Part shown: in pieces, positions 1 through 64,000 of the stretch
How the letters are laid out: the number at the start of each line of letters is the position of its first letter
How positions within the stretch are numbered: the stretch's first letter is position 1
NCBI GenBank assembly: GCA_002269645.1
Contig: NIVC01000390.1
Location: forward strand, 124,001 to 188,000
Reading direction: 5' to 3'
DNA: 64,000 bases
From: Macrostomum lignano
Lineage: Eukaryota
The notes under the pieces: model-generated
The model's database searches: none
Told to the model about the DNA's origin: nothing
The model's input: only the letters and a program-made list of their open reading frames with translations
Translations under genes and position numbers: made by a program

Positions 1-35
1 GCGTTGGTTGAGACGGAGACTTTGAGACAAATTTG

Positions 36-1555
36 AGATGAGACGAGATGAAATGAGACGAGAGACGTTAAGACAAGACGAGACAATATGAGACGAGATG
101 AGATGAGATGAGATGAGATGAGATGAGATGATATGAAATGAGACGAGATGAGATGAGATAAGATGAAATGAGACTAGTCGAGACGAGATGAGATGAGATG
201 AAATGAGACTAGTCGAGACGAGATGAGATGAGATGAAATGAGACTAGTCGAGACGAGATGAGATGAGATGAAACGAGACTATTCGAGACGAGATGAGATG
301 AGATGAAATGAGACTAGTCGAGACGAGATGAGATGAGATGAAATGAGACTAGTCGAGACGAGATGAGATGAGATGAAATGAGACTATTCGAGACAAGATG
401 AGATGAGATGAAATGAGACTAGTCGAGACGAGATGAGATGAGATAAGATGAGATGAAATGAGACTATTCGAGACGAGATGAGATGAGATGAAATGAGACT
501 AGTCGAGACGAGATGAGATGAGATAAGATGAGATGAAATGAGACTAGTCGAGACGAGATGAGATGAGATAAGATGAGATGAAATGAGAGTAGTCGAGATG
601 AGATGAGACGAGATGAGATGAGATGAAATGAGACTATTCGAGACGAGATGAGATGAGATGAAATGAGACTAGTCGAGACGAGATGAGATGAGATGAAATG
701 AGACTATTCGAGACGAGATGAGATGAGATGAAATGAGACTAGTCGAGACGAGATGAGATGAGATAAGATGAGATGAAATGAGACTAGTCGAGACGAGATG
801 AGATGAGATAAGATGAGATGAAATGAGAGTAGTCGAGATGAGATGAGATGAGATAAGATGAGATGAAATGAGACTATTCGAGACGAGATGAGATGAGATG
901 AAATGAGACTAGTCGAGACGAGATGAGATGAGATAAGATGAGATGAAATGAGACTAGTCGAGACGAGATGAGATGAGATAAGATGAGATGAAATGAGAGT
1001 AGTCGAGATGAGATGAGACGAGATGAGATGAGATGAAATGAGACTATTCAAGACGAGATGAGATGAGATGAAATGAGACTAGTCGAGACGAGATGAGATG
1101 AGATAAGATGAGATGAAATGAGAGTAGCCGAGACGAGATGAGATGAGACAAGATGAGATGAAATGAGAGTAGCCGAGACGAGATGAGATGAGATAAGATG
1201 AGATGAAATGAGAGTAGTCGAGATGAGATGAGACGAGATGAGATGAGATGAAATGAGACTAGTCGAGACGAGATGAGATGAGACAAGATGAGATGAAATG
1301 AGAGTAGCCGAGACGAGATGAGATGAGACAAGATGAGATGAAATGAGAGTAGCCGAGACGAGATGAGATGAGATAAGATGAGATGAAATGAGAGTAGTCG
1401 AGATGAGATGAGACGAGATGAGATGAGATGAAATGAGACTAGTCGAGACGAGATGAGATGAGACAAGATGAGATGAAATGAGAGTAGCCGAGACGAGATG
1501 AGATGAGACAAGATGAGATGAAATGAGAGTAGCCGAGACGAGATGAGAGGAGAGA
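36..1555 (+). repeat. (AGATG)n pentamer microsatellite with 30-40 bp higher-order units (GAAATGAGACTAGTCGAGAC core); intronic in the formin gene
   Basis: Direct reading. The overlapping ISSHL/ISSRL ORFs are artefacts of the repeat. Confidence 0.95.
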
Positions 1556-2662
1556 CGAGGCTACAGAGTACGCATTTATGGGTCTGTCATTTCCCATCCT
1601 CATGCGCCCTTCTGAGTGCATATGCGACCTTTGTGAGCTGCTGAATCGAATCAGAGGGGCACTCTGGCGATTCAAGGGTAATGGTAGTTTTGAAATACAC
1701 AGGCTATCGATTATCCGCGGCTGTTGCTGGCACAGTAGAGGTTACGCAATAGATTGCGTGAATATATGCGATGAAACTTGGGTTTGTGCACGCATAAACA
1801 CCATAACTCACTCAGCTTTAGCACAGTAAGGAAATTGCCAATCAAGCCGGCAGGAGAGGGACCCGCTAGTTGTTAAGCCAATTTCGCACCAATATAAAAT
1901 TCAATTTACGATCGCCACCAAATGGAGTCCCGGCTCTCCTCTTGTCTACTATCTACTGTAGCACACTAAAACGCGTGAATTCAATCTTTAAATCTTATAA
2001 AAATAAGCCATCTCAGATACACTTTTGCCTACTAAAAAGCGGTCGCCGCAGTCGCAATCCAAAATACCAACCAAGAAATGTTCCTAAGCCTCAATTCTAA
2101 ATTTCAAATTTTCGACTACAAAATCCCTATATATTCGAAATAAAAATCCTTGATACATTTACTGCCAATTCCGAATCCCTAAGCAATTAAATGCAAATCC
2201 TCAAGCATTGAAATTCCCAAATTCCCAATATTTTTATTTCCAAAACCTTAATACTCGAATCCGAATTCCACACCACATTCAATATATTTGAATTCCAAAT
2301 CGACAATATTCGAACTTTGAATAATCCTAAATCACAATATTCAACTCCTAAATCTAAATCTAATCCTAAATACCAAACTGGTAATTTGGGATATTTGAAT
2401 ACCAAACGCCCAATATTCGAATCACGAATCCCTAATATCCGAATTCAAAAGCCCAAAAATTCGAATCCCAAATCTCAATTATTCGAATCTTAAATCCTAA
2501 TATTCGAATCCCAAATTCCTAATATTAGAATTCCATAACCCAAATATTCCAACTCAAAACCACAGAAGCCGGATTTGCCAATTAAAATTGAAAGGAAATA
2601 TAATAATAATCCTTAAGCCCCCCTGCCCTAGTTGTTTATAAAAGTACATTACTCCAGCTCAC

Positions 2663-3211
2663 CTTGCCAGAAGCTCGTTCCAGTTCGGCAGCGGCGGCCC
2701 GCCTCTGCTCATTCTCAGACCGAGCCTTGGTCACATCGCAGTGGAAGCGGTGCAGGATGCTGAAGAACGCATCGCTGGCCACCTGTTGCATGCCCTCGCC
2801 GAATCGAGTTTTAACCAGGCTGTAACACTCTTCAGCAGTTTTCAAATCAGTTTTCAGCCGTTCAACCCGATCGGAATTGGCCTGCAGGAAATCGCGCAGC
2901 CGGTTCGAGTTGGTCTCCTTGGCTAAGCTGCGAAGCTGCTCAAGGCCGGAGATCAGCTGGGAGGCGTCGGCCCGGACATTGTCCAGATTAATCGAGGCGG
3001 CTTTCTCGCAGTGACGAAGGTCGGACTCAAAATTCGCGAGATCGGGAAAATGCTGGTCGATCAGTTCGACTAGGAAATGTAGAAGAGTCCACTTCCGGTC
3101 ACCGGATTTGGTATCCTGCAGAGTGGCCAGGCTGCACAGACGGAAGCCGTAGGTGAGGCCGCGTTTATGGCTGTTCAGGTAGTTGCCAAGGCCTAGGATT
3201 AGCTCAAGGAC
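2663..3211 (-). CDS. FMNL: FMNL-type formin, exon 5 (C-terminal part of FH2); gene continues left of the window
   Basis: cag|GTC acceptor at 3212-3214 and AAG|gtgag donor, 549 bp, phase 0/0. VLELILGLGNYLNSHKRGLTYGFRL..DTKSGDRKWTLLHFL matches the FMNL FH2 signature. Confidence 0.9.
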
Positions 3212-3279
3212 CTGCGGGGTAGGAAATGAAAACAGAAATTTGAATTGTAGAGACCAGAAATTAGTATAGAAACCATCTT

Positions 3280-3570
3280 CAGACAACCGGAAATGGGTAT
3301 GGAGCACCAACTACAGACAACCGGAAATGGGTATCGAGCACCAACTACAGACAACCGGAAATGGATATGAGCACCAACTACAGCCAACCGGAAATGGGCA
3401 TTGAGCACCAACTACAGTCAACCGGAAATGGGTATGGAGCACCAACTACAGTCAACCGGAAATGGGTATGGAGCACCAACTACAGACAACCAGAAATGGG
3501 CATGGAGCACTAACTACAAACAACCGGAAATGGTATGGAGCACTAACTACTCGTACAGACAACCGGAAAT
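3280..3570 (+). repeat. 34-bp minisatellite (ACCGGAAATGGGTATGGAGCACCAACTACAGACA) filling formin intron 4
   Basis: Period 34 measured between 3421 and 3455. Confidence 0.9.
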
Positions 3571-3590
3571 GTGGGAACATCAGGGTGTAC

Positions 3591-4764
3591 CTTTTTGAAC
3601 TTGACAGACTTCTCCAGAGTCATGGAAGCAGCAACAACAGCACGAAGGGGCGGCTCGACGCCGGAAAAGTTCTCCTCGAATTGACCGGCATAGCGCAGAG
3701 CCTGCAGCTTCCGCTCCAGCATGGGAACGCGGCACAGGGCCACCAGCAGTTGGTCCTGCTCGCTCAGCGCGTCAACCCGACGACCCTCGGCGAATTCGTA
3801 GCGACGATATGACCGAACCTCTTCCTCGGTGGGCACGCCCTGGCGCAGAAGGATCTCAGCTAGGTCAGCCGACACCTTGTCAGCGTCCAGACTGTCAACA
3901 GCGGCGGCAAGGTCGGCAAAGCTAAGCCGCATGGACTCGACTTTGTGCCGAGTCACAGCCAAATTGCGGAACCGGTCGTGACCAAGCAGAGTTGGCCGCT
4001 CCTTCTTGGTCTTCAAGGCGGCTGCGGTGGCGGCTGCGGCGGCCTTGTCGCTGGCCCCGCCGTTGGCCGACAGCTTAAATTTGTCCTCGAAATCGTCGAC
4101 ATCGATGCGTCGCCTGGCCCGCTCGTCGTTCATGTCCATGAAGACGGTGCCGCGGCAGCCAGACGGCGGTATGGCCGTCCAGTTCAGCAGCGGCAGGCGG
4201 TGCTTCGGGATCACCGGCTGGCGGACCTGCATGCCGGCTGGGGCGGCCGGAGCAGCGCCGAACGGCGGAGGCGGCGGGGGTGGCGGAGGCGGCGCTCCAC
4301 CAGGCGGCGGTGGTGGCGGTGGCGGTGGTGGCGGGGGTGGCGGCGCAGCGGGGCAGTTGACGCCGGGCAGCTTAGCAGCGGGGATTCCACCGCCGGCGCC
4401 GTTGCTGCTGCTGCTACTAGAAGAATTGGCAGCAGCTGGCGCAGCCGGTGCCGAAGGCGGAGTGGAAGATTTGGCCGCCTGCTGAGCGGCTTTAAGCGCC
4501 GATTCGGATTCGCGCAGTCGGGCTTCGAGCTCGCGCACCGTCTGCTCCAGCTGGCGCTCTCGTTCGCCGGCGCTGTGACTGGCCGCCCGCAGGCTGTGCT
4601 GCATCTGTTGCACGGCGCGCTCCTTTTCCGCCTGCAGGGTGGCGCAGTCGGCCTCCCGGTTTTGGAGACGCTCGCGCAGCTCCGCCATGATTTGAGCGGC
4701 CTCGTCCTCGGCCCGGCGCTGCCTGTCCTGGGTCTGGTACAGCTCCTCCTCTAGAGCGGCCGCT
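3591..4764 (-). CDS. FMNL: FMNL-type formin, exon 4 (coiled coil, FH1 polyproline, FH2 N-terminal part)
   Basis: cag|A acceptor at 4765-4767 (phase 2, completes AG+A=Arg) and AAG|gtac donor. Polyproline tracts followed by LPLLNWTAI and FEDKFKL. Confidence 0.92.
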
Positions 4765-4821
4765 CTGCATGCGAGTCGTGAGGGCGTGGATTGAGATGCT
4801 AAATATTTAATGCCCGCTACA

Positions 4822-5125
<304 letters not shown>

Positions 5126-5361
5126 GATGGACGGACAGGCAGACACTAAGACAGGCAGACAGTTAGACAAGACAAGACAAACAGACAAACCAAATAAGCT
5201 TGTCAACAAATACGGACAGACAGACTTTTCAGAGTACACACAGACATGCTCAATTATAGACAGATAGGGACAACAGACAGGCACTGAGAAGCTCACAGAC
5301 AGACTCACAGATTAACAAACAAAGCTAATAGACGCACAGAAGACATTCCAGAAGTTCTCAC

Positions 5362-6114
5362 CTAGCAACAGCAGCCTGCTTAGCAACAGAGTCGATAAAC
5401 AGGCCGGCCACATCGATAGTGTTGTCAAAGATGGCCTCAATCTGGCTATTCAGCCGCTCGTCGCCATATTTGCCGTGCAATCCGCGAAGGAATTCTTCCA
5501 AGCCTAGCTGAGCGAACTCGGCCTGCAGGCAGACCCGCTGACCAAGCTGCTCATCGTTGCTCACATTCTGCACAATATTGATGAACCTGGCGCAGCTGAC
5601 CATGAACTCCAAGCTGTACTGTTCGGCCGGAAGCGCCTCGTGCCGACGGAAGCAGGTCATCAGGGTCTCCCAGCGGCGTCGTTCGCCAACTCTCTCGCGC
5701 AGACTGTCGAATGCGTCCAGAACTTGAGCGTGCATGCCGTCTAGCATGCACAGCGCCGCCAGCAGTTCCAGCACCAGAGTTTTGGTGGCGTAGCGAGGAT
5801 GCAGCACGCATCTAGCGATAATGCTGACGGCCGTCTTGTCCTGGAATGTCCGCTGGCAGGCCCGCTGATTGTTGAAGAGCACCCGCATGCATTTGACGCC
5901 GTTGTGCAGATCGCTGAGCAGCGATTCGTCTGGCTGCTGTTGCTGCTGAGTCTGCAGCGCCAGATGCTGCGGCTGGTGCTGGCCACGGCCGGAGCTGCAC
6001 TGCATGGACAGGCGGCGCCAGCAGCTGCGCTTTGATGATGACTGGCCGTACTGCTGATTCTGCTGTTGATGCTGCTGTCCGTCCGAGTGCCCGTTGAGCA
6101 GCGGCTCCTCCGAG
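5362..6114 (-). CDS. FMNL: FMNL-type formin, exon 3 (GBD/FH3 armadillo region)
   Basis: cag|C acceptor and AG|gtgag donor, 753 bp, phase 2/2. TKTLVLELLAALC, EFMVSCARFINIV and LQAEFAQLGLEEFL are FH3 motifs. Confidence 0.92.
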
Positions 6115-6232
6115 CTGACGGGGGGGGGGAATGAGAAGACTAGGAAGTTGATGCTGAGCTTCAACAGTTGCAAATAGTTGCAAACATCACCCGCAAAAAA
6201 GTAATCCAGGGAGAGATTCCTCTCTTTCACAG

Positions 6233-8150
6233 GATCCCTATACAGAAGCCCTATACATGATCCCTATACAGAATCCCTACACATGATCCCTATACAGAAT
6301 CCCTATACATGATCCCTATACAGAATCCCTACACATGATCCCTATACAGAATCCCAATACATGATCCCTATACAGAATCCCTATACATGATCCCTATACA
6401 GAATCCCTACACATGATCCCTATACAGAATCCCTATACATGATCCCTATACAGAATCCCTACACATGATCCCTATACAGAATCCCTATACATGATCCCTA
6501 TACAGAATCCCTACACATGATCCCTATACAGAATCCCTATACATGATCCCTATACAGAATCCCTACACATGATCCCTATACAGAATCCCAATACATGATC
6601 CCTATACAGAATCCCTATACATGATCCCTATACAGAATCCCTATACATGATCCCTATACAGAATCCCTACACATGATCCCTATACAGAATCCCAATACAT
6701 GATCCCTATACAGAATCCCTATACATGATCCCTATACAGAAGCCCTATACATGATCCCTATACAGAAGCCCTATACAGAATCCCTATACATGATCCCTAT
6801 ACAGAATCCCTATACATGATCTCTATACAGAAGCCCTATACATGATCCCTATACAGAAGCCCTATACATGATCCCTATACAGAAGCAATATGCAGGATCC
6901 CTATACAGAATCCCTATACAGAATCCCTATACAGAATCCCTATACATGATCCCTATACAGAATCTCTATACATGATCTCTATACAGAATCCCTATACATG
7001 ATCCCTATACAGAAGCCCTATACATGATCCCTATACAGAAGCAATATGCAGGATCCCTATACAGAATCCCTATACATGATCCCTATACAGAATCCCTATA
7101 CATGATCCCTATACAGAATCCCTATACATGATCTCTATACAGAATCCCTATACATGATCTCTATACAGAAGCCCTATACATGATCCCTATACAGAATCCC
7201 TATACATGATCTCTATACAGAATCCCTATACATGATCTCTATACAGAATCCCTATACATGATCCCTATACAGAATCCCTATACATGATCCCTATACAGAA
7301 TCCCTATACATGATCTCTATTCAGAATCCCTATACATGATCTCTATACAGAAGCCCTATACATGATCCCTATACATGATCCCTATACATGATCCCTATAC
7401 AGAATCCCTATACATGATCTCTATACAGAATCCCTATACATGATCTCTATACAGAAGCCCTATACATGATCCCTATACATGATCCCTATACAGAATCCCT
7501 ATACATGATCTCTATACAGAATCCCTATACATGATCTCTATACAGAATCCCTATACATGATCTCTATACAGAAGCCCTATACATGATCCCTATACATGAT
7601 CCCTATACATGATCCCTATACAGAATCCCTATACATGATCTCTATACAGAATCCCTATACATGATCTCTATACAGAAGCCCTATACATGATCCCTATACA
7701 TGATCCCTATACATGATCCCTATACAGAATCCCTATACATGATCTCTATACAGAATCCCTATACATGATCTCTATACAGAAGCCCTATACATGATCCCTA
7801 TACATGATCCCTATACATGATCCCTATACAGAATCCCTATACATGATCTCTATACAGAATCCCTATACATGATCTCTATACAGAAGCCCTATACATGATC
7901 CCTATACATGATCCCTATACATGATCCCTATACATGATCCCTATACAGAATCCCTATACATGATCTCTATACAGAATCCCTATACATTATCTCTATACAG
8001 AAGCCCTATACATGATCCCTATACATGATCCCTATACATGATCCCTATACATGATCCCTATACAGAATCCCTATACATGATCTCTATACAGAATCCCTAT
8101 ACATGATCTCTATACAGAAGCCCTATACATGATCCCTATACAGAATCCCT
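6233..8150 (+). repeat. 13/26-bp satellite (GATCCCTATACAGAATCCCTATACAT) in formin intron 2
   Basis: Direct reading; dimer of related 13-mers. Confidence 0.95.
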
Positions 8151-8792
8151 AGGCAGGATTTGTCTAAAAACATGACAATGCCCCCAAAAACGGAATTCTA
8201 GAAAAATCCCCCTAAACCCTATTTAAATTGCGCGCAGTAATTTTTCGTTGAGAAGACTCGTCATCAAAAGAGATTTCCGAGACGAAGATCCGAATAGTAG
8301 ACAAAGACAAAGCGATGGCGGAGAAAAAACCATTATTTATTAATGGCTAGCTCCTAAAAATGCAAATCTGTATCATGTCTGTATCATGTATCGTGTCCAA
8401 AATGAGCAGTAAAAATTCATGCCGATGATGAGGCTACAAAAACCCAAACTTAAAGCAATGCATAATTAAGAATTCAATTTTCAGACTCAAAACCAGGCCA
8501 AAAAGTATTTTTTAAACCCTTTTACGCAGAAAACGGATAAATTAACAGAAAAAACTTAGATTTTCGATTAATTATCTTAACTGCGAAATTACTCTGCATA
8601 AGCGTTTGCCACTTTCAATTTATTAGATAAATATTTAAACCCAAGAGTTAACAGATTCACTTCAAGCTGATGCGATAATATAATCAATTAATAATTCTGT
8701 GAATATCTACATGCGAATAGAAGTTGTCAAAAGATTTTTGTGATTTAGACTAGATGCTTGATTGCTATTTTCAAATAGCGAAACATACTCGC

Positions 8793-10496
8793 GCACTCTT
8801 ATCTAACACCCATGATCCTGAAGTGAACGCTCATCTAACACCCATGATCCTGAAGTGAACGCTTATCTAACACCCATGATCCTGAAGTGAACGCTCATCT
8901 AACACCCATGATCCTGAAGTGCACTCTTATCTAACACCCATGATCCTGAAGTGAACGCTTATTTAACACCCATGATCCTGAAGTGAACGCTTATCTAACA
9001 CCCATGATCCTGAAGTACACTCTTATCTAACACTCATGATCCTGAAGTGAACGCTTATCTAACACCCGTGATCCTGCAGTGCACTCTTATCTAACACCCA
9101 TGATCCTGAAGTACACTCTTATCTAACACTCATGATCCTGAAGTGCACTCTTATCTAACACCCATGATCCTGAAGTGAACGCTTATCTAACACCCATGAT
9201 CCTGAAGTACACTCTTATCTAACACCCATGATCCTGAAATACACGCTTATCTAACACCCATGAACCTGACGTACACTCTTATGTAACACCCATGATCCTG
9301 AAGTGAACGCTTATCTAACACCCATGATCCTGAAGTGAACGCTTATTTAACACCCATGATCCTGAAGTGCACTCTTATCTAACACTCATGATCCTGAGGT
9401 GCACTCTTATCTAACACCCATGATCCTGCAGTGCACTCTTATCTAACACTCATGATCCTGAAGTACACTCTTATCTAACACCCATGATCCTGAAGTGAAC
9501 GCTTATCTAACACCCGTGATCCTGAAGTGCACTCTTATCTAACACCCATGATCCTGAAGTGCACACTTATCTAACACATATGATCCTGAAGTGCACTCTT
9601 ATCTAACACTCATGATCCTGAAGTGAACGCTTATCTAACACCCATGATCCTGAAGTGCACACTTATCTAACACCCATGATCCTGAGGTGCACACTTATCT
9701 AACACCCATGATCCTGAAGTGCACACTTATCTAACACCCATGATCCTGAAGTGCACACTTATCTAACACATTTGATCCTGAAGTGCACTCTTATCTAACA
9801 CTCATGATCCTGAAGTGCACACTTATCTAACACCCATGATCCTGAAGTGCACACTTATCTAACACCCATGATCCTGAAGTGCACTCTTATTTAACACCCA
9901 TGATCCTGAAGTGCACACTTATCTAACACCCATGATCCTGAAGTGAACGCTTATCTAACACCCATGATCCTGCAGTGCACTCTTATCTAACACTCATGAT
10001 CCTGGAGCACACTCTTATCTAACACCCATGATCCTGAAGTGAACGCTTATCTAACACCCGTGATCCTGAAGTGCACTCTTATCTAACACCCATGATCCTG
10101 AAGTGCACACTTATCTAACACATATGATCCTGAAGTGCACTCTTATCTAACACTCATGATCCTGAAGTGCACTCTTATCTAACACATATGATCCTGAAGT
10201 GCACACTTATCTAACACCCATGATCCTGAAGTGCACACCTATCTAACACATATGATCCTGAAGTGCACTCTTATCTAACACCCATGATCCTGAAGTGCAC
10301 TCTTATCTAACACTCATGATCCTGAAGTGCACTCTTATCTAACACATATGATCCTGAAGTGCACACTTATCTAACACCCATGATCCTGAAGTGCACACTT
10401 ATCTAACACCCATGATCCTGAAGTGAACTCTTATCTAACACATTTGATCCTGAAGTGCACTCTTATCTAACACCCATGATCCTGAAGTGCACTCTT
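8793..10496 (+). repeat. 32-bp minisatellite (CTTATCTAACACCCATGATCCTGAAGTGCACT), about 53 copies
   Basis: Direct reading. Confidence 0.95.
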
Positions 10497-11390
10497 AGTA
10501 ATTGCCTAACATCTGCGTACTTAAGCGCATACAAAAAATTCCATACACATTTTCTCGACCTCTCTGCCTGATAAACCAGGTAATGTTTATAAAAAGACCT
10601 ATACGATTCGAACGCATAGGTCGGTACCATTATGCCAAAATATAATCTATAGTCTCGTCAATAGAAATATTTTATATCAAGTTAGAGTGTAGCATCAATA
10701 ATTCCATGCCTACATTCAGTATTACAGCAAAATTGGATTAAAACTCTGAGATATGAACTCTGCGAACTATGGATACCTATAAAACCATGGATATTCCCTA
10801 ACAGCCTCAGTATGACTGGAGGTTGGTGTAATTCAAGTGCACGCAGGTCGCTCCATCCTCTATCTATCTGTCTGTCCCGCTAAAACTTATCCTTCCCCCT
10901 CCTTCCCCTTGTAATACATTATATCCGCGTCTGTCCCCGTGCTAAAAACTGCTTTATGAAACGAACGGGCAATCTTTTACAAAACTAGCGCTTACTTTCT
11001 TTTGCCGAACTTTCCAGTTTGCAGGTTTCCCTTATCTAGCTCGTATCTACACTTCTTTCTTTTATCATACTAAGGAAAGGCGAACTGTAGTCTAGGATAA
11101 AGCTGCTTTACATATTGGCTTATAGAAAGATGCCTGTAATGGAAAACCACAGTTGGGACGTACTTGGCTTACATTAGTCACGCACAGTGACCGAAGGCAC
11201 AGAATTATCGGCATATGCAGGACAGGTATCATCATTTGTCTATCTATAGCATGTGCTGCTCCGTTCATTAACAAGTTTTTGCGCTTAAACTGCATCCACA
11301 AAGACAAGGTAATGCTGTCCATTGGTTGGATTGTAACAGTGAGCCAACTTGAAAATCAACTAAGCTGTAGCATTGAATAGAAAAAATGTG

Positions 11391-12125
11391 GTACCCAGTG
11401 AAGCTGATATATGAGAGCTGAGATAACCAGTGAAGCTGATATATGAGAGCTGAGATAACCAGTGAAGCTGTGATATATGAGAGCTGAGATAACCAGTGAA
11501 GCTGTGATATATGAGAGCTGAGATAACCAGTGAAGCTGATATATGAGAGCTGAGATAACCAGTGAAGCTGTGATATATGAGAGCTGAGATAACCAGTGAA
11601 GCTGATACATGAGAGCTGAGATAACCAGTGAAGCTGATATATGAGAGCTGAGATAACCAGTGAAGCTGTGATATATGAGAGCTGAGATAACCAGTGAAGC
11701 TGATATATGAGAGCTGAGATAACCAGTGAAGCTGTGATATATGAGAGCTGAGATAACCAGTGAAGCTGTGATATATGAGAGCTGAGATAACCAGTGAAGC
11801 TGTGATATATGAGAGCTGAGATAACCAGTGAAGCTGATATATGAGAGCTGAGATAACCAGTGAAGCTGTGATATATGAGAGCTGAGATAACCAGTGAAGC
11901 TGATACATGAGAGCTGAGATAACCAGTGAAACTGATACATGAGAGCTGAGATACCCACTGAAACTGATACATGAGAGCTGAGATACCCACTGAAACTGAT
12001 AGATGAGAACTGAGATACCCACTGAAGCTGTGATATATCAAAGCTGAGATACCCACTAAAGCTGTGATATATCAAAGCTGAGATCCCCACTAAAGCTGTG
12101 ATATATCAAAGCTTAGATACCCAGC
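11391..12125 (+). repeat. 32/34-bp minisatellite (GAGATAACCAGTGAAGCT(GT)GATATATGAGAGCT)
   Basis: Direct reading; the three long ORFs here are repeat artefacts. Confidence 0.93.
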
Positions 12126-12674
12126 TGAGATGCCCATACCAAACAAAGGTCACTTGGCACAAAAATCGTTCTTGCTTTCAACTGCAATAAAAGCAAGCTA
12201 GCTCCAAACACAGCAACTCAACAATAAAAATTTATAATACATGCGCAAATTATATTAATTAGCGGAGTGTAGCAAAACAGCTCTACCATTTTGAGCGCAG
12301 ATTAGTTGAACCCAAAATAGCTAGCAACTTTTTTAGTAGCCAAAATGATGCTTTCACACAGACATTTGATCGCGAAAATAATTAATAATAGCGAAAACCA
12401 AGTGCTTATAGCTAATTCCACTGCACGTACTGCAATACACACATCAGATTGTTTGAGCAATTTAAACTCACGAGTACGACAAAGTGTCGACTGATTGCGA
12501 CACAGCTATAGCCCTGCTACAGCTGCACCACCTGTGCGTTATTTATTTGTAACGAGGTTTAAGCACAGTCGGAGTGGCTTCTATGCAAATAATATTGATT
12601 GCTCAGCCTTGGCAGTTGACAATAACTAATTAATGAAAGAGGAACTTGTGATTAAGCTAAAGGTAGAGAGTAAC

Positions 12675-13138
12675 GGTTACCCACTGAAACTACTGGGGGA
12701 ATGGATAGCGGTGCCCACTGAAGCTACTGGGGGAATGGATAGCGGTACCCACTGAAGCTACTGAGGGAATGGATAGCGGTGCCCACTGAAGCTACTGAGG
12801 GAATGGATAGTGGTAACCCACTGAAGCTACAGGGGGAATGGATAGCGGTACCCACTGAAGCTATTGGGGGAATGGATAGCGGTACCCACTGAAGCTACTG
12901 AAGGAAAAGGATAGCGGTACACACTGAAGCTACTGAGGGAATGGATAGCGGTACCCACTGAAGCTACTGAAGGAATGGATAGCGGTACCTACTGAAGCTA
13001 CTGAAGGAAAAGGATAGCGGTACACACTGAAGCTACTGAGGGAATGGATAGCGGTACCCACTGAAGCTACTGAAGGAATGGATAGCGGTACCCACTGAAG
13101 CTACAGGGGGAATGGATAGCGGTGCCCACTGAAGCTAC
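12675..13138 (+). repeat. 34-bp minisatellite (CCCACTGAAGCTACTGAGGGAATGGATAGCGGTA)
   Basis: Direct reading. Confidence 0.93.
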
Positions 13139-13211
13139 AACAGAGGATCAGTTAACTCAAACCAAACAACAAATAGATAAACAACCAAAAACTTTCGAAT
13201 AGCAGTCTTAC

Positions 13212-13292
13212 CTAATGAGGCTGTCCAACGCTCTGCTTAAATAATCCAACAGCAAGTCGAGCCCGCCGCAGTCCATGAATTCTTCTAACCAC
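13212..13292 (-). CDS. FMNL: FMNL-type formin, exon 2 (81 bp, not in the ORF track)
   Basis: tag|G...AG|gtaag, phase 2/2. Gives (LRSYSV)QWLEEFMDCGGLDLLLDYLSRALDSLI, the GBD W-x-x-E-F...GLD motif, and joins exons 1 and 3 in frame. Confidence 0.9.
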   Translation of the reverse strand: MVRRIHGLRRARLAVGLFKQSVGQPH

Positions 13293-13389
13293 CTAGGATT
13301 ATTACAGAAGCAAATTTAAAATCAAATAATTGTTAAATACATTTTTGACACTGTTGGAAGAGCTGCACTTTAATGCGATTGACACTCAC

Positions 13390-13799
13390 TGTACAGAATA
13401 CGATCTGAGGCAGTTTTCCAAGCCTTTCAACAAATCTTGACGCTCGCAGCAGCGCCCGTTGCCACCGCTGCCGCCGCCGCCACCGGCGCGAAGGCCGCGC
13501 AGCTGGGCCACATAGTAACCGGCTGTTGACGTGGCCTCACCCGGCTGCTTGGAGCTGAGCCAATTCTGCAGCGCTTGCAGCTTCTTATCCGTGTCCAAGG
13601 CGGCCAAATCCTGCGCCTTGTCGGCCGTGATGTCCATGTCCTGAATGAACTTTGGCCACAGCTCTTCCATCTGCTCCTCAGTGAGCTCTTCCACTATGTG
13701 ATTGTTGTGCCTATGGGCTTGCACTACTCCAGACACAGAGAGCATCCGGCAGCGTTCTGAGCTGCCTGCTGGAGCTCGCTTGGAGTATGAGCAGCCCAT
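13390..13799 (-). CDS. FMNL: FMNL-type formin, first coding exon (MGCSYSK..., start of GBD)
   Basis: ATG at 13799 and CA|gtgagt donor, followed by a 97-bp intron. IQDMDITADKAQDL..DTDKKLQAL resembles the formin GBD N-terminus. Confidence 0.88.
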
Positions 13800-14633
13800 T
13801 TCTACTATGGGAGACAGTGACGGTTGCTGACAATGCTATTAGCTGACTATCAGCTGACTTCTATATGCCAGGCTGGCTGGCTAAGTCAGGAGCCATGGCT
13901 GCTTTGATCTAGCTATAATTCAGAAAGCAATAATTCATAGTTTGAGTTTGAGAAAGTATATAAAATCAAATGCAATATCTACATATGAGTGTACTTCTAG
14001 ACCTTTTGCTTTATTGGTTTTAATATTACTTAAAATGCTTAATATATAAAGCATGCTGCAATGTAAAGGTAAAAATAATTGCCTAATAAAATATGGTAGC
14101 AAGGGGGCCATAGGCCAGTGGTCTAGTGTGGCACTCCAAGGTGCCAGTCACATTAATTTGGGGTAAATTGGAATATCAGCTTTTTGGTCTCCTTGTGCAA
14201 TTAACACCCTTAAAGGCCAAAATTCAAGGCACAATAAAGTGTATATTTCTAACAATAAATAAAGTTAAGGCTATAGTACATTCCAGAATGTATGCCTATG
14301 TTTATGATTGCATATGCATCCATCCATGCATTGTATGCTTGCAATGCTTGAGAGCTAGTGGAATGGGCAATAATGCCTCTTACCAATAGTGACAATGCTT
14401 CTTAAAGTGCACCAAGATCCACATAGCCCCTTGCCTCTAACTAAACAATCTAGCAAATGGCACATTTTTAATTAACTGTTTTAAAACTTGACATTTATTG
14501 GGGTTGAACTTTGGATTTCATGTTGTTTTGCTGTCTCTCTTGCTCTCTCTCTTATGACTAATCATTCTTGCGTACTATTGCTTTATCATTATCTATTTGT
14601 ACATTGGTGCTTGCCAGTGTTCATGGTTTTAAC

Positions 14634-15010
14634 TAGAGGTCAGACGGGATCCTGATCCCGATCCCGAGGAAAATTGAATTCCCGCGGGACCAGAATCCCG
14701 ACCCTAAAAAACTCGAGATTCGGGAACAGGTATTTCAATTAATAATTTATAGAATTAGTGATTACTTGAAGGTATTTTGCTTTAACTTGTACTCGTTACA
14801 TTATTTACTTTGTTGGTTACAAAACTTCATATCAATTTCATTGTGTTTTACTTCTTGATCTTGACAATCTTTTCTCAATTTTGTTTAACTTTACATGGAC
14901 AATACACTAAAAGACCTGATCCCGATTCCCGAATCCCGATCCCAATCCCGAGAAAAAAATTATTCCCAATCCCGATCCCGCCCGAAGATTTCAATCCCGT
15001 CCGACCTCTA
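14634..15010. mobile_element. hAT-type MITE, 377 bp
   Basis: TIRs TAGAGGTC(A/G)GACGGGAT; 8-bp TSD GTTTTAAC/GTTTAAAC (1 mismatch); subterminal ATCCCG repeats. Confidence 0.85.
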
Positions 15011-17501
15011 GTTTAAACCCCCTGCCAATCAGATGGTGTTTGTCAATTGTTGTATGTGGTTTCATGTTATATAGTCAAATAAATACTTGTATCACTTTGG
15101 TATAGTTCTATTTGGTATAGTTTTTTCTCCTTTGCTTGCAAACATGACTTGACTCAGTTTTGGTATACTAACAATATTGATATTATATTATTGTTTTAAA
15201 CAAAAATAATTTGTGCAACATCAAATTTATAATATCTAGTATGTAAATATATTAAAAATTTAGAATTATAGTAAAAAAATTCTACATTGATCACATATAT
15301 ACTTACTTACTGACAGAATTTTTAGTATATGGATTTTTCTAATTCTAATTTTGTATGCAAATTTGGGTTTCAAAAAAGAATATAAATCAAAATGGCTACA
15401 CACAAAATGGCCACATGTCAAAATGGTTACAAATCAAATAAAAATAGTCACATATCAAAATAACCACATATAACAATTAAGTGTTGAATAGATAAAAGCA
15501 TTTAAAAGTTTGGCAATGTCTTGGATGATGATCACCAAGTGAAGTGATAATCACCTTAAAAAATTAAATAAATAAAGCTTGGAAGTTCTTAGAACAATAT
15601 TAACAAACTGTTTCCAGAGATAGAAGATTTTGACTTTCATGGAATAAATGATTCTGGCACTTTATATTAATTAGCACCTCATGTATTATATCTATTTCAG
15701 ATAACAATCATTTAAATATGAAAAATTCCTTTAAATGATTGTGTTCTGAAACTACAGCACTTCTTGTCAATGTAGCTTTTAAGCAGTCATTAAACTATCC
15801 ATCTTTTTAATCAATGAGCACCTTGTCTACTATTTCATTTCAGTTTTGTAAGATGATCATTAAGTACAAAAATTGCCTTAAAATGATTGCATTCCAAAAC
15901 TACAGCACTTTTTGTCTCTAGAGTCTAGCATCTCACTCAAGAGGCCTCAACTTCCATTGAGGCCCCCACTTCCACTCTATACATAATGCAAAGAGAACTT
16001 TAAAGAGAATTAAGATGGGTTACAAAGCGAAATGTGCGCCATGCCACCCCCTTCAATTTTGGAAGACGATCATTTTAATGTTATTATTACATACAAATGA
16101 TCATTAACCGGATGTATACAGTGCTTCAGCCTACATTTGCAGAATACTTGTTTGCTGGAAGAGTGGAAAAATGAAATAAAAAGTACAAATAATATAAAGT
16201 GTACAACTTTATTAAATATGGTTTTTAATTTAGATGTTTAGTATCCAATATTAGTATATAATCCAGTCTAGTGTAGGCCTACAGGCTTTAGTCAAAAGAA
16301 GTAGGGTCGGTGGTCGTCTGGTCGATTCATTCACTGATTCAAAATATGCATAGTTGAGTCATTGAGTGTAAATATTTTTATAGGTAATGAAGTATTTAGA
16401 CAAGTAGCTATTTTGAAAAATCTTTACTGGTATTGCTTTACTGGTACGGTTCCATTACTTCAGTAAGTTCGGTGCAATAAATGATGCTGTACTCGATTAT
16501 CGATTACATTTGCATGCGTGTTTATTTTATGGAAAGCTGGATTTCAAATTTTTTGTCGCGATTATTCATAAGTAATTATTAACAACACAAAACACATTTT
16601 TAGTATTAATCAATAGATTATTCGATTTCTTGGATGATAGTTTTGATTTATTTAATTATTTAATAGAATTACATTTAGGAAATTCTTAAGGTTCCATTAT
16701 TGAAGAAGTCTTTACCCACCCGTGTTTGCTTAAAACTAACGAAAACAGCACGTGTTAAGTTACTAGTTTACTAGTTGCCTGGGTATTGCCTACCATTGTA
16801 ATAGCTTGTTTGCTTCGGCAGTAGACTTTTTAAAACGAAGTGTTGCACTGTAAAAAATTTCTGACTCTGCTGCTATGCTTTCTATAATTATAATAACTTT
16901 TTAGAATCTGATTAAATTTTCGGCTGCGGTTTGCGCTAGGCTTGCCTTGAGCAAACCGCGGCTTTAGTGCCCAAGCGCGCTGCGTCTGTGCGCCCCCCGC
17001 CGCGTGTGCACGTTCTGTGTTGTTTAGTAGGTGGGCGCCCACCCCTCCGCCGGCGGGGGGGTATTTTATTCCAGCCGCGCTGCTCAGCAGGCAGTGTTTT
17101 CGCGCAGTTCTTTTTTTTTCTTTTATCCTTATTCTTTTAATCATTAAAATATAAATAAAGAGGCCTCGTTACTGCTTTCGCTTTTGCCAACATCGCGTAT
17201 TCGTGTTTTGCTTTGGGGCACTAAACTTCGTTTTCGAGGTTGCTATGTCTGTGTAGCCGTGTTAAATAATAGAGCCCAAATGGTGGTGTGGTTCTTAGGT
17301 GTTATTTTTGGATTGATTAATAAATTGTGAACTTGCCAAATTGTCAAGGTTAGTTGGCAAGGTAGAGTGCAATGTTGCAATATATTATCGAAAGAATGTG
17401 CTGGAATTACGAGTAACAGAGGGCTTAATATATATGTTGGAACATATTTATCGCGAAAATTTATAAATTACAATGCTACTACGTACAGATAATATTCAAT
17501 A

Positions 17502-18199
17502 CAAGGACGACTTAAGTAGAAGGACGGGAAACCTCGTTTCTTAGAAAAGTTTTGAAGGCACTTTTTCCCGAAAAAATACACTACGGAGATAGGAAGTTTT
17601 CATTTTTTCAGCACAAAAATTGTTATTGCGTTTGATAGGAGGCAGATCCACTGTTCATATTTTGATATGTTGTGCCTTTTTTATTGCTCTATCGATATTT
17701 TTAAAGCTTTTCGTTCAGGAAATTAGGATTCTATGTTAATTTTTTATTCTTCGTATATTTTCGCGTGTCTTGTGCTTGAAATACATTAGAATGCCACGGC
17801 TCGGCTCTTTGGTTTTATGAGTCTATTTTATCATTCTTACCCGACTGTGTAGCAAATATTTGTAACAGAGATGATAAAATAGGTTCATAAAACCAAATAT
17901 TGGAGCTGTGTCATGCATTTTTGTGATTTTTAGATTCAGGAAATATACGTAGAATCAAAAATTAACATAGAATCCTAGTTTTCTGAACGAAAAGCTTTAT
18001 AAATATCGATAGAGCAATAAAAAAGGCACAACATATCAAAAGATGAACACTGGATCTGCCTCCTATCAAACGCAATAACAATTTTTGTGCTGAAAAAATG
18101 AAAACTTCCTATCTCCGTAGTGTATTTTTTCGGGAAAAAGTGCCTTCAAAACTTTTCTACGAAACGAGGTTTCCCATCCTTCTACTTAAGTCGTCCTTG
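17502..18199. mobile_element. Foldback non-autonomous DNA transposon with about 260-bp TIRs, CAAGG termini and 8-bp TSD (P/Galileo-like or hAT)
   Basis: The arms are reverse complements (CAAGGACGACTTAAGTAGAAGGA...). Perfect TSD ATTCAATA at 17494-17501 and 18200-18207. Confidence 0.88.
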
Positions 18200-18726
18200 A
18201 TTCAATATTTATATAGAGAGAATATAACATATGTAGAAGCGGAATTATATTCTTATAGAAGAGGCTATAGTTTAAATTTACGCGAAAATTAAATACACTG
18301 TACGTATGTTTTAATTTGCAAAATATTCTTAATATTCGATGTTTGTGTAACGAGTCCGGTATATCTAAAATATTTTAAATAAATATAACTTTAAATATTT
18401 TAAATATTTAAAGCCCCATAGTATTTGCTTACAGAAAATACTATGGGGCTTTTCACATTACCAATTCCAGAACCAGAATCGATTCGGATCTTCCAAGAAA
18501 AAAAGCAGTATAACTATTTAACTTTGTTGAATTTTTGACTGCCTTACAGCTTCACTTTGCACAATTTTTCACTTTCTTTTTGCCTATTGCCATTCAATAA
18601 TCACAACTTAAAAGCACTTATATCCCTCTAGTTTAGGAGACAAAAAGTTATACTTTACAAATTGGATCTGGTTCTAGAACCAGAACAAGCAATATGAAAA
18701 GGCCTTATAAGTGGCATGCTTAAATA

Positions 18727-19892
18727 TGAGTCTAATTTCTTGGAAACGAAATCTAATTAAACAAAATATTTAAAATATACCATTAGAACCCTAGAATAAA
18801 TTCACGTACATAATTATTACAGCATAAAGAATAGCATTTGATTTTACTTAAGTTTAATTAAAGAAACACAATCGCTTCAAATTCATAATTATCAAACCAT
18901 TAAAAAACCAAAAAATAAATCATTATATATTTTTTAAATATACACGATCAATCTAGTATAAATAGGAGCAGAGTTTGAGGAGAAGAGACCAACTCGTTCA
19001 CTTGCTATAAGCTTAAAAACGTGTTCACTGAAAATCGTTCTCAGATTCATAAGGTATCATGCAAATCATTTTGTAGTAAGAAGTGCTAAGAAGTATTCGG
19101 AGAAACTCGCTAAAGGAATCAGGAGTATATGCAAGGGAGTACATGCATTAGAAGTACATGCTAAAAGCAAACGCCGTGACCCTCTAATCTCGGTAACGCC
19201 CAGACTGGAGAATAGTATATAAACCAGTAAGCCCGCTCAGGCCAGAAGGAACATAGACGCTACCAGACTTATACAGAGACGCTACCAGATCTATGCCGAA
19301 GACACTACTAAAAGTATACTAAGAACGCTACCAGAACACTACCAGTACGCTACTAAGAACGCAAACCAGAACGCTACTAAGAACGCTATCAGAACGCTAC
19401 CAGAACGCTACAAGAACGCTACCAGAACGCTACCAGTACGTTACTAAGAACGCTACCAGAACGCTACCAGAACGCTACCAGAACGCTACCAGAACGCTAC
19501 TAAGAATGCTACCAGAACGCTACCAGAACGCTACCAGAACTCTACCAGAACGCTACCAGAACGCTACCAGAACGCTACTAAGAACGCTACCAGAACGCTA
19601 CCAGAACGCCACTAAGAACGCTACCAGAACGCTACCCAGCTTATACTAAGGCAGAAGTAACCCTAGGACAACTTAGTGGTTTACAGTGGAATTTAGATTA
19701 CCCATACGACAAACCTTTGGTGGCAGCTTTTAGAATTCGAAAAAGAGAGAAGTAAGGCCCTAGCACAGCTTGGTGGCACCAGTGTGAGTAACATTAAGAG
19801 ATGGAGGCAAACACTTTATCACAACTTTGGTGGCTCAGCGGTGGGATATTGTTAAGAGGGAAGCCTCTTACGCATATGTGTCACGGGTCTCA
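18727..19892 (+). mobile_element. Solo LTR C of the same gypsy lineage as elements A and B
   Basis: TGAG...CTCA ends with candidate TSD AATA; TATA box GTATAAATAGG near 18955; shared GTGACCCTCT, CCGCTCAGGC and ACGCTACC blocks; PBS-repeat array at 19660-19875. Exact ends are less certain than the identity. Confidence 0.75.
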
Positions 19893-20447
19893 AATAATCA
19901 TGGGTCTCAACGAGCTTTCCGGCAGGAACAAACTCTTTTGATGCAAATAACAAGTTATTTGTAAACCAAATGTCCGCTTAAAATACTTTAATGGAGGTTC
20001 AAAAAGTTTTGAAGGCTGAAAAATCAGCCTTCAATTTTTTCTGTGATTCGTGAGTGCAGAGTCCTAATACAGTGGTCCTTGATTGACATGCAGCAGAAAT
20101 GTCTTCTTTACCATGATGGGGCAATCCGTCTTAGGCTAAAACATGTTAATGCCATTCAAACTCCGATTTTCTCAAAAGCTTCCTGTTCCAGCTGGAGTGA
20201 CTGTTAAGAAGCTGCAATAGCAATAAAACCCATTGCCATTCTAGAAAAGATTGGCATAAAAAAATGACTTTTTAAAAGCTCCGTTACTTGCTTTTAACTT
20301 CGACAGTTACTACAAGAATCGAATGAATAAAATTGGCAACCTGACCAACAGCAATTGCCATAGTGTGGCAGTAGGATTAGACTGACGTATTTTGTAAAAT
20401 CTTGTTAAGCTCCAAAGTATTCGACTCGACTCTGCCGCAATCTTACA

Positions 20448-21377
20448 ATGAAGCTAAAGCTTCTGTCTTACCTGCTATTAACTGCCATATTTGCGTCGGT
20501 AGAATCCAGCACTTTCGAGTCCGACAGGCAGTCGGAGTTCTTTAGGCAGATGTCGCTACCCGGTGTTCCCACGAGTTGCCATAGACTGGTGAAGACTCAG
20601 ACAAAGTATCAGGCCGACTGTCTGATGCAGTGGATGAGGCTGAAGCGGGAGGGCGCTGACCCCGGCTTCATCCACTACACCTCATTAGCTGAAGCAGAAT
20701 GCTGCGAGATCTCCGCCTGGTGCGACGAGCTGCTGCTGAACGAGTCGGAGCCGCGCACCACTGAGCTACTGACGTCTCAAAGCCAGCTCAGACTCGTGCT
20801 GTTCGCGGTCAAGTCTGCTAGCCAAGTCAACGTACTGGACTCGTACCTGACGCCCATCGACTGCAACCGGTCTCTCCTGCTGTCACCGCTCGTCGGACCG
20901 CCTCCGATGGACTTTTGGCGCTCTTGTTGGCTCGACCGACTTCCGGATCTTGTGAGACTCGTGTCCGGCAAGACGATCTCGGTCGAGCTGCTCAAGGACG
21001 GTGTCACGGTGCTGAAGATCTCGTTTGACGCCAGGTTCTCGGGACTGAATGCAACGAATTGGTTCAGCAAGGACAGGCTTGTCGGCAGCGAGCCGGACTT
21101 GGGTCTGGCGTCCAGGACCTACAACTACTTTTCTATGGATGGTCATATTCATGCTAGCCTGGACGGACTCAAGCGGACATTCTTCATCAACACGAATTAC
21201 GGCGGCTGCGGAGCAGATGTTGGCGTCTTGGCTGTTGCGGAGAGGTACGATCTTTGTGCGTGGGCTCAGACTGGTGGGAGCAGCGCGGATCTGCCGAAAA
21301 TTCTGTACAACCCACAGGTCGGCCTGTGGGACAACTTTGTGAAGCCAGCGGACTACATGCTCGTCACAGTCGACTGA
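20448..21377 (+). CDS. Intronless secreted protein, 309 aa, with a Cys-containing N-terminal module and an unnamed C-terminal domain (NWFSKDRL..NYFSMDG..FFIN..YGGC..D.G)
   Basis: Long ORF with coding-like GC and an N-terminal signal peptide (MKLKLLSYLLLTAIFASVES). The C-terminal motif order resembles uncharacterised marine invertebrate proteins (from memory). Confidence 0.85.
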   Translation: MKLKLLSYLLLTAIFASVESSTFESDRQSEFFRQMSLPGVPTSCHRLVKTQTKYQADCLMQWMRLKREGADPGFIHYTSLAEAECCEISAWCDELLLNESEPRTTELLTSQSQLRLVLFAVKSASQVNVLDSYLTPIDCNRSLLLSPLVGPPPMDFWRSCWLDRLPDLVRLVSGKTISVELLKDGVTVLKISFDARFSGLNATNWFSKDRLVGSEPDLGLASRTYNYFSMDGHIHASLDGLKRTFFINTNYGGCGADVGVLAVAERYDLCAWAQTGGSSADLPKILYNPQVGLWDNFVKPADYMLVTVD

Positions 21378-22778
21378 ATTCGGATCGGAGATTTGATTAA
21401 AACTTTCGATTTGAGTCGCTTTGAATTTGAATTTGATGGAAAAAACAACCTGAGAACACCCCCCCCCCCGATCTTTTAAAGGTTTTCATTTAATGTCAAA
21501 ATTGTTACCTGGAACTGTAGAAACATCAGGTTTAGATAATCGCTTTGAATATTCTGCGTCTGAAAAAGAAATATCTGTCTTTGAGTTAAACATCGTGTCC
21601 GTCGAACTCTAAAAAGACCCAAAAATCTATGACAGCAACTATATGCTTAATAGCTTTCCAGACGATTACGAGTACACAGGCTCTCCAAGACCTATGGATT
21701 CTGCATGCTGCATCTGCAAACAATTGTTTGTCGCTTGTCATTTCTTTTAATTCAGCAATACTTGCTATCAGCTAACCACCTACAATTTATTCCTAACTAA
21801 TTTTTGGACATGGCGGGCATTGTATACAAGAAGGCTGCTATTGTTCTTGTCTAATACTCGTACTAAATTAAATCCTGACGAAGCGAACTACAATTTCGGG
21901 ATCTGCAGCACAACTGCCGCTCCTGAAACTCTGTGTGCCAGACTCGTACATGTACAGCTTTCTCCGGACGCACATTTTGGGTTTCAAGCGACTTGACTTT
22001 CGTTGCGCGCGCGTTTTTGTGCATTTGTAAAGTTTGTGTAGACCAAGAAGAAACGTCATGTCAAACATAGAAGATTCATTTGGGACAAGGCTTGAAAGGA
22101 ATCGCTATAATGCTGTGACTTAGGGATAACTACTAAAATGTCAAGGTTTACGGGGGAAGAATTGCTAAGATGTCAGTGCTTTAGGGTTATGGCTATGTTT
22201 GGTTTAGGGTTAGGGTTAGGTTTAGGGGGCATTGCTGAGATTTAAAGGCTCACGGGGGATTGTTGAGATTTCAAGGCTCACGGGGGGTTGCTGAGGTTAT
22301 TGCAAGGAGAAGCTATATGTACTCCATTCTTTGTTGGCTCTCCAACGGGTGGCGCTGATTGCTAGTATTGTCTCATTTCGTTACACAGTGAATAAGCTAG
22401 TGAGTTAGTGGTTGCCCCCCACAGACCAAATTATACAGTCAAATCATTGAATACACTCTTTAGCGAACTATCTATCTACCGTAGAAGTGAATAACACTTC
22501 TGTTGTACAGTACATATACATGGTAAGTGAATCCAAGACGAAAGATAGATGAATCAGGGCCAAGGGTCACTATAGCCATGCAATGAACCACTATAATCGC
22601 TACATGTTGCGTAACACATTTCGTATACATTTATGGCAAAATTTAGCATATAAAACTGCGTGCCCAGCGCAGAATTGAAATATGAAAGCTTTTCTTGCGG
22701 TGCAGTGTTAGCAGTATCAGGCAGTGCGTCATATACTGTGCTAGAAAGGCATATCCGATCCTTAAAAATTGCACTCAG

Positions 22779-23086
22779 TTGAGCTGGCTAACTCAACACC
22801 ATCCAGTCTGCACGAGGCGCAGTGCTGGCTGCCAATCTGCCAGCCGTGTCATCAGCCGCAGTACTGCCTGCTAGGCGACTGCGACAAGGCCTGTATCAGC
22901 GGCTGCATATTCGGTGGAAGTTTATTCCTGTTGGCAGCCTGTCTCACTCTGACTGTGTGGCAACTCTGCTGCAAAGAACACAACCGGGACCCGGAGCTGG
23001 TGCCCGCTACATGTACAACCGCGGCATCAGCCGCTGCTGACGTGACATCTGGGACAGCTGCGGTCGGCGGGTCGGGGAAAGTACAG
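22779..23086 (+). CDS. Internal exon of a small Cys-rich single-pass membrane protein; 5' exon not identified
   Basis: cag|TT acceptor and CAG|gtaac donor. Cys cluster CWLPICQPCHQPQYCLLGDCDKAC is followed by hydrophobic ISGCIFGGSLFLLAACLTLTVWQLCC. Confidence 0.55.
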
Positions 23087-23735
23087 GTAACATACTATTT
23101 ATTGCAAAGTGTTTTAATCATGTTCCTTACTTATTAATATTTACTTATTAATACTTATAAATATTTGCTTGTACGCTCGTTTCCCGATTTTATCGATCAA
23201 GTGCTAGCCGAGAAAAATGACCTGCATATCTATACCTTTGCCGGGACAGGGTAGCTCAGCTCAGCGGTACAGGCCGCTTTGCATTGCTTGAAATATTCAA
23301 AATTTTTCGATTTGACCCCCGAAGCTACATCCTGTACATCCTGTGTGAGCTTTTGCAATGCTCAGGGCTCAGGGGAATGGGCCTGACTGCTCCCCTCCTC
23401 GCTGCAGGTCAACTGTTGCCTTGATTTGCGGTAGCGCCCAAGCTAGGATTCAAAATAACTGAAATAGGGGGGGGGTCTATATCTGGCCTCGAGTGCTTCC
23501 CAACAGTGCAGTAGGCATTGGTAGTCGGAGATGAAACTTACGCACCTCAAAATTATGTAGACCTATTTTCAAATTACCGAGACAGATTTTGTAACGTTTT
23601 TTAAGATTACTCAAATCAATGTACAGTTTGTTCAGACCCATTTATCGTAAAATTGGCAGGGAGCAGGTAGATCTTTTGTTTATTTTCATCGGTTTTTGTC
23701 AATAACTGAAAAACAACACACAATTCCCCACCCAG

Positions 23736-23921
23736 GTGACCAAATATGGAAGCATACGCAATGAGGAGCGCAAAGCGACGCACTCAGATCCACACCAGGT
23801 GGCAACGTCAAATGGTCTTCGAGAGCTCAACAACAGTTCAGATGAAGCCAGCACGGGATTCTCTGGGTTTTATCTGCCAGCATCTCCCGTGGCGTCTAGT
23901 GTGGCATCAAGTACTCAGTAG
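23736..23921 (+). CDS. Probable terminal exon of the same membrane protein (Ser-rich cytoplasmic tail)
   Basis: cccag|GTG phase-0 acceptor matches the preceding donor; open to TAG. Confidence 0.5.
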   Translation: MTKYGSIRNEERKATHSDPHQVATSNGLRELNNSSDEASTGFSGFYLPASPVASSVASSTQ

Positions 23922-25075
23922 ATAGTATTCAAAAGGCTACAAATTTGTGCAGCTTGCATAAAAGCCACACTGCCAAATGGGCTTTAGAAATGTAGAATTT
24001 TTACTTCCAAAATTTATCATTAAGTAACAATGCCGTAATTAAACTTCAAATGTGCCAATCAAAATAAATAATGCAAGCCTTCGTGTCATAAACATATTTT
24101 GGGATTTTGAAAAGCAAAAACAAACAAACAAACGTGAGACCGTCAGTTGGATTTTACCAAACAGTAGCCTCTGTGCTTGGGTGCAAACATGTGAGCAGAG
24201 TACCGACCGAGTGTCAGTGTGTCGTCGATTTCAATCAGGAAACGCCGAGTACTCGACTGTTCTTAGCGGTAGGGTGCCTGCAGCGTCAGAACGGATGGGG
24301 TGACCGTTCCGCAGGCTCTGGTGACCTGATGCCCGCAGCCACAGGTGGCCTGGACGGACCAGGCCGGCGCGGTGATAAAGTACCGCATTGGTGACTCGCT
24401 CGTCGCCTATCTCGACCCCTACCCGCAACTGACATACATCAGAGCTTCGAAATGCATGCAAAACTTTAATTTTGAACTCGAGATATCCCCATAGCTCATT
24501 TTCTGGAACTATAATCCAGTTGAACTGTAATTTGCTGAACCATTGAAGATCCTTGTTGTCCTGTCATTTATAGTCTTAATTAACAATCTATTGGCATGAA
24601 TGCTTAGGCATTGAGACGACCCGCGATTCAAGGGTAGAATTACAGGTAGCAGCTATAAAACAACTGTTCGATAAGATGTCACCAGTTAAAATTGGAAGGC
24701 TGATATAAATTGTTGAGGAAGCACCTTCATCTGACTCCAACGTTTCCCACCAACTTTGGAATTTAGTTGATTTCAACGAAAACATTTACTGAGCACGCAA
24801 TTATTTTAGTTTATACAGTACTTTACTATGCATGCTTTAGTGACCAAAGTCAGCATGACAGCTAAAATAAGGCTAATTTGAAGAATTGCCGCAGCTTAAT
24901 AGTCCAATCCGATTGCTATGTTTGGAACTCGAATGCTTTTTGCGTAGGGTTTCAACCATAGACCAGTTTAATGTTGCTTAGAGAATCTGCGGGATAATCT
25001 TGACAGCACCGGCTCATATTGCATAGTCAACGTTATAGTAAATTAATAGTTATTATTATTGCACATCTGCCAATA

Positions 25076-25335
25076 ATGTCGGATAAAAAAGCATCGATCC
25101 CCATTGGCGACAAAAATAACAGCAGCAGCAGCACCCAGCTTGTCGGGAACAGTTCAACCAGCGAGTCATCACTGGAGGAAGCCGCTACAATCAGCAGCTC
25201 ACCGCCGATTTTGTCGACACCGTATCCACTAGAAGATAAGAGCGCCATATTCAAGAAAATGTATGCACACAGCATTGGCTACTCGATACAGGCGGCCAAT
25301 ATGGATAGTGTTAAATTGAGAACCAGCGCTGCTAG
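25076..25335 (+). CDS. TTLL10: TTLL10-like glycylase, exon 1
   Basis: ATG at 25076 and AG|gtacgt donor (phase 2) join exon 2 in frame. Confidence 0.65.
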
Positions 25336-25426
25336 GTACGTTCTAGAGTCTTCTTGAACTCTGCTTTTAAGTACGAGTAGTTGGGACACTTACGAAAAAG
25401 CTATGGTCAATGATCAGATAATTGAA

Positions 25427-26390
25427 TGTTAGACTGGGGCTGACATCCTCGAACTTTAATCTGAGAACGACAATAGACTAGTAGAAACATTCTGAGCAAC
25501 TGTGATTTTTTCCGCGGTAGTGTGCGATCCTGAGAGATTCTGCGCGAACTTTAGGTCTATTTTAGAGCATCTAGTTGATACACGACTCTATTTTATCCCA
25601 TTCATCCCATTGGAGAGCAATAGGTGATGTGTTCCTTACTACCAAGACTTTCTTAGTAATCAAGGAACAATCACTTCTAGCTACTGCTAGGCAACCCTGT
25701 AATCAAAGGAAGGTATCTATTACCTTGAGTCCTGATCAGAAGATCTCTTCCGGTGCGTATAGTTCTCGGTCTCAATCAGTTCAGACGTCTTGATTTAGTT
25801 GTTCCGGTCCAGGTTCCTTTTTACTTCCAACGAAGTCTTTTCCGGCCGGTATCTGTCGTTCGGACCACTAGGAAGCTTCGAATCAACAATGGGGATCCCT
25901 GCGCTGCGCTGCGGTTTTAAAGTCTACTCCTTCTAGCAGTGGATTAATCCACTCTAGGTATAGCTCCGGTAATCACTGATAGTATTCTCGAGGCTATCAG
26001 GGTAGTCCTTCTGGAGACTATTACCAATGGAGTCTCAAATAGACTCAGTCACAATATCACTCTTGAGTCGACTCGACAACTAGCGCAAATGAGTAAGGCT
26101 TACCGCAAATAACTCAGCCGAGTCTTGGTTGACTTGGTCTGAAGGAAGCCTCTTGCCGGCTTCCTCTTCGGAGCTCTTCTTCTCTCTGAAAGGATCTAAT
26201 GCTCCGGTTCGCTTCGGACCCCTTGTACGGACCCCTTAGCGTATTTATAGGTAATTTTTGTGAAATAGCAACATGATTCATCTTTTAGTTATAAATATAT
26301 GGTTCTTCTTTGCGTTATAAATAGTAACCTGACTCACAGTTTAAGTTTTGCTGCGCATGTTTGCATTAGTCTACTTACAGTAGCATTTCA
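25427..26390 (-). mobile_element. Solo LTR E (different family, no PBS array) in TTLL10 intron 1
   Basis: TG...CA ends flanked by 4-bp TGAA on both sides; TATA box CCTATAAATACG on the minus strand near 26245. Confidence 0.6.
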
Positions 26391-27046
26391 TGAATATTGA
26401 CACTCTAGATAGGGAGTGACGCGGATGGGACATCTTGGCTTGACAAGTTACCGGCTGGTCGGTGAGATGCGGAGCCTAGCTAAAATAATTATTCGCAGGA
26501 GAGTTGTTGGCACCCTGGCGCAGCGCCTTCGGCAGCATCGTCCCACAATCAGCGGTGAGGCAGCTCTGCCCATTCCGCTGACTCCTAAGCACATGCAAGC
26601 GCGCCAATACCGTACGCAGGCACAGGGTGTACAACAGCTCTGACTTTCTAGTCGTCAGGCATGTGCTGACAACCTCTGTGCCTTGAGAGTTTGGCCTCTT
26701 GGGCTAATTTTTGTTATCAAAAGTCCCAAATCAATTTGGCCTTGCACGAAATAGAATCAGGGGCCGTTGCGCGAGAGTCAGACACGCGCCTACTGCAAAT
26801 TGACATAAGGCTCCCATTTTCCCTTTATGAATTCCTCTGGTGCTGCCACGTGAGGCACAAAAAGATGGGATCTTCGATGATTTTAAAGTCATTGCTTAGT
26901 CCAATAGTGGGATCCGTCAGAGAAACCGCCCCAATGACAACCGCTTTCATTTTTCGGACCAAGTTGGCAACCCCCCTTTACCAAGATTATTTTCTGTGAA
27001 GACTGAAGATAGCACCAATCCTTACACTGAATTCCCACGCACACAG

Positions 27047-27156
27047 ACTGCAACGGACCATTGTGAGCCTCGGCTTCACCAAGGTTGACGAGAGCATGGC
27101 CGACTGCATAGTGCCGGAGGAGAGCAAACTGAACTGGGCGCTGCTCACTTCCAAGG
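27047..27156 (+). CDS. TTLL10: TTLL10-like glycylase, exon 2
   Basis: cag|A...G|gtact; LQRTIVSLGFTKVDE..LNWALL resembles the TTL N-terminal segment. Confidence 0.75.
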
Positions 27157-27494
27157 GTACTGATCCGCCCAGTGAGTTGATAACTTCATTTTAGGACCTC
27201 CAGATCCCATCTCCTGTTGATATACTGTTCTCTTCCCAGATCCCAGTTCCTGTTGAGACTTTTCTTCCCTACGATCATATCTCACATGAGACACTTTCCT
27301 CGTCCTGATCCTGTTTCCCCTATGAGATTTTTCTTATCTAGATCTGCATACACAACCGGAAAGACTTTCCTCACCCAGATCCCATCTTCTTTTGAGACGC
27401 TTTCCTATTCCATACCCTGTCTCTCATCTGCTGCATCGATTCCTATGGATTCTTTGCGGTAGAGTTAGAACTTCAAATTCAATTGCTCACGCAG

Positions 27495-27707
27495 GCGGTC
27501 CCAGCTACATGATCATGAAACCATTCGTCAGCCGTATGTACAGCATGTGCAGCAAGTGGCAGCTGGTGCAGTCCCTCCGCATTGCCGATCAGAGGATGCA
27601 GCAGCATCATCAAAGCTTTTTAACCGGCTCGGGCAATCTGTTCAGCCCGCAAGAGTTCATACCGAATACCATTAACCTAAACAGTCCTAATCTGGAGAAT
27701 GATCTGG
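27495..27707 (+). CDS. TTLL10: TTLL10-like glycylase, exon 3
   Basis: cag|GC...G|gtgag, phase 1/1; MCSKWQL..FIPNTINL. Confidence 0.8.
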
Positions 27708-27800
27708 GTGAGAAAGTTATCCAAATATAACTTTTGTAGCATTCTTGTGTATAGCTTGTATGTCTCAAAAAAAAGTATATTTTTGACGAAAAAATTACAG

Positions 27801-27837
27801 CAAGTCAGCCTGGGGTCTACTTAGCTAAGCCTGCTCG
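27801..27837 (+). CDS. TTLL10: TTLL10-like glycylase, exon 4 (37 bp, YLAKP motif)
   Basis: tacag|CA...CG|gtaagt supplies the x-x-K-P ATP-grasp motif before GSMG. Confidence 0.8.
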
Positions 27838-28267
27838 GTAAGTTGCAGTTCATTTGTAGCCATTGTAGCTATGTACTGTAAAAACACATTGTACAGTATA
27901 AAATAAGTCTTGGTTAGTTACTAGCTACATGTATTAAGTCATAACAGTCATTTTTACGTGGTGCTTTCACAATCCCCAAATTTCTTGTAGCTCGTAAAAG
28001 CTCTTTCGATACAAATTACAACACAAATGGACGTTGCGCATACATTTCCGGAGGCTGCATCATAAATTAATTGCATTAAAATTTTTTGAATGTCAAGTTT
28101 TAGCCTCATTAAGTTGCATCACATAGAAGTTTGTGAATTTGGATTGGATGCTGAAGTTTGGGGATTGTGAATTTATGGGTCCCTATTAGTATTTCACAAC
28201 CCGGGTGTAATAGAGAAACATCTGATGTAATGTGAAACATCCCAATTTTTACTATTAATTTCCGTAG

Positions 28268-29099
28268 TGGCAGCATGGGCGAACACATGCAGCTGGTTCG
28301 AATTCGCAGCAATCGAGTCCAGGAGGACCTACTCAGCTTCCTCTTGTCCAGCGAATTCACACACATGCACCGCTCCCAGGTGATTCTGCAGCAATATATC
28401 GAACGACCGCTGCTAATTGACAAGCGCAAATTCGACATGCGCGTCTACATGCTTGTTGTGAATCCGAAGCGCGGCAGCGGAACGGGCGACAGGCCCAAAC
28501 AGTCCGGCTACTTCGCCTTCCATCATCCAGGCTTCATCCGGCTCTGCTCAGAGCCCTACGATCCCGAGCATGCCGACATCGCTGTGCACCTTACCAATCA
28601 GAGCATCCAAGCGAAAAAAGTGGACACTTTCCGACGCTTGAAAGAAGTGACGACTTGGTATCCGGATGAGTTAAACGATTATCTCAACAAGAGGCGACGC
28701 ACTAATTGCAAGGATTGGGCGAAGGACGTTCTGTACCCGAAGGTGGGCGCCATTCTCGGCTACATCGCGGCTGTGTATCGCACCCATATGGACGACCGAA
28801 ATTGTCGCACCAGCACTTTTCGCATCCTTGGCGTGGACCTATTGGTGGACGAAAAGCTCAGATTGTACTTGCTCGAATTCAACGAACTGCCAGCCTGGGG
28901 CCTGCAAACCTCCGTTCTTGTCAGCATCAAGCCGAACCTGTGGCTCGAGGCGATCTCACTAGTCAGCGAAGTAGCTGTGCGTTACAAGGCCTATTTGCCT
29001 ATTGACGATGAGCACTTGGTGACTAGGCAAAACTTCCGCCTAGCCTACACTTCTGAAGATGTTAATTTTGCAAGAAGAAACATCGCTGCCCTTTATTGA
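28268..29099 (+). CDS. TTLL10: TTLL10-like glycylase, terminal exon (catalytic core)
   Basis: QQYIERPLLIDKRKFDMRVY, HLTNQSIQ, DWAKDVL and GVDLLVD..LLEFN motifs follow the TTLL10 pattern. The joined CDS is 1452 bp (483 aa). Confidence 0.88.
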
Positions 29100-31226
29100 G
29101 CACATAGAACACACGACATTATGCACCGCTTTACATTTATGATCATTCTTTTCTGCTTTGTACATGTATTTGTCTTAGATCTTTTAAATATTATTACGAG
29201 TATATAAAAGTTATATTGTCATGAAACTGATGTTGCTGTCCGCTGGAGCAAACTTTTGTCTTGAAAAGTATTAACGCTACTGCTACTAAACAGAGCATCA
29301 AATCGTTTAAAGTTTAAAGAGCATAACATTCTGATAACTTCTGCGATGATGAAGTGTACCTTTTTGGTGTTGTGTAATGAGCAATTGTTACAAAAGGAAC
29401 CATGCTTTTTGGTTCCTAACTCTATACTTTTCAGCCATCCGCAACCAGCTTGAGTAGACTCCAAAAATATAAAACGACCACCTATAATGAAAAGTGAGGA
29501 TTTTAAGAATCACGTTTACAAATGAAACCGAAACTTCAAATGCAAGTTTCGTTCGTAGTGGTTCGTTGATATAATTGTTTTTATTATTCTTCATGCCGTC
29601 TTTTCCATCCCTCCTGTAACTCCTGTAGCTCGTAACCCTGGAGCGGCAACTGCCATATATACGCCAGTAGTAGCGCTAGCAGAAATTTGCTGAGGGGGAG
29701 CGGATTCTGGAGGGTACTTGCATCTTGAGGGGTCCTTCGAATAACTCGAAAAAGGAGCAGACTTGTTCGCGGCTGAGGTGTCAATTTGTCAATTTGACTG
29801 TCAAAAGTTGTTCTCCTTCTTAAACGGGGGTGGAAAGCCTGCGGCTTACCGCGGATCAGCCCGAAGGGGGCTCTACCGCAGGGATCTGTCAGTGGGCCAT
29901 ACCACCAGGGGCATGTAGCCCGAGAGGCCACGATTGGGACCAGAGCTCAGGACTCTGGTGAGAACATGGAGTATTGGTGCTACTAACCTAAACCTACGGT
30001 ACAAGACTCCACTCCTGCGTGAATCTAGGAGTCCATGGCTAGCCGAAGCCAGGCCAATCGGATTGCGCACAACCCTAAGACAAGCTACCAGAGAGGCAGC
30101 CAGGGTAGAAACAGTCAGAGACCGTCTTTACGGTTTTACGGTCTTCCTGCCTGGACGGTAGGAAGACCTTAAAAGTAAAAAGTAAAATTAAAAGTTGTTA
30201 TGGTTTTGTGAATGCAGAGTGAAGAGTAAGGTCACGGTTTAGAAGCCGCTATATTCACATGTGGTGCACGCATATGTAGTTTCTTGCTTTTCGTAGAGCA
30301 CACCATAAAAATCGACAAAGAAAACCTTAAATCTAAACATTATGCGTTAGGCAAGCTTTGAATTTAAGCAAGAAACAAAGTTCATTGCATAGCAAGTGAA
30401 AAGCTGCAGGTATATATTATATGAATCTGTTAATATACGAGTAGTATATTTATACCTGCTGCAGCTACCTGGATATATATAGGACAGAATAGAAAGAAAA
30501 GATGGTACATATAAAATACCATATGTATTCTTCATTGCTACTGAACTGAAAGTAGAAAGCAGACGTTTTACAAACTATATGTGCCTGAGTGGCCCATCTA
30601 CTTCAAGTAGTTATTCTAGCTAGTATCTTTGGTTTGGATATACGAATATATTACATGTATAGCTACTGCAAAGCCTTCAAAATGTACGACTGCAAATGAC
30701 GCAATGCACAAGTTATTATGAAATATCCAAAAAGTAGTTTTCTTTTCTATTTAACGCACGATGCATCCTTTTTATCGCTAAGATGTGAGCAAAAATAATG
30801 CAGAAAATTTGCTCAGATTATTTCCGCTGGTATAAAAACGATACACTATACACTGTTTATAATATCTATTTAATACCATCATTATAGTGTGAGAGTTTGA
30901 CTTATAAAATTACATAATTAAAAAAAGATATTTAATTCATCACTCTTTGAAAATGTAACCTCAAGAATAAAATGTAAGCATAAAAGTCATGCTCAAATTT
31001 CTTTTGCTGAGCCAAACTGTCACACTATAATGATGTTTTTAAATATTTACGCGTAGATGCATGAACTTTGTTTTAGTTTTTAGTTACTCTTAAGACTAGA
31101 AAAAAATTACCTGGGACTATATATGAAGTAACTTGTTTCAACTAATTGTTTTGTATTATATTGTATTGAAATATAATATAATTATAAATTTATATTGAAG
31201 AGAGGGTGTGTAAGGAAACTTTCTTT

Positions 31227-31399
31227 CAGTAGCGCAACCAGAAATTTTTTGAGGGGGGGGCGGATTCTGGAGGGTATAAAGTCACGGGAGGGGGGCGGAG
31301 GGGTGGCTCTGTTTTTGGCACAAATTCGCTTGGTCCCCATTTGATTTTTTTGGGTCTCCGCCTAAAAGAGGGGGGGGGCGGGAGGCGGTTGCGCCACTG
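31227..31399. mobile_element. Short MITE with 13-bp TIRs CAGT(A/G)GCGCAACC; a related left end lies near 29667
   Basis: TIRs seen directly; no clear TSD. Confidence 0.55.
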
Positions 31400-31766
31400 C
31401 CTTTGCCTTAGTGTATTTTCAAAGGACTTCGGTCTTCGAAAGCATGGATGTGCTTTTGAATTTTATATACGTGCATAAGTTTTATTTGCGCGCTAAAATT
31501 ACTAACGAAAAAATTACAATAAAATGTAAAATTATCATTAAAAAATAATATAATTTAAAGATTAATTGCAATTTCAATGCTTTTTTATTTATTTTTAGGT
31601 GCAATTGAAGCAAAAATGTTTTTACTTTGTTTATACACTAACTATTTAGACGCAATCCGGAGTGAAAAATAATTTAAATTTCGGAACTGAACCGAGAACC
31701 GAAGATTTGGCCGGTCATATAAGATTGATTGATTGATTATGACATTCATTTTTGATTGATAATGGG

Positions 31767-33665
31767 GTCTTTTAGAGTAGTTATACATTAACAGATTCTT
31801 GAATTGAATGCTATATTTCTAGATATAATTTTAATTTCCTCTAAATAAAATACAACCAATTAAAATGCAACACTGCAAAGGCAGCAGCAATGGCAAGGCC
31901 TAATATTAATATAGCTTAAAGTATAGCTCAAGACACTTCCCTCACAGTCAAAACACAAGTGGGCCTAACTTTGTAATGTGATGTTAGACCTTTGACAATA
32001 AAGAAGCAGAAATAGACCTAAAAATAATAAATAATATTGGCAATAATTAATAGATTTAATTATAGGCCCCTAGGCCTAATCAATGCAATTATATAATAAT
32101 ATTAATTAATAATTATTGTTGCAAATATTAGACTACTTTTAGGTAGGCCTTTGCACATCAGCACATGGCCTAAATCCTAATTATAAGTATAAATAGGCTG
32201 TAGTATACTTTACTAATAGCCTAGTATGGCCGTGTAGGAGGGGTAATTAAGCTAAGTTGGGAATCCTACAATTGCCCCCAAGTTGTGGTAGTGCTCTAAG
32301 GTTAAAAACTTTATCCTAATAGCTGACACCAAGTTGTTGTAGGTAATTCTTATGCTTATTCATAATTTCACTGCTGCTACCAAGTTGTACTGGGGTGAAA
32401 TTTGCTATAATTCTAGAATTTCATAAGATTAGCCATCAGATTTGTTATAAACTACTAAAATATGGTGTCACGGAATTAAGATTATGGGCTTTCACATAAG
32501 CATGGATCGCCCTGGTAGTGCACAGTGCCCGAGCGGCAAGACACTGGTTAGCTAGGGGAGAGAGGGTGACTAAGTCCTAAAGCAGTGCCCTTCAATGGAT
32601 CAAGGTTGCCCGAATGCCCGGTGAATTTCAGTTTCCTCTTATGGATTTGCTCTTGTCATATACAACTTTCCATTGGCTGTTCAGTTCAAATGGTTCTATT
32701 GGGATATTTCTCCCTCTCCAATGGGCTCTCTATGCCTTTACTGTTCATGGTTCCGCTATTGGTTTTTAGACTGATCGTCTTAAGCTTTTGGTAATTTCTA
32801 CCTAGCCAATGAGCATTTGCTCTTTATTCTTGACAAATAAGGAAGGCTTAAGTAAAATTCGCTTATTCAGTTTGTTAGGCAGATAGCGTTGAACCAAAAA
32901 CTCGGTTGCCTCTCTGGGCGCTGAATTCACGTCTATTTATACTAACCAAAAAGAGGGGGAGGGGGAGGAAGAACGTATTCAAACAAATATCTACCAAAAA
33001 TGCAGTCACTAACAAAAATGGCGGGGATTCAAAATAATCCCTTTCTCACTAGGTCTATTATAGGCCTACTATAATAATGGTATTGATAATTGATAATAAT
33101 TGATAATAATAAACTGATAATAATATATATAATAAATTATAATAAATAATAAATAATATATAAATTGATAATAATATAAAATGTAATTATACTCCTTAAT
33201 TTTTTGGCCCTATTGGAAATATAGAGAGCTTGCGTACACAGCAGCCATCCACCCAGTGTTTTAATTGCATGCACAGTAGCCAGCAGATTGGCAAATAGTG
33301 AATTGCAAATTGGACCTTTTCCCTCAAATCTGCACTTTGTTACTTATTGAACTTTTTAAATAATTTATTACTTGTTTTATCCCATGTTACCCATGTATAA
33401 TGCAATCTCAAATTAAGATGCAGCTGTTGTGCAAGCAATTAAAACACTGGGTGGACGGCTATTGTGCATGTAAGCTCTTTGTTTTAAATCAGTGTTAACC
33501 CTATTCATTAGAGCAAAAATTTAAGTTTAAGTATATAGATAATTAGATCCTTGACATTTAGCTACACAATATTATATTAGGCCTATAGGAACATATTTTC
33601 ATTGTTTATTAGCTTTATCTAGGCTTAACTATTTTTATTAGCTTTCTTATTTTTTTTAATATAAG
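31767..33665 (+). repeat. 1.9-kb genomic flank X, duplicated at 41837-43735 (offset 10070)
   Basis: Near-identical copies; about 4 substitutions noticed (e.g. CATGG/CGTGG, GCTTATTCAG/GCTTTTTTTG). Confidence 0.92.
32233..33048 (-). mobile_element. Solo LTR D (same lineage, older) inside flank X; second copy at 42303-43118
   Basis: Minus-strand GTATAAATAGAC TATA box, CCGCTCGGGC block and PBS-repeat array with 51,51,51,57-bp spacing. TSD not resolved, so ends are approximate. Confidence 0.7.
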
Positions 33666-34531
33666 TGAGACAGGCATTAATAATAGCTCTAATACTTTTA
33701 AATTTTACTCGTTTTATGTTTGCCTTTCTTAGAAAAACCTTTATTCAAATCTGCGCGAAATATTTGTTTGAATGTTGTGGTTTGCAAAAATATTTCTGCA
33801 ATTATTATTTTGTTTAAACTATAACGAATTTTGGGTATAAATAGACACGCTGAGCAGACTTGAGGAAGCAACCGTTTGCTGCCTCTCGGTTTTCGATAAG
33901 CAAATTTAGTTCGTTCTAAATATTGAAATCGCTTAAAGACTTAATCATTTCTTAGAGTATAAGAACCCCAATTGGGAGTATCAGAAACCGCTACAAGCGA
34001 GAAACCGCCTCAGGGCAGTAAATTGTAAATTCGCCTCAGGGCAGGAGAACCGCCTCATAACGAGAGAAGATCGCCTCAGGGCAGAGAAAGAGCATAAGCT
34101 GTGACCCTCTGATCCAGGGAACGCCCAGGACTGAGAGAATAATATTAGGGGAAGCATAGGAATAGAATAGACAGTGCTATTAGACCGCTCAGGCTAGAAA
34201 GTACAATAGAAGTACATACGCTACCAATAGAAGTACATACGCTACCGATAGAAGTACATGCGCTACCAGTAGAAAGACAATTAATAACCAGTAGAATTAT
34301 TAAGGAGAAATAGCTTTATTACAACTTTGGGTGGCATTTAGGATTCTCAGTGTACAGGGAAGAGCACTGTGACAACTTGGTTACAGCGGTAGGATTTTGT
34401 ATTGTACGGGAAACCCCTAGCACAACTTGGTGACATAACGGTGGAATTCTTATAGAGAGCCAAAAGGCCTGTAACAACTTTGGTGGCAGCTAGTAAGGCT
34501 AGCAAAAGGAATAATTAAGAGCCCTACGACA
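33666..34531 (+). repeat. Element A 5' LTR
   Basis: TG..CA ends, preceded by TAAG; TATA box GGTATAAATAG near 33835; followed by the PBS. Confidence 0.9.
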
Positions 34532-34536
34532 GCTTT

Positions 34537-34547
34537 TGGTGGCAGCG
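34537..34547 (+). promoter_or_regulatory. Element A primer-binding site, 11-nt match to the tRNA-Leu(AAG/TAG) 3' end
   Basis: TGGTGGCAGCG lies 5 nt after the LTR end. Confidence 0.8.
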
Positions 34548-34661
34548 TAAAGGATCAGAGAAACGGCGCGAATTAGATCAGAGAAACGGCGAGATTTAGA
34601 TCAGAGAAACGGCAAAAACCTTAGAAGACTAGAGAAATAGCAGAACCTGACAAGATCAGAG

Positions 34662-35687
34662 ATGGCCAACGCAAATGATGCGATTGCGATGCTAGCTGAA
34701 GAGCTAAGAAACAGGTTAGAGTTAGGACCACAAAGGCATGTGAAAATTCAGAAATTCACGCCAGGTCAAGATATTAGGATCTGGTTGACTGCCTTCGACC
34801 AGCGCTGTGAAGCTGAGGGTATCGAAGAGGATAACCGGAAGCAAGAGCTTCTCGCGAACCTCGACCTGGCTACTGCATTCGCAGCAGTTCAGCGTTTGAA
34901 CCTCCCAGATGATCTGGAGTACGAAGAATTTAAAGAAAGACTTGTAGAACGCTTTGGCAGAATTGGCAGTTCAGCAGAGTTTAGGGAAGAATTTAGAGGC
35001 CGAATGCAAGGCAGAAATGAGTTAGTAGAATCGTACACCGATTGTCTAATTGAGCTAGCTTCGCGAGCCTTCCCAAACATGACTGTGGAACAGCGGGAAG
35101 AGGAGATCGTGGAACAGTTCATCAAGGGTGTGAGAGTTCCACCTGAAACCCGCGAGAAACTGATCTTCGCTCAGCCAGCTAATCTGCAGGAAGCCAGAAG
35201 AATGCTGAGGAGAATGGAAGCAGCCTGGAACATGTCACGTAGGAATTCAGGCATGAGAGTAGCTAAGAGCGAGGAAGAACAAGAACAGCAGAGGAAGGCT
35301 GAACAAGAAAGACTGGAAGAGATCATTAGGAAGCAGAAGTTCGAGATTGAACAGCAGAAGAGAGCTTTGCAGGAGCTAAGAGAGGAGAAGATGCAGAATA
35401 ATCAGCAGCAGTTTTCGCAAAATTATTCGTACGCTCAGGCAGCCAGGCAGTATCCACAGAGATACCAGCCCCAGCAGCCGCAGCCCGTTCCGCCACAGTA
35501 TGGCAATGGAGCGCAGGCGCGACAGCAAATGTTCGCCCGGCAGCAGCACCCAAACCAGGGTCAGCCGAGACAACAGTCGCAGACTTGCTATAACTGCGGG
35601 AAGATTGGCCACATTGCAAAGCAGTGCAGGAGTGCCAAGCAGAACGCTCCGCAGATGCAGAACCGCTCGAATAACCAGGGAAACTGA
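34662..35687 (+). CDS. gag: Element A Gag with CCHC zinc knuckle
   Basis: CYNCGKIGHIAKQC; the ORF ends in slippery site GGGAAAC-TGA. Confidence 0.93.
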   Translation: MANANDAIAMLAEELRNRLELGPQRHVKIQKFTPGQDIRIWLTAFDQRCEAEGIEEDNRKQELLANLDLATAFAAVQRLNLPDDLEYEEFKERLVERFGRIGSSAEFREEFRGRMQGRNELVESYTDCLIELASRAFPNMTVEQREEEIVEQFIKGVRVPPETREKLIFAQPANLQEARRMLRRMEAAWNMSRRNSGMRVAKSEEEQEQQRKAEQERLEEIIRKQKFEIEQQKRALQELREEKMQNNQQQFSQNYSYAQAARQYPQRYQPQQPQPVPPQYGNGAQARQQMFARQQHPNQGQPRQQSQTCYNCGKIGHIAKQCRSAKQNAPQMQNRSNNQGN

Positions 35688-38600
35688 GAAGCGAGGGCCG
35701 AATAACGAGGCCACGTCCCTCTAGCGAAATCCAGAGCAAAATTCAGGCCTCTGAATTTGTAAATAATGCATACAAAGTTAATAAGCAGTACAAGTACAAA
35801 TCATGCGAAAATTATAATAAGTTTAGAAAACCCAACAAAAAACATGCGAATGCACATACAGTACCGAATGTAAATACTACGCGTGCACCTGATTGCTTAC
35901 CCAAGAAAAGTACTCCGAAGCCAGAAGAGTACGTCAAGCTGAATGAAAGTGCAGAAGAAGAGACAAGTTTAGATGCCGGCACAGAGAAGAAAGGCCGAGA
36001 AGCAGTCATTGACGGAAAGATCCGCAAGCAGAATATTCGCTTTCTGTTAGACACAGGAGCCGGTCGTAACTTTCTAAGTAAAAGTACTTGGAGAAGAGTA
36101 TGTAGAGAACAAGAGATCAGGCCATCTGATCAAAGAGTGACCACATTCGATGGATCGATTGTGCGAATCGAAGGAGAAGTGACAATAAAGATAATGTTCG
36201 GAGAAGTAGAAATTGTGACCGACTTCCTGCTGTGCAACCATGAGTGTGATGATATCCTAGGAATGGATTTCTTTATGAACTTTTGCAAGAGTATGAGTTT
36301 TGACAAAGGAATGATGATTTTAAAAACTGGAGTTTGCATTCCGATGCAGTTTACTAAATTGCCGGTACGAGTGTGCCGAGTCTACTGTCACGACAAGGTA
36401 GTTGTGCCAGCTAATAGTGCTTTAAGAATACCAGTCAAACTAGCTAAACGAGCTGAAATGAACTTCGGTACGCCAATGATGATTGAGACCACCAAAGGAC
36501 ATATCTCAGTAAAAGATGACACACTGGATATGGTTCCAACCTTATTAACGATGAGTAATGGAACTGGTGTGGTAGAAGTGATCAATAGGCAGAATAACGA
36601 CGTAGTGATTAGGAAATCAGCAATGGTAGGCATTGCCAAACCATTAAAAGCCGAAGAACTGACGTACTTCGTTACCAAGAATGACACCGGACAAGTTAAA
36701 TCCGCGAAATGCGCTGAAACTGCTGATACTGATGAATGGATTCAGGAGATTAACATCTCAGATGAGCTATCATCAGAGCAGAAAGAAAAGGTAGTCGAGC
36801 TGCTGAAAGAGAATAGGGAAGCATTCTCGCAGACAAGCCAGGAGATGGGCCTCACTCATCTAGTGACCCACGAAATCTCGCTGAAGGATACGACGCCAGT
36901 CAGAATACCTACTCGCAGAATACCACCACATCTGCAGAAGCAAGTAGACGAACAGTTAGACGATATGCTCGCTAAAAATTTAATAAGGCCGTGCTATAGC
37001 ACTTATTCGACGCCATTAGTAATAGTGCCTAAGAAAGATGGAACTATTAGGATTGTCAGCGATTTCAGAGTCTTGAACTCTCGAGTTAACTACTATCCGT
37101 ATCCGTTGCCGAATATTCAGGAAACTTTCTCTCATCTAACGGGAAGTCAATATTTCAGTAGTTTAGACTTAAATTCAGGTTATTGGCAGGTACCAATTAA
37201 GGAAGAGGATAAATTCATGACAGCATTTTCGACTTTGACTAGGGGACAGTTCGAGTATCAGGTCATGGCGCAGGGACTATCTAATGCACCTGGAACATTC
37301 CAGAGACTAATGAACCTAGTATTGATGGGGATTCAACATAAATTCGCCATGTCGTACATTGACGACATAGTAACTTACTCAACGAAATTTGAGGATCACC
37401 TGGATCACCTACGAGAAGTGTTCCAGAGACTAGTAACAGCCGGATTAAAATTAAGGCCGAAGAAATGTAATCTATTTCAAAAAGAGCTTAAATATCTAGG
37501 ACACATAGTTGGTAGAGAAGGAATTAAGACAGATCCAGCTAAGATAGAAGCAATTCAGTCATGGCCGACGCCTAAGGACGTTAAAGAATTAAGAAGCTTC
37601 CTAGGTCTATGTAACTATTACTGTAGGTTCGTGAAGAATTACGCGGAAGCAGCGCACCCGCTCTTCCAGGCTCCAGCTAACTAAGAAGGGAATTCAGAAT
37701 TTTAGGGAGAAATGGACTAAGAGTCATGATGAAGCCTTTGCGCTACTAAAGCAGAAGATGACATCAACAGAAGTTTTAGCATACCCAGAGTTCACTGACA
37801 ATGAAGAAGTTCGAATGGTGCTTGACACCGACGCGAGTGATGACAGGATTGGGGCCTGCTTAGGTCAGATACAATCCGATGGAGTTGAAAGGCCCATCGC
37901 GTACTTTAGCAGAGCCATGAAGGAATCAGAAAAGAGGTATCCAATCACAAGAAAAGAATTGCTAGCATTAGTTGACGGAATGAAACACTTCCGATTCTAT
38001 CTTATCGGAAAGAGATTCCTGGCAAGAACAGATCATCGCGCTATCCTATGGCTACTTCGCCAGACTGAAGCGCAGGGAATCCTCGGTAGATGGATTGAGA
38101 GATTAAGTGAGTTTCAGTATGACATTGAACACCGCAGCGGTGCTAAACACACCAATGCAGACGGACTATCCAGACGACCCGCAGAAAGATTAGAAGATAA
38201 TCAGGAGACTAAGGCAGAAAAGTGCACTAAAGCTGAGATAGGTCCAGTACTTCCTACCGTTACGGTAAACCGAAGTCAGACCAATATCTCAAGCTGTAAG
38301 CACCAGAGCTGTCAGACTGATCCAATTAGAGAAGAAGTAGAAGACGATGAAGAGTACGAAGATGCAAGAGAATATTTCGAAGATGAAGAAGAAGAGTATG
38401 AGGACGCCAGCGATTACTTCGCTGATGATGAAGAAGTGTATGAGGATGCGGAAGAAAACGTTAGTGAGACCGCTTGTCGGAAACTCCTAACCGACTATCT
38501 CTTCGTCCCGCTTAAGAAGGAGCAGCTGACATCAGCTCAGCGTGACGACCCTTCTATGAGGACGCTGATAGCCTGGAAGGAGCAGAGTATCCGAGAGCCG

Positions 38601-40208
38601 AAATTACCAAAGGATGCAACTAGAGAGTTGAAGCAGATGTTAAAGTTCTATAAGCAGATGAAGCTAGAAGACGAGTTATTGACCATAGACGAAGACGGGA
38701 CACAGAAGGTCGTGTTGCCAGAGAACATAGAGAAAAAAGTATTCCGAGAGTTGCATGACAGTCCTCTCTCAGGTCACCTAGGTCGTGATAAAACACTGCA
38801 ACATGTGCGCGATCGATTTTGGCGACCAGGACTAGCAACTGCAGTAGAGAAGTATATTTCGGAATGTATTCCTTGTTTAGAGAGTAAGGCAGGAAATAAG
38901 GTGAAGGCGCCAGTGCAGTCCTTTCCAATATGCGAACCGTTTCATAGGATCCATATTGACCTGATTGGGCCGATCTCAAAAGAGAGTCGAAGAGGTCATC
39001 GCTACGTACTAACAGTAGTAGATAGCACTACTCGGTTCCCGTTTGCGTTCCCAGTGCGAAATCAGAAATCGGATACAGTGATTAAGATCATACAAGAAAG
39101 AATCTTTAGCGAATACGGACAATGCCAGTGGATCCACACTGACAATGGCAAGACATTCGTCAGCCGTCAGTTCCAAGCATTTTGTAGGATGTATGGCATC
39201 AAGCATACATGCACCACACCGTATCACGCACAAAGTAACGGACTAGTCGAAAGATTCAATAAACAAATAAAGTCAATAGTAACTTGTCTAGTAGAGAAAG
39301 ATCATTCCGACTGGGATTTGCTAATTCCCGCAGCTCTGGTAGCTGTGCGCACTAGTGTGAACCAGACCACCGGATTCACGCCGCACTACCTGCTATTTGG
39401 TAGGGAGGCAGATCTTAGGATAGACAGTATTATTCGAAGGCCAAAGCAGTATCACGATTATCCGAGCTATGTGCTAAACCATGCTGAAAGGCTCGAAGAA
39501 GCACAGAAACTCGTGCAGAAGAAGCTAGAGAAGGTAAAGGACCGTAGAGAGGAGGACAATGCTGAGAACAAGCCACCGAAGCATGTACCGGTTGGATGCC
39601 TCGCATTGATTAACAATCCGCAATTACACAGTGAAGAAAGCCATAAATTTCACCGCAAGAAAAGAGCAGCATTCAGAGTCCTTGCGAGACTTTCCGAAAC
39701 AGTATTTCGAGTACAGCGAGAAATAGACGGAGTAAGGATTGGCGAGAAGATGCTCGTACATCGAAACAACCTCACTCCAGTACCCAACTCGCAAATAGAT
39801 TTGCTGAATGAACCAAATAAAGAGACGGAACCTACAAATAGGGGAAGGCAGAGAGAACAACAGAAAAAGAGAGAGCCGAAAAATAAGGGAAGGCAACAAA
39901 TTAGTAAGAAAAATCATTTAGAGCCAATAATAGAAACTGACAGTTCGGAAGACGAAAGAATTCAGTGGAGAGCAAGAGAGATCGAGCCAATTGAGGAAGA
40001 AGTTGAGCAAGAGGAAATTGAGCAGAATGAGATAGAAGATGAGTCAACAGACAGTGAAAGAACTGAGTTAGCTGAGGAAGATGACGCATTAGAGATAGGT
40101 GAGAATGAAAGAGCCGAACAAAGACATCAATATAATTTGAGACCCCGAGAGAACTCAGTCGCAACAGGCTTTGTTCCCCGGAGGCGATATTCTCATTACC
40201 GAAAGTAA
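35678..40208 (+). pseudogene. pol: Element A Pol (-1 frame): protease, RT, RNase H, integrase; broken by a 7-bp insertion at 37670-37676
   Basis: The -1 frame is open from GGGAAAC through LLDTGAG and YIDD. Comparison with B shows an extra GCTCCAG in HPLFQ|LTKKG. RNase H DTDAS and integrase HHCC plus HIDLIGP/TDNG/VERFN motifs are in the second frame. Confidence 0.92.
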
Positions 40209-40605
40209 TGAAGCCGAATCCATGTAAAAATGTGTAAATAGACTCAATATAAAACTCATAAAAAGTAAAAATCATAAAATTTATAAAAATACAAAAATAT
40301 TAAATTTGCATATACAGTATTAAATAAAAATGTTATGCGCATTACTAACAGTAGAGTATAGAGAATTGTGCAGGTATTGTTCGAAACTCGTTCCGCATAA
40401 AAATCCTAGCAACGCTTAGTAACGGTGTGAGCCAATGAGCGAGCTCGTTAGAAATTTGCTAAACCCCCTCTCGTGCGAACACGAAGATGCGGTCCAGTTT
40501 TTTCAGATATACAATTGAACTCCCTGCAGCTCCATAGACCCGTCGATCACACCTCTCCAAGTCAATCTTGAGTTAATACCGCAAGAATATATATTGCGAG
40601 CTAGA

Positions 40606-41643
40606 ATGGACGACGACTTAGATAATTTCTTAAAAGATTTGCTGGACGACTCCATGGAGGAATTAGCCGTCGCCGCCGCAGCAGACCAGCCAGCTGAACA
40701 GCCAGCTGAGCCTCCAGCGCAGCCTCCAGCGCCGCCAGTTCGACCTCCAGACCAGCCGGCTGAGCAGCCAGCTGAGCAGCCAGCCGAGCCGCCAGCTGAG
40801 TCGCCAGTACCATCAGCTCGGCCGCCAGCTTCATCAGCAAATCAGCCTGCAGCGACGTCCGCGCCATCAACCAGCCGATCGGCGCCTGACATTGAGGAGG
40901 CGCCATTGCGAGCTCCGACGAGACCAAGAGCCCTGTCAGGAACAGGCAAGCGACCGCCAGCCGCTGAACAATCATCAATTCCAGCCAAGAGGGCCGCTCT
41001 TCTGGATGCTCAAGCAAAAGCGCCAATCAAGTCTTTGGTCGTAAGACCATGCGCCGGAGAAGAGCGGCGCACCCTTCAGCTGGCCGCGCCTCCACAGCAG
41101 TCAGCAATGAGACGTCAGCCGAGACGTCCACCACAGCCGCCGCGCCATTCGTCGCCAAGACGTCTGCCGCAGCCGTCGAACCAGCCGCAGCCGCCGAGTC
41201 GGCCGCCACAGCAGCAGCAGCCGCCTCCGCCACATCAGCCAGCAACACCCAGGCAGCCACTGCAGCCTGTGCCTAATCCGCCGCTACAGCCAAGGCGAGA
41301 GTACCATGAAACGGCGCTAGCCCTTATCGACATGCACGGCGTTACGCTCGAACGAGTTGTGCACGGCATCAGGGTTTATCTGGAAAGGATAGCCCACCTG
41401 CGCCTCGACCAGGCGTTGCCACAGCGGGCTTACCTGTGGCCAAGCCTGAGGCAGCTGAGAACCCGACTTTCGCGAGAGGAAGCCGTCGCTCTGCTGCGAT
41501 ACGCCATCGACCGATTTCGAGACGATCTGGATGCCAGCCGACAGCCAATTCAGAGACAGCTTGTCAACATTGAGGTGAGATGGGTTTTCACCCAGCTCGG
41601 ATGGCTCGAGTACAGAGACCTCCCGCGAAATTGCTACTTCTAA
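40606..41643 (+). CDS. Element A ORF3, 345-aa non-env accessory protein
   Basis: ATG at 40606; homologous to ORF3 of element B in three separate blocks. Confidence 0.85.
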   Translation: MDDDLDNFLKDLLDDSMEELAVAAAADQPAEQPAEPPAQPPAPPVRPPDQPAEQPAEQPAEPPAESPVPSARPPASSANQPAATSAPSTSRSAPDIEEAPLRAPTRPRALSGTGKRPPAAEQSSIPAKRAALLDAQAKAPIKSLVVRPCAGEERRTLQLAAPPQQSAMRRQPRRPPQPPRHSSPRRLPQPSNQPQPPSRPPQQQQPPPPHQPATPRQPLQPVPNPPLQPRREYHETALALIDMHGVTLERVVHGIRVYLERIAHLRLDQALPQRAYLWPSLRQLRTRLSREEAVALLRYAIDRFRDDLDASRQPIQRQLVNIEVRWVFTQLGWLEYRDLPRNCYF

Positions 41644-43735
41644 ATGACAAGGGTTACTCTGAATCGAACATTTGCAAAAGTACTGATATTATTTTTGTTT
41701 TTGCTTTATTACTAGCTTAGTAGTATTTGTAGCATTTAGTAGCTAAATTCTTCTTTCAATTATGCTTATAGGAAATTATTACTAGCTTACATTTTTTATA
41801 TTTTTCGTTACCTGTATTGCCTTTTTTGCCTTTTTTGTCTTTTAGAGTAGTTATACATTAACAGATTCTTGAATTGAATGCTATATTTCTAGATATAATT
41901 TTAATTTCCTCTAAATAAAATACAACCAATTAAAATGCAACACTGCAAAGGCAGCAGCAATGGCAAGGCCTAATATTAATATAGCTTAAAGTATAGCTCA
42001 AGACACTTCCCTCACAGTCAAAACACAAGTGGGCCTAACTTTGTAATGTGATGTTAGACCTTTGACAATAAAGAAGCAGAAATAGACCTAAAAATAATAA
42101 ATAATATTGGCAATAATTAATAGATTTAATTATAGGCCCCTAGGCCTAATCAATGCAATTATATAATAATATTAATTAATAATTATTGTTGCAAATATTA
42201 GACTACTTTTAGGTAGGCCTTTGCACATCAGCACATGGCCTAAATCCTAATTATAAGTATAAATAGGCTGTAGTATACTTTACTAATAGCCTAGTATGGC
42301 CGTGTAGGAGGGGTAATTAAGCTAAGTTGGGAATCCTACAATTGCCCCCAAGTTGTGGTAGTGCTCTAAGGTTAAAAACTTTATCCTAATAGCTGACACC
42401 AAGTTGTTGTAGGTAATTCTTATGCTTATTCATAATTTCACTGCTGCTACCAAGTTGTACTGGGGTGAAATTTGCTATAATTCTAGAATTTCATAAGATT
42501 AGCCATCAGATTTGTTATAAACTACTAAAATATGGTGTCACGGAATTAAGATTATGGGCTTTCACATAAGCATGGATCGCCCTGGTAGTGCACAGTGCCC
42601 GAGCGGCAAGACACTGGTTAGCTAGGGGAGAGAGGGTGACTAAGTCCTAAAGCAGTGCCCTTCAATGGATCAAGGTTGCCCGAATGCCCGGTGAATTTCA
42701 GTTTCCTCTTATGGATTTGCTCTTGTCATATACAACTTTCCATTGGCTGTTCAGTTCAAATGGTTCTATTGGGATATTTCTCCCTCTCCAATGGGCTCTC
42801 TATGCCTTTACTGTTCGTGGTTCCGCTATTGGTTTTTAGACTGATCGTCTTAAGCTTTTGGTAATTTCTACCTAGCCAATGAGCATTTGCTCTTTATTCT
42901 TGACAAATAAGGAAGGCTTAAGTAAAATTCGCTTTTTTTGTTTGTTAGGCAGATAGCGTTGAACCAAAAACTCGGTTGCCTCTCTGGGCGCTGAATTCAC
43001 GTCTATTTATACTAACCAAAAAGAGGGGGAGGGGGAGGAAGAACGTATTCAAACAAATATCTACCAAAAATGCAGTCACTAACAAAAATGGCGGGGATTC
43101 AAAATAATCCCTTTCTCACTAGGTCTATTATAGGCCTACTATAATAATGGTATTGATAATTGATAATAATTGATAATAATAAACTGATAATAATATATAT
43201 AATAAATTATAATAAATAATAAATAATATATAAATTGATAATAATATAAAATGTAATTATACTCCTTAATTTTTTGGCCCTATTGGAAATATAGAGAGCT
43301 TGCGTACACAGCAGCCATCCACCCAGTGTTTTAATTGCATGCACAGTAGCCAGCAGATTGGCAAATAGTGAATTGCAAATTGGACCTTTTCCCTCAAATC
43401 TGCACTTTGTTACTTATTGAACTTTTTAAATAATTTATTACTTGTTTTATCCCATGTTACCCATGTATAATGCAATCTCAAATTAAGATGCAGCTGTTGT
43501 GCAAGCAATTAAAACACTGGGTGGACGGCTATTGTGCATGTAAGCTCTTTGTTTTAAATCAGTGTTAACCCTATTCATTAGAGCAAAAATTTAAGTTTAA
43601 GTATATAGATAATTAGATCCTTGACATTTAGCTACACAATATTATATTAGGCCTATAGGAACATATTTTCATTGTTTATTAGCTTTATCTAGGCTTAACT
43701 ATTTTTATTAGCTTTCTTATTTTTTTTAATATAAG

Positions 43736-44601
43736 TGAGACAGGCATTAATAATAGCTCTAATACTTTTAAATTTTACTCGTTTTATGTTTGCCTTTCTT
43801 AGAAAAACCTTTATTCAAATCTGCGCGAAATATTTGTTTGAATGTTGTGGTTTGCAAAAATATTTCTGCAATTATTATTTTGTTTAAACTATAACGAATT
43901 TTGGGTATAAATAGACACGCTGAGCAGACTTGAGGAAGCAACCGTTTGCTGCCTCTCGGTTTTCGATAAGCAAATTTAGTTCGTTCTAAATATTGAAATC
44001 GCTTAAAGACTTAATCATTTCTTAGAGTATAAGAACCCCAATTGGGAGTATCAGAAACCGCTACAAGCGAGAAACCGCCTCAGGGCAGTAAATTGTAAAT
44101 TCGCCTCAGGGCAGGAGAACCGCCTCATAACGAGAGAAGATCGCCTCAGGGCAGAGAAAGAGCATAAGCTGTGACCCTCTGATCCAGGGAACGCCCAGGA
44201 CTGAGAGAATAATATTAGGGGAAGCATAGGAATAGAATAGACAGTGCTATTAGACCGCTCAGGCTAGAAAGTACAATAGAAGTACATACGCTACCAATAG
44301 AAGTACATACGCTACCGATAGAAGTACATGCGCTACCAGTAGAAAGACAATTAATAACCAGTAGAATTATTAAGGAGAAATAGCTTTATTACAACTTTGG
44401 GTGGCATTTAGGATTCTCAGTGTACAGGGAAGAGCACTGTGACAACTTGGTTACAGCGGTAGGATTTTGTATTGTACGGGAAACCCCTAGCACAACTTGG
44501 TGACATAACGGTGGAATTCTTATAGAGAGCCAAAAGGCCTGTAACAACTTTGGTGGCAGCTAGTAAGGCTAGCAAAAGGAATAATTAAGAGCCCTACGAC
44601 A
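43736..44601 (+). repeat. Element A 3' LTR, flanked by TAAG on both sides
   Basis: Copy of 33666-34531. Confidence 0.9.
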
Positions 44602-45196
44602 TAAGCTTTTAAAACCTATAGATTTTGAACCCACTGAATTCTAATCCCTGAAACTATTTTTGCAATTTTTTTAGTTTGAAGTCAATATGATTTATACTCA
44701 AACAAAAATTTAATAATTAGGCCCTAAGATAGAGCCTTAGAGTTGAATTTGAAAAATGGGATAAAATGATATTAAATTGTTTTTTGCTTTAATGTTTTAA
44801 GATTTCTATTGATATTGTCAACTAAGGTAAATATTATCAAAATAGGCATAAGCCTGACACTGACAGCTGACTAAATTTTTTCTTATATTATCCCTTCTTT
44901 TTATTTCATCTCTTTTCTCTAATCTCTTTTTTGTTCTTTGCTTTTTCTTTGTCATAGACTTTGTTTTCTCTTCTCTTTTCCTTTGTCTTTTCTTTTTTCT
45001 AATCTCTTCTCTTTATTCTTACTCTTATATCTCCTCATTCTTCTCTCTTTTCTTCTCTCTCTTCTCTTCTCTCTGCTATTTACTTTTTCCCTTCTCTTCT
45101 CCCTTTCTCCTCCCTTTTTTCTTCTTATCTCTACTTTCTTATCTTTTATCTTTCCTATCTATTCTCCCTTTTCCTCATATCTCTCATCTTCCATCT

Positions 45197-45983
45197 GGCT
45201 CATTCCATATAAGCATGGTCGTAACATGACAGGTTATTTTTACTTATAAAATGAAATCTAATAATAGAATATACTAAACCAATATTTTAAATGAAAGATT
45301 ATTTTGTCTAGAATATATTTATAGAGTTTCATATAGATATCATCATTAGTATAGATGCTATTAAACCTTAAATGACACTTATGGTCGTAACGACAGGATT
45401 TTTGACATATAGAAACTAAAAGGTAAAAGTCTTATAACATTTTTCATTTTTGATATTTTGCAATACATTTTTAAAATTTGACTAAGAACATCTTTAGAAA
45501 TCATACTCTTTTATTAGAATATATAAACTCAAAAGGCAACAAAGATACAAAAGAAAAGGCAGCCTTATGGTCGTAACATTATGGTCGTAACATATTTTTT
45601 TCTGTCAATTCAGTAACTTTGAGGTACTAATACATTAAAAATATAATAGATTATTTGGTCACCAATGCTTTTATCTGATGATGCAAGTACTATACTTTTA
45701 TCTATAGTTTGTTTCAACCTTCAAAAGCTTTCTATTTGTTTTTAAAAGGTACAAAATCTTAATGATGTCTTTTGCTTTAAAAAATGTCCAAATTTTTACA
45801 AAAATGGTTTTTTGCCAATTGATAACATACTAATCCAACATTTTACCATTCCTTTATTCTTAGATTGTATATATTGTACAATATAAACATTTGGTAAAAA
45901 AAATAGGCTAATTAGGCAATGGCAAGCAAAAATATTGACTTTTTTCTATTTTCCAAATATGTCCATCTTATATGGAATGAGCC
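45197..45983. mobile_element. Non-autonomous DNA transposon with about 21-bp TIRs GGCTCATTCCATATAAG and 4-bp TSD ATCT, inserted in a CT-rich tract
   Basis: TIRs and TSD read directly; internal ATGGTCGTAAC repeats; superfamily unresolved. Confidence 0.8.
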
Positions 45984-46292
45984 ATCTGTCTTTTTTCTCT
46001 ACTCTTTCTCTTTCCTTTCTTCTTCTTTCCCCTATTTAGGAAAAATTTCTAAAAATTTAATAGCCTAAAAATTTTCTATAGTAAGTTTAAGGTGGGTGGA
46101 AAATTTGGTGTAATTTGGTTGAGCAGTTTGGGAGTCTAAAGCAAACAAATTTGTACATAGACAATGCATATACACATATACAAACAAAGTATGCAAGCAT
46201 ACCAATTGATTTTCTCATTGATATAAATTATAGTTTCTATAGAAAATGATAATAGAAGCTATAATTCCAATAGAGCTATTTTTATTATAGAT

Positions 46293-47124
46293 TGTGACAG
46301 GCCTTTTGGCTCTGTCTTTCTAAACTTCTAACTATTAGTGTTTATTAAATATCCTACGAGCTGCCACCAAAGTTGTGGTAGGGGTATTCCCGTACGGTAC
46401 AAAATCCTACCGCTGTAACCAAAGTTGTGACAAGGCTTACTTCTGTCCCTACAAATTATCCCTCTATTGCCACCAAGTTGTAACAGGGGTTATTTCTGTT
46501 TGCCAACTACAGTTATCCTGATTATACTTGTTTTTACTCCCTAACTATTTCTTAGAATTTCATTTAAATATTTCTGGTAGCGTTCTTAGTAGCGTTTCTG
46601 GTAGCGTTCTGGTAGCTTATGGCCTGCTTTCTGGTAGCGTTCTGGTAGCTTATGGCCTGAGCGGTCTAGTACTGATATATGTATTAGTGAATAGTCCTAA
46701 TCGGGCGTTCACCGAGACTAGAGGGTCACGGCGCCTCTCTTGGTATATCTCCAAGAATTAGTCCCAATTCCCTTCTCTTAGCAAATTTCTTAGAATCGTT
46801 TCACAGGTTTTGCAAATAAATAAGTCGCTATTTAGCTCAAAGACTTTGAAATGGTTTAGATTGAACTGCTTATTCTGTTCGCAATTATTTGCTCACGAGT
46901 AAAAGACAGTTAGAGTATATTTGTCGCGAAACCGCTCCTATATATAGTGATTTTCCCCACATACAATTAAAACAAAAAAATAATTCTCCAATTTATTTCG
47001 CGCATTAAAACAAACTATTATTTGGCGTTCGCGTAGATTCAGTTTCTAAGAAAGATTCGAATATACAGTTATTACATTGAAAGAACATTCGAGTATACTA
47101 TGATAAAGGCATAGCACTAGTACA
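46293..47124 (-). repeat. Element B 3' LTR
   Basis: TGTACTA...TGTCACA on the minus strand. Confidence 0.93.
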
Positions 47125-47137
47125 ACTTTCCTCCTCT
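47125..47137 (-). promoter_or_regulatory. Element B polypurine tract
   Basis: AGAGGAGGAAAGT immediately before the 3' LTR TG. Confidence 0.88.
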
Positions 47138-47410
47138 ATATATCAAATTTTGAACGAAATATTATATTATATGTATACAGTGAAAAATTGATATCGTAGG
47201 AAAATGCAGGTGAAAAGGTGCAAAGCAAGGTGCAGAAAACACAATTCAGTGCTAAAACAATTGGTGCATAAAATGGTTGTGATAGAACTATTATGTAGGT
47301 AAACCATTAAAGTGAGAACTATTATGGAAGCAAAACGAACTATTATAAAAGTATTATAAAAGGCAAAATTGTTATTAAAGGCAACGCAAAAGTTAGTTCA
47401 CCTCAATAGT

Positions 47411-48286
47411 TCAGATAAACATGCAGGGCTCCGGGAGGTCGCGATAATAGGGCCAGCCGACTTGAGCGAAAAACCATCGGTACTCTTCGTCGAGGACCGT
47501 CAGCGCTGGCGGCGGGTTGGCTCTTATAGCTCGCTGGAGGCGATAGGCGACGTCCTGGAGAACAGCGACAGCTTCCTGGTAACTGAATTGATCCCTCAGA
47601 AACTTCAGGTGTGTCCAAATTTGCGAGCATTGGGGGTAGCGCTGTCGGCTGTCGGATCGGTGGTACGCTACTTTCAGTGCGTATTGCTCAATGTGGAAGC
47701 GTAGCTTTTCCACCTCTGCTCCGCGAGTCTCCACAAGTTCTCGGACGATGCGATGAAAATCTCTCTGCGAATTCGATTGCTGCTGGCTCGGCTGTAGTGC
47801 TGATGGCTGGCTAGACTGCTGCGCTGATTGCAGGCTCGGCTGCAGCGCTGACTGCTGCGCTGATTGCAGGCTCGGCTGCGACGCTGGCTGCTGAGCTGGC
47901 GGTGTCGCAGCTGTCGATTTCTTCTGCCGTGGTGCCGGGGTCTTTCTCGATGATGGGGCAGCTGGCGGTGACACCAACTGCTGCGTTCGGCTTGATGTCG
48001 ACGATCCTGGCGTGGCCTTGACAACATAGGAGCGCACGGGCGCAGCTGCCTGTGCTGCCACCAGGGCGGCGCGCTTCTGCTCGGGGCCTTCGACCCTCAT
48101 TTGGCGGCAAGGCGATGAAGCTGGCGATGATGTTCTTGGCCGTTTGCTGGATACACCAGGCGCCTTTGGACGTGTTGCACATCGAAGCGGTGCCTCATTT
48201 TCATCGGTGTTGGGCGCTGGCTGGGGCTCCATATCGTCTGACAGATTGCCAATTAACTCGTCCAAGATATCAATAGAGTTGTTCAT
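47411..48286 (-). CDS. Element B ORF3, 291-aa non-env accessory protein
   Basis: Open ORF downstream of pol, homologous to A ORF3; TATAAATA about 85 bp upstream. Confidence 0.88.
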   Translation of the reverse strand: MNNSIDILDELIGNLSDDMEPQPAPNTDENEAPLRCATRPKAPGVSSKRPRTSSPASSPCRQMRVEGPEQKRAALVAAQAAAPVRSYVVKATPGSSTSSRTQQLVSPPAAPSSRKTPAPRQKKSTAATPPAQQPASQPSLQSAQQSALQPSLQSAQQSSQPSALQPSQQQSNSQRDFHRIVRELVETRGAEVEKLRFHIEQYALKVAYHRSDSRQRYPQCSQIWTHLKFLRDQFSYQEAVAVLQDVAYRLQRAIRANPPPALTVLDEEYRWFFAQVGWPYYRDLPEPCMFI

Positions 48287-48685
48287 TTTGATTTCTCTGC
48301 GAATGGCTCTTAGAATAGAAAGGAAGCTAGCAGTGAGCTATGGGATCTGTGGGGCCTGCGGGTGCTCGTATTTATAGGCTGGCGGGCCGAAAAACTGGAC
48401 CTCTTCGAAGCACTCCCCTCGCGCGTGGGGCGGGGCATGCCAGATTTGACAGATTTGACAACTAAATTTTTATGGATTTTCTATTTCTTTTTATAACTTT
48501 TTTATTTTTTGATAGATTTTCTTGAGTAAAGTATCAAATTAAAGATCGCATTTTGTAGATTAATATGGTATTTACAGATTCGCTCTATGTACAATATGTT
48601 AAATTTTATAAGCAGATAAGTAATTCTAATACGGAATTTTAACTATTTAACACTGTTTCTTATAGGAAATTGCTTACGTCATGAT

Positions 48686-51600
48686 TTAAGGTGCTAAATA
48701 TTTCGCGTAGCGCCTTCGGGGCACAAATCCTGTCGCGCCTTCTCTTTCTCTCCTTCGCTGAGTCATCCTAAAGTTATACCTATTCTCTGGCTGAACTCGT
48801 TCCTCCTCTAACTCTAATGCTCCTTCTTCTTCTTCTGATGGCTCATCTGAGTCAGTCGCTCTCTCTGTATTTTCACTGTTTACTTCTTCATTTCCTTCGT
48901 TTTCACTCTGCGAATTCGGATCTGCGAATACTCTCCATTGAATTCTGTTTTCTTCGTCTGAGCTTTCCTCCTCTAAAATTTGAACTTCTGGAATTCTAAC
49001 TTCTTTTTGTCTATGGCAAATTCTTTTCTTCGGCTTCGGCTGTTCTTTCTTCTTAGTTGGCACTGGTGCTGGTTTTAAATTATTATTAATTTCCTCTGGT
49101 AAATCAATTTCGGATTTCGGCACTGGAGTCAGATTATTTCTATGTACTAATAGTTTTTCTCCGCTCCTTTCGCCATTGATTTCTCTTTGCACACGGAAAA
49201 CTGTATCAGATATCTTCGCAAGAACTCGATAGGCTGCTCTTTTCTTTCGATGAAATTTGTGGCTCTCCTCTTGGTGAAGTTGAGGATTGTTGATGAGAGC
49301 GAGACAGCCAACTGGCACATTTTTAGGCTGACGATTCTCAACTTCGTCCTCTTGCCTTTTCTCTCGCACCTTTTCGAGTTGTCTTCGCACAATTGCTTTT
49401 GTCTCCTCGATTCTCTTCGCATGATCCAGCACATAGCTAGGATAGTCTCGGTATAGTCTTGGCCTTTTCACAATGCTATCTATTGGCAAATCTGCTTCTC
49501 TCCCGAATAGTAAGTAGTGTGGTGTGAACCCAGTAGTTTGATTAACACTGGTTCGCACAGCTACCAGAGCGGCGGGTATGAGCAGATCCCAATCTGAATG
49601 ATCCTTTTCAATCAAACAGGTTACAATCGATTTAATTTGCTTGTTAAATCTTTCGACAAGCCCGTTACTCTGAGCATGGTAAGGCGTAGTGCAAGTATGC
49701 TTAATGCCGTATAGGGTACAGAATGCCTGAAATTGGTGACTTACAAAAGTCTTGCCATTATCAGTGTGTATCCATTGACACTGGCCATACTCGCTGAAAA
49801 TTCTCTCTTGTATCGTTTTGATAACAGTCGCGGATTTCTGATTCCGAACCGGAAAAGCGAATGGGAACTTTGTTGTACTATCTACGACAGTAAGTACATA
49901 TCGGTGTCCTCTTCTGCTTTCCTTTGATATTGGACCGATCAAATCTATGTGCAGCCGATGAAATGGCTCGCATATCGGAAAGGTCTGCACCGGTGCTCGT
50001 ACTTTATTTCCGCTTTTACTTTCCAGACACGGGATGCATTCTGCGATGTACTTTTCAACTGCAGTCACTAACCCCGGCCTCCAGAATCGGTCTCGGACTC
50101 GCTGTAGCGTCTTGTCCCGACCTAGGTGGCCTGCTAGCGGACTGTCATGCAGCTCTTTGAATACATCTTTCTCAATCCTTTCTGGCAATACTACTTTCCG
50201 TTTACCGTCTTCACTGACTGTCAGCATTTCATCTTCGATTTTCATCTGCTCGTAGAACTTAACCATCTTCTTCAACTCTCCGGATGCATTTTCTGGCAAC
50301 TTCGGCTCACGCACTTTCTTCTGCTTCCAGTCCATCAAGGTTCTTATAGAAGGATCAGCATGCTGCGCTGAAGTCAGCTGCTCTTTCTTCAATGGAACCG
50401 AGAGGTAATCTGTCAGAAGCTTTCTGCACACTGTCTCTTCCTCTTCGAAATAGTCTCTTGCATCTTCATAGATGTCATCATTATCTTCGAACTGATCACT
50501 GGCATCTTCGTATTCATCATCTGCGAATTCGTCTTCGGAATCTGATTCATACTCTTCTGTGAAGTCGGTCTGGCAACTCTGATCTTTCACGCTGTTAGTC
50601 ACGACTTGTTTCACAGCGCTGGTTTCTATTGTCATCTTAGGAATTTCGGCCTCATTCTCTTTGATCTTAGCATCTTTCTGTTCAACTGGTGGTTCCGAGG
50701 GTCGCCGTGACAATCCATCTGCGTTGGAATGTTTGGCTCCACTGCGGTGCTCAATATCGTATTGAAACTCACTCAGTCTTTCAATCCATCTTCCGAGAAT
50801 TCCTTGGGCTTCGGTCTGGCGCAGTAACCATAGAATTGCCTTGTGGTCTGTGCGGGCCAGAAACCTTTTGCCAATTAGGTAAAATCGGAAGTGTTTCATG
50901 CCATCTACTAGCGCTAATAGCTCTTTTCTGGTAATCGGATATCTTTTCTCAGACTCTTTCATTGCTCTGCTGAAGTAAGCAATGGGTCTTTCAACCCCGT
51001 CCGATTGTATTTGACCCAGGCAAGCACCAATTCGGTCTTCGCTTGCGTCGGTGTCTAATACCATTCGAACATTCTCGTTCTCTGAGAATTCTGGGTACGC
51101 GAGTACTTCGGTCGATGTCATTCTCTGCTTCAACTGCTGGAAAGCCTCGTCATGTTTCTTGGTCCACTTTTCCCTAAAGTTTTGAATACCTTTCTTAGTT
51201 AATTGAAATAGCGGATGCGCTGCCTCTGCGTAATTCTTTACAAATCTGCAGTAGTAGTTACACAACCCCAAGAAGCTTCGCAGTTCTTTGACCTCTTTCG
51301 GCGTAGGCCATGACTGTATCGCTTCGATCTTAGCTGGGTCTGTTCTAATCCCTTCTCTTCCTACGATATGCCCTAAGTACTTTAGCTCTTTCTGAAACAA
51401 GTTGCACTTTTTTGGTCTTAATTTTAGTCCTGCTGAGATTAGTCTTTGAAATACTTCTTGCAGATGACCGAGATGATCTTCGAATTTCTCTGAGTATGTC
51501 ACAATATCATCTATGTACGACATTGCGAATTTGTGCTGTATTCCCATCAGCACCAAATTCATGAGTCTCTGGAATGTACCAGGAGCGTTAGACAAGCCCT

Positions 51601-53197
51601 GTGCCATGACCTGATATTCGAACTGGCCTCTGGTAAGGGTGGAAAAGGCTGTCATAAATTTGTGCTCCTCTTTGATAGGTACCTGCCAGTATCCAGAGTT
51701 TAAATCTAGACTACTGAAGTACTTGCTTCCAGATAACTGAGCGAAAGTCTCTTGTATGTTCGGTAATGGATATGGGTAATAGTTCACTCTCGAATTCAGG
51801 ACCCTGAAGTCACTGACGATTCTTATGGATCCATCCTTCTTAGGAACTATCACTAGCGGCGTCGAATAAGTACTATAGCACGGTCGGATCAGGTTCTTAG
51901 CAAGCATGTCGTCAAGTTGCTCATCTACTTGCTTTTGCAGATGTGGTGGAATTCTGCGTGTTGGAATCCTGACCGGTGTGGTATCTTTTAGAGATATTTC
52001 ATGAGTCACAAGATGGGTGAGACCCATGTCTTGGTTGGTCTGCGAAAATGCTTCCTTGTTCTTCTTTAGCAAATCGATCACTAGTCCTTTCTGTTCTGAT
52101 GTTAGCTCTTCTCCTAAATCGATCTCGTTTATCCAGCTGTACTCACTCTCTTCACTCTTCACTGTCCTAATTGTATCATCTGAACTGGCTTGACCTTTGC
52201 TGTTAATAGAGTAGGCCAGGCCTCCTGGCTTCAAGGGTTTGGCCACTCCAATCAGCGTAGATCTTGTCAGTCTGATATCGTCATTCTGTCGATTGATTAT
52301 TTCCACTACTCCTGTTCCATCGTTCATGGTCACTAGAGTAGGAATCATCTCTAAGGAATTTCTCTTCGTAGTCACTTGGCCTCCAATGGTGTCAATGACC
52401 ATTGGCGTTCCATAGTTGGCTTCTGATCCTTTAGTCATTCTAATTGGAATTCGAAGAGCGCTATTCGCTGGTATAGTCACGCTGTTATGGCTGTAGATTC
52501 GGCAAACCCGTACGGGTAATTTTGTAAACTGAATTGGGATGCAGGTTCCTTCTTTTAATACAAGCATTCCTCTGGAAAGGCTGATGCTGTCGCAGAAGTT
52601 CATGAAGAACTCCATCCCGAGTATGTCGTCACACTCGTGATTGCACAGCAGGAACTCTGTCTCAATCTCTATCTCTCCGAATCGTATTTTCGTTCTGACT
52701 TCTCCTTCAATTCGCACACTTGATCCGTCAAACGTAGTCACTCTTCGAGTAGTCAACTCAATTTCATCACTTCTGAACATCTTTTTCCAAGTACTCTTGC
52801 TTAGGAAATTATGTCCAGCTCCTGTGTCTAGCAAGAAGTAGACCTTTCGGTTTCTTAGCATTCCATTGACGACTGCTTCTCGTCCTTTTCTCTCCGTATC
52901 TTCTTCGAATTCTCTCTTCGAATGCTCATTCGGAATTACTGTACTTTGTACTTTATTATTCGGCCTACTGTGGCTAGCAGACGCATGACTAGGTGCAAGC
53001 GGCATATGTACACGAGGTGCAAAATTTTTATTTGGTTTTCTGTGAAATTTATTGAATTCGGCATGCGTTCTGCTGTTACTATACTGTCTGGCATTACTTC
53101 GATACGCATTATTTACAAATTCAGAGGCCTGAAATTCGCGATAATTGTTGCTAGAGGGACGTGGCCTCGCAAAGCGGCCCTCGCTACTCAGTTTCCC
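48686..53197 (-). CDS. pol: Element B Pol (PR-RT-RH-IN), translated by -1 frameshift from gag
   Basis: The -1 frame is open from GGGAAAC (53191-53197) into the 1439-aa ORF; LLDTGAG, YIDD, RNase H and integrase motifs are intact. Confidence 0.95.
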   Translation of the reverse strand, partial: GKLSSEGRFARPRPSSNNYREFQASEFVNNAYRSNARQYSNSRTHAEFNKFHRKPNKNFAPRVHMPLAPSHASASHSRPNNKVQSTVIPNEHSKREFEEDTERKGREAVVNGMLRNRKVYFLLDTGAGHNFLSKSTWKKMFRSDEIELTTRRVTTFDGSSVRIEGEVRTKIRFGEIEIETEFLLCNHECDDILGMEFFMNFCDSISLSRGMLVLKEGTCIPIQFTKLPVRVCRIYSHNSVTIPANSALRIPIRMTKGSEANYGTPMVIDTIGGQVTTKRNSLEMIPTLVTMNDGTGVVEIINRQNDDIRLTRSTLIGVAKPLKPGGLAYSINSKGQASSDDTIRTVKSEESEYSWINEIDLGEELTSEQKGLVIDLLKKNKEAFSQTNQDMGLTHLVTHEISLKDTTPVRIPTRRIPPHLQKQVDEQLDDMLAKNLIRPCYSTYSTPLVIVPKKDGSIRIVSDFRVLNSRVNYYPYPLPNIQETFAQLSGSKYFSSLDLNSGYWQVPIKEEHKFMTAFSTLTRGQFEYQVMAQGLSNAPGTFQRLMNLVLMGIQHKFAMSYIDDIVTYSEKFEDHLGHLQEVFQRLISAGLKLRPKKCNLFQKELKYLGHIVGREGIRTDPAKIEAIQSWPTPKEVKELRSFLGLCNYYCRFVKNYAEAAHPLFQLTKKGIQNFREKWTKKHDEAFQQLKQRMTSTEVLAYPEFSENENVRMVLDTDASEDRIGACLGQIQSDGVERPIAYFSRAMKESEKRYPITRKELLALVDGMKHFRFYLIGKRFLARTDHKAILWLLRQTEAQGILGRWIERLSEFQYDIEHRSGAKHSNADGLSRRPSEPPVEQKDAKIKENEAEIPKMTIETSAVKQVVTNSVKDQSCQTDFTEEYESDSEDEFADDEYEDASDQFEDNDDIYEDARDYFEEEETVCRKLLTDYLSVPLKKEQLTSAQHADPSIRTLMDWKQKKVREPKLPENASGELKKMVKFYEQMKIEDEMLTVSEDGKRKVVLPERIEKDVFKELHDSPLAGHLGRDKTLQRVRDRFWRPGLVTAVEKYIAECIPCLESKSGNKVRAPVQTFPICEPFHRLHIDLIGPISKESRRGHRYVLTVVDSTTKFPFAFPVRNQKSATVIKTIQERIFSEYGQCQWIHTDNGKTFVSHQFQAFCTLYGIKHTCTTPYHAQSNGLVERFNKQIKSIVTCLIEKDHSDWDLLIPAALVAVRTSVNQTTGFTPHYLLFGREADLPIDSIVKRPRLYRDYPSYVLDHAKRIEETKAIVRRQLEKVREKRQEDEVENRQPKNVPVGCLALINNPQLHQEESHKFHRKKRAAYRVLAKISDTVFRVQREINGERSGEKLLVHRNNLTPVPKSEIDLPEEINNNLKPAPVPTKKKEQPKPKKRICHRQKEVRIPEVQILEEESSDEENRIQWRVFADPNSQSENEGNEEVNSENTERATDSDEPSEEEEGALELEEERVQPENRYNFRMTQRRREREGATGFVPRRRYAKYLAP

Positions 53198-54192
53198 TGC
53201 TGCTTCTGGTAGTCCATCACTCGCTGACCGTTTGGCCTAGCGCTCTGGCAATTCCTCGCCATGTGGCCAAGCTTCCCGCAATTGTAGCAGGCTCGAGGCT
53301 GCTGCTGTTGCTGTGGCTGCCTGTTGAACTGAGGCTGACCGCGCCATACTGGCTGCTGCTGCTGCTGCTGCTGCGGCCGATATCTCGGCTGCTGCGGCGG
53401 TCCAGCGACCTGAGCGTACGTTTGATATTGATTCTGCGGATGATACTGCTGACGGCTAGCTCTCTTCTCTTCCATCAGCTCCTCAATCGCCTTCTTCTGT
53501 TGCTCTAACTCTGCTCTCTGCTTCTTGATGATGTCCTCAAGCTTCTCCTGATCTGCCTTCTGCTCACTCTCGCCTTCGCCTTTGGCCATTCTCATGTTGA
53601 AATTCTTGTGAGACATGTTCCACGCAGCCTCCATCCTTCTTAGCATTCTTCTAGCCTCTTGTAAATTGCCTGGCTGCGCAAAGATTAGCTTCTCACGGGT
53701 CTCTGACGGAATTCTGATTCCCTTGATGAATTGCTCAACAATTTCTTCTTCCCTTTGCTCAACCGTCATATTCGGAAATGCACGCGATGCCAGCTCGATC
53801 AAACAGTCTGCGAAAGTCTCTACAGGCTCATTTCTGCCTTGCATTCTTCCACGAAACTCCTCTCTGAATTCTGCGGAACTACCGATTCTTCCGAATCGCT
53901 CAATCAGTCGCTCTTTGAACTCTTCGTATTCAAGATCCTCGGGCAGATTTAGGCGCTGTACCGCTGCGAATGCAGTGGACAGGTCCAGATTAGCTAGCAA
54001 TTCCTGCTTCCTATGTTCCTCATCTATCCCTTCTACTTCACAGCGCTGATCGAAGGCTGTTAGCCAGATCCGAATGTCTTGCGTAGGTGTGAATTTCTGA
54101 ATCTTAACGTGTCTCATCGGCCCTATCTCTAGTCGGTTTCGCAATTCTTCTGCCAGCATGGCGATGGCATCATTAGCCTGATTCTGATTCAT
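53188..54192 (-). CDS. gag: Element B Gag with CCHC zinc knuckle
   Basis: CYNCGKLGHMARNC; highly similar to A Gag. Confidence 0.95.
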   Translation of the reverse strand: MNQNQANDAIAMLAEELRNRLEIGPMRHVKIQKFTPTQDIRIWLTAFDQRCEVEGIDEEHRKQELLANLDLSTAFAAVQRLNLPEDLEYEEFKERLIERFGRIGSSAEFREEFRGRMQGRNEPVETFADCLIELASRAFPNMTVEQREEEIVEQFIKGIRIPSETREKLIFAQPGNLQEARRMLRRMEAAWNMSHKNFNMRMAKGEGESEQKADQEKLEDIIKKQRAELEQQKKAIEELMEEKRASRQQYHPQNQYQTYAQVAGPPQQPRYRPQQQQQQQPVWRGQPQFNRQPQQQQQPRACYNCGKLGHMARNCQSARPNGQRVMDYQKQQGN

Positions 54193-54327
54193 CTTCTCTC
54201 TATGAAAAACTTTTCAAATTATTCTTCGGAATTCTTCTGAATCTAGTTTTGAGAGTTCGCGCCGTTTCTCTAATCCTTATCGCTGCCACCAGCTGTGACA
54301 GGCCTTTTGGCTCTGTCTTTCTGAACA

Positions 54328-54345
54328 ATCCCACCGCTGCCACCA
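54328..54345 (-). promoter_or_regulatory. Element B primer-binding site, perfect 18-nt complement of the tRNA-Leu(AAG) 3' end
   Basis: TGGTGGCAGCGGTGGGAT lies 2 nt after the LTR end and complements ...ATCCCACCGCTGCCA-CCA (tRNA recalled from the metazoan consensus). Confidence 0.88.
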
Positions 54346-54347
54346 GC

Positions 54348-55180
54348 TGTGACAGGCCTTTTGGCTCTGTCTTTCTAAACTTCTAACTATTAGTGTTTAT
54401 TAAATATCCTACGAGCTGCCACCAAAGTTGTGGTAGGGGTATTCCCGTACGGTACAAAATCCTACCGCTGTAACCAAAGTTGTGACAAGGCTTACTTCTG
54501 TCCCTACAAATTATCCCTCTATTGCCACCAAGTTGTAACAGGGGTTATTTCTGTTTGCCAACTACAGTTATCCTGATTATACTTGTTTTTACTCCCTAAC
54601 TATTTCTTAGAATTTCATTTAAATATTTCTGGGTAGCGTTCTTAGTAGCGTTTCTGGTAGCGTTCTGGTAGCTTATGGCCTGCTTTCTGGTAGCGTTCTG
54701 GTAGCTTATGGCCTGAGCGGTCTAGTACTGATATATGTATTAGTGAATAGTCCTAATCGGGCGTTCACCGAGACTAGAGGGTCACGGCGCCTCTCTTGGT
54801 ATATCTCCAAGAATTAGTCCCAATTCCCTTCTCTTAGCAAATTTCTTAGAATCGTTTCACAGGTTTTGCAAATAAATAAGTCGCTATTTAGCTCAAAGAC
54901 TTTGAAATGGTTTAGATTGAACTGCTTATTCTGTTCGCAATTATTTGCTCACGAGTAAAAGACAGTTAGAGTATATTTGTCGCGAAACCGCTCCTATATA
55001 TAGTGATTTTCCCCACATACAATTAAAACAAAAAAATAATTCTCCAATTTATTTCGCGCATTAAAACAAACTATTATTTGGCGTTCGCGTAGATTCAGTT
55101 TCTAAGAAAGATTCGAATATACAGTTATTACATTGAAAGAACATTCGAGTATACTATGATAAAGGCATAGCACTAGTACA
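54348..55180 (-). repeat. Element B 5' LTR
   Basis: Copy of 46293-47124; TATA box CACTATATATAGGAG. Confidence 0.93.
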
Positions 55181-55589
55181 AGATCTAGGCCTATTCATTC
55201 AATTTAATATTCTTAATATATAAATTTATTTATAAGTATATAAAACAATAATGAACCTTTAAAACAATCAAACCTAAGCATAAATCCATAGTTATAAAAA
55301 TAGTATAATATGTACTAAAATAATTTTTTTAGAAAAAAATCAATATGGTATATATATAATATTGGGTTGTAACAAATTTTCAGCATTTTAATACTTAATT
55401 TTGAATTCATTTTTCTAGTCACTTAGTAGTATTTTTCTAGGATAAAGTCATTATCCTAATCAGTGATCAATAAGATTATGGTGCCTTTTTAAACTCTAGT
55501 AGCCTTAGTAACAATTGAAGTATTTTTTGAGCTAGGCTTTTATCTCATCATTGTATTTGAATGTCATATCATTTAATAACTCTATACAG

Positions 55590-56340
55590 AATAGACTAGG
55601 TAGTAGTCTGATAGCACAAGATTAGATTAAGAAGCAAGATTAGGGAAGCATGAAGCCTGCAGACCCCAAGCCAATTGTCAGTGTGGCCTGCAACCTGTAG
55701 AAGGTTGGGGACCCGACCTATTGACCTATTTTGTGCACTTTGCTAAGTTGATAAAAGCTATAATTGATAGTCATGGCAAAGACCTTAAAGTACTTTGCCA
55801 TTTCACATATTATAGGAGTTTTAACAAGTAGGGCTAGTAAGGCTAGCACTTCCTGAAAAGGACTTTATATAGATAAACTAGCTGATCTTGCATATAGATG
55901 GAGTTGATAGTGGTCTTTTCTAGCAGATAGTCAACTATCAAAACTCTGCAAGTATCAAACCATAGTGTGCACATGATGTTGCATATCTAAGCCAATTTCA
56001 TTTGCTTCATGTATGGCTGATAGCCTCTGGGATCTACATTGACTGCTACTTAGTAAGTGGGTTAAACATCAGGAGCTATGTCTTATCTATGGTGATAAGA
56101 AGTCATTTAAATTCCTTATTATCAACTTGTTGCCACACTTGCAAGTTTTCTATAGCACACTGAACTCATTGCCTTTTTTGATCTAGGATCAACTCACATG
56201 GCACCCACTTAGTGCTTACTCTTGACCAAATGATTTCCTTGGGATATGGCTCATCGATTTTAGTATATGGAAGTCCTTTAAAAAGCTTTGAACATTTTTT
56301 GGCTCTGTCGTGAATTCGCACTTGCAAACAAAACTCTGCC
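55590..56340 (-). pseudogene. Decayed mariner transposase
   Basis: KWVPCEL (WVPHEL motif), LLITIDKT (IVTGDET), VDYLLEKTTINSIY and LSDYYL (DLAPSDYYLF), across stops and frameshifts. Confidence 0.75.
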
Positions 56341-56398
56341 ATCCTCCAGACTAGCAGCAACTCGGTTGTCTAGCAAAAATTTTTACTGTAATAAATAA

Positions 56399-56653
56399 AT
56401 GACGGCAGCCAGCAGCAATAGCGGCGACGATGTCAGCTGTAGCAACTGGGAACAAAATGGGGAAATCTGCCGTGGCTCCGGCTATGGCAAAGTTGTCTCT
56501 GTTGCGGCTGCCGCCGCAGCTGCCGCCGCCGCAGCCCAGCAACTGCCGTTCTGCTTTGTGCCGCCGTTCACTAGTTTAGAACAGCGGGCCAAGCTCGATT
56601 CGGCGAAACGATTTGTTACCGAGTTAAATATTCGAGCCGTGATTGCTAAACAG
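56399..56653 (+). CDS. PUF60: PUF60-like splicing factor, exon 1
   Basis: ATG at 56399 and CAG|gtacga donor. EQRAKLDSAKRFVTELNIRAVIAKQ parallels the PUF60 pre-RRM helix. Confidence 0.8.
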
Positions 56654-56731
56654 GTACGAATTACAGCCTTCTATTGGTGTACGCTTTTTACATTTGGGTT
56701 CATTGCTCTGGATAAGTCAGCTTTGCTATGG

Positions 56732-57268
56732 CAAGGTCTACTCAATTAGCAGGATGGGAAACCTCGTTTCTTGAAAAATTTTAGGATGCAGGTTTTGTCC
56801 GAAAAAATACTACTGAGTTTTCATTTTTTGGCACAAAAATTGTTTATTGCTTTCGATATGAGGCAGACCCAATGTTCATCTTTTGATACAACAACAACAA
56901 CAACAAAGTGCTTCACCCGCCAGCCACGCAGTACAATTGTACATCTCCTGTGACCTGTAAACTATTACTATTTTATCATTCTTAGCTGACTGTGTGACAA
57001 TATGTGTAACAGTAACAGAAGATGATAAAACAAATTTATAAAACAAAAGAGTCGAGCTGTGTCACGCATTTTATTACTTTTACGCACAGGGAATGTACGT
57101 AGAGTAAAAAATAACATATAGAATCCTAATGTTCTGAACGGAAAGTGATAACAATTTTTGTGCCGAAAAAATGAAATCTCTTAATCTCCGTAATGTATTT
57201 TTTCGGAAAAAGCTGCCTCTTAGGTTTTCTAAGAAACGAGGTCTCCCGTCCTACGTGAGTAGACCTTG
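56732..57268. mobile_element. CAAGG-terminated MITE related to 17502-18199, in PUF60 intron 1
   Basis: TIRs CAAGGTCTACTCA..GGA(T/C)GGGA(A/G)ACCTCGTTTCTT; degenerate TSD TGCTATGG/GGCTATGA. Confidence 0.75.
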
Positions 57269-57381
57269 GGCTATGATAGTTAAATGCCTCGTTGACGCCC
57301 TTGCCATAGAGCTGCCTATTTGTTTACTAAAGTGTCTCAGAAATTGTTTTATTACAGTTCTAATTACTTATTAAACTCTAG

Positions 57382-57921
57382 GCGACTCTGCAGATGCAAC
57401 AGCCGCAGGCGCAGGCGCAGCAGCCGCAGGCGAAGCCGCCCAGACAGCCAATCACAATGCTCTGCCGAATCTACGTTGGCAACATTGGCTACGATATCGA
57501 CGAAGACGGCGTCCGTGTCGCTTTCTCGCCGTTCGGATCAATTAAAGCGGTGGAAATGGGCTGGGACGCTACGCGCACTAAGCACAAGGGATTTGCCTTT
57601 GTCGAATACGAACTGCCTGAGGCGGCCGCATTGGCCATTGCTGGCATGAACGGAGCACCATTGGGCATGCGCAGCATCCGGGTCAGCCGGCCAAACAATG
57701 TCACCGACGCCTCCCAGGTTATTGACGAGATGATCAAGGAGTCCGATTTGCAGAATTGGCTCTACGTGGCCAATGTTAGACGGGATTTGAGCGAAGGCGA
57801 TCTGCGTCTCGTGTTCGAGGCCTTCGGCTCCGTGCTCCAGTGCGTGCTGGCCCCCGCTACCGAGGCCGAGGCGGCTAACGGCGACAAGCACAGGGGATTC
57901 GGCTACCTGCAGTATGAGACG
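57382..57921 (+). CDS. PUF60: PUF60-like splicing factor, exon 2 (RRM1 and most of RRM2)
   Basis: tag|GCG...ACG|gtcagt. CRIYVGNI, FSPFGSIKAVEMGWD..KHKGFAFVEYELPEAA, LYVANV..DLSE and HRGFGYLQY are present. Confidence 0.92.
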
Positions 57922-58530
57922 GTCAGTGTATCAGTGATTTGGTTCTTGGGTGAATCAGTGATTTGGTGATTGTGCTAATCAGTGATATGGTGAGTGTGCT
58001 AATCAGTGATTTAGTGATTGTGTGAATCAGTGATATGGTGATTGTGTGAATCAGTGATTTGGTGATAGTGCTAATCAGTGATATGGTGAGTGTGCTAATC
58101 AGTGATTTAGTGATTGTGTGAATCAGTGATTTGGTCATTGTGTGAATCAGTGATATGGTGATTGTGTGAATCAGTGATATGGTGATTGTGTGAATCAGTG
58201 ATATGGTGATAGTGCTAATCAGTGATATGGTGAGTGTGCTAATCAGTGATTTAGTGATTGTGTGAATCAGTGATTTGGTGATTGTGTGAATCAGTGATAT
58301 GGTGATTGTGTGAATCAGTGATTTGGTGATTGTGTTAATCAGTGATATGGTGATTGTGTGAATCAGTGATATGGTGATTGTGTGAATCAGTGACATGGTG
58401 ATTGTGCTAATCAGTGATATGGTGACTGCTAATCAATGATTTGGTGAGTGTGCTAATCAGTGATTTAGTGATTGTGTGAATCAGTGACATGCTGATTGTG
58501 TGAATCACTGATTTGGTGAGTGCGTGAATC
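57922..58530 (+). repeat. 24-bp minisatellite (GTGATTGTGTGAATCAGTGATATG) starting at the PUF60 intron 2 donor
   Basis: Direct reading. Confidence 0.93.
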
Positions 58531-58760
58531 AGTACTCGAGTCTTTAGGTCTATCAGTGGTGAATTATGTTTTTATTGATTTGTTAAATCTAAATATACTA
58601 AATTACTAATCATATAGACGGAATAAATAAATGCGTATTTTTGTTTGCTTTTTATCTCGAAATAAGCCAAATTAAAACATTAATTTCTTTTCATGTCTAC
58701 TTGTAGTAACATTGTAAGGTGCATTTCAACATCAACTAGTTTTTGTAAAAAAACCTTCAG

Positions 58761-59051
58761 GCCCAAGAGGCTACGGAATCGATGAAGAACATGAAAACAT
58801 TCGACCTCGGCGGCCAGGTGCTTCGAGTCGGCCGGGCCGCCACCGCTCCGGAGAAATCCGTGCCCCATCTGCTGCGAGAGCCGCCGCCGCCGAAAAACAA
58901 CAACGCCGACCAGAGCGAATCAAGTTCGACAACGGCAACAAATTTTCAGACTGAGGCCGAGTCTGCGGCTTGTAGTTTAAAAAGCGGAGCGGCGCAAATC
59001 TTGTCCGCGAATAACTCTGTTGCCCAGGGTAACGGAGACAGCGGCAGCTAG
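58761..59051 (+). CDS. PUF60: PUF60-like splicing factor, exon 3 (end of RRM2); ends at the TAG or at a donor near 59028
   Basis: ttcag|GCC phase 0; MKTFDLGGQVLRVGRA matches PUF60 FDLGGQYLRVGKA. Confidence 0.85.
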   Translation, partial: AQEATESMKNMKTFDLGGQVLRVGRAATAPEKSVPHLLREPPPPKNNNADQSESSSTTATNFQTEAESAACSLKSGAAQILSANNSVAQGNGDSGS

Positions 59052-59319
59052 TTGGTCTCGTGTGTGTCCCCCGCGTCTCTTTCTAAACCCTCTGTCTCCC
59101 TTTGTCATGTCTAGTGAGAGCAGTTTTATTTTCAAAAGGTTTTTTAACTGCCAACTAGTGCGAATCCAGATCGCTAAGTTCTGATATGTTGTTTACTCTC
59201 TGCAGATCTGACTTGGCCATGATATTCTCTTGGGATACTTCATTTCGTTTGTCGTACTTCCATATCCTAATGGACTAGTAATGGAACTTTTCTGGGAGAT
59301 TTTCAGAGAGCTCCACCAT

Positions 59320-59830
59320 TTCCACCCTTCACAGATCCTCAGTTGCTGGGGGGCCACCTGCCACCTTCACAGATCCTTAGTTTTTGCTGGGCCACCCTCT
59401 CAAACCCTCAGTTGCTTGGCCAGCCTCCCAGATCCTCAGCTGCTGGGCCACTTGCCACCTTCACAGATCCTTAGTTTTTGCTGGGCCACCCTCTCAAACC
59501 CTCAGTTGCTTGGCCAGCCTCCCAGATCCTCAGTTGCTGGGCCAGTCTCCCAGATCCTCAGCTGCTGGGCCACCTTCCAAGATCCTCAGTTGCTGGATCA
59601 GTCTCCCAGATCCTCAGTTGCTGGGCCAGTCTCCTAGATCCTCAGTTGCTGGGCCAGTCTCCCAGATCCTCAGTTGCTGGGCCAGTCTCCTAGATCCTCA
59701 GTTGCTGGGCCAGTCTCCCAGATCCTCAGTTGCTGGGCCAGCCTCCCAGATCCTCAGTTGCTGGGCCAGTCTCCTAGATCCTCAGTTGCTGGGCCAGTCT
59801 CCCAGATCCTCAGTTGCTAGGCCGTCCTCC
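59320..59830 (+). repeat. 28-bp minisatellite (TCCCAGATCCTCAGTTGCTGGGCCAGTC)
   Basis: Direct reading. Confidence 0.9.
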
Positions 59831-61027
59831 CCAGTTGCTGGGCCGCCACTACTTCAGACTGCGGCGGTTTGATATAATACTTGTCGATAAGTAATAGATA
59901 TTTTAGTTAATATGCTTCATATGTAACTGTAAATTGTATTTGTATTCAAATGATAATGAACTTCAGTTTAAAAGCAGCATTTTGTAATTAAAGTAATGAT
60001 CTGGACTTTTTAGCCAGTTTTTATGATCGAACTTGGTGTCCGAATTCCTTAACAGTAATGCCCGGGGTGCAATCGGTGTAACGCAAAACAGAATCCGAGC
60101 GCAGCTGTCTCAAATCTTCTACCTGGATTAGATAATATTAATTAACGCGCAGCTTCTCTCCCCAGAGTCATCTAGCTAGTATGCGTAATTGTCCCCTTAC
60201 TCTGTCCCGTTATGGCGTTTCTAATTTGTAAAGTCTATGTATATCCTTATTAGTATCCTTACTAGCGTAAATTTTGTCTATTATGGCAGCCTGTTTATGC
60301 GTTCTAATAATAAACAATTTAATATGTCTCCGTATTCATAATGCGCTTAATTGCAGTTTGCGAATGATTCATTGTGCAAAGATTAAATTAATCTAGTTTG
60401 GCTTAACAATTTGGCAAGTATTTGTGTACTAGAAAAATTAAAAAGGCTTTTGCGACTATGATGAACTCACATACGATCGTATGCAATTTCTTTATTATAT
60501 AGCTTCATTGTTCTGTCACTAAGATTGGAACTAGTTGCTATATTCATATCTCTTTATGAATAGCCTAGCATAAATTCTCATTACATAACAGTGGCGATTC
60601 ACAATCAATCAGTTCCTTATTTGTCAGTGGTGACAATGCATAGTAAACTTTGATTAAGCGAAGGCTCTGGTAAAAGGCTAGTATAGAATAAGTTTATATA
60701 TTTCCAATAAAATTGACGATTTCTTTTAACTGGTCTTCTGACTTGCTGCATGCAGCAAATGAAGCTGACAATAGCAATGTGTGTCATAGCGTGTGTCAGG
60801 ACACATACATGTAGACTTTAAATTAAGCACCTTGAATTTGGACCCGAGATGCCAAATTGGCACTCTGCCGTTTCCCAGCTGGATTTCCATTTAATTTAAG
60901 TTACCTTTTTTAATCTGATTTAAGTTTAATGAAATTATGGCTAAAATGCTGAGCTTCGATCCCACACCCTAACATTGTACCGTAATTGGGTACAAAGCTG
61001 CAAGAATATGCAATCTGATTTTTCATA

Positions 61028-62579
61028 CTATACCTTTTTGCAAAGAGGCCAAAACTGCGATCAATTAGGCCAGGGACAGGAAAGCCATAGACATCGTGTA
61101 AAAATACTGCAACCAGTTTGACCAAAACTGCGACCAATTTGGCCAGGGACAGGAAAGCCATAGACATCGTGTAAAAATACTGCAACCAGTTTGAACAAAA
61201 CTGCGACCAATTTGGCCAGGGACAGGAAAGCCATAGACATCGTGTAAAAATACTGCAACCAGTTTGAACAAAACTGCGACCAATTTGGCCAGGGACAGGA
61301 AAGCCATAGACATCGTGTAAAAATACTGCAACCAGTTTGGCCTAAACTGCGATGATTTTGGCCAGGGACAGGAAAGCCATAGACATCGTGTAAAAATACT
61401 GCAACCAGTTTGGCCTAAACTGCGATGATTTTGGCCAGGGACAGGAAAGCCATAGACATCGTGTAAAAATACTGCAACCAGTTTGACCAAAACTGCGATA
61501 AATTTGGCCAGGGACAGGAAAGCCATAGACATCGTGTAAAAATACTGCAACCATTTTGGCCAAAACTGCGATCAATTTGGCCAGAGACAGGAAAGCCATA
61601 GACATCGTGTAAAAATACTGCAACCAGTTTGGCCTAAACTGCGATGATTTTGGCCAGGGACAGGAAAGCCATAGACATCGTGTAAAAATACTGCAACCAG
61701 TTTGGCCTAAACTGCGATGATTTTGGCCAGGGACAGGAAAGCCATAGACATCGTGTAAAAATACTGCAACCAGTTTGGCCAAAACTGCGATCAATTTGGC
61801 CAGGGATAGGAAAGCCATAGACATCGTGTAAAAATACTGCAACCAGTTTGGCCTAAACTGCGATGATTTTGGCCAGGGACAGGAAAGCCATAGACATCGT
61901 GTAAAAATACTGCAACCAGTTTGGCCTAAACTGCGATGATTTTGGCCAGGGACAGGAAAGCCATAGACATCGTGTAAAAATACTGCAACCAGTTTGGCCA
62001 AAACTGCGATGATTTTGGCCAGGGACAGGAAAGCCATAGACATCGTGTAAAAATACTGCAACCAGTTTGGCCAAAACTGCGATGATTTTGGCCAGGGACA
62101 GGAAAGCCATAGACATCGTGTAAAAATACTGCAACCAGTTTGGCCAAAACTGCGATGATTTTGGCCAGGGACAGGAAAGCCATAGACATCGTGTAAAAAT
62201 ACTGCAACCAGTTTGGCCAAAACTGCGATCAATTTGGCCAGGGACAGGAAAGCCATAGACATCGTGTAAAAATACTGCAACCAGTTTGGCCAAAACTGCG
62301 ATCAATTTGGCCAGGGACAGGAAAGCCATAGACATCGTGTAAAAATACTGCAACCAGTTTGACCAAAACTGCGATCAAGTTGGCCAATGCAATTTTATTG
62401 TTGTATGTCGATCTGGGCGAACTTGATCACAGTTTAGGCCAAATTGGTTGCAGTATTTTTACACGTCAATGGGTTTCCTCTCAGCTTAGTTGGGTGAGCG
62501 GACTCGCGAAAGCGAAAGATTTTCTATCCCTGGCCAAATTGATCGCAGTTTTGGCCAACTAGATTGCAGAAAGCTATAG
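61028..62579. mobile_element. TA-flanked TIR element (Tc1/mariner-type MITE) containing about 18 tandem copies of a 73-bp unit
   Basis: Ends CTATA(C/G)CTTT(T/C)TGCAA are inverted and flanked by TA. Period 73 measured at 61073/61146/61219. Inverted copies of the unit lie at 62417-62560. Confidence 0.78.
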
Positions 62580-64000
62580 TATACGATGAACATTCATTGG
62601 TTAAAAAGTCCGGCCACGCTCAATAGTCCTCGGCTCGCTTCGCTTGCCCCGACACTATTTAATGTAGTCTCTGACCACAGAGAATGGCATTTATTGTATA
62701 CATATCGTAGAGGTCCCTCCCTGACTTATCTAAACCATTTTACCTCTTGTTTTATCCATTTGCAAAAATCTCTGTCGAAATAGATGTAACTTTGTTTCTT
62801 TTGAATTTCAAATCTGCCCATGCGCGTCACTCGGGGACAGTTTTATCAACAGAGTTAAAAGCGGAGATAAAAGCAACTTCACTGAGAGCTTGCGTGTTCT
62901 TCGCTCCCGGTATAAAATTTAGGCGTATAGGCTTTGTGGAATTCTCTTAGGTAGTGACATATGCTCTTCAACTCTTATAGAAGCAGGATTTGACTAGCTC
63001 CATCCGATACTCTCAGCTCCATGCGCGTGCCTAATGCTGATGACCGTCTATACTAAGTCTGAGTAGCTTGCCTTGAGTCTAAAGTTGAATCGTCATGAGC
63101 ACTTGAACAATTAAGAAGCCTTTTTTAGTTCCTCTTCAGAGTAATTAAGCCAACGATATATTGCCACTTTCAATTTGTGTCGTCCGCAGTTTGACTGGCA
63201 CTAAATTACGGGCTCAAGGCAGTGTGTGACTTTATTGCAGTGTGTGGACGACTCTCCTCAGTGTTACACTAAGGCTCTGAATTTGACATGCGGCTTACCC
63301 CCAAATGTAAGCGCTCTGCATACGTAATTGGCAGGTGCATAGTTCTCTCGGAACAAGGCGAGCGATGTAGCGGCTTAATGACGTTCTGGAATCCGGTCTC
63401 AAGAGCCTTTTGGCTAGTTACAAGCTAAAAGTTGCCACTTGGCGATAGAATTCACATGAGCAATTAGGAATCGTATTGTCAAATTCTTTTTTTGCATTGT
63501 TGGACAGGTATGGGTTGATGGGATTAGGAGAATTTTTATTGATAAAAAGTCCAGCTTTTCCTTGTAGGAATCGGTGAATGAACTTGAAAAAAGTGCCGAT
63601 GTGAAACTCATTTTCTATCCGGACGCCAGAAAAAGGTTGGGAGGTTGAATCTCTGATAGCGTTCATGGAAATTCTGAAATCCATGGACTGGAAGCTATAT
63701 CAAAGCGATTCTTCATAGAAGGCTGAAGGAAACTGTATATTATTCCTATAGCTGTACTCGAACTTGAATATTTGTAGTATACGTAAAAGAGTGAAAAATG
63801 CAGTTATTGATTCAATCTGCCTTCCGCCTTCGTGATGCCTCTCAGCATCCTTGCATCCTATTCCTTGATGGCCTCTAAGTCTCAAAATCTGGATCCTTTG
63901 AGTCCATACTGCAGTCACCCTATGGAAAAAATCCATATACTAAAAATGATGTGAGAAAGATTGATTTCTTAGCCTTAAGAAGTCACTTGGAATATTATTT

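Follow-up and report, generated by a model that had tools for sequence, protein, structure and literature searches.

Organisation of elements A and B

The window, the whole stretch of 64,000 nucleotides of Macrostomum lignano DNA that was analysed, contains two long terminal repeat (LTR) retrotransposons, element A on the forward and element B on the reverse strand, together with two LTR fragments, C and D. Element A is bounded by a terminal direct repeat of 2765 bp (upstream copy 31767..34531, +) that showed 99.86% identity to 41837-44601 by self-BLAST. The 5' edge of this repeat has no canonical LTR start, its end is ACA, and a polypurine-like tract lies within it at 32948-32973. The LTR proper probably begins after this tract, and the initial 1.2 kb or so of the repeat looks like internal 3' sequence, with fragment D nested there. 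The coding region (34662..41643, +) comprises gag with a CCHC knuckle (34662-35687), RT (36137-37684) and RNase H-integrase (37758-40208), each identified with Pfam, followed by a third ORF without a Pfam match (40594-41643). The pol gene is split, since RT and RNase H-integrase occupy two ORFs. The M. lignano gag P0001 was found to be 68% identical. A gag search for further copies of element A yielded two matches, and both pol searches returned only the cluster of element B and one family of 47-50% identity; element A therefore counts as a single observation.

Element B has a 5' LTR at 54348..55180 (-), with the form TGT...ACA, and a 3' LTR at 46293..47124 (-). The LTRs, of 834 bp, are 99.9% identical to each other and are flanked by a 4-bp target-site duplication, ATCT. 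The polypurine tract GAGGAGGAAAG precedes the 3' LTR, the junction reading GAGGAGGAAAG-T-TGT, and on the 5' side the LTR end reads ACA-GC-TGGTGGCAGCGGTGGGATT. The coding region (47411..54192, -) holds gag (53188-54192) and an intact pol of 1439 aa (protease-RT-RNase H-integrase, 48686-53005), both recognised by Pfam, and a third ORF (47411-48286).

Both elements have the attributes of Ty3/gypsy (Metaviridae): gag carries a CCHC knuckle in each, and the order of pol domains is protease-RT-RNase H-integrase. Paired LTRs are present, near-identical and with the 4-bp duplication in element B, and as a repeat with a non-canonical 5' edge in element A. The primer-binding site (PBS) lies 0-5 nt from the end of the 5' LTR and in element B a polypurine tract occurs before the 3' LTR, the polypurine-like tract of element A being inside the repeat.

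Arrays of LTR/PBS junctions

The U5 end of element A is occupied by five modules of approximately 51 bp, each composed of an LTR-type end (...ACA), a linker of 2-5 nt and a core related to a tRNA-Leu PBS. The ACA ends lie at 34323, 34374, 34424, 34476 and 34531, with spacings of 51, 50, 52 and 55 bp; these positions in the original prediction proved exact, and its claim that each module tip is of the LTR type was borne out. Module A1 (34324..34374, +) has the linker AC, a PBS-like core at 34326-34345 that matches the tRNA complement at 14 of 19 positions, and a spacer with ACA at its end. The core of module A2 (34375..34424, +; core 34377-34396) is TGGTTACAGCGGTAGGATT, with 16/19 matches, and A2 is the ortholog of module B2 of element B, the cores being 95% and the spacers 86% identical. 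The spacer of module A3 (34425..34476, +; core 34427-34448) ends in a tip, AGAGCCAAAAGGCCTGTAACA, common to the LTR tip of element B. The core of module A4 (34477..34531, +; core 34479-34500) is 86% identical to that of B3, and its spacer constitutes the current U5 tip of element A, the LTR ending with the ACA at 34531.

The working PBS of element A, A5 (34532..34555, +; core 34534-34555), consists of the linker GC, TTT and then TGGTGGCAGCGTAAAGGAT, which provides 11 contiguous nucleotides complementary to the 3' end of tRNA-Leu; the complete junction reads ACA-GCTTT-TGGTGGCAGCG. It is orthologous to module B5 of element B and to module E4 of a related element, L001, and the shared leader AGAGAAACGGCGCGAA follows directly. 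A 23-bp tandem repeat of 2.7 copies (34553..34613, +), detected by Tandem Repeats Finder, starts inside the last bases of this PBS. Since the LTR repeat ends at 34531 and 44601, modules A1-A4 recur at 44394..44601 (+), where the downstream copy of the LTR ends, and the fifth core alone lies just outside the LTR, as had been proposed.

The same architecture had been predicted for B, C and D, and arrays were located in all three. That of element B (54272-54533, -) places modules B1 (54481-54533), B2 (54429-54480) and B3 (54348-54428) at the U5 end of the 5' LTR, these three units being repeated in the 3' LTR at 46293-46478. The spacer of B3 contains the sequence AATAAA. A newly born module, B4 (54294..54347, -), lies outside the LTR and comprises GC, an exact complement of tRNA-Leu, GTTC and a perfect 29-nt copy of the LTR tip. 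Its PBS, TGGTGGCAGCGGTGGGATT at 54327-54345, is exact over 19 nt, and the similarity of the B3 and B4 spacers corresponds to z=20.8. Beyond it, B5 (54272..54293, -) consists of GC and an inherited imperfect PBS, TGGTGGCAGCGATAAGGATT; the leader AGAGAAACGGCGCGAA comes next. Just outside its LTR, element B thus bears a fresh 54-bp duplication of U5 tip plus PBS in which the perfect PBS is upstream and the imperfect PBS downstream, in the order LTR tip, GC-perfect PBS-GTTC-29 nt of identical LTR tip-GC-imperfect PBS-leader. The duplication junction is blunt (GGGATT|GTTC) and lacks diagnostic microhomology.

The nearest relative of the window copy of element B is L011, which has a single imperfect PBS only. 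The two are 99.4% identical internally and 96% identical in the LTR, and their array content is different; this recombinant background fits a particle containing two different RNAs. A simple in-register deletion was considered for the arrays of B and B' and rejected: the identical flanks enclose 134 nt in B and a different 47 nt in B', which indicates replacement at the level of modules.

Fragment C (19671..19874, +) contains four modules, the last of which, C4, adjoins the end of the fragment and matches the tRNA complement at 18 of 19 positions with a 2-nt insertion. No PBS follows its end, and C is accordingly a solo or 3' LTR. Fragment D (32233..32385, -) contains three modules and is present twice because it is nested in the repeat of element A, the second copy lying in the downstream repeat at 42303-42455 (-). 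Target-site duplications were sought at fragments C and D and none was found, so that their boundaries are defined by the ACA/GCA end alone.

Arrays occur in six LTR types: A, B/B', C, D, a further LTR in L007 (16041-16110) and L001, the last from an unrelated sequencing run (Logan assembly). Within each element both LTRs carry them, and they are also found on nine other contigs of the M. lignano assembly as well as in the independent Logan assembly. The L002 family, 47-50% identical, uses the same tRNA primer and has no regular array. One candidate for independent confirmation, L003, was discarded as the window itself, being 100% identical over 24 kb.

Composition of the modules

Alignment of the junctions of 16 modules gave the consensus AGAGCCCTRYNACA-(A/G)C-T(1-3)-TGGTGGCAGCGGT.GGATT. 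A junction profile, built from those same modules, recovers every one of them with E values of 1e-5 to 1e-8. Tandem Repeats Finder did not report the array, the similarity among its copies being below about 70%.

The spacers had been predicted to be unique and unrelated, a claim that fails: 27 of 189 spacer pairs were similar at p<=0.01 where 1.9 were expected, and the 3' halves share the consensus AGAGCCCTRYNACA of the U5 tip. Judged by their sequence, the spacers are diverged copies of this one tip. The possibility that they are simple diverged copies with no shared order had also been raised; diverged copies they are, and an order common to families is clear for a few modules only, namely A2/B2, the A4/B3 cores and A5/B5/E4. 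Elements A and B share the predicted unit, TGGTTACAGCGGTAGGATT+TTGTA..GTACGGGAA.ACCCCTA.CACA, and the predicted tip, AGAGCCAAAAGGCCTGT.ACA. Modules A2 and B2 are approximately 90% identical, compared with 73-77% for the coding DNA of the two elements, and the remaining LTR sequence is unalignable. This argues for constraint on, or recent exchange of, at least one internal module.

Allowing up to 3 mismatches, ACAACTTTGGTGGCAGC was matched 8 times, against 0.14 expected, and the 19-nt tRNA complement 5 times, against 0.00 expected. Beyond TGGTGGC, 8.9 of 12 positions of the non-working cores fit the tRNA complement, compared with 5.4 ± 1.3 in random sequence; the cores are hence closer to tRNA-Leu than random TGGTGGC-type motifs are. 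They are full-length PBS derivatives that agree with the tRNA-Leu-AAG 3' end at 13-18 of 19 positions, the matches being spread over all 19. Internal cores carry 1-6 mismatches, often with indels, and cores within one array are 57-86% identical; the initial 10 nt (TGGTGGCAGC) and the terminal GGATT are the best-kept positions of decayed cores. The mean match to the tRNA, counted inward from the LTR end, is 15.8, 15.4, 15.2 and 13.5 of 19, at most a weak age gradient in which only the outermost modules are clearly lower.

RNA folding of the A and B arrays gave z scores of +1.5 and -1.2, respectively, which is nothing special. No known RNA family was found by Rfam in 19000-56000, and ARAGORN identified no tRNA gene in the window or in the compared loci, which for M. 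lignano amount to roughly 220 kb.

Primer tRNA and rewriting of the PBS

The published human tRF-Leu-AAG is ATCCCACCGCTGCCACCA, its 22-mer being TCGAATCCCACCGCTGCCACCA. Module B4 and the PBS of copies L004, L007 and L010 are exact complements (19/19) of its 3' end. The array repeats are, on the evidence of this pairing, PBS-derived and complementary to a tRNA-Leu of the AAG type, which upholds the tRNA-Leu origin that had been proposed for them. The rewritten PBS and the human sequence together predict that M. lignano tRNA-Leu ends in ...AATCCCACCGCTGCCACCA.

Eight independent insertions of the B family were compared, six with 4-bp target-site duplications (the window copy and five others) and two in the form of tandem dimers (L004 and L011). 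At one and the same position the PBS is perfect in L004, L007 and L010, imperfect in L005, L006 and L011, and a one-base variant in L009, while the window copy carries the perfect and the imperfect allele in tandem. PBS states are therefore mixed among near-identical copies: each leader-proximal haplotype pair comprises one copy with a perfect and one with a non-perfect PBS, the copies being 2-4 substitutions per 2.5 kb apart. The difference between the perfect and imperfect forms is a block of 4-5 positions within the first 18 nt. Retroviruses and Ty elements template the PBS from their primer tRNA, of which plus-strand strong-stop DNA reproduces 18 nt, up to m1A58, and a block change within the first 18 nt is what such copying predicts. 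Mixed states of this kind mark a PBS that is rewritten from the primer tRNA. A second tRNA-Leu isodecoder was considered as the source of the imperfect PBS and rejected, since the versions in A, B, L009 and L001 diverge among themselves past nt 11-13.

The imperfect leader-proximal PBS is common to A, B and L001 although it is often rewritten to the perfect form. The LTR boundary falls at the same module in 8/8 B-family insertions, and no copy among them has its boundary at a different module of the same array. A shift of the boundary is accordingly deduced by comparison between families.

Origin of the array

We consider it fairly probable that modules arise by duplication of the LTR/PBS junction during reverse transcription, and that priming at the distal PBS then extends U5 so that old junctions enter the LTR. 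The repeat unit would be the element's own junction: the last 25-30 nt or so of U5, with the integrase-recognised end ...AGAGCCCTRYNACA, a linker of 2-5 nt and a PBS of approximately 19 nt for tRNA-Leu (AAG-type). In a first step this junction would be duplicated around the PBS. The minus strand may read on for approximately 33 nt, entering U5 of a co-packaged RNA that has not been primed, and then switch to the 3' end of plus-strand strong-stop DNA bearing a fresh tRNA-templated PBS. In a later cycle, priming at the distal, leader-proximal PBS would shift the end of U5 downstream, with the result that the older junction or junctions are copied into both LTRs. Modules inside the LTR would cease to prime, probably being without function from then on, and would decay to roughly 13-18/19 matches, with turnover by the swap, loss or gain of whole modules.

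Element A represents the extended state: its working PBS is the B5 ortholog and four modules lie inside both LTRs. With a just-born module outside the LTR in B and four inside in A, the array fits a product of past U5 extensions, and to that extent the original description of an ordered record of such extensions stands; a CRISPR-like record of unique spacers it is not. The blunt junction in element B is equally compatible with a duplication made by the host, through end-joining or through slippage in replication, that then underwent a single round of PBS rewriting. Also counting against the proposed origin are the LTR boundary, which sits at one and the same module throughout the B family, the high identity of A2 and B2, the absence of a clear age gradient along the arrays and, for element A, the single copy.

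That selection keeps the array in place, as spare priming/att sites making the LTR boundary movable, as extra docking sites for tRNA-Leu in primer capture or as sponges for PBS-directed repressors such as 3' tRNA fragments, seems unlikely, albeit with several observations to recommend it. Arrays persist in six LTR types whose LTRs are otherwise unalignable, A2/B2 is conserved above the coding sequence, TGGTGGCAGC and GGATT are the best-kept parts of decayed cores, and the imperfect leader-proximal PBS is retained in A, B and L001 despite frequent rewriting. Against these stand the single boundary used by all eight B-family copies, the lack of conserved RNA structure in the folded arrays of A and B, and the fact that U5-PBS regions are generally the best-conserved part of an LTR. 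Conservation of the period across unalignable LTRs had been taken to suggest selection; the architecture is indeed common to such families, but duplication and turnover of whole modules suffice to keep a period of approximately 50 bp, so that selection is not needed for it. The mismatches and indels of the internal cores would also make them poor decoys, since in reporters 3'-tRF sites with additional mismatches were weak or inactive targets (PMC12853362).

More speculatively, and in our estimation doubtfully, the array and the imperfect leader-proximal PBS could together be an adaptation against PBS-directed host silencing. If so, tRNA complementarity at the priming site of the element is held to only 11-13 nt, copies rewritten to a perfect 18-nt PBS are silenced dead ends, and mismatched PBS/att modules are kept in U5 as reserve junctions or docking sites for the primer tRNA, making the LTR boundary movable. 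Nature would then offer a retroelement that both tunes its single invariant sequence and multiplies it.

Ordinary tandem subrepeats, generated by slippage in host replication or by unequal crossing-over, unrelated to reverse transcription and including the PBS by chance, are improbable. Tandem subrepeats such as the AGAACGCTACC arrays and the 23-bp repeat of the leader are frequent in these LTRs, and the blunt junction without diagnostic microhomology in element B is compatible with such an origin. However, the unit is exactly LTR tip, linker and PBS, the array straddles the LTR boundary, and the B duplication is located in a recombinant element. Moreover, the tips in this duplication are identical over 29 nt, but the PBS copies differ by a block that distinguishes a tRNA-templated from an inherited allele.

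An artefact of repeat-rich long-read assembly is very improbable: the fresh duplication in B is known from one assembled locus only (L003 being the window), but arrays are found in both LTRs of each element, on the nine other contigs and in the independent Logan assembly, and the sequence around the PBS alleles is otherwise clean and collinear. A CRISPR-like or recorder array, with conserved repeats between spacers that are unique and were acquired independently, has a negligible probability. The original comparison extends only to a superficial repeat-spacer layout and a regular period of about 51 bp; the spacers are related to one another and to the LTR tip, the repeats are no more than 60-85% alike, the newest spacer (B4) is a verbatim copy of the preceding one (the B3 tip), and the host is a eukaryote without acquisition machinery.

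Comparison with known systems

In a search of the open literature, where matches were mostly acronym noise, no description of a natural multi-PBS array was found. Helenus and Cassandra (TRIMp3) carry within the LTR a sense copy of a tRNA-like or 5S-like gene with a pol III promoter (PMC10886601). The present arrays likewise place tRNA-related sequence within the LTR; unlike those elements they hold no more than the tRNA's final 19 nt as an antisense complement, in which ARAGORN and Rfam detect no tRNA-like fold. Targeting of the PBS by 3'-tRFs, described by the Schorn laboratory and shown in mouse only, employs the 18-22 nt 3' end of a tRNA as the guide for host repression (PMC12853362). As the 3' end of the priming tRNA also guides repression, PBS copies are potential 3'-tRF target sites; unlike the PBS targets of that pathway, the internal modules, known here at the level of DNA sequence, are mismatched. 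The persistence of an imperfect PBS under constant rewriting bears on the proposed host control of retroelements by PBS-directed tRNA fragments. Heat-inducible LTR elements and transgenesis are available in M. lignano (PMC12801592), which makes these predictions testable at the bench; the paper on its LTR elements is without mention of PBS, tRNA or tandem repeats (PMC12801592).

LTR annotation tools that expect one PBS just outside the LTR will misplace boundaries in families of this kind. Two cis sequences of a retroelement, the PBS and the LTR tip, are not free to vary, and the element of the textbooks has a single copy of either. Tandem subrepeats are familiar from retroviral and gypsy-like LTRs and 5' leaders as U3 enhancers or leader binding sites. 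The arrays resemble these in having head-to-tail units of tens of bp whose number varies between subfamilies, and differ in that the unit is the U5 tip plus PBS and straddles the LTR boundary. Textbook PBS templating is matched by the B-family flips between an imperfect and an exact tRNA complement, which fall within the first 18 nt and are independent of the flanking haplotype. Unlike the simple templating model, however, this is a natural polymorphism of a flatworm transposon, and the imperfect allele kept across A, B and L001 is not predicted by it.

The junctions in a row, the fresh duplication and the PBS polymorphism together indicate how U5 can grow and how the second strand transfer may fail when PBS and tRNA are mismatched. 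To our knowledge, such steps of reverse transcription have until now been studied mainly with engineered two-PBS vectors. Voronin and Pathak, in J Virol in 2004, reportedly engineered retroviral vectors with two primer-binding sites, either of which can start reverse transcription. Initiation at the downstream site is said to turn everything from there to R into U5, so that the upstream PBS enters the LTRs. Those vectors are laboratory constructs in which the two PBS lie far apart, whereas the arrays of M. lignano are natural, comprise 3-5 copies at a spacing of approximately 50 bp, each with an LTR tip of its own, and have been inherited across families.

Elements A and B

Two Ty3/gypsy elements, A and B, lie in the region. 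Each encodes a gag with a CCHC knuckle, a PR-RT-RH-IN pol and a third ORF; the third ORFs, located downstream of pol (A, 40594-41643, plus strand, 349 aa; B, 47411-48286, minus strand, 291 aa), gave no Pfam match. The pol proteins are 70% identical and the coding DNA 73-77%, and an M. lignano protein at NCBI matches the pol of B with 100% identity. B lies on the minus strand between LTRs (54348-55180 and 46293-47124) that are 99.9% identical, with TGT...ACA termini and a 4-bp target-site duplication, ATCT. Element A, known from a single copy, has plus-strand terminal repeats of 2765 bp (31767-34531 and 41837-44601, 99.86% identical).

The repeat of A exceeds an LTR. A polypurine-like tract, AAAAAGAGGGGGAGGGGGAGGAAGAA, lies inside it (32948-32973 and 43018-43043), and a pyrimidine run, not a polypurine tract, stands before the 3' copy of the repeat. 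The first ~1.2 kb (31767-32973 and 41837-43043) therefore looks like internal 3' sequence, which places A in a tandem int-LTR-int-LTR arrangement. The same arrangement occurs in the B family at L004 (1-332) and L011 (7738-24077), two of the comparison loci fetched from assembly GCA_002269645.1, where a polypurine tract and internal sequence stand immediately upstream of a '5' LTR'; the layout of L011 is LTR-int-LTR-int-LTR. The 3' flank of A (44602-44612) reads TAA-GCTTTT, and GCTTTT also occurs between the 5' LTR and the primer binding site (PBS); it may be the remnant of a further tandem unit, or a coincidence.

Elsewhere the window is rich in satellites (34-13138, 57925-62386; periods of 35/45, 26, 32, 34 and 73 bp, an (AGAC)n run and others), with a short TTAGGG-like stretch at 22181-22227. 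A 259-bp inverted repeat (17502-17760/17941-18199, 97% complementary, 180 nt apart) has a relative, ~80% identical, at 56732-57145 and may be a foldback or MITE-like element.

Structure of the array

The original prediction placed ACA ends at 34323, 34374, 34424, 34476 and 34531, and all five are exact. As the LTR of A ends at the last of these, modules 1-4 (each an LTR-type end, a linker of 2-5 nt and a tRNA-Leu PBS core) occur in each copy of the LTR; the fifth core (34534-34555) falls beyond the LTR end and is by position the PBS, as had been proposed. Arrays of the same build were found in B and, within provisional boundaries, in LTR fragments C (19671-19874) and D (32233-32385 and 42303-42455, nested within the A repeat). 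Motif counts were well above chance (8 matches against 0.14 expected; 5 against 0.00). The array was not reported by Tandem Repeats Finder because its copies are too diverged. On the other side of the PBS, a 23-bp tandem repeat, GATCAGAGAAACGGCGAGAATTA (2.7 copies, 34553-34613), begins within the final bases of A's working PBS, and is present as one copy in B; in element A, sequence on both flanks of the PBS is tandemly duplicated.

The spacers had been described as unique and the array as CRISPR-like; neither description holds. In local alignments of all spacer pairs against shuffles, 27 of 189 pairs were similar at p<=0.01 (1.9 expected), and junction-centred alignment gave a common consensus, AGAGCCCTRYNACA-(A/G)C-T(1-3)-TGGTGGCAGCGGT.GGATT. 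Judged by these alignments, the spacers are all diverged copies of the U5 tip, and this accounts for the integrase-substrate-like end on every one of them; the repeat unit is the complete LTR/PBS junction.

The non-working cores are copies of the PBS. All 17 align to the tRNA-Leu complement with 13-18 of 19 matches. Beyond the TGGTGGC start their agreement is 8.9 out of 12, where random sequence sharing that start reaches 5.4 +/- 1.3; the refuting condition set with the original prediction, repeats lying no nearer to tRNA-Leu than chance TGGTGGC motifs do, is thereby removed. For human tRNA-Leu-AAG, the published 3' fragment reads ATCCCACCGCTGCCACCA and the 22-mer TCGAATCCCACCGCTGCCACCA (PMC9161985, PMC12025293); core B4 (54327-54345), in the module just outside the 5' LTR of B, is its exact 19-nt complement.

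Distribution and orthology

Four modules lie immediately upstream of gag in L001, a related element found in a separate, unrelated run (Logan SRR28338157) whose gag shares 70% identity with that of A; their positions are given relative to gag. Two more occur in a further LTR fragment, in L007 (16041-16110). The L002 family (pol 47-50% identical) uses the same tRNA and has no regular array, only a single extra TGGTGGCAGCG ~200 bp inside the LTR. The array is therefore the mark of a single sub-lineage, which includes at least six LTR types.

In the non-coding sequence of A and B, BLAST aligns only the array, the PBS and the first leader bases (AGAGAAACGGCGCGAA in both). One-to-one orthology is clear for A2/B2 (core 95%, spacer 86% identical), for the cores of A4/B3 (86%), for the tip AGAGCCAAAAGGCCTGTMACA and for A5/B5/E4, that is, the working core of A, the leader-proximal PBS of B and their L001 counterpart; other pairings are ambiguous. 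A2/B2 are more conserved than the coding sequence, which suggests constraint or recent exchange.

Rewriting of the PBS

Eight independent B-family insertions were compared, six with their own 4-bp target-site duplication and two tandem dimers. In all, ...GGCCTGTCACA closes the LTR, and GC and a single PBS come next. This is the exact tRNA complement, TGGTGGCAGCGGTGGGATT, in L004, L007 and L010; an imperfect form, TGGTGGCAGCGATAAGGATT, in L005, L006 and L011; and a one-base variant of the latter, TGGTGGCAGCGGTAAGGATT, in L009. Window B carries perfect and imperfect forms in tandem. Over the adjacent 2.5 kb of internal sequence the copies form near-identical groups (2-5 differences), and every leader-proximal haplotype pair combines a perfect PBS with a non-perfect one. 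Point mutation cannot have produced a block of 4-5 changes, an indel among them, on three occasions. In the standard model, 18 nt of the primer tRNA are copied into plus-strand strong-stop DNA, which pairs with the genome-derived PBS in a heteroduplex that resolves either way; the flip, as read from these copies, is what this model predicts. Recurrent rewriting to one form would indirectly prove a host tRNA 3' end of ...ATCCCACCGCTGCCACCA, 18 nt shared with human tRNA-Leu-AAG; no tRNA gene was present in the window or any fetched sequence.

The imperfect leader-proximal PBS (an 11-13 nt match, then (G/A)TAA(A)GGAT; GCG[G/A]TAA[A]GGAT) is common to A, B and L001 (window 34534-34555 and 54272-54291; L001 919-939; also L009 8472-8491). 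In about half of the recent B copies the PBS has been rewritten to the perfect form, and simple 50:50 inheritance should have erased the imperfect one. Its survival implies either that trimming usually removes the mismatched end of the plus strand, or that copies with a perfect PBS have fewer descendants. Few mismatches are tolerated when 3' tRNA fragments mediate host repression (PMC12853362), and the latter alternative would fit such putative repression.

A fresh junction duplication

In window B the LTR tip is followed by GC-perfect PBS-GTTC-AGAAAGACAGAGCCAAAAGGCCTGTCACA-GC-imperfect PBS-leader. The 29 nt after GTTC repeat the LTR tip letter for letter (z = 20.8), and the preceding GTTC corresponds to GTTT of the LTR, so that the duplicated unit is 54 bp (~33 nt of U5, linker and PBS). 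What separates the two PBS copies is precisely the block that distinguishes the tRNA-derived from the inherited form. The duplication is known from one assembled locus, L003 being the window itself. Its closest relative, L011, shares 99.4% identity in the internal region and only 96% in the LTR, with a different module set and only the imperfect PBS; by this comparison window B (46293-55180) is a recombinant. In the route proposed here, two different RNAs share a particle; the minus strand would cross the PBS of the unprimed RNA, continue ~33 nt into its U5 and then switch to the free mismatched 3' end of plus-strand strong-stop DNA. An identical product would result from slippage or blunt end-joining by the host and a single subsequent round of PBS rewriting.

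AATAAA occurs in the long spacer of B3 (54380-54400, minus strand), and ~100 nt upstream of B1 (about 54615) there is a TATA-like TATTTAAAT. If these were used, the array would be mostly R, and U5 only the last ~33 nt, the length of the duplicated tip. We infer the host tRNA, transcription start, poly(A) site and priming site from sequence.

Growth, turnover and possible function

If the next cycle were primed at the distal PBS, everything upstream, the new module included, would become U5 and be copied to both LTRs, where modules would then decay. Element A, with the B5 ortholog as working site and four modules inside the LTR, has the state expected as the outcome of such priming. No clear age gradient in tRNA match was seen along the arrays, and none of the eight B-family insertions has its LTR boundary at another module. 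Where B and its B' sister copies have identical flanks, the module block between them is a different one (134 nt in B, 47 nt in B'); turnover is thus by whole modules, which keeps the ~50-bp period without selection.

Roles as decoys or spare sites are possible; the mismatched cores speak against an efficient decoy, and frequent use of spare sites is hard to square with the fixed boundary. The arrays of A and B gave no sign of a conserved RNA fold and no match to known RNA families. Just upstream of the array, the LTRs of A (34204-34274), B (54627-54705, 46572-46659) and C (19322-19636, 28 copies) carry (A)CGCTACC(A) tandem repeats. GCUACCA, which looks like the 3' acceptor end of the tRNA, could base-pair to UGGUGGC, where the PBS cores start, with one G-U pair; the repeats could be either U3 enhancer repeats or partners of the cores.

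Comparison with known systems

No natural example of repeated LTR-tip/PBS modules was found in open-access full text, and a recent study of M. lignano LTR elements makes no mention of PBS, tRNA or tandem repeats (PMC12801592). The components are already known, namely tRNA templating of the PBS, two-PBS vectors and LTR subrepeats; the inherited natural array and the intermediate in B appear to be new. In the engineered two-PBS retroviral vectors of Voronin and Pathak (2004), distal priming reportedly turns upstream sequence into U5, and the same extension of U5 by distal priming would be expected for the arrays of A and B.

What the first reader, a model, noticed from the sequence alone, without database searches (positions are those of the whole stretch)
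47411..48286. Conserved non-env ORF3 downstream of pol in both retrotransposons
Seen: both ORF3 proteins have an acidic N-terminus (MDDDLDNFLKDLLDDSME / MNNSIDILDELIGNLSDDME), a basic block (EAPLR..TRP.A.....KRP), KRAAL..AQA.AP..S.VV, a P/Q/S/A-rich linker and a helical C-terminal domain of about 115 aa ending E.RW.F.Q.GW..YRDLP..C.F. There is no signal peptide or TM segment, so it is not Env. Order and motifs are kept while the linker diverges, indicating purifying selection. Inference: a nuclear accessory factor (acidic activation-like patch, NLS-like KRP, folded domain) acting as transactivator or anti-silencing protein, possibly tied to the LTR arrays.
Basis: partly seen in the sequence, partly recalled or inferred. 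Interest (0 to 1): 0.72.

Follow-up and report, generated by a model that had tools for sequence, protein, structure and literature searches.

The report
Orphan accessory gene in flatworm retrotransposons
Two recently inserted jumping genes, probably from a flatworm, each carry a real third gene for a protein of no known family that is not a viral envelope and most likely acts in the nucleus to regulate the element, though its job is unproven.

Summary
Two Ty3/gypsy elements whose gag-pol synonymous sites are saturated each keep an intact ORF3 after pol (291 and 345 aa; 32% identical, E 2e-28). Neither has a hydrophobic segment, so this is not Env. A profile search gave 7 hits: 5 are relatives (4 labelled Macrostomum lignano), 2 are TPR noise. 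The four distinct full-length members share an acidic helix and a basic NLS-like block. All end in a five-helix domain (pLDDT 84) with no family or fold match. ORF3 is under purifying selection but changes much faster than gag/pol (pN/pS 0.65 vs 0.14-0.19). New here: the 3' half of the pol-ORF3 spacer is conserved and looks like an internal promoter. Best reading (0.4): a nuclear transcriptional activator or anti-silencing adaptor, organised like foamy-virus Tas or maize Grande gene23. Function, localisation and expression of these copies are untested; no link to the PBS arrays was found. Extra ORFs in LTR retrotransposons are a known class. The scan noted such ORF3s in other genomes (10 findings by words, none by sequence). 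I found no description of this family.

The parts
47411..48286 (-). ORF3 of element B, 291 aa
   Evidence: other five frames closed
48239..48274 (-). ORF3B acidic amphipathic helix (residues 5-16)
   Evidence: helix in model, low confidence (pLDDT about 55); pattern in 4 of 4 full-length members
48023..48196 (-). ORF3B basic/motif block (residues 31-88): EAPLR..TRP, KRP, K[RK]AA helix, short V-rich motif; NLS-like by inference
47414..47770 (-). ORF3B C-terminal five-helix domain (residues 173-291), no known family or fold match
48287..48685 (-). pol-ORF3 spacer of B (399 nt): AT-rich 5' half with AATAAA (48506); conserved 3' half with GC box (48435), 12-nt word shared with A (48401-48390) and TATA box (48376); candidate internal promoter
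   Evidence: function inferred
40606..41643 (+). ORF3 of element A, 345 aa; C-terminal domain 41290-41640
40209..40605 (+). pol-ORF3 spacer of A (397 nt): AATAAA (40323), CCAAT (40432), shared 12-nt word (40491-40502), TATA-like word (40508)
   Evidence: function inferred
48686..53236 (-). pol of B, one open frame (PR-RT-RNaseH-IN), entered from gag probably by a -1 frameshift at GGGAAAC
   Evidence: frameshift inferred
53188..54192 (-). gag of B with one CCHC zinc knuckle
54348..55180 (-). 5' LTR of B (833 bp, TG...CA), three PBS-like units inside, two more just downstream
46293..47124 (-). 3' LTR of B (99.88% identical to the 5' LTR), preceded by a polypurine tract; 4-bp target duplication ATCT
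34662..35687 (+). gag of A
35675..40208 (+). pol of A, broken into two frames near 37635-37684
33666..34531 (+). 5' LTR of A (866 bp, TG...CA), four PBS-like units inside, one downstream
43736..44601 (+). second LTR of A (100% identical); 4-bp target duplication TAAG

Best explanation
ORF3 is an element-encoded nuclear regulator that promotes transcription of its own retrotransposon lineage. SHOWN: it is an intact, selected, lineage-restricted third gene with a disordered arm bearing short conserved motifs and one five-helix domain. INFERRED, step by step: (1) it is transcribed as its own mRNA from an internal promoter in the 3' half of the pol-ORF3 spacer, about 60-70 nt of leader with ORF3's ATG first; (2) the KRP...K[RK]AA block imports it into the nucleus; (3) the helical domain docks it on the element's DNA, chromatin or nascent RNA, directly or through a host protein; (4) the N-terminal acidic helix recruits a host co-activator or chromatin factor, so raising LTR transcription or lifting silencing. 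The logic is that of foamy-virus Tas (internal promoter, acidic activation domain, binding domain), reached independently.
For: Selection and intact frame despite saturated gag-pol synonymous sites. Five related clusters at 30-59% pairwise identity in the domain. Helix pattern [LI]D.[FL][LI]..L, EAPLR..TRP, KRP and K[RK]AA in 4 of 4 distinct full-length members; net charge of the first 30 residues -9 and -8. The hydrophobic spacing resembles acidic activator motifs (recalled, not tested). Full-length model: only these two short helices and the C-terminal domain are ordered. Spacer 3' half conserved (score 54, 0 of 500 shuffles reach it, maximum 53; shared 12-mer 1 of 1000) while the 5' half (231 of 500) and the ORF3-LTR region (280 of 500) are not. 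TATA-like word 98 and 90 nt before the ATG with no ATG in between. No GT[AG]AG donor at a shared position in leader or gag. Faster change than gag/pol fits a host-facing protein. Precedents: Grande gene23 (PMC7264820), Tor internal env promoter (PMC4402516), Tas (PMC3798896).
Against: No functional, localisation or transcript-start data. The C-terminal domain is only weakly basic (K+R 17 vs D+E 15 in B; 19 vs 15 in A) and matches no DNA-binding fold. No word of 7 or more bases is shared by the conserved spacer block and both LTRs, whereas Tas binds both promoters. The spacer alignment score only just exceeds the shuffle maximum. One relative (P0004) is annotated with a 55-residue leader that matches A's spacer read in the ORF3 frame (E 2e-10). 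So its transcript starts upstream of the proposed TATA box, and the block could be a coding leader: in A and B that frame is closed by one stop and B has no ATG in it. Two relatives (P0005, P0006/P0011) are annotated as C-terminal domain only.
Confidence: 0.4

Rival explanations
1. ORF3 works after transcription, like HIV Rev or Cer1 CERV: it binds the element's genomic RNA and licenses its export or protects it from premature 3' processing at the AATAAA in the pol-ORF3 spacer. The N-terminal helix would be an export signal and the basic block an import signal.
For: CERV is the one Ty3/gypsy accessory protein I found with a tested function; it is nuclear with candidate NLS and NES (PMC10309623). 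Both spacers have one AATAAA upstream of the conserved block. The R..HLR.DQ.LPQR stretch is the most conserved part of the domain.
Against: No shared canonical splice donor in leader or gag, so there may be no intron to retain. CERV comes from a spliced mRNA sharing exons with gag and has other domains. AATAAA is expected by chance in AT-rich DNA.
Confidence: 0.2
2. ORF3 is a protein adaptor outside transcription: it disables a host defence protein (PIWI/piRNA pathway or a restriction factor, Vif/Vpr-like) or helps the integration complex enter the nucleus or pick its target.
For: Several short linear motifs in a disordered arm; dN about 0.5-0.7 vs 0.13-0.18 for gag/pol; domain near neutral in charge. 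TE accessory proteins were predicted to have more host contacts than core enzymes (PMC13547354, passages).
Against: No partner identified; no degron or known suppressor family match; positive selection could not be tested with two DNA sequences.
Confidence: 0.2
3. ORF3 is a negative regulator (copy-number control or repressor) that restrains its own family.
For: Same architecture fits a repressor; an independent promoter would let it be made while the LTR is off (inference).
Against: The conserved N-terminal helix is acidic, which is more typical of activators (recalled). Both insertions are recent (LTRs 99.9-100% identical).
Confidence: 0.1
4. ORF3 is a captured host gene fragment or an Env remnant with no current role for the element.
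For: Genomic context of the five relatives was not seen; selection is much weaker than on gag/pol; two relatives are domain-only.
Against: No hydrophobic segment, 2-4 Cys; no host or viral family or fold; open frame cannot survive this divergence neutrally (0 of 3000); same position and spacer length in both elements.
Confidence: 0.05

Closest known systems
Additional ORFs (aORF/ORF3) of LTR retrotransposons, especially maize Grande gene23 (review PMC7264820, parts 1-2 of 3 read)
   Same: Conserved extra gene between pol and the 3' LTR, no database match, own promoter and nuclear protein in gene23; regulatory role proposed.
   Different: gene23 is antisense and plant; this ORF3 is sense and animal. 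Promoter and nuclear location are shown for gene23, only inferred here. No homology found in the family searches; gene23 itself was not compared.
Foamy virus Tas/Bel1 (PMC3798896, passages)
   Same: 3' regulatory gene of 209-308 aa, poorly conserved, internal promoter, acidic activation domain plus binding domain.
   Different: Retroviridae with env; internal promoter lies within env. No sequence or fold match was reported for ORF3. No shared response element found between spacer and LTRs.
CERV of C. elegans Cer1 (PMC10309623, abstract and section 9)
   Same: Non-Env nuclear accessory protein of an animal Ty3/gypsy element, folded domains joined by flexible linkers, no outside homology.
   Different: 517 aa, spliced mRNA sharing exons with gag, H/M/G domains with a GTPase-like fold and Cys loop; ORF3 is a stand-alone frame after pol with one helical domain.
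Bdelloid rotifer LTR ORF3s (PMC5408684, passages) and Oikopleura Tor env (PMC4402516, passages)
   Same: [quoted passage not shown]
   Different: Those ORF3s are Env, transmembrane, coiled-coil, GDSL esterase or DEDDy exonuclease; this one is none of the enzyme or membrane types.
VANC anti-silencing proteins of VANDAL DNA transposons (PMC13547354, passages)
   Same: Fast-evolving, lineage-specific accessory factor that counters silencing (the role proposed here).
   Different: DNA transposons of plants, derived from MAIN-like host proteins; no homology found to ORF3.

Membership tests
Ty3/gypsy LTR retrotransposon (carrier element) | LTR-PBS-gag-pol(PR-RT-RH-IN)-PPT-LTR with target duplication | tested here: met
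   fully met for B. A has LTRs and TSD but a broken pol, and a flank copy where the PPT should be
Gmr1/Osvaldo clade | RT phylogeny groups with clade references | not tested
   Suggested only by a recalled RT signature; 40 such families exist in M. lignano (Table S1 of PMC12801592); no reference sequences on hand
Env / env-like ORF3 | Signal peptide and transmembrane anchor | tested here: not met
   maximum 19-residue hydropathy 1.0, N-terminus net -8/-9; hydropathy scan only
Env / env-like ORF3 | Cys-rich glycosylated ectodomain or fusogen family match | tested here: not met
   2 and 4 Cys, 0 and 2 sequons; no Pfam match
Additional ORF (aORF) of LTR retrotransposons | [quoted passage not shown] | tested here: met
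Additional ORF (aORF) of LTR retrotransposons | Present in most copies of the family | not testable with these tools
   no genome held
Additional ORF (aORF) of LTR retrotransposons | Transcribed | tested here: inconclusive
   four relatives' gene ids are in an RNA-seq-based annotation; no read evidence for the window's copies
Foamy virus Tas | Sequence or fold homology | tested here: inconclusive
   not listed in Pfam or viral fold results; absence from a list does not exclude
Foamy virus Tas | Internal promoter | tested here: inconclusive
   conserved promoter-like block; no transcript start mapped
Foamy virus Tas | Sequence-specific DNA binding and transactivation | not testable with these tools
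   needs bench assays
CERV | Spliced product sharing exons with gag; H, M and G domains | tested here: not met
   stand-alone ORF after pol, single all-helical domain
GDSL or DEDDy ORF3 of bdelloids | Enzyme family match and alpha/beta fold | tested here: not met
   no Pfam match; model is all-helical

The most novel reading that the evidence does not exclude
These are 'complex' Ty3/gypsy retrotransposons with a foamy-virus-like two-promoter circuit: an internal promoter makes a dedicated transactivator or anti-silencing protein with an undescribed binding domain, which then switches on the LTR. My paper searches showed no tested trans-acting transcriptional activator of an animal LTR retrotransposon.
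Probability: 0.25. Interest if true: 0.75.

Novelty: new member of a known kind. Interest (0 to 1): 0.45.

Why it matters
Most extra ORFs of LTR retrotransposons have no known job, and among the animal non-Env, non-enzyme cases I found only CERV with a tested function. If ORF3 is an activator or anti-silencing factor, retrotransposons evolved the regulatory layer of complex retroviruses independently. The likely host has transgenesis and RNAi, so the question can be tested directly. If it stays untested, it is one more orphan accessory gene, restricted so far to one host lineage.

Tried and rejected
Family and sequence searches with no useful hit: Pfam (best values are low-complexity noise), PHROGs, PDB sequences (19, best E 1.1; 65, best E 0.17), ESM Atlas by features and by structure (50, best TM 0.27). 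Word-based protein search with ORF3B found nothing; with alignments it returned only members already found, and both were crowded at about 8000 candidates, so they are weak evidence of absence. Viral contigs (45: 22 pattern matches, 0 confirmed) and metagenome contigs (76: 599 matches, 0 confirmed). Fold searches: Foldseek PDB and viral, 0 at E<=0.001; VIA-align best Z 7.8, rmsd 2.4 over 80 residues, to a cobalamin-cap-type helical bundle, within the background for helical bundles, so not taken as a match. Two TPR/CHAT proteins among the 7 profile hits (P0008, P0009; E about 1e-4) were dropped as repeat noise. P0007 is a chimeric gene model; only its 75-residue matching part was used. Homodimer prediction gave no verdict. 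Sequencing runs: 20 of 24 rows hold element B, all one organism; no RNA holder listed. Exact look-up: 0 of 6 window proteins in the collection. The four gene ids occur in no main text and not in the supplements of PMC12801592 or PMC5816591; supplements of PMC5946080 and PMC6371448 could not be read and may hold expression values. No three-unit heat-shock element in either LTR or spacer. An E2F-like octamer in both LTRs is not significant alone (25 and 17 of 300 shuffles). No tRNA gene in the window. JC-corrected dS is saturated for gag/pol, so pN/pS is reported instead of dN/dS (41).

Full report
Setting. The window holds two Ty3/gypsy LTR retrotransposons facing tail to tail among eukaryotic genes (formin, tubulin-ligase and RRM domains). 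Element B (minus strand, 55180-46293) is complete: 833-bp TG...CA LTRs 99.88% identical, 4-bp target duplication, PBS, gag with one zinc knuckle, one open pol frame (PR-RT-RH-IN), ORF3, polypurine tract. Element A (plus strand, 33666-44601) has identical 866-bp LTRs and its own 4-bp target duplication. Its pol is broken into two frames near 37635-37684, and a 1.9-kb copy of its upstream flank lies between ORF3 and the second LTR. Both insertions are therefore recent, yet the two families are old relative to each other: gag and pol are 74-80% identical in protein with saturated synonymous sites (pS 0.78-0.87).

ORF3B (291 aa) and ORF3A (345 aa) align at 32% identity, E 2e-28. The C-terminal domain and the basic block each beat all 2000 shuffles; the acidic N-terminus alone does not (233 of 2000). 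Neither protein has a hydrophobic segment. The other five frames are closed, and 0 of 3000 neutral simulations kept either frame open at the observed divergence. pN/pS is 0.65 (95% range 0.56-0.77) over ORF3, against 0.14-0.19 for gag and pol. By part it is 0.50 for the basic block, 0.76 (0.60-0.98) for the domain and 0.79 (0.61-1.05) for the poorly alignable linker. So ORF3 is constrained, but less so than gag-pol, and the two-sequence estimate is rough.

The family. A profile of the two C-terminal domains against 1.84 billion representatives gave 7 hits. Five are relatives (E 2e-33 to 3e-15); two are TPR proteins at E about 1e-4 and were dropped. Four of the five clusters are labelled Macrostomum lignano and one is an unnamed Logan cluster, so the host is probably M. 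lignano or a close relative (inference). Pairwise identity in the domain is 30-59% among 7 sequences. The 4 distinct full-length members all carry [LI]D.[FL][LI]..L, EAPLR..TRP, KRP and K[RK]AA (patterns derived from the same four). I could not see the DNA around the relatives. Only P0004 is tied to this element type, through its match to A's spacer. No member outside this group was found, though these searches are of limited depth.

Structure. The domain folds with confidence from two sequences (pLDDT 83.8, pTM 0.80, five helices). In the full-length model only residues 5-16 and 69-80 form short low-confidence helices before the domain; the rest is disordered. No family or fold match was found; the best structural Z of 7.8 is background for helical bundles, and this does not show that the fold is new. 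The best-conserved residues are Y202, R210, P218, Q219, L230 and the W..F...GW..Y..LP..C.F tail. Net charge is only slightly positive, which tempers a DNA-binding reading.

How ORF3 may be expressed. The pol-ORF3 spacers are 397 and 399 nt. Their 5' halves are AT-rich, unrelated (231 of 500 shuffles reach the score) and each holds one AATAAA. Their 3' halves align (0 of 500 shuffles, though the maximum is only one point lower) and share a 12-nt word found nowhere else in the window (1 of 1000 shuffles). After that word comes a TATA-like word 98 (A) and 90 (B) nt before the ATG, with no ATG in between; before it lies a CCAAT (A) or a GC box (B). No canonical splice donor is shared by the two leaders or gag genes. 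This reads best as an internal promoter, as shown for Tor env in Oikopleura (PMC4402516, passages). Against it: the relative P0004 is annotated with a 55-residue leader that equals this block read in frame, so its transcript starts further upstream. In A and B that frame is closed by one stop and B has no start in it. SL trans-splicing is a third route, since 38.8% of genes in the M. lignano annotation are trans-spliced (PMC5730564, passages). Four relatives' gene ids stand in that RNA-seq-based annotation and are listed as 'Non-Specific' with no neoblast label (supplement rows of PMC7336406). This is indirect evidence that family members are transcribed; there is none for the window's own copies.

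Mechanism. The anatomy (acidic amphipathic helix, basic import-like block, disordered linker, one folded domain, probable own promoter) matches a trans-acting nuclear regulator. I put 0.4 on a transcription-level activator or anti-silencing adaptor, 0.2 on a Rev/CERV-like RNA factor, 0.2 on a counter-defence or integration adaptor, 0.1 on a repressor, 0.05 on a passenger, and leave 0.05 unassigned. Only the existence, selection and domain layout are shown; every functional step is inferred, and the motif labels (activation helix, NLS) are recalled resemblances. A tie to the PBS arrays is unsupported: no shared word of 7 or more bases links the spacer block to both LTRs. The arrays look like repeated LTR-end/PBS duplications absorbed into the LTR, with one fresh duplicate still outside B's 5' LTR (inference).

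Comparison and novelty. Extra ORFs between pol and the 3' LTR are an established class: plant aORFs including the nuclear, separately promoted Grande gene23 (PMC7264820), bdelloid ORF3s (PMC5408684, passages) and CERV (PMC10309623). It works most like Tas or gene23 by inference, but is not shown to be a member of any of these protein families. I found no description of this family in searches. The M. lignano LTR paper (PMC12801592; part 1 of 6, term search and Table S1) has no occurrence of 'ORF' or 'accessory'. The envelope survey PMC13524379 (passages) does not name Macrostomum. The earlier classification paper cited in PMC12801592 was not listed in my searches, and I have not seen it; it could mention this ORF. 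The scan's own notes list 10 findings of similar non-env ORF3s in other genomes, none alike in sequence and none on this genome; these are unchecked and only show that the class recurs. Verdict: a real, undescribed accessory protein family of a known kind; interest 0.45.

Noticed in passing
window 31767-33665 and 41837-43735: A 1.9-kb stretch upstream of A's 5' LTR is repeated (99.7% over flank plus LTR) between ORF3A and A's second LTR, where the polypurine tract should be. It could be a recombination product or an assembly join of two alleles.
   Followed up: partly
window 34322-34560 (+), 54535-54266 (-): Each LTR ends in 3-4 PBS-like units about 51-54 nt apart, with 1-2 more just outside; one unit is 89% identical between A and B although the LTRs are otherwise diverged. 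tRNA-Leu-like by recall, not tested.
   Followed up: partly
window about 32255-32390 (-): A third array of three PBS-like units at 51-nt spacing on the opposite strand in A's upstream flank, probably the end of another related LTR.
   Followed up: no
window 19172-19640: Sequence similar to the middle of B's LTR, with its 11-nt unit expanded into a tandem array, and a PBS-like word at 19718; possibly a solo or related LTR.
   Followed up: no
LTR A positions 435-530, LTR B positions 396-470: Three short words conserved in order between the two diverged LTRs downstream of the TATA box; may mark an RNA structure in the R region. Not folded.
   Followed up: no
window 38349-38446 and the matching part of pol B: An acidic repeat-rich linker (E.YEDA..YF units) between RNase H and integrase in both pol proteins.
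   Followed up: no
proteins P0006/P0011: 118-119-aa M. lignano gene models made of the ORF3 domain alone, lacking the conserved GW..Y..LP..C tail; could be truncated copies or a domesticated form.
   Followed up: no
window 20448-21377 (+): A 309-aa ORF with no Pfam match above cut-off and no exact match in the protein collection.
   Followed up: no
window 17502-18199: Inverted repeat with 259-nt arms, 97% complementary, 180 nt apart; possibly a MITE or foldback element.
   Followed up: no

What the first reader, a model, noticed from the sequence alone, without database searches (positions are those of the whole stretch)
54281..54376. Snapshot of a new array unit being written from the tRNA primer in intact element B
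Seen: a perfect 42-bp direct repeat (54281-54322 and 54335-54376, period 54) with a 12-bp unique middle. On the element strand this reads: LTR end, GC, perfect TGGTGGCAGCGGTGGGAT(T), a few nt, a duplicate of the last 29 nt of U5, GC, then the older imperfect PBS TGGTGGCAGCGATAAGGAT. That imperfect PBS and its downstream AGAGAAACGGCGCGAA match the sole working PBS of element A. The extra unit is absent from the 3' LTR. Known: plus-strand strong-stop DNA copies the 3' 18 nt of the primer tRNA and stops at m1A58; the tRNA match here ends at positions 59/58. Inference: a mis-targeted second strand transfer inserted a tRNA-templated repeat plus a U5 spacer. Priming from the downstream PBS in the next cycle would fix it in both LTRs, giving a concrete growth mechanism for the arrays.
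Basis: partly seen in the sequence, partly recalled or inferred. Interest (0 to 1): 0.85.

Follow-up and report, generated by a model that had tools for sequence, protein, structure and literature searches.

The report
Retrotransposon ends grow by swapped modules
A young jumping-gene copy in a flatworm carries one extra "repeat-end plus tRNA primer site" unit at only one of its two ends, and sister copies show the same kind of unit absent, at one end, or at both ends, which likely catches these arrays growing by borrowing units from related copies during reverse transcription.

Summary
The 42-bp repeat is real. It lies just behind the 5' LTR of a young Ty3/gypsy element (LTRs differ by one indel, 4-bp TSD, empty allele in the assembly). 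The first PBS is the exact complement of host tRNA-Leu (18 nt); the second is the family's imperfect working PBS. The '12-bp unique middle' is not unique: it is the start of an older array module (X) found at 27 other places. The extra unit is best read as tRNA copy + start of module X + own LTR end.

Of 51 assessable family copies, 3 have 5'-only extra units, all led by a tRNA-perfect PBS. The other two complete trios (absent / 5'-only / both LTRs), and their units are pre-existing modules from sibling arrays. B's own unit is in no LTR. Units are therefore likely captured between co-packaged RNAs, with the PBS refreshed from tRNA, rather than written anew. The direction (growth versus upstream priming) is not proven, and the read check was inconclusive. 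Ten literature searches found no such arrays; this scan noted similar arrays in two other genomes.

The parts
54348..55180 (-). 5' LTR of element B (833 bp, TG...CA); its 3' end holds an array of [LTR-end-like ..CA + 2-5 nt + PBS-like + spacer] units
   Evidence: one indel and no mismatch against the 3' LTR
54513..54530 (-). internal PBS-like site 1, tRNA match broken after 8 nt; also in 3' LTR (46458-46475)
54459..54476 (-). internal PBS-like site 2, broken after 4 nt; also in 3' LTR (46404-46421)
54406..54424 (-). internal PBS-like site 3, broken after 10 nt; also in 3' LTR (46351-46369)
54328..54345 (-). tRNA-Leu-perfect PBS (18 nt), 2 nt behind the LTR end; first part of the 5'-only extra unit
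54323..54327 (-). first 5 nt of the spacer; equal to the start of module X (two letters diagnostic for X against B's own U5)
54292..54322 (-). exact duplicate of B's last 29 LTR bases plus GC (seven letters diagnostic for B's own U5 against the X copy compared)
54273..54291 (-). imperfect working-type PBS (first 11 nt match tRNA-Leu), followed by the leader; the commonest working PBS of the family (27 of 50)
53188..54213 (-). gag frame (stop to stop), zinc knuckle
48686..53236 (-). pol frame: protease, RT, RNase H, integrase (Ty3/gypsy order)
47411..48337 (-). third ORF, Pro/Gln/Ala-rich, no Pfam match
47125..47137 (-). polypurine tract
46293..47124 (-). 3' LTR (832 bp), lacks the extra unit
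55181..55184 (.). 4-bp target-site duplication (other copy 46289-46292); an empty allele with one copy exists (L193)

Best explanation
The extra unit is a three-part joint (an exact copy of the tRNA-Leu 3' end, the start of a sibling element's array module, and B's own LTR end with its old primer site) that was likely made in one round of reverse transcription on two co-packaged sibling RNAs. Inferred steps: the minus strand ran past the old PBS into 31 nt of B-type U5, switched in register to the homologous terminal module X of a sibling RNA and copied up to X's PBS-like site. Plus-strand strong-stop DNA (B's LTR + GC + 18-nt tRNA copy) then annealed there, helped by the similarity of B's LTR end to the unit that precedes X. 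This leaves the unit behind the 5' LTR only, with a refreshed PBS. Priming at the downstream PBS in a later round would copy such a unit into both LTRs, where the now internal PBS likely decays in its first 11 nt. Shown: the anatomy, the tRNA match, the donor modules, the three states. Inferred: the order of events and the direction.
For: B's 36-nt spacer aligns without gaps to module X and to B's own LTR end: X-type at positions 1 and 5, own-type from position 7. X occupies the same slot in relatives whose leader/gag is 99% identical to B's (L082, L101). Same anatomy, clearer, in L083: perfect PBS + two modules identical to those of L136 (which carry a broken PBS there) + about 8-10 nt of the recipient's own LTR end + old PBS; the unit upstream in L136 resembles the recipient's LTR end. 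Third case C391 (L146+L162): one module, found with broken PBS in 4 other arrays and with perfect PBS where it stands behind a different upstream unit (12 of 14 hits inspected). 3 of 51 assessable copies are 5'-only and all 3 start with a perfect PBS and end with an imperfect one. All three have a TSD. Both-LTR versions: L079, L141, L148; no-unit versions: most of L073-L112, and L178. L079's upstream 330 nt are identical to at least 13 no-unit copies, so the gain is derived. Working PBSs: 18 of 60 perfect, the rest mostly three fixed variants, as expected if tRNA copying overwrites the PBS in some progeny (PMC7472051, passages). Module X follows 12 different upstream tails in 28 loci.
Against: In B only two letters favour X, and one of them could be the tRNA position-58 copy. 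B's exact unit occurs nowhere else in the assembly, so no both-LTR descendant is seen. L083 and L079 share 600 nt of leader/gag but differ upstream in the LTR, so L083 is not simply L079's parent. In C391 the module also carries a perfect PBS in L206/L207, so refreshing need not be invoked there. C511 has a 3' LTR ending one unit earlier than the array of C224, which fits upstream priming. One copy (C3171) has an extra unit in the 3' LTR only. No intermediate was observed; counts are small and not deduplicated for haplotype copies.
Confidence: 0.55

Rival explanations
1. Multi-round route. The chimeric unit first arose inside both LTRs of a parent by an ordinary in-register template switch during minus strong-stop synthesis. 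B then arose by priming at the upstream PBS, or by pairing with such a parent, which shortened the LTRs and refreshed that PBS. B would be a snapshot of shrinkage or refresh, not growth.
For: Uses only homologous switches. C511's 3' LTR ends one unit earlier than C224's array. Related LTRs end at earlier unit ends (L003/L004, L005, L010, L030). L083 may descend from an L079-like RNA.
Against: Needs an unseen parent: 1 of 28 X-pattern hits has B's version. The upstream site would have had to prime while still broken, yet only 15 of 150 internal junction contexts keep the first 11 nt against 25 of 26 working ones (contexts are related and some internal ones are false hits).
Confidence: 0.27
2. 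One reading: the tRNA-tailed plus strand slipped back on B's own U5 and duplicated it, with no second element involved.
For: 31 of 36 spacer letters are an exact own-LTR duplicate. Whole-unit self-duplications with perfect PBS exist: L138/L155/L158 (one locus), L128, L129.
Against: Needs a substitution that happens to equal module X and a junction that happens to give X's exact length. In the other two 5'-only cases the spacers are foreign modules.
Confidence: 0.1
3. DNA-level unequal exchange or gene conversion after integration put the unit in.
For: The family is numerous and repetitive; C511 and C3171 have U5 arrays that differ between their two LTRs.
Against: The insertion is very young (one indel between LTRs, empty allele present). 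It does not explain why all 3 cases lie exactly behind the 5' LTR and begin with a tRNA-perfect site that the L136 donor lacks.
Confidence: 0.05
4. Assembly artefact.
For: No contig from four public runs was listed that spans the junction exactly (short contigs, list cut).
Against: The unit is a mosaic with a tRNA-perfect site rather than a plain tandem copy, and the same anatomy recurs at two other loci with other sequences.
Confidence: 0.03

Closest known systems
Asymmetric PBS inheritance / PBS reversion by tRNA copying (retroviruses; ETn, MusD, IAP)
   Same: Plus-strand PBS is a tRNA copy, minus-strand PBS is the genomic one; families keep a common mismatched PBS beside perfect ones (PMC7472051, passages seen). 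Here 18 of 60 working PBSs are perfect.
   Different: Described for one PBS. Here refreshed sites are moved into the LTR as members of an array of 2-6 units.
Aberrant second-strand transfer in HIV-1
   Same: The tRNA-tailed plus strand lands at a wrong place on the minus strand (PMC12657518, passages seen).
   Different: There the tRNA copy reads through by 7-54 nt, lands downstream and gives defective deleted proviruses. Here the copy stops at 18-19 nt, sequence is gained, and the products are integrated with TSDs and apparently propagate.
Partial PBS duplication of HIV-1 MAL-type isolates; dual-PBS HIV-1 (Li et al. 1997)
   Same: A second PBS-like sequence next to the PBS (PMC3185550, passage seen; Li 1997 seen only as a title in the reference list of PMC11181671).
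   Different: One fixed 23-nt insertion downstream of the PBS, or a culture-derived virus; no LTR end duplicated, no array, no exchange of modules.
Copy-choice recombination between co-packaged RNAs
   Same: Template switches between two packaged RNAs give recombinants, insertions and duplications (PMC3187697, passages seen).
   Different: Here the repeated PBS and LTR-end similarity give many alternative registers at the very end of U5, so whole units are gained, lost and reordered.
Drosophila Gypsy two PBSs / Ty3 bipartite PBS
   Same: Ty3/gypsy elements with more than one tRNA-binding site and an 11-nt 5' PBS (PMC1635307, passages seen).
   Different: The second site lies near the RNA 3' end and pairs with another part of the tRNA; not tandem copies of the same site.

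Membership tests
Ty3/gypsy LTR retrotransposon (Metaviridae) | pol order protease-RT-RNase H-integrase behind gag | tested here: met
Ty3/gypsy LTR retrotransposon (Metaviridae) | direct LTRs TG...CA, PPT, target-site duplication | tested here: met
Ty3/gypsy LTR retrotransposon (Metaviridae) | PBS complementary to a host tRNA 3' end | tested here: met
   (tRNA-Leu AAG/TAG)
Ty3/gypsy LTR retrotransposon (Metaviridae) | clade placement by RT tree; presence or absence of env | not tested
   No tree built. Third ORF has no Pfam match; the atlas search did not complete.
PBS refresh by plus-strand tRNA copying | perfect and genomic-variant PBS coexist among near-identical copies; perfect match ends at 18 nt | tested here: met
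   18 of 60 perfect
HIV-type aberrant second-strand transfer with tRNA read-through | tRNA sequence continues beyond position 58 | tested here: not met
   Match ends at 18-19 nt; the next letter differs from the tRNA gene
HIV-type aberrant second-strand transfer with tRNA read-through | junction formed during reverse transcription | not testable with these tools
   needs unintegrated cDNA
CRISPR-like repeat-spacer memory array | spacers acquired from foreign sequence | tested here: not met
   In all 3 5'-only cases the spacers come from own or sibling LTR arrays
CRISPR-like repeat-spacer memory array | polarised addition at one end, older repeats more decayed | tested here: inconclusive
   New units lie at the PBS end in 3 of 3 cases, but modules also appear reordered
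CRISPR-like repeat-spacer memory array | processing into guide RNAs | not tested
   no small-RNA data laid

The most novel reading that the evidence does not exclude
These flatworm retrotransposons keep a shared, shuffled library of alternative 'integrase end + primer site' cassettes in their LTRs. Each replication round can add a cassette from a sibling, rewrite its primer site from the tRNA and later disable it. Selection (escape from or decoying of tRNA-Leu 3' fragments, or swapping of integrase-recognition ends between autonomous and non-autonomous partners) would maintain this, and the arrays would record which lineages were packaged together.
Probability: 0.2. Interest if true: 0.85.

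Novelty: new variant of a known kind. Interest (0 to 1): 0.64.

Why it matters
LTR ends and primer sites are usually treated as fixed, single and highly constrained. Here they behave as exchangeable modules: 330 nt of LTR can be identical between copies whose arrays share no full unit (B and L080). A predicted intermediate (5'-only, tRNA-refreshed) sits in the genome next to its before and after states. This gives a testable route by which LTRs lengthen and by which subfamilies exchange ends, a natural record of co-packaging, and a system for testing the priming-versus-tRNA-fragment trade-off. It also warns that LTR/PBS annotation and LTR-age dating go wrong in such families.

Tried and rejected
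Reads: only short Logan contigs; none listed spans the junction exactly, so inconclusive; no RNA holder listed on record. RNA fold of array plus leader: z -1.9, weak centroid, not used. L113+114 looked like a 5'-only case with an unrefreshed PBS but was dropped: no TSD, and its 3' flank resembles an inverted piece of the array. L086, L111, L116+115 (3' LTR interrupted or cut) and L077, L078, L089, L097, C1833-upstream (no separate 3' LTR, or tandem copies sharing one) were dropped from the state count: 9 of 60 in all. L137/139/140/147 are chance matches with no array. For 6 of 10 perfect-internal-PBS loci followed up no second LTR lay within the fetched 10 kb. The Fisher p-value is not used because contexts are related. 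The apparent constancy of X's spacer against its variable PBS is biased: the search pattern fixed the spacer. tRNA read-through rejected (see membership). Ten paper searches: searches gave 0 papers; two searches gave one listing each, not read and not on such arrays by title; some searches gave the papers cited. One paper looked up by DOI was not held. Atlas search of ORF3 not answered. Supplements were not read.

Full report
Observation. The two 42-mers at 54281-54322 and 54335-54376 are identical and cannot be extended; 60 shuffles of the surrounding kilobase gave at most 12 bp. They lie at the 5' LTR/leader junction of a minus-strand Ty3/gypsy element: gag with zinc knuckle, pol with protease, RT, RNase H and integrase, and a third ORF without Pfam match. 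The LTRs (54348-55180, 46293-47124) differ by one indel, a 4-bp TSD flanks them, and another contig holds the empty site (L193), so the insertion is young. The RT region is 100% identical to a protein that its source labels Macrostomum lignano. The LTR's 3' end is an array: three PBS-like sites, each preceded by an LTR-end-like '..CA' and followed by a spacer, present in both LTRs. The extra 54-nt unit is behind the 5' LTR only.

The tRNA match. A pattern for the tRNA 3' arm found 12 places; 8 of 8 scanned are tRNA-Leu AAG or TAG genes. Their 3' end plus CCA is the exact complement of B's first PBS over 18 nt; a 19th letter also fits, the 20th does not. That plus-strand DNA copies the primer tRNA while the minus strand keeps the genomic PBS is stated in PMC7472051 (passages and figure legend seen); the m1A58 stop in PMC12657518 (passages seen). 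In the family, 13 of 50 working PBSs and 5 of 10 are perfect; the rest are mostly three fixed variants that keep the first 11-13 nt, on otherwise near-identical elements. This is the pattern expected from occasional overwriting by the tRNA copy (inference).

The middle is not unique. A pattern for the PBS tail and spacer start matched 28 places, 27 of them outside B. They belong to one module, X, of the family's arrays, which in L007, L008 and L009 sits in both LTRs in the same slot as B's extra unit. B's 36-nt spacer aligns without gaps both to X and to B's own LTR end; positions 1 and 5 follow X, and all seven diagnostic positions from 7 on follow B's own end. Only B has this chimera (1 of 28). 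The support for X inside B is thin (two letters and the exact length), but the next cases are clearer.

Three states. Leader patterns gave 50 + 10 elements. All were fetched or lie in the window; 51 had an assessable 3' LTR end, 9 were dropped (listed under Tried and rejected); at least two pairs are haplotype copies of one insertion. 47 have matching LTR ends, 3 have 5'-only extra units, 1 has an extra unit in the 3' LTR only. The three are B, L083 and C391; each has a TSD, starts with a perfect PBS and ends with an imperfect working-type PBS. Trio 1: many no-unit copies; L083 with two extra units 5'-only; L079 with the same two in both, 100% identical LTRs. Both modules occur in the same order in L136, an LTR of another subfamily, there with a broken first PBS and a different tail; in L083 the last 8-10 nt are the recipient's own LTR end, and the unit before the modules in L136 resembles that end. 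L079's upstream 330 nt are identical to at least 13 no-unit copies. Trio 2: L178 without the unit, C391 5'-only, L141 and L148 in both LTRs. That module has 14 matches; of 12 inspected, 4 carry a broken PBS and 8 a perfect one, the latter behind two different upstream units. B's own unit has no both-LTR form in the assembly.

Array behaviour. Related LTRs end at different unit ends. Module X follows 12 different upstream tails in 28 loci. B and L080 are identical over 330 nt upstream of the array but carry different arrays. 25 of 26 distinct working junction contexts match the tRNA for at least 11 nt from the start, against 15 of 150 internal ones (related sequences, some false hits), so internal sites mostly lose the priming-critical part. 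A second family (5 loci chosen from the listing) has arrays with perfect PBSs inside both LTRs and variable unit tails, and one locus has the same unit three times, so self-duplication of whole units also happens.

Mechanism. Most likely (0.55) the tRNA-tailed plus strand annealed at an internal junction of a minus strand that had run past the old PBS, through a stub of own U5, and onto a co-packaged sibling's array; downstream priming in a later round would fix such units in both LTRs. Template switching between co-packaged RNAs is established (PMC3187697, passages seen). The main rival (0.27) is that the unit first entered both LTRs by a switch during strong-stop synthesis and that B results from upstream priming. 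C511, a single integration whose 3' LTR ends one unit earlier than C224's array and whose two U5 arrays differ, suggests that such events occur, and L083 and L079 share their leader but not their upstream LTR, so direction cannot be read from them. Public short-read contigs neither confirmed nor contradicted the junction.

What is known. Each step has a precedent: PBS reversion, aberrant second-strand transfer with tRNA inserts in HIV-1 (PMC12657518), a partial PBS duplication in HIV-1 MAL (PMC3185550), a dual-PBS HIV-1 (title only, in PMC11181671), and mismatched PBSs favoured under tRNA-fragment silencing (PMC7472051). Ten searches found no report of multi-unit LTR-end/PBS arrays or of module exchange; the library lacks most subscription papers, so absence is not established. 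This scan noted similar arrays in two other genomes (unchecked notes); none on this genome or sequence.

Verdict. A real feature, partly misread: the primer site is probably written from the tRNA, the spacer is borrowed. New variant of a known kind; interest 0.64, resting on two complete three-state series and traceable donor modules.

Noticed in passing
window 47411-48337 (-) and 40519-41643 (+): Both elements carry a third, Pro/Gln/Ala-rich ORF behind pol with similar C-terminal parts and no Pfam match; role unknown.
   Followed up: partly
window 31767-34540 and about 41837-44610: The direct duplication around element A (period about 10,070) is about 2.8 kb, longer than LTRs of A-type relatives (0.8-1.1 kb), and includes a minus-strand LTR-end array of another subfamily at about 32250-32410.
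   Followed up: partly
window 18950-19880 (+): A further LTR of the family with an expanded 11-bp repeat (28 copies) and a four-unit array of decayed PBS-like sites.
   Followed up: partly
L128-L132, L061-L064: A second tRNA-Leu-primed LTR family has arrays whose units share their 5' part but differ strongly in the last 15-20 nt (the integrase end); 333 genomic matches to the PBS-plus-2 pattern.
   Followed up: partly
L131+L188 (G000:C511) and L187+L125+L126 (G000:C3171): Single integrations with TSD whose two LTRs differ in their terminal units, although U5 is normally copied once.
   Followed up: partly
L074, L075, L076, L080, L084 and others: About half of the family copies are short (LTR period about 4.3 kb instead of 8 kb), likely non-autonomous partners sharing LTRs and arrays.
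   Followed up: no
L077/L078, L097/L098, L180/L181: Tandem elements sharing a middle LTR.
   Followed up: no
window 28236-29099 (+): Host gene exon of the tubulin-tyrosine ligase family.
   Followed up: no
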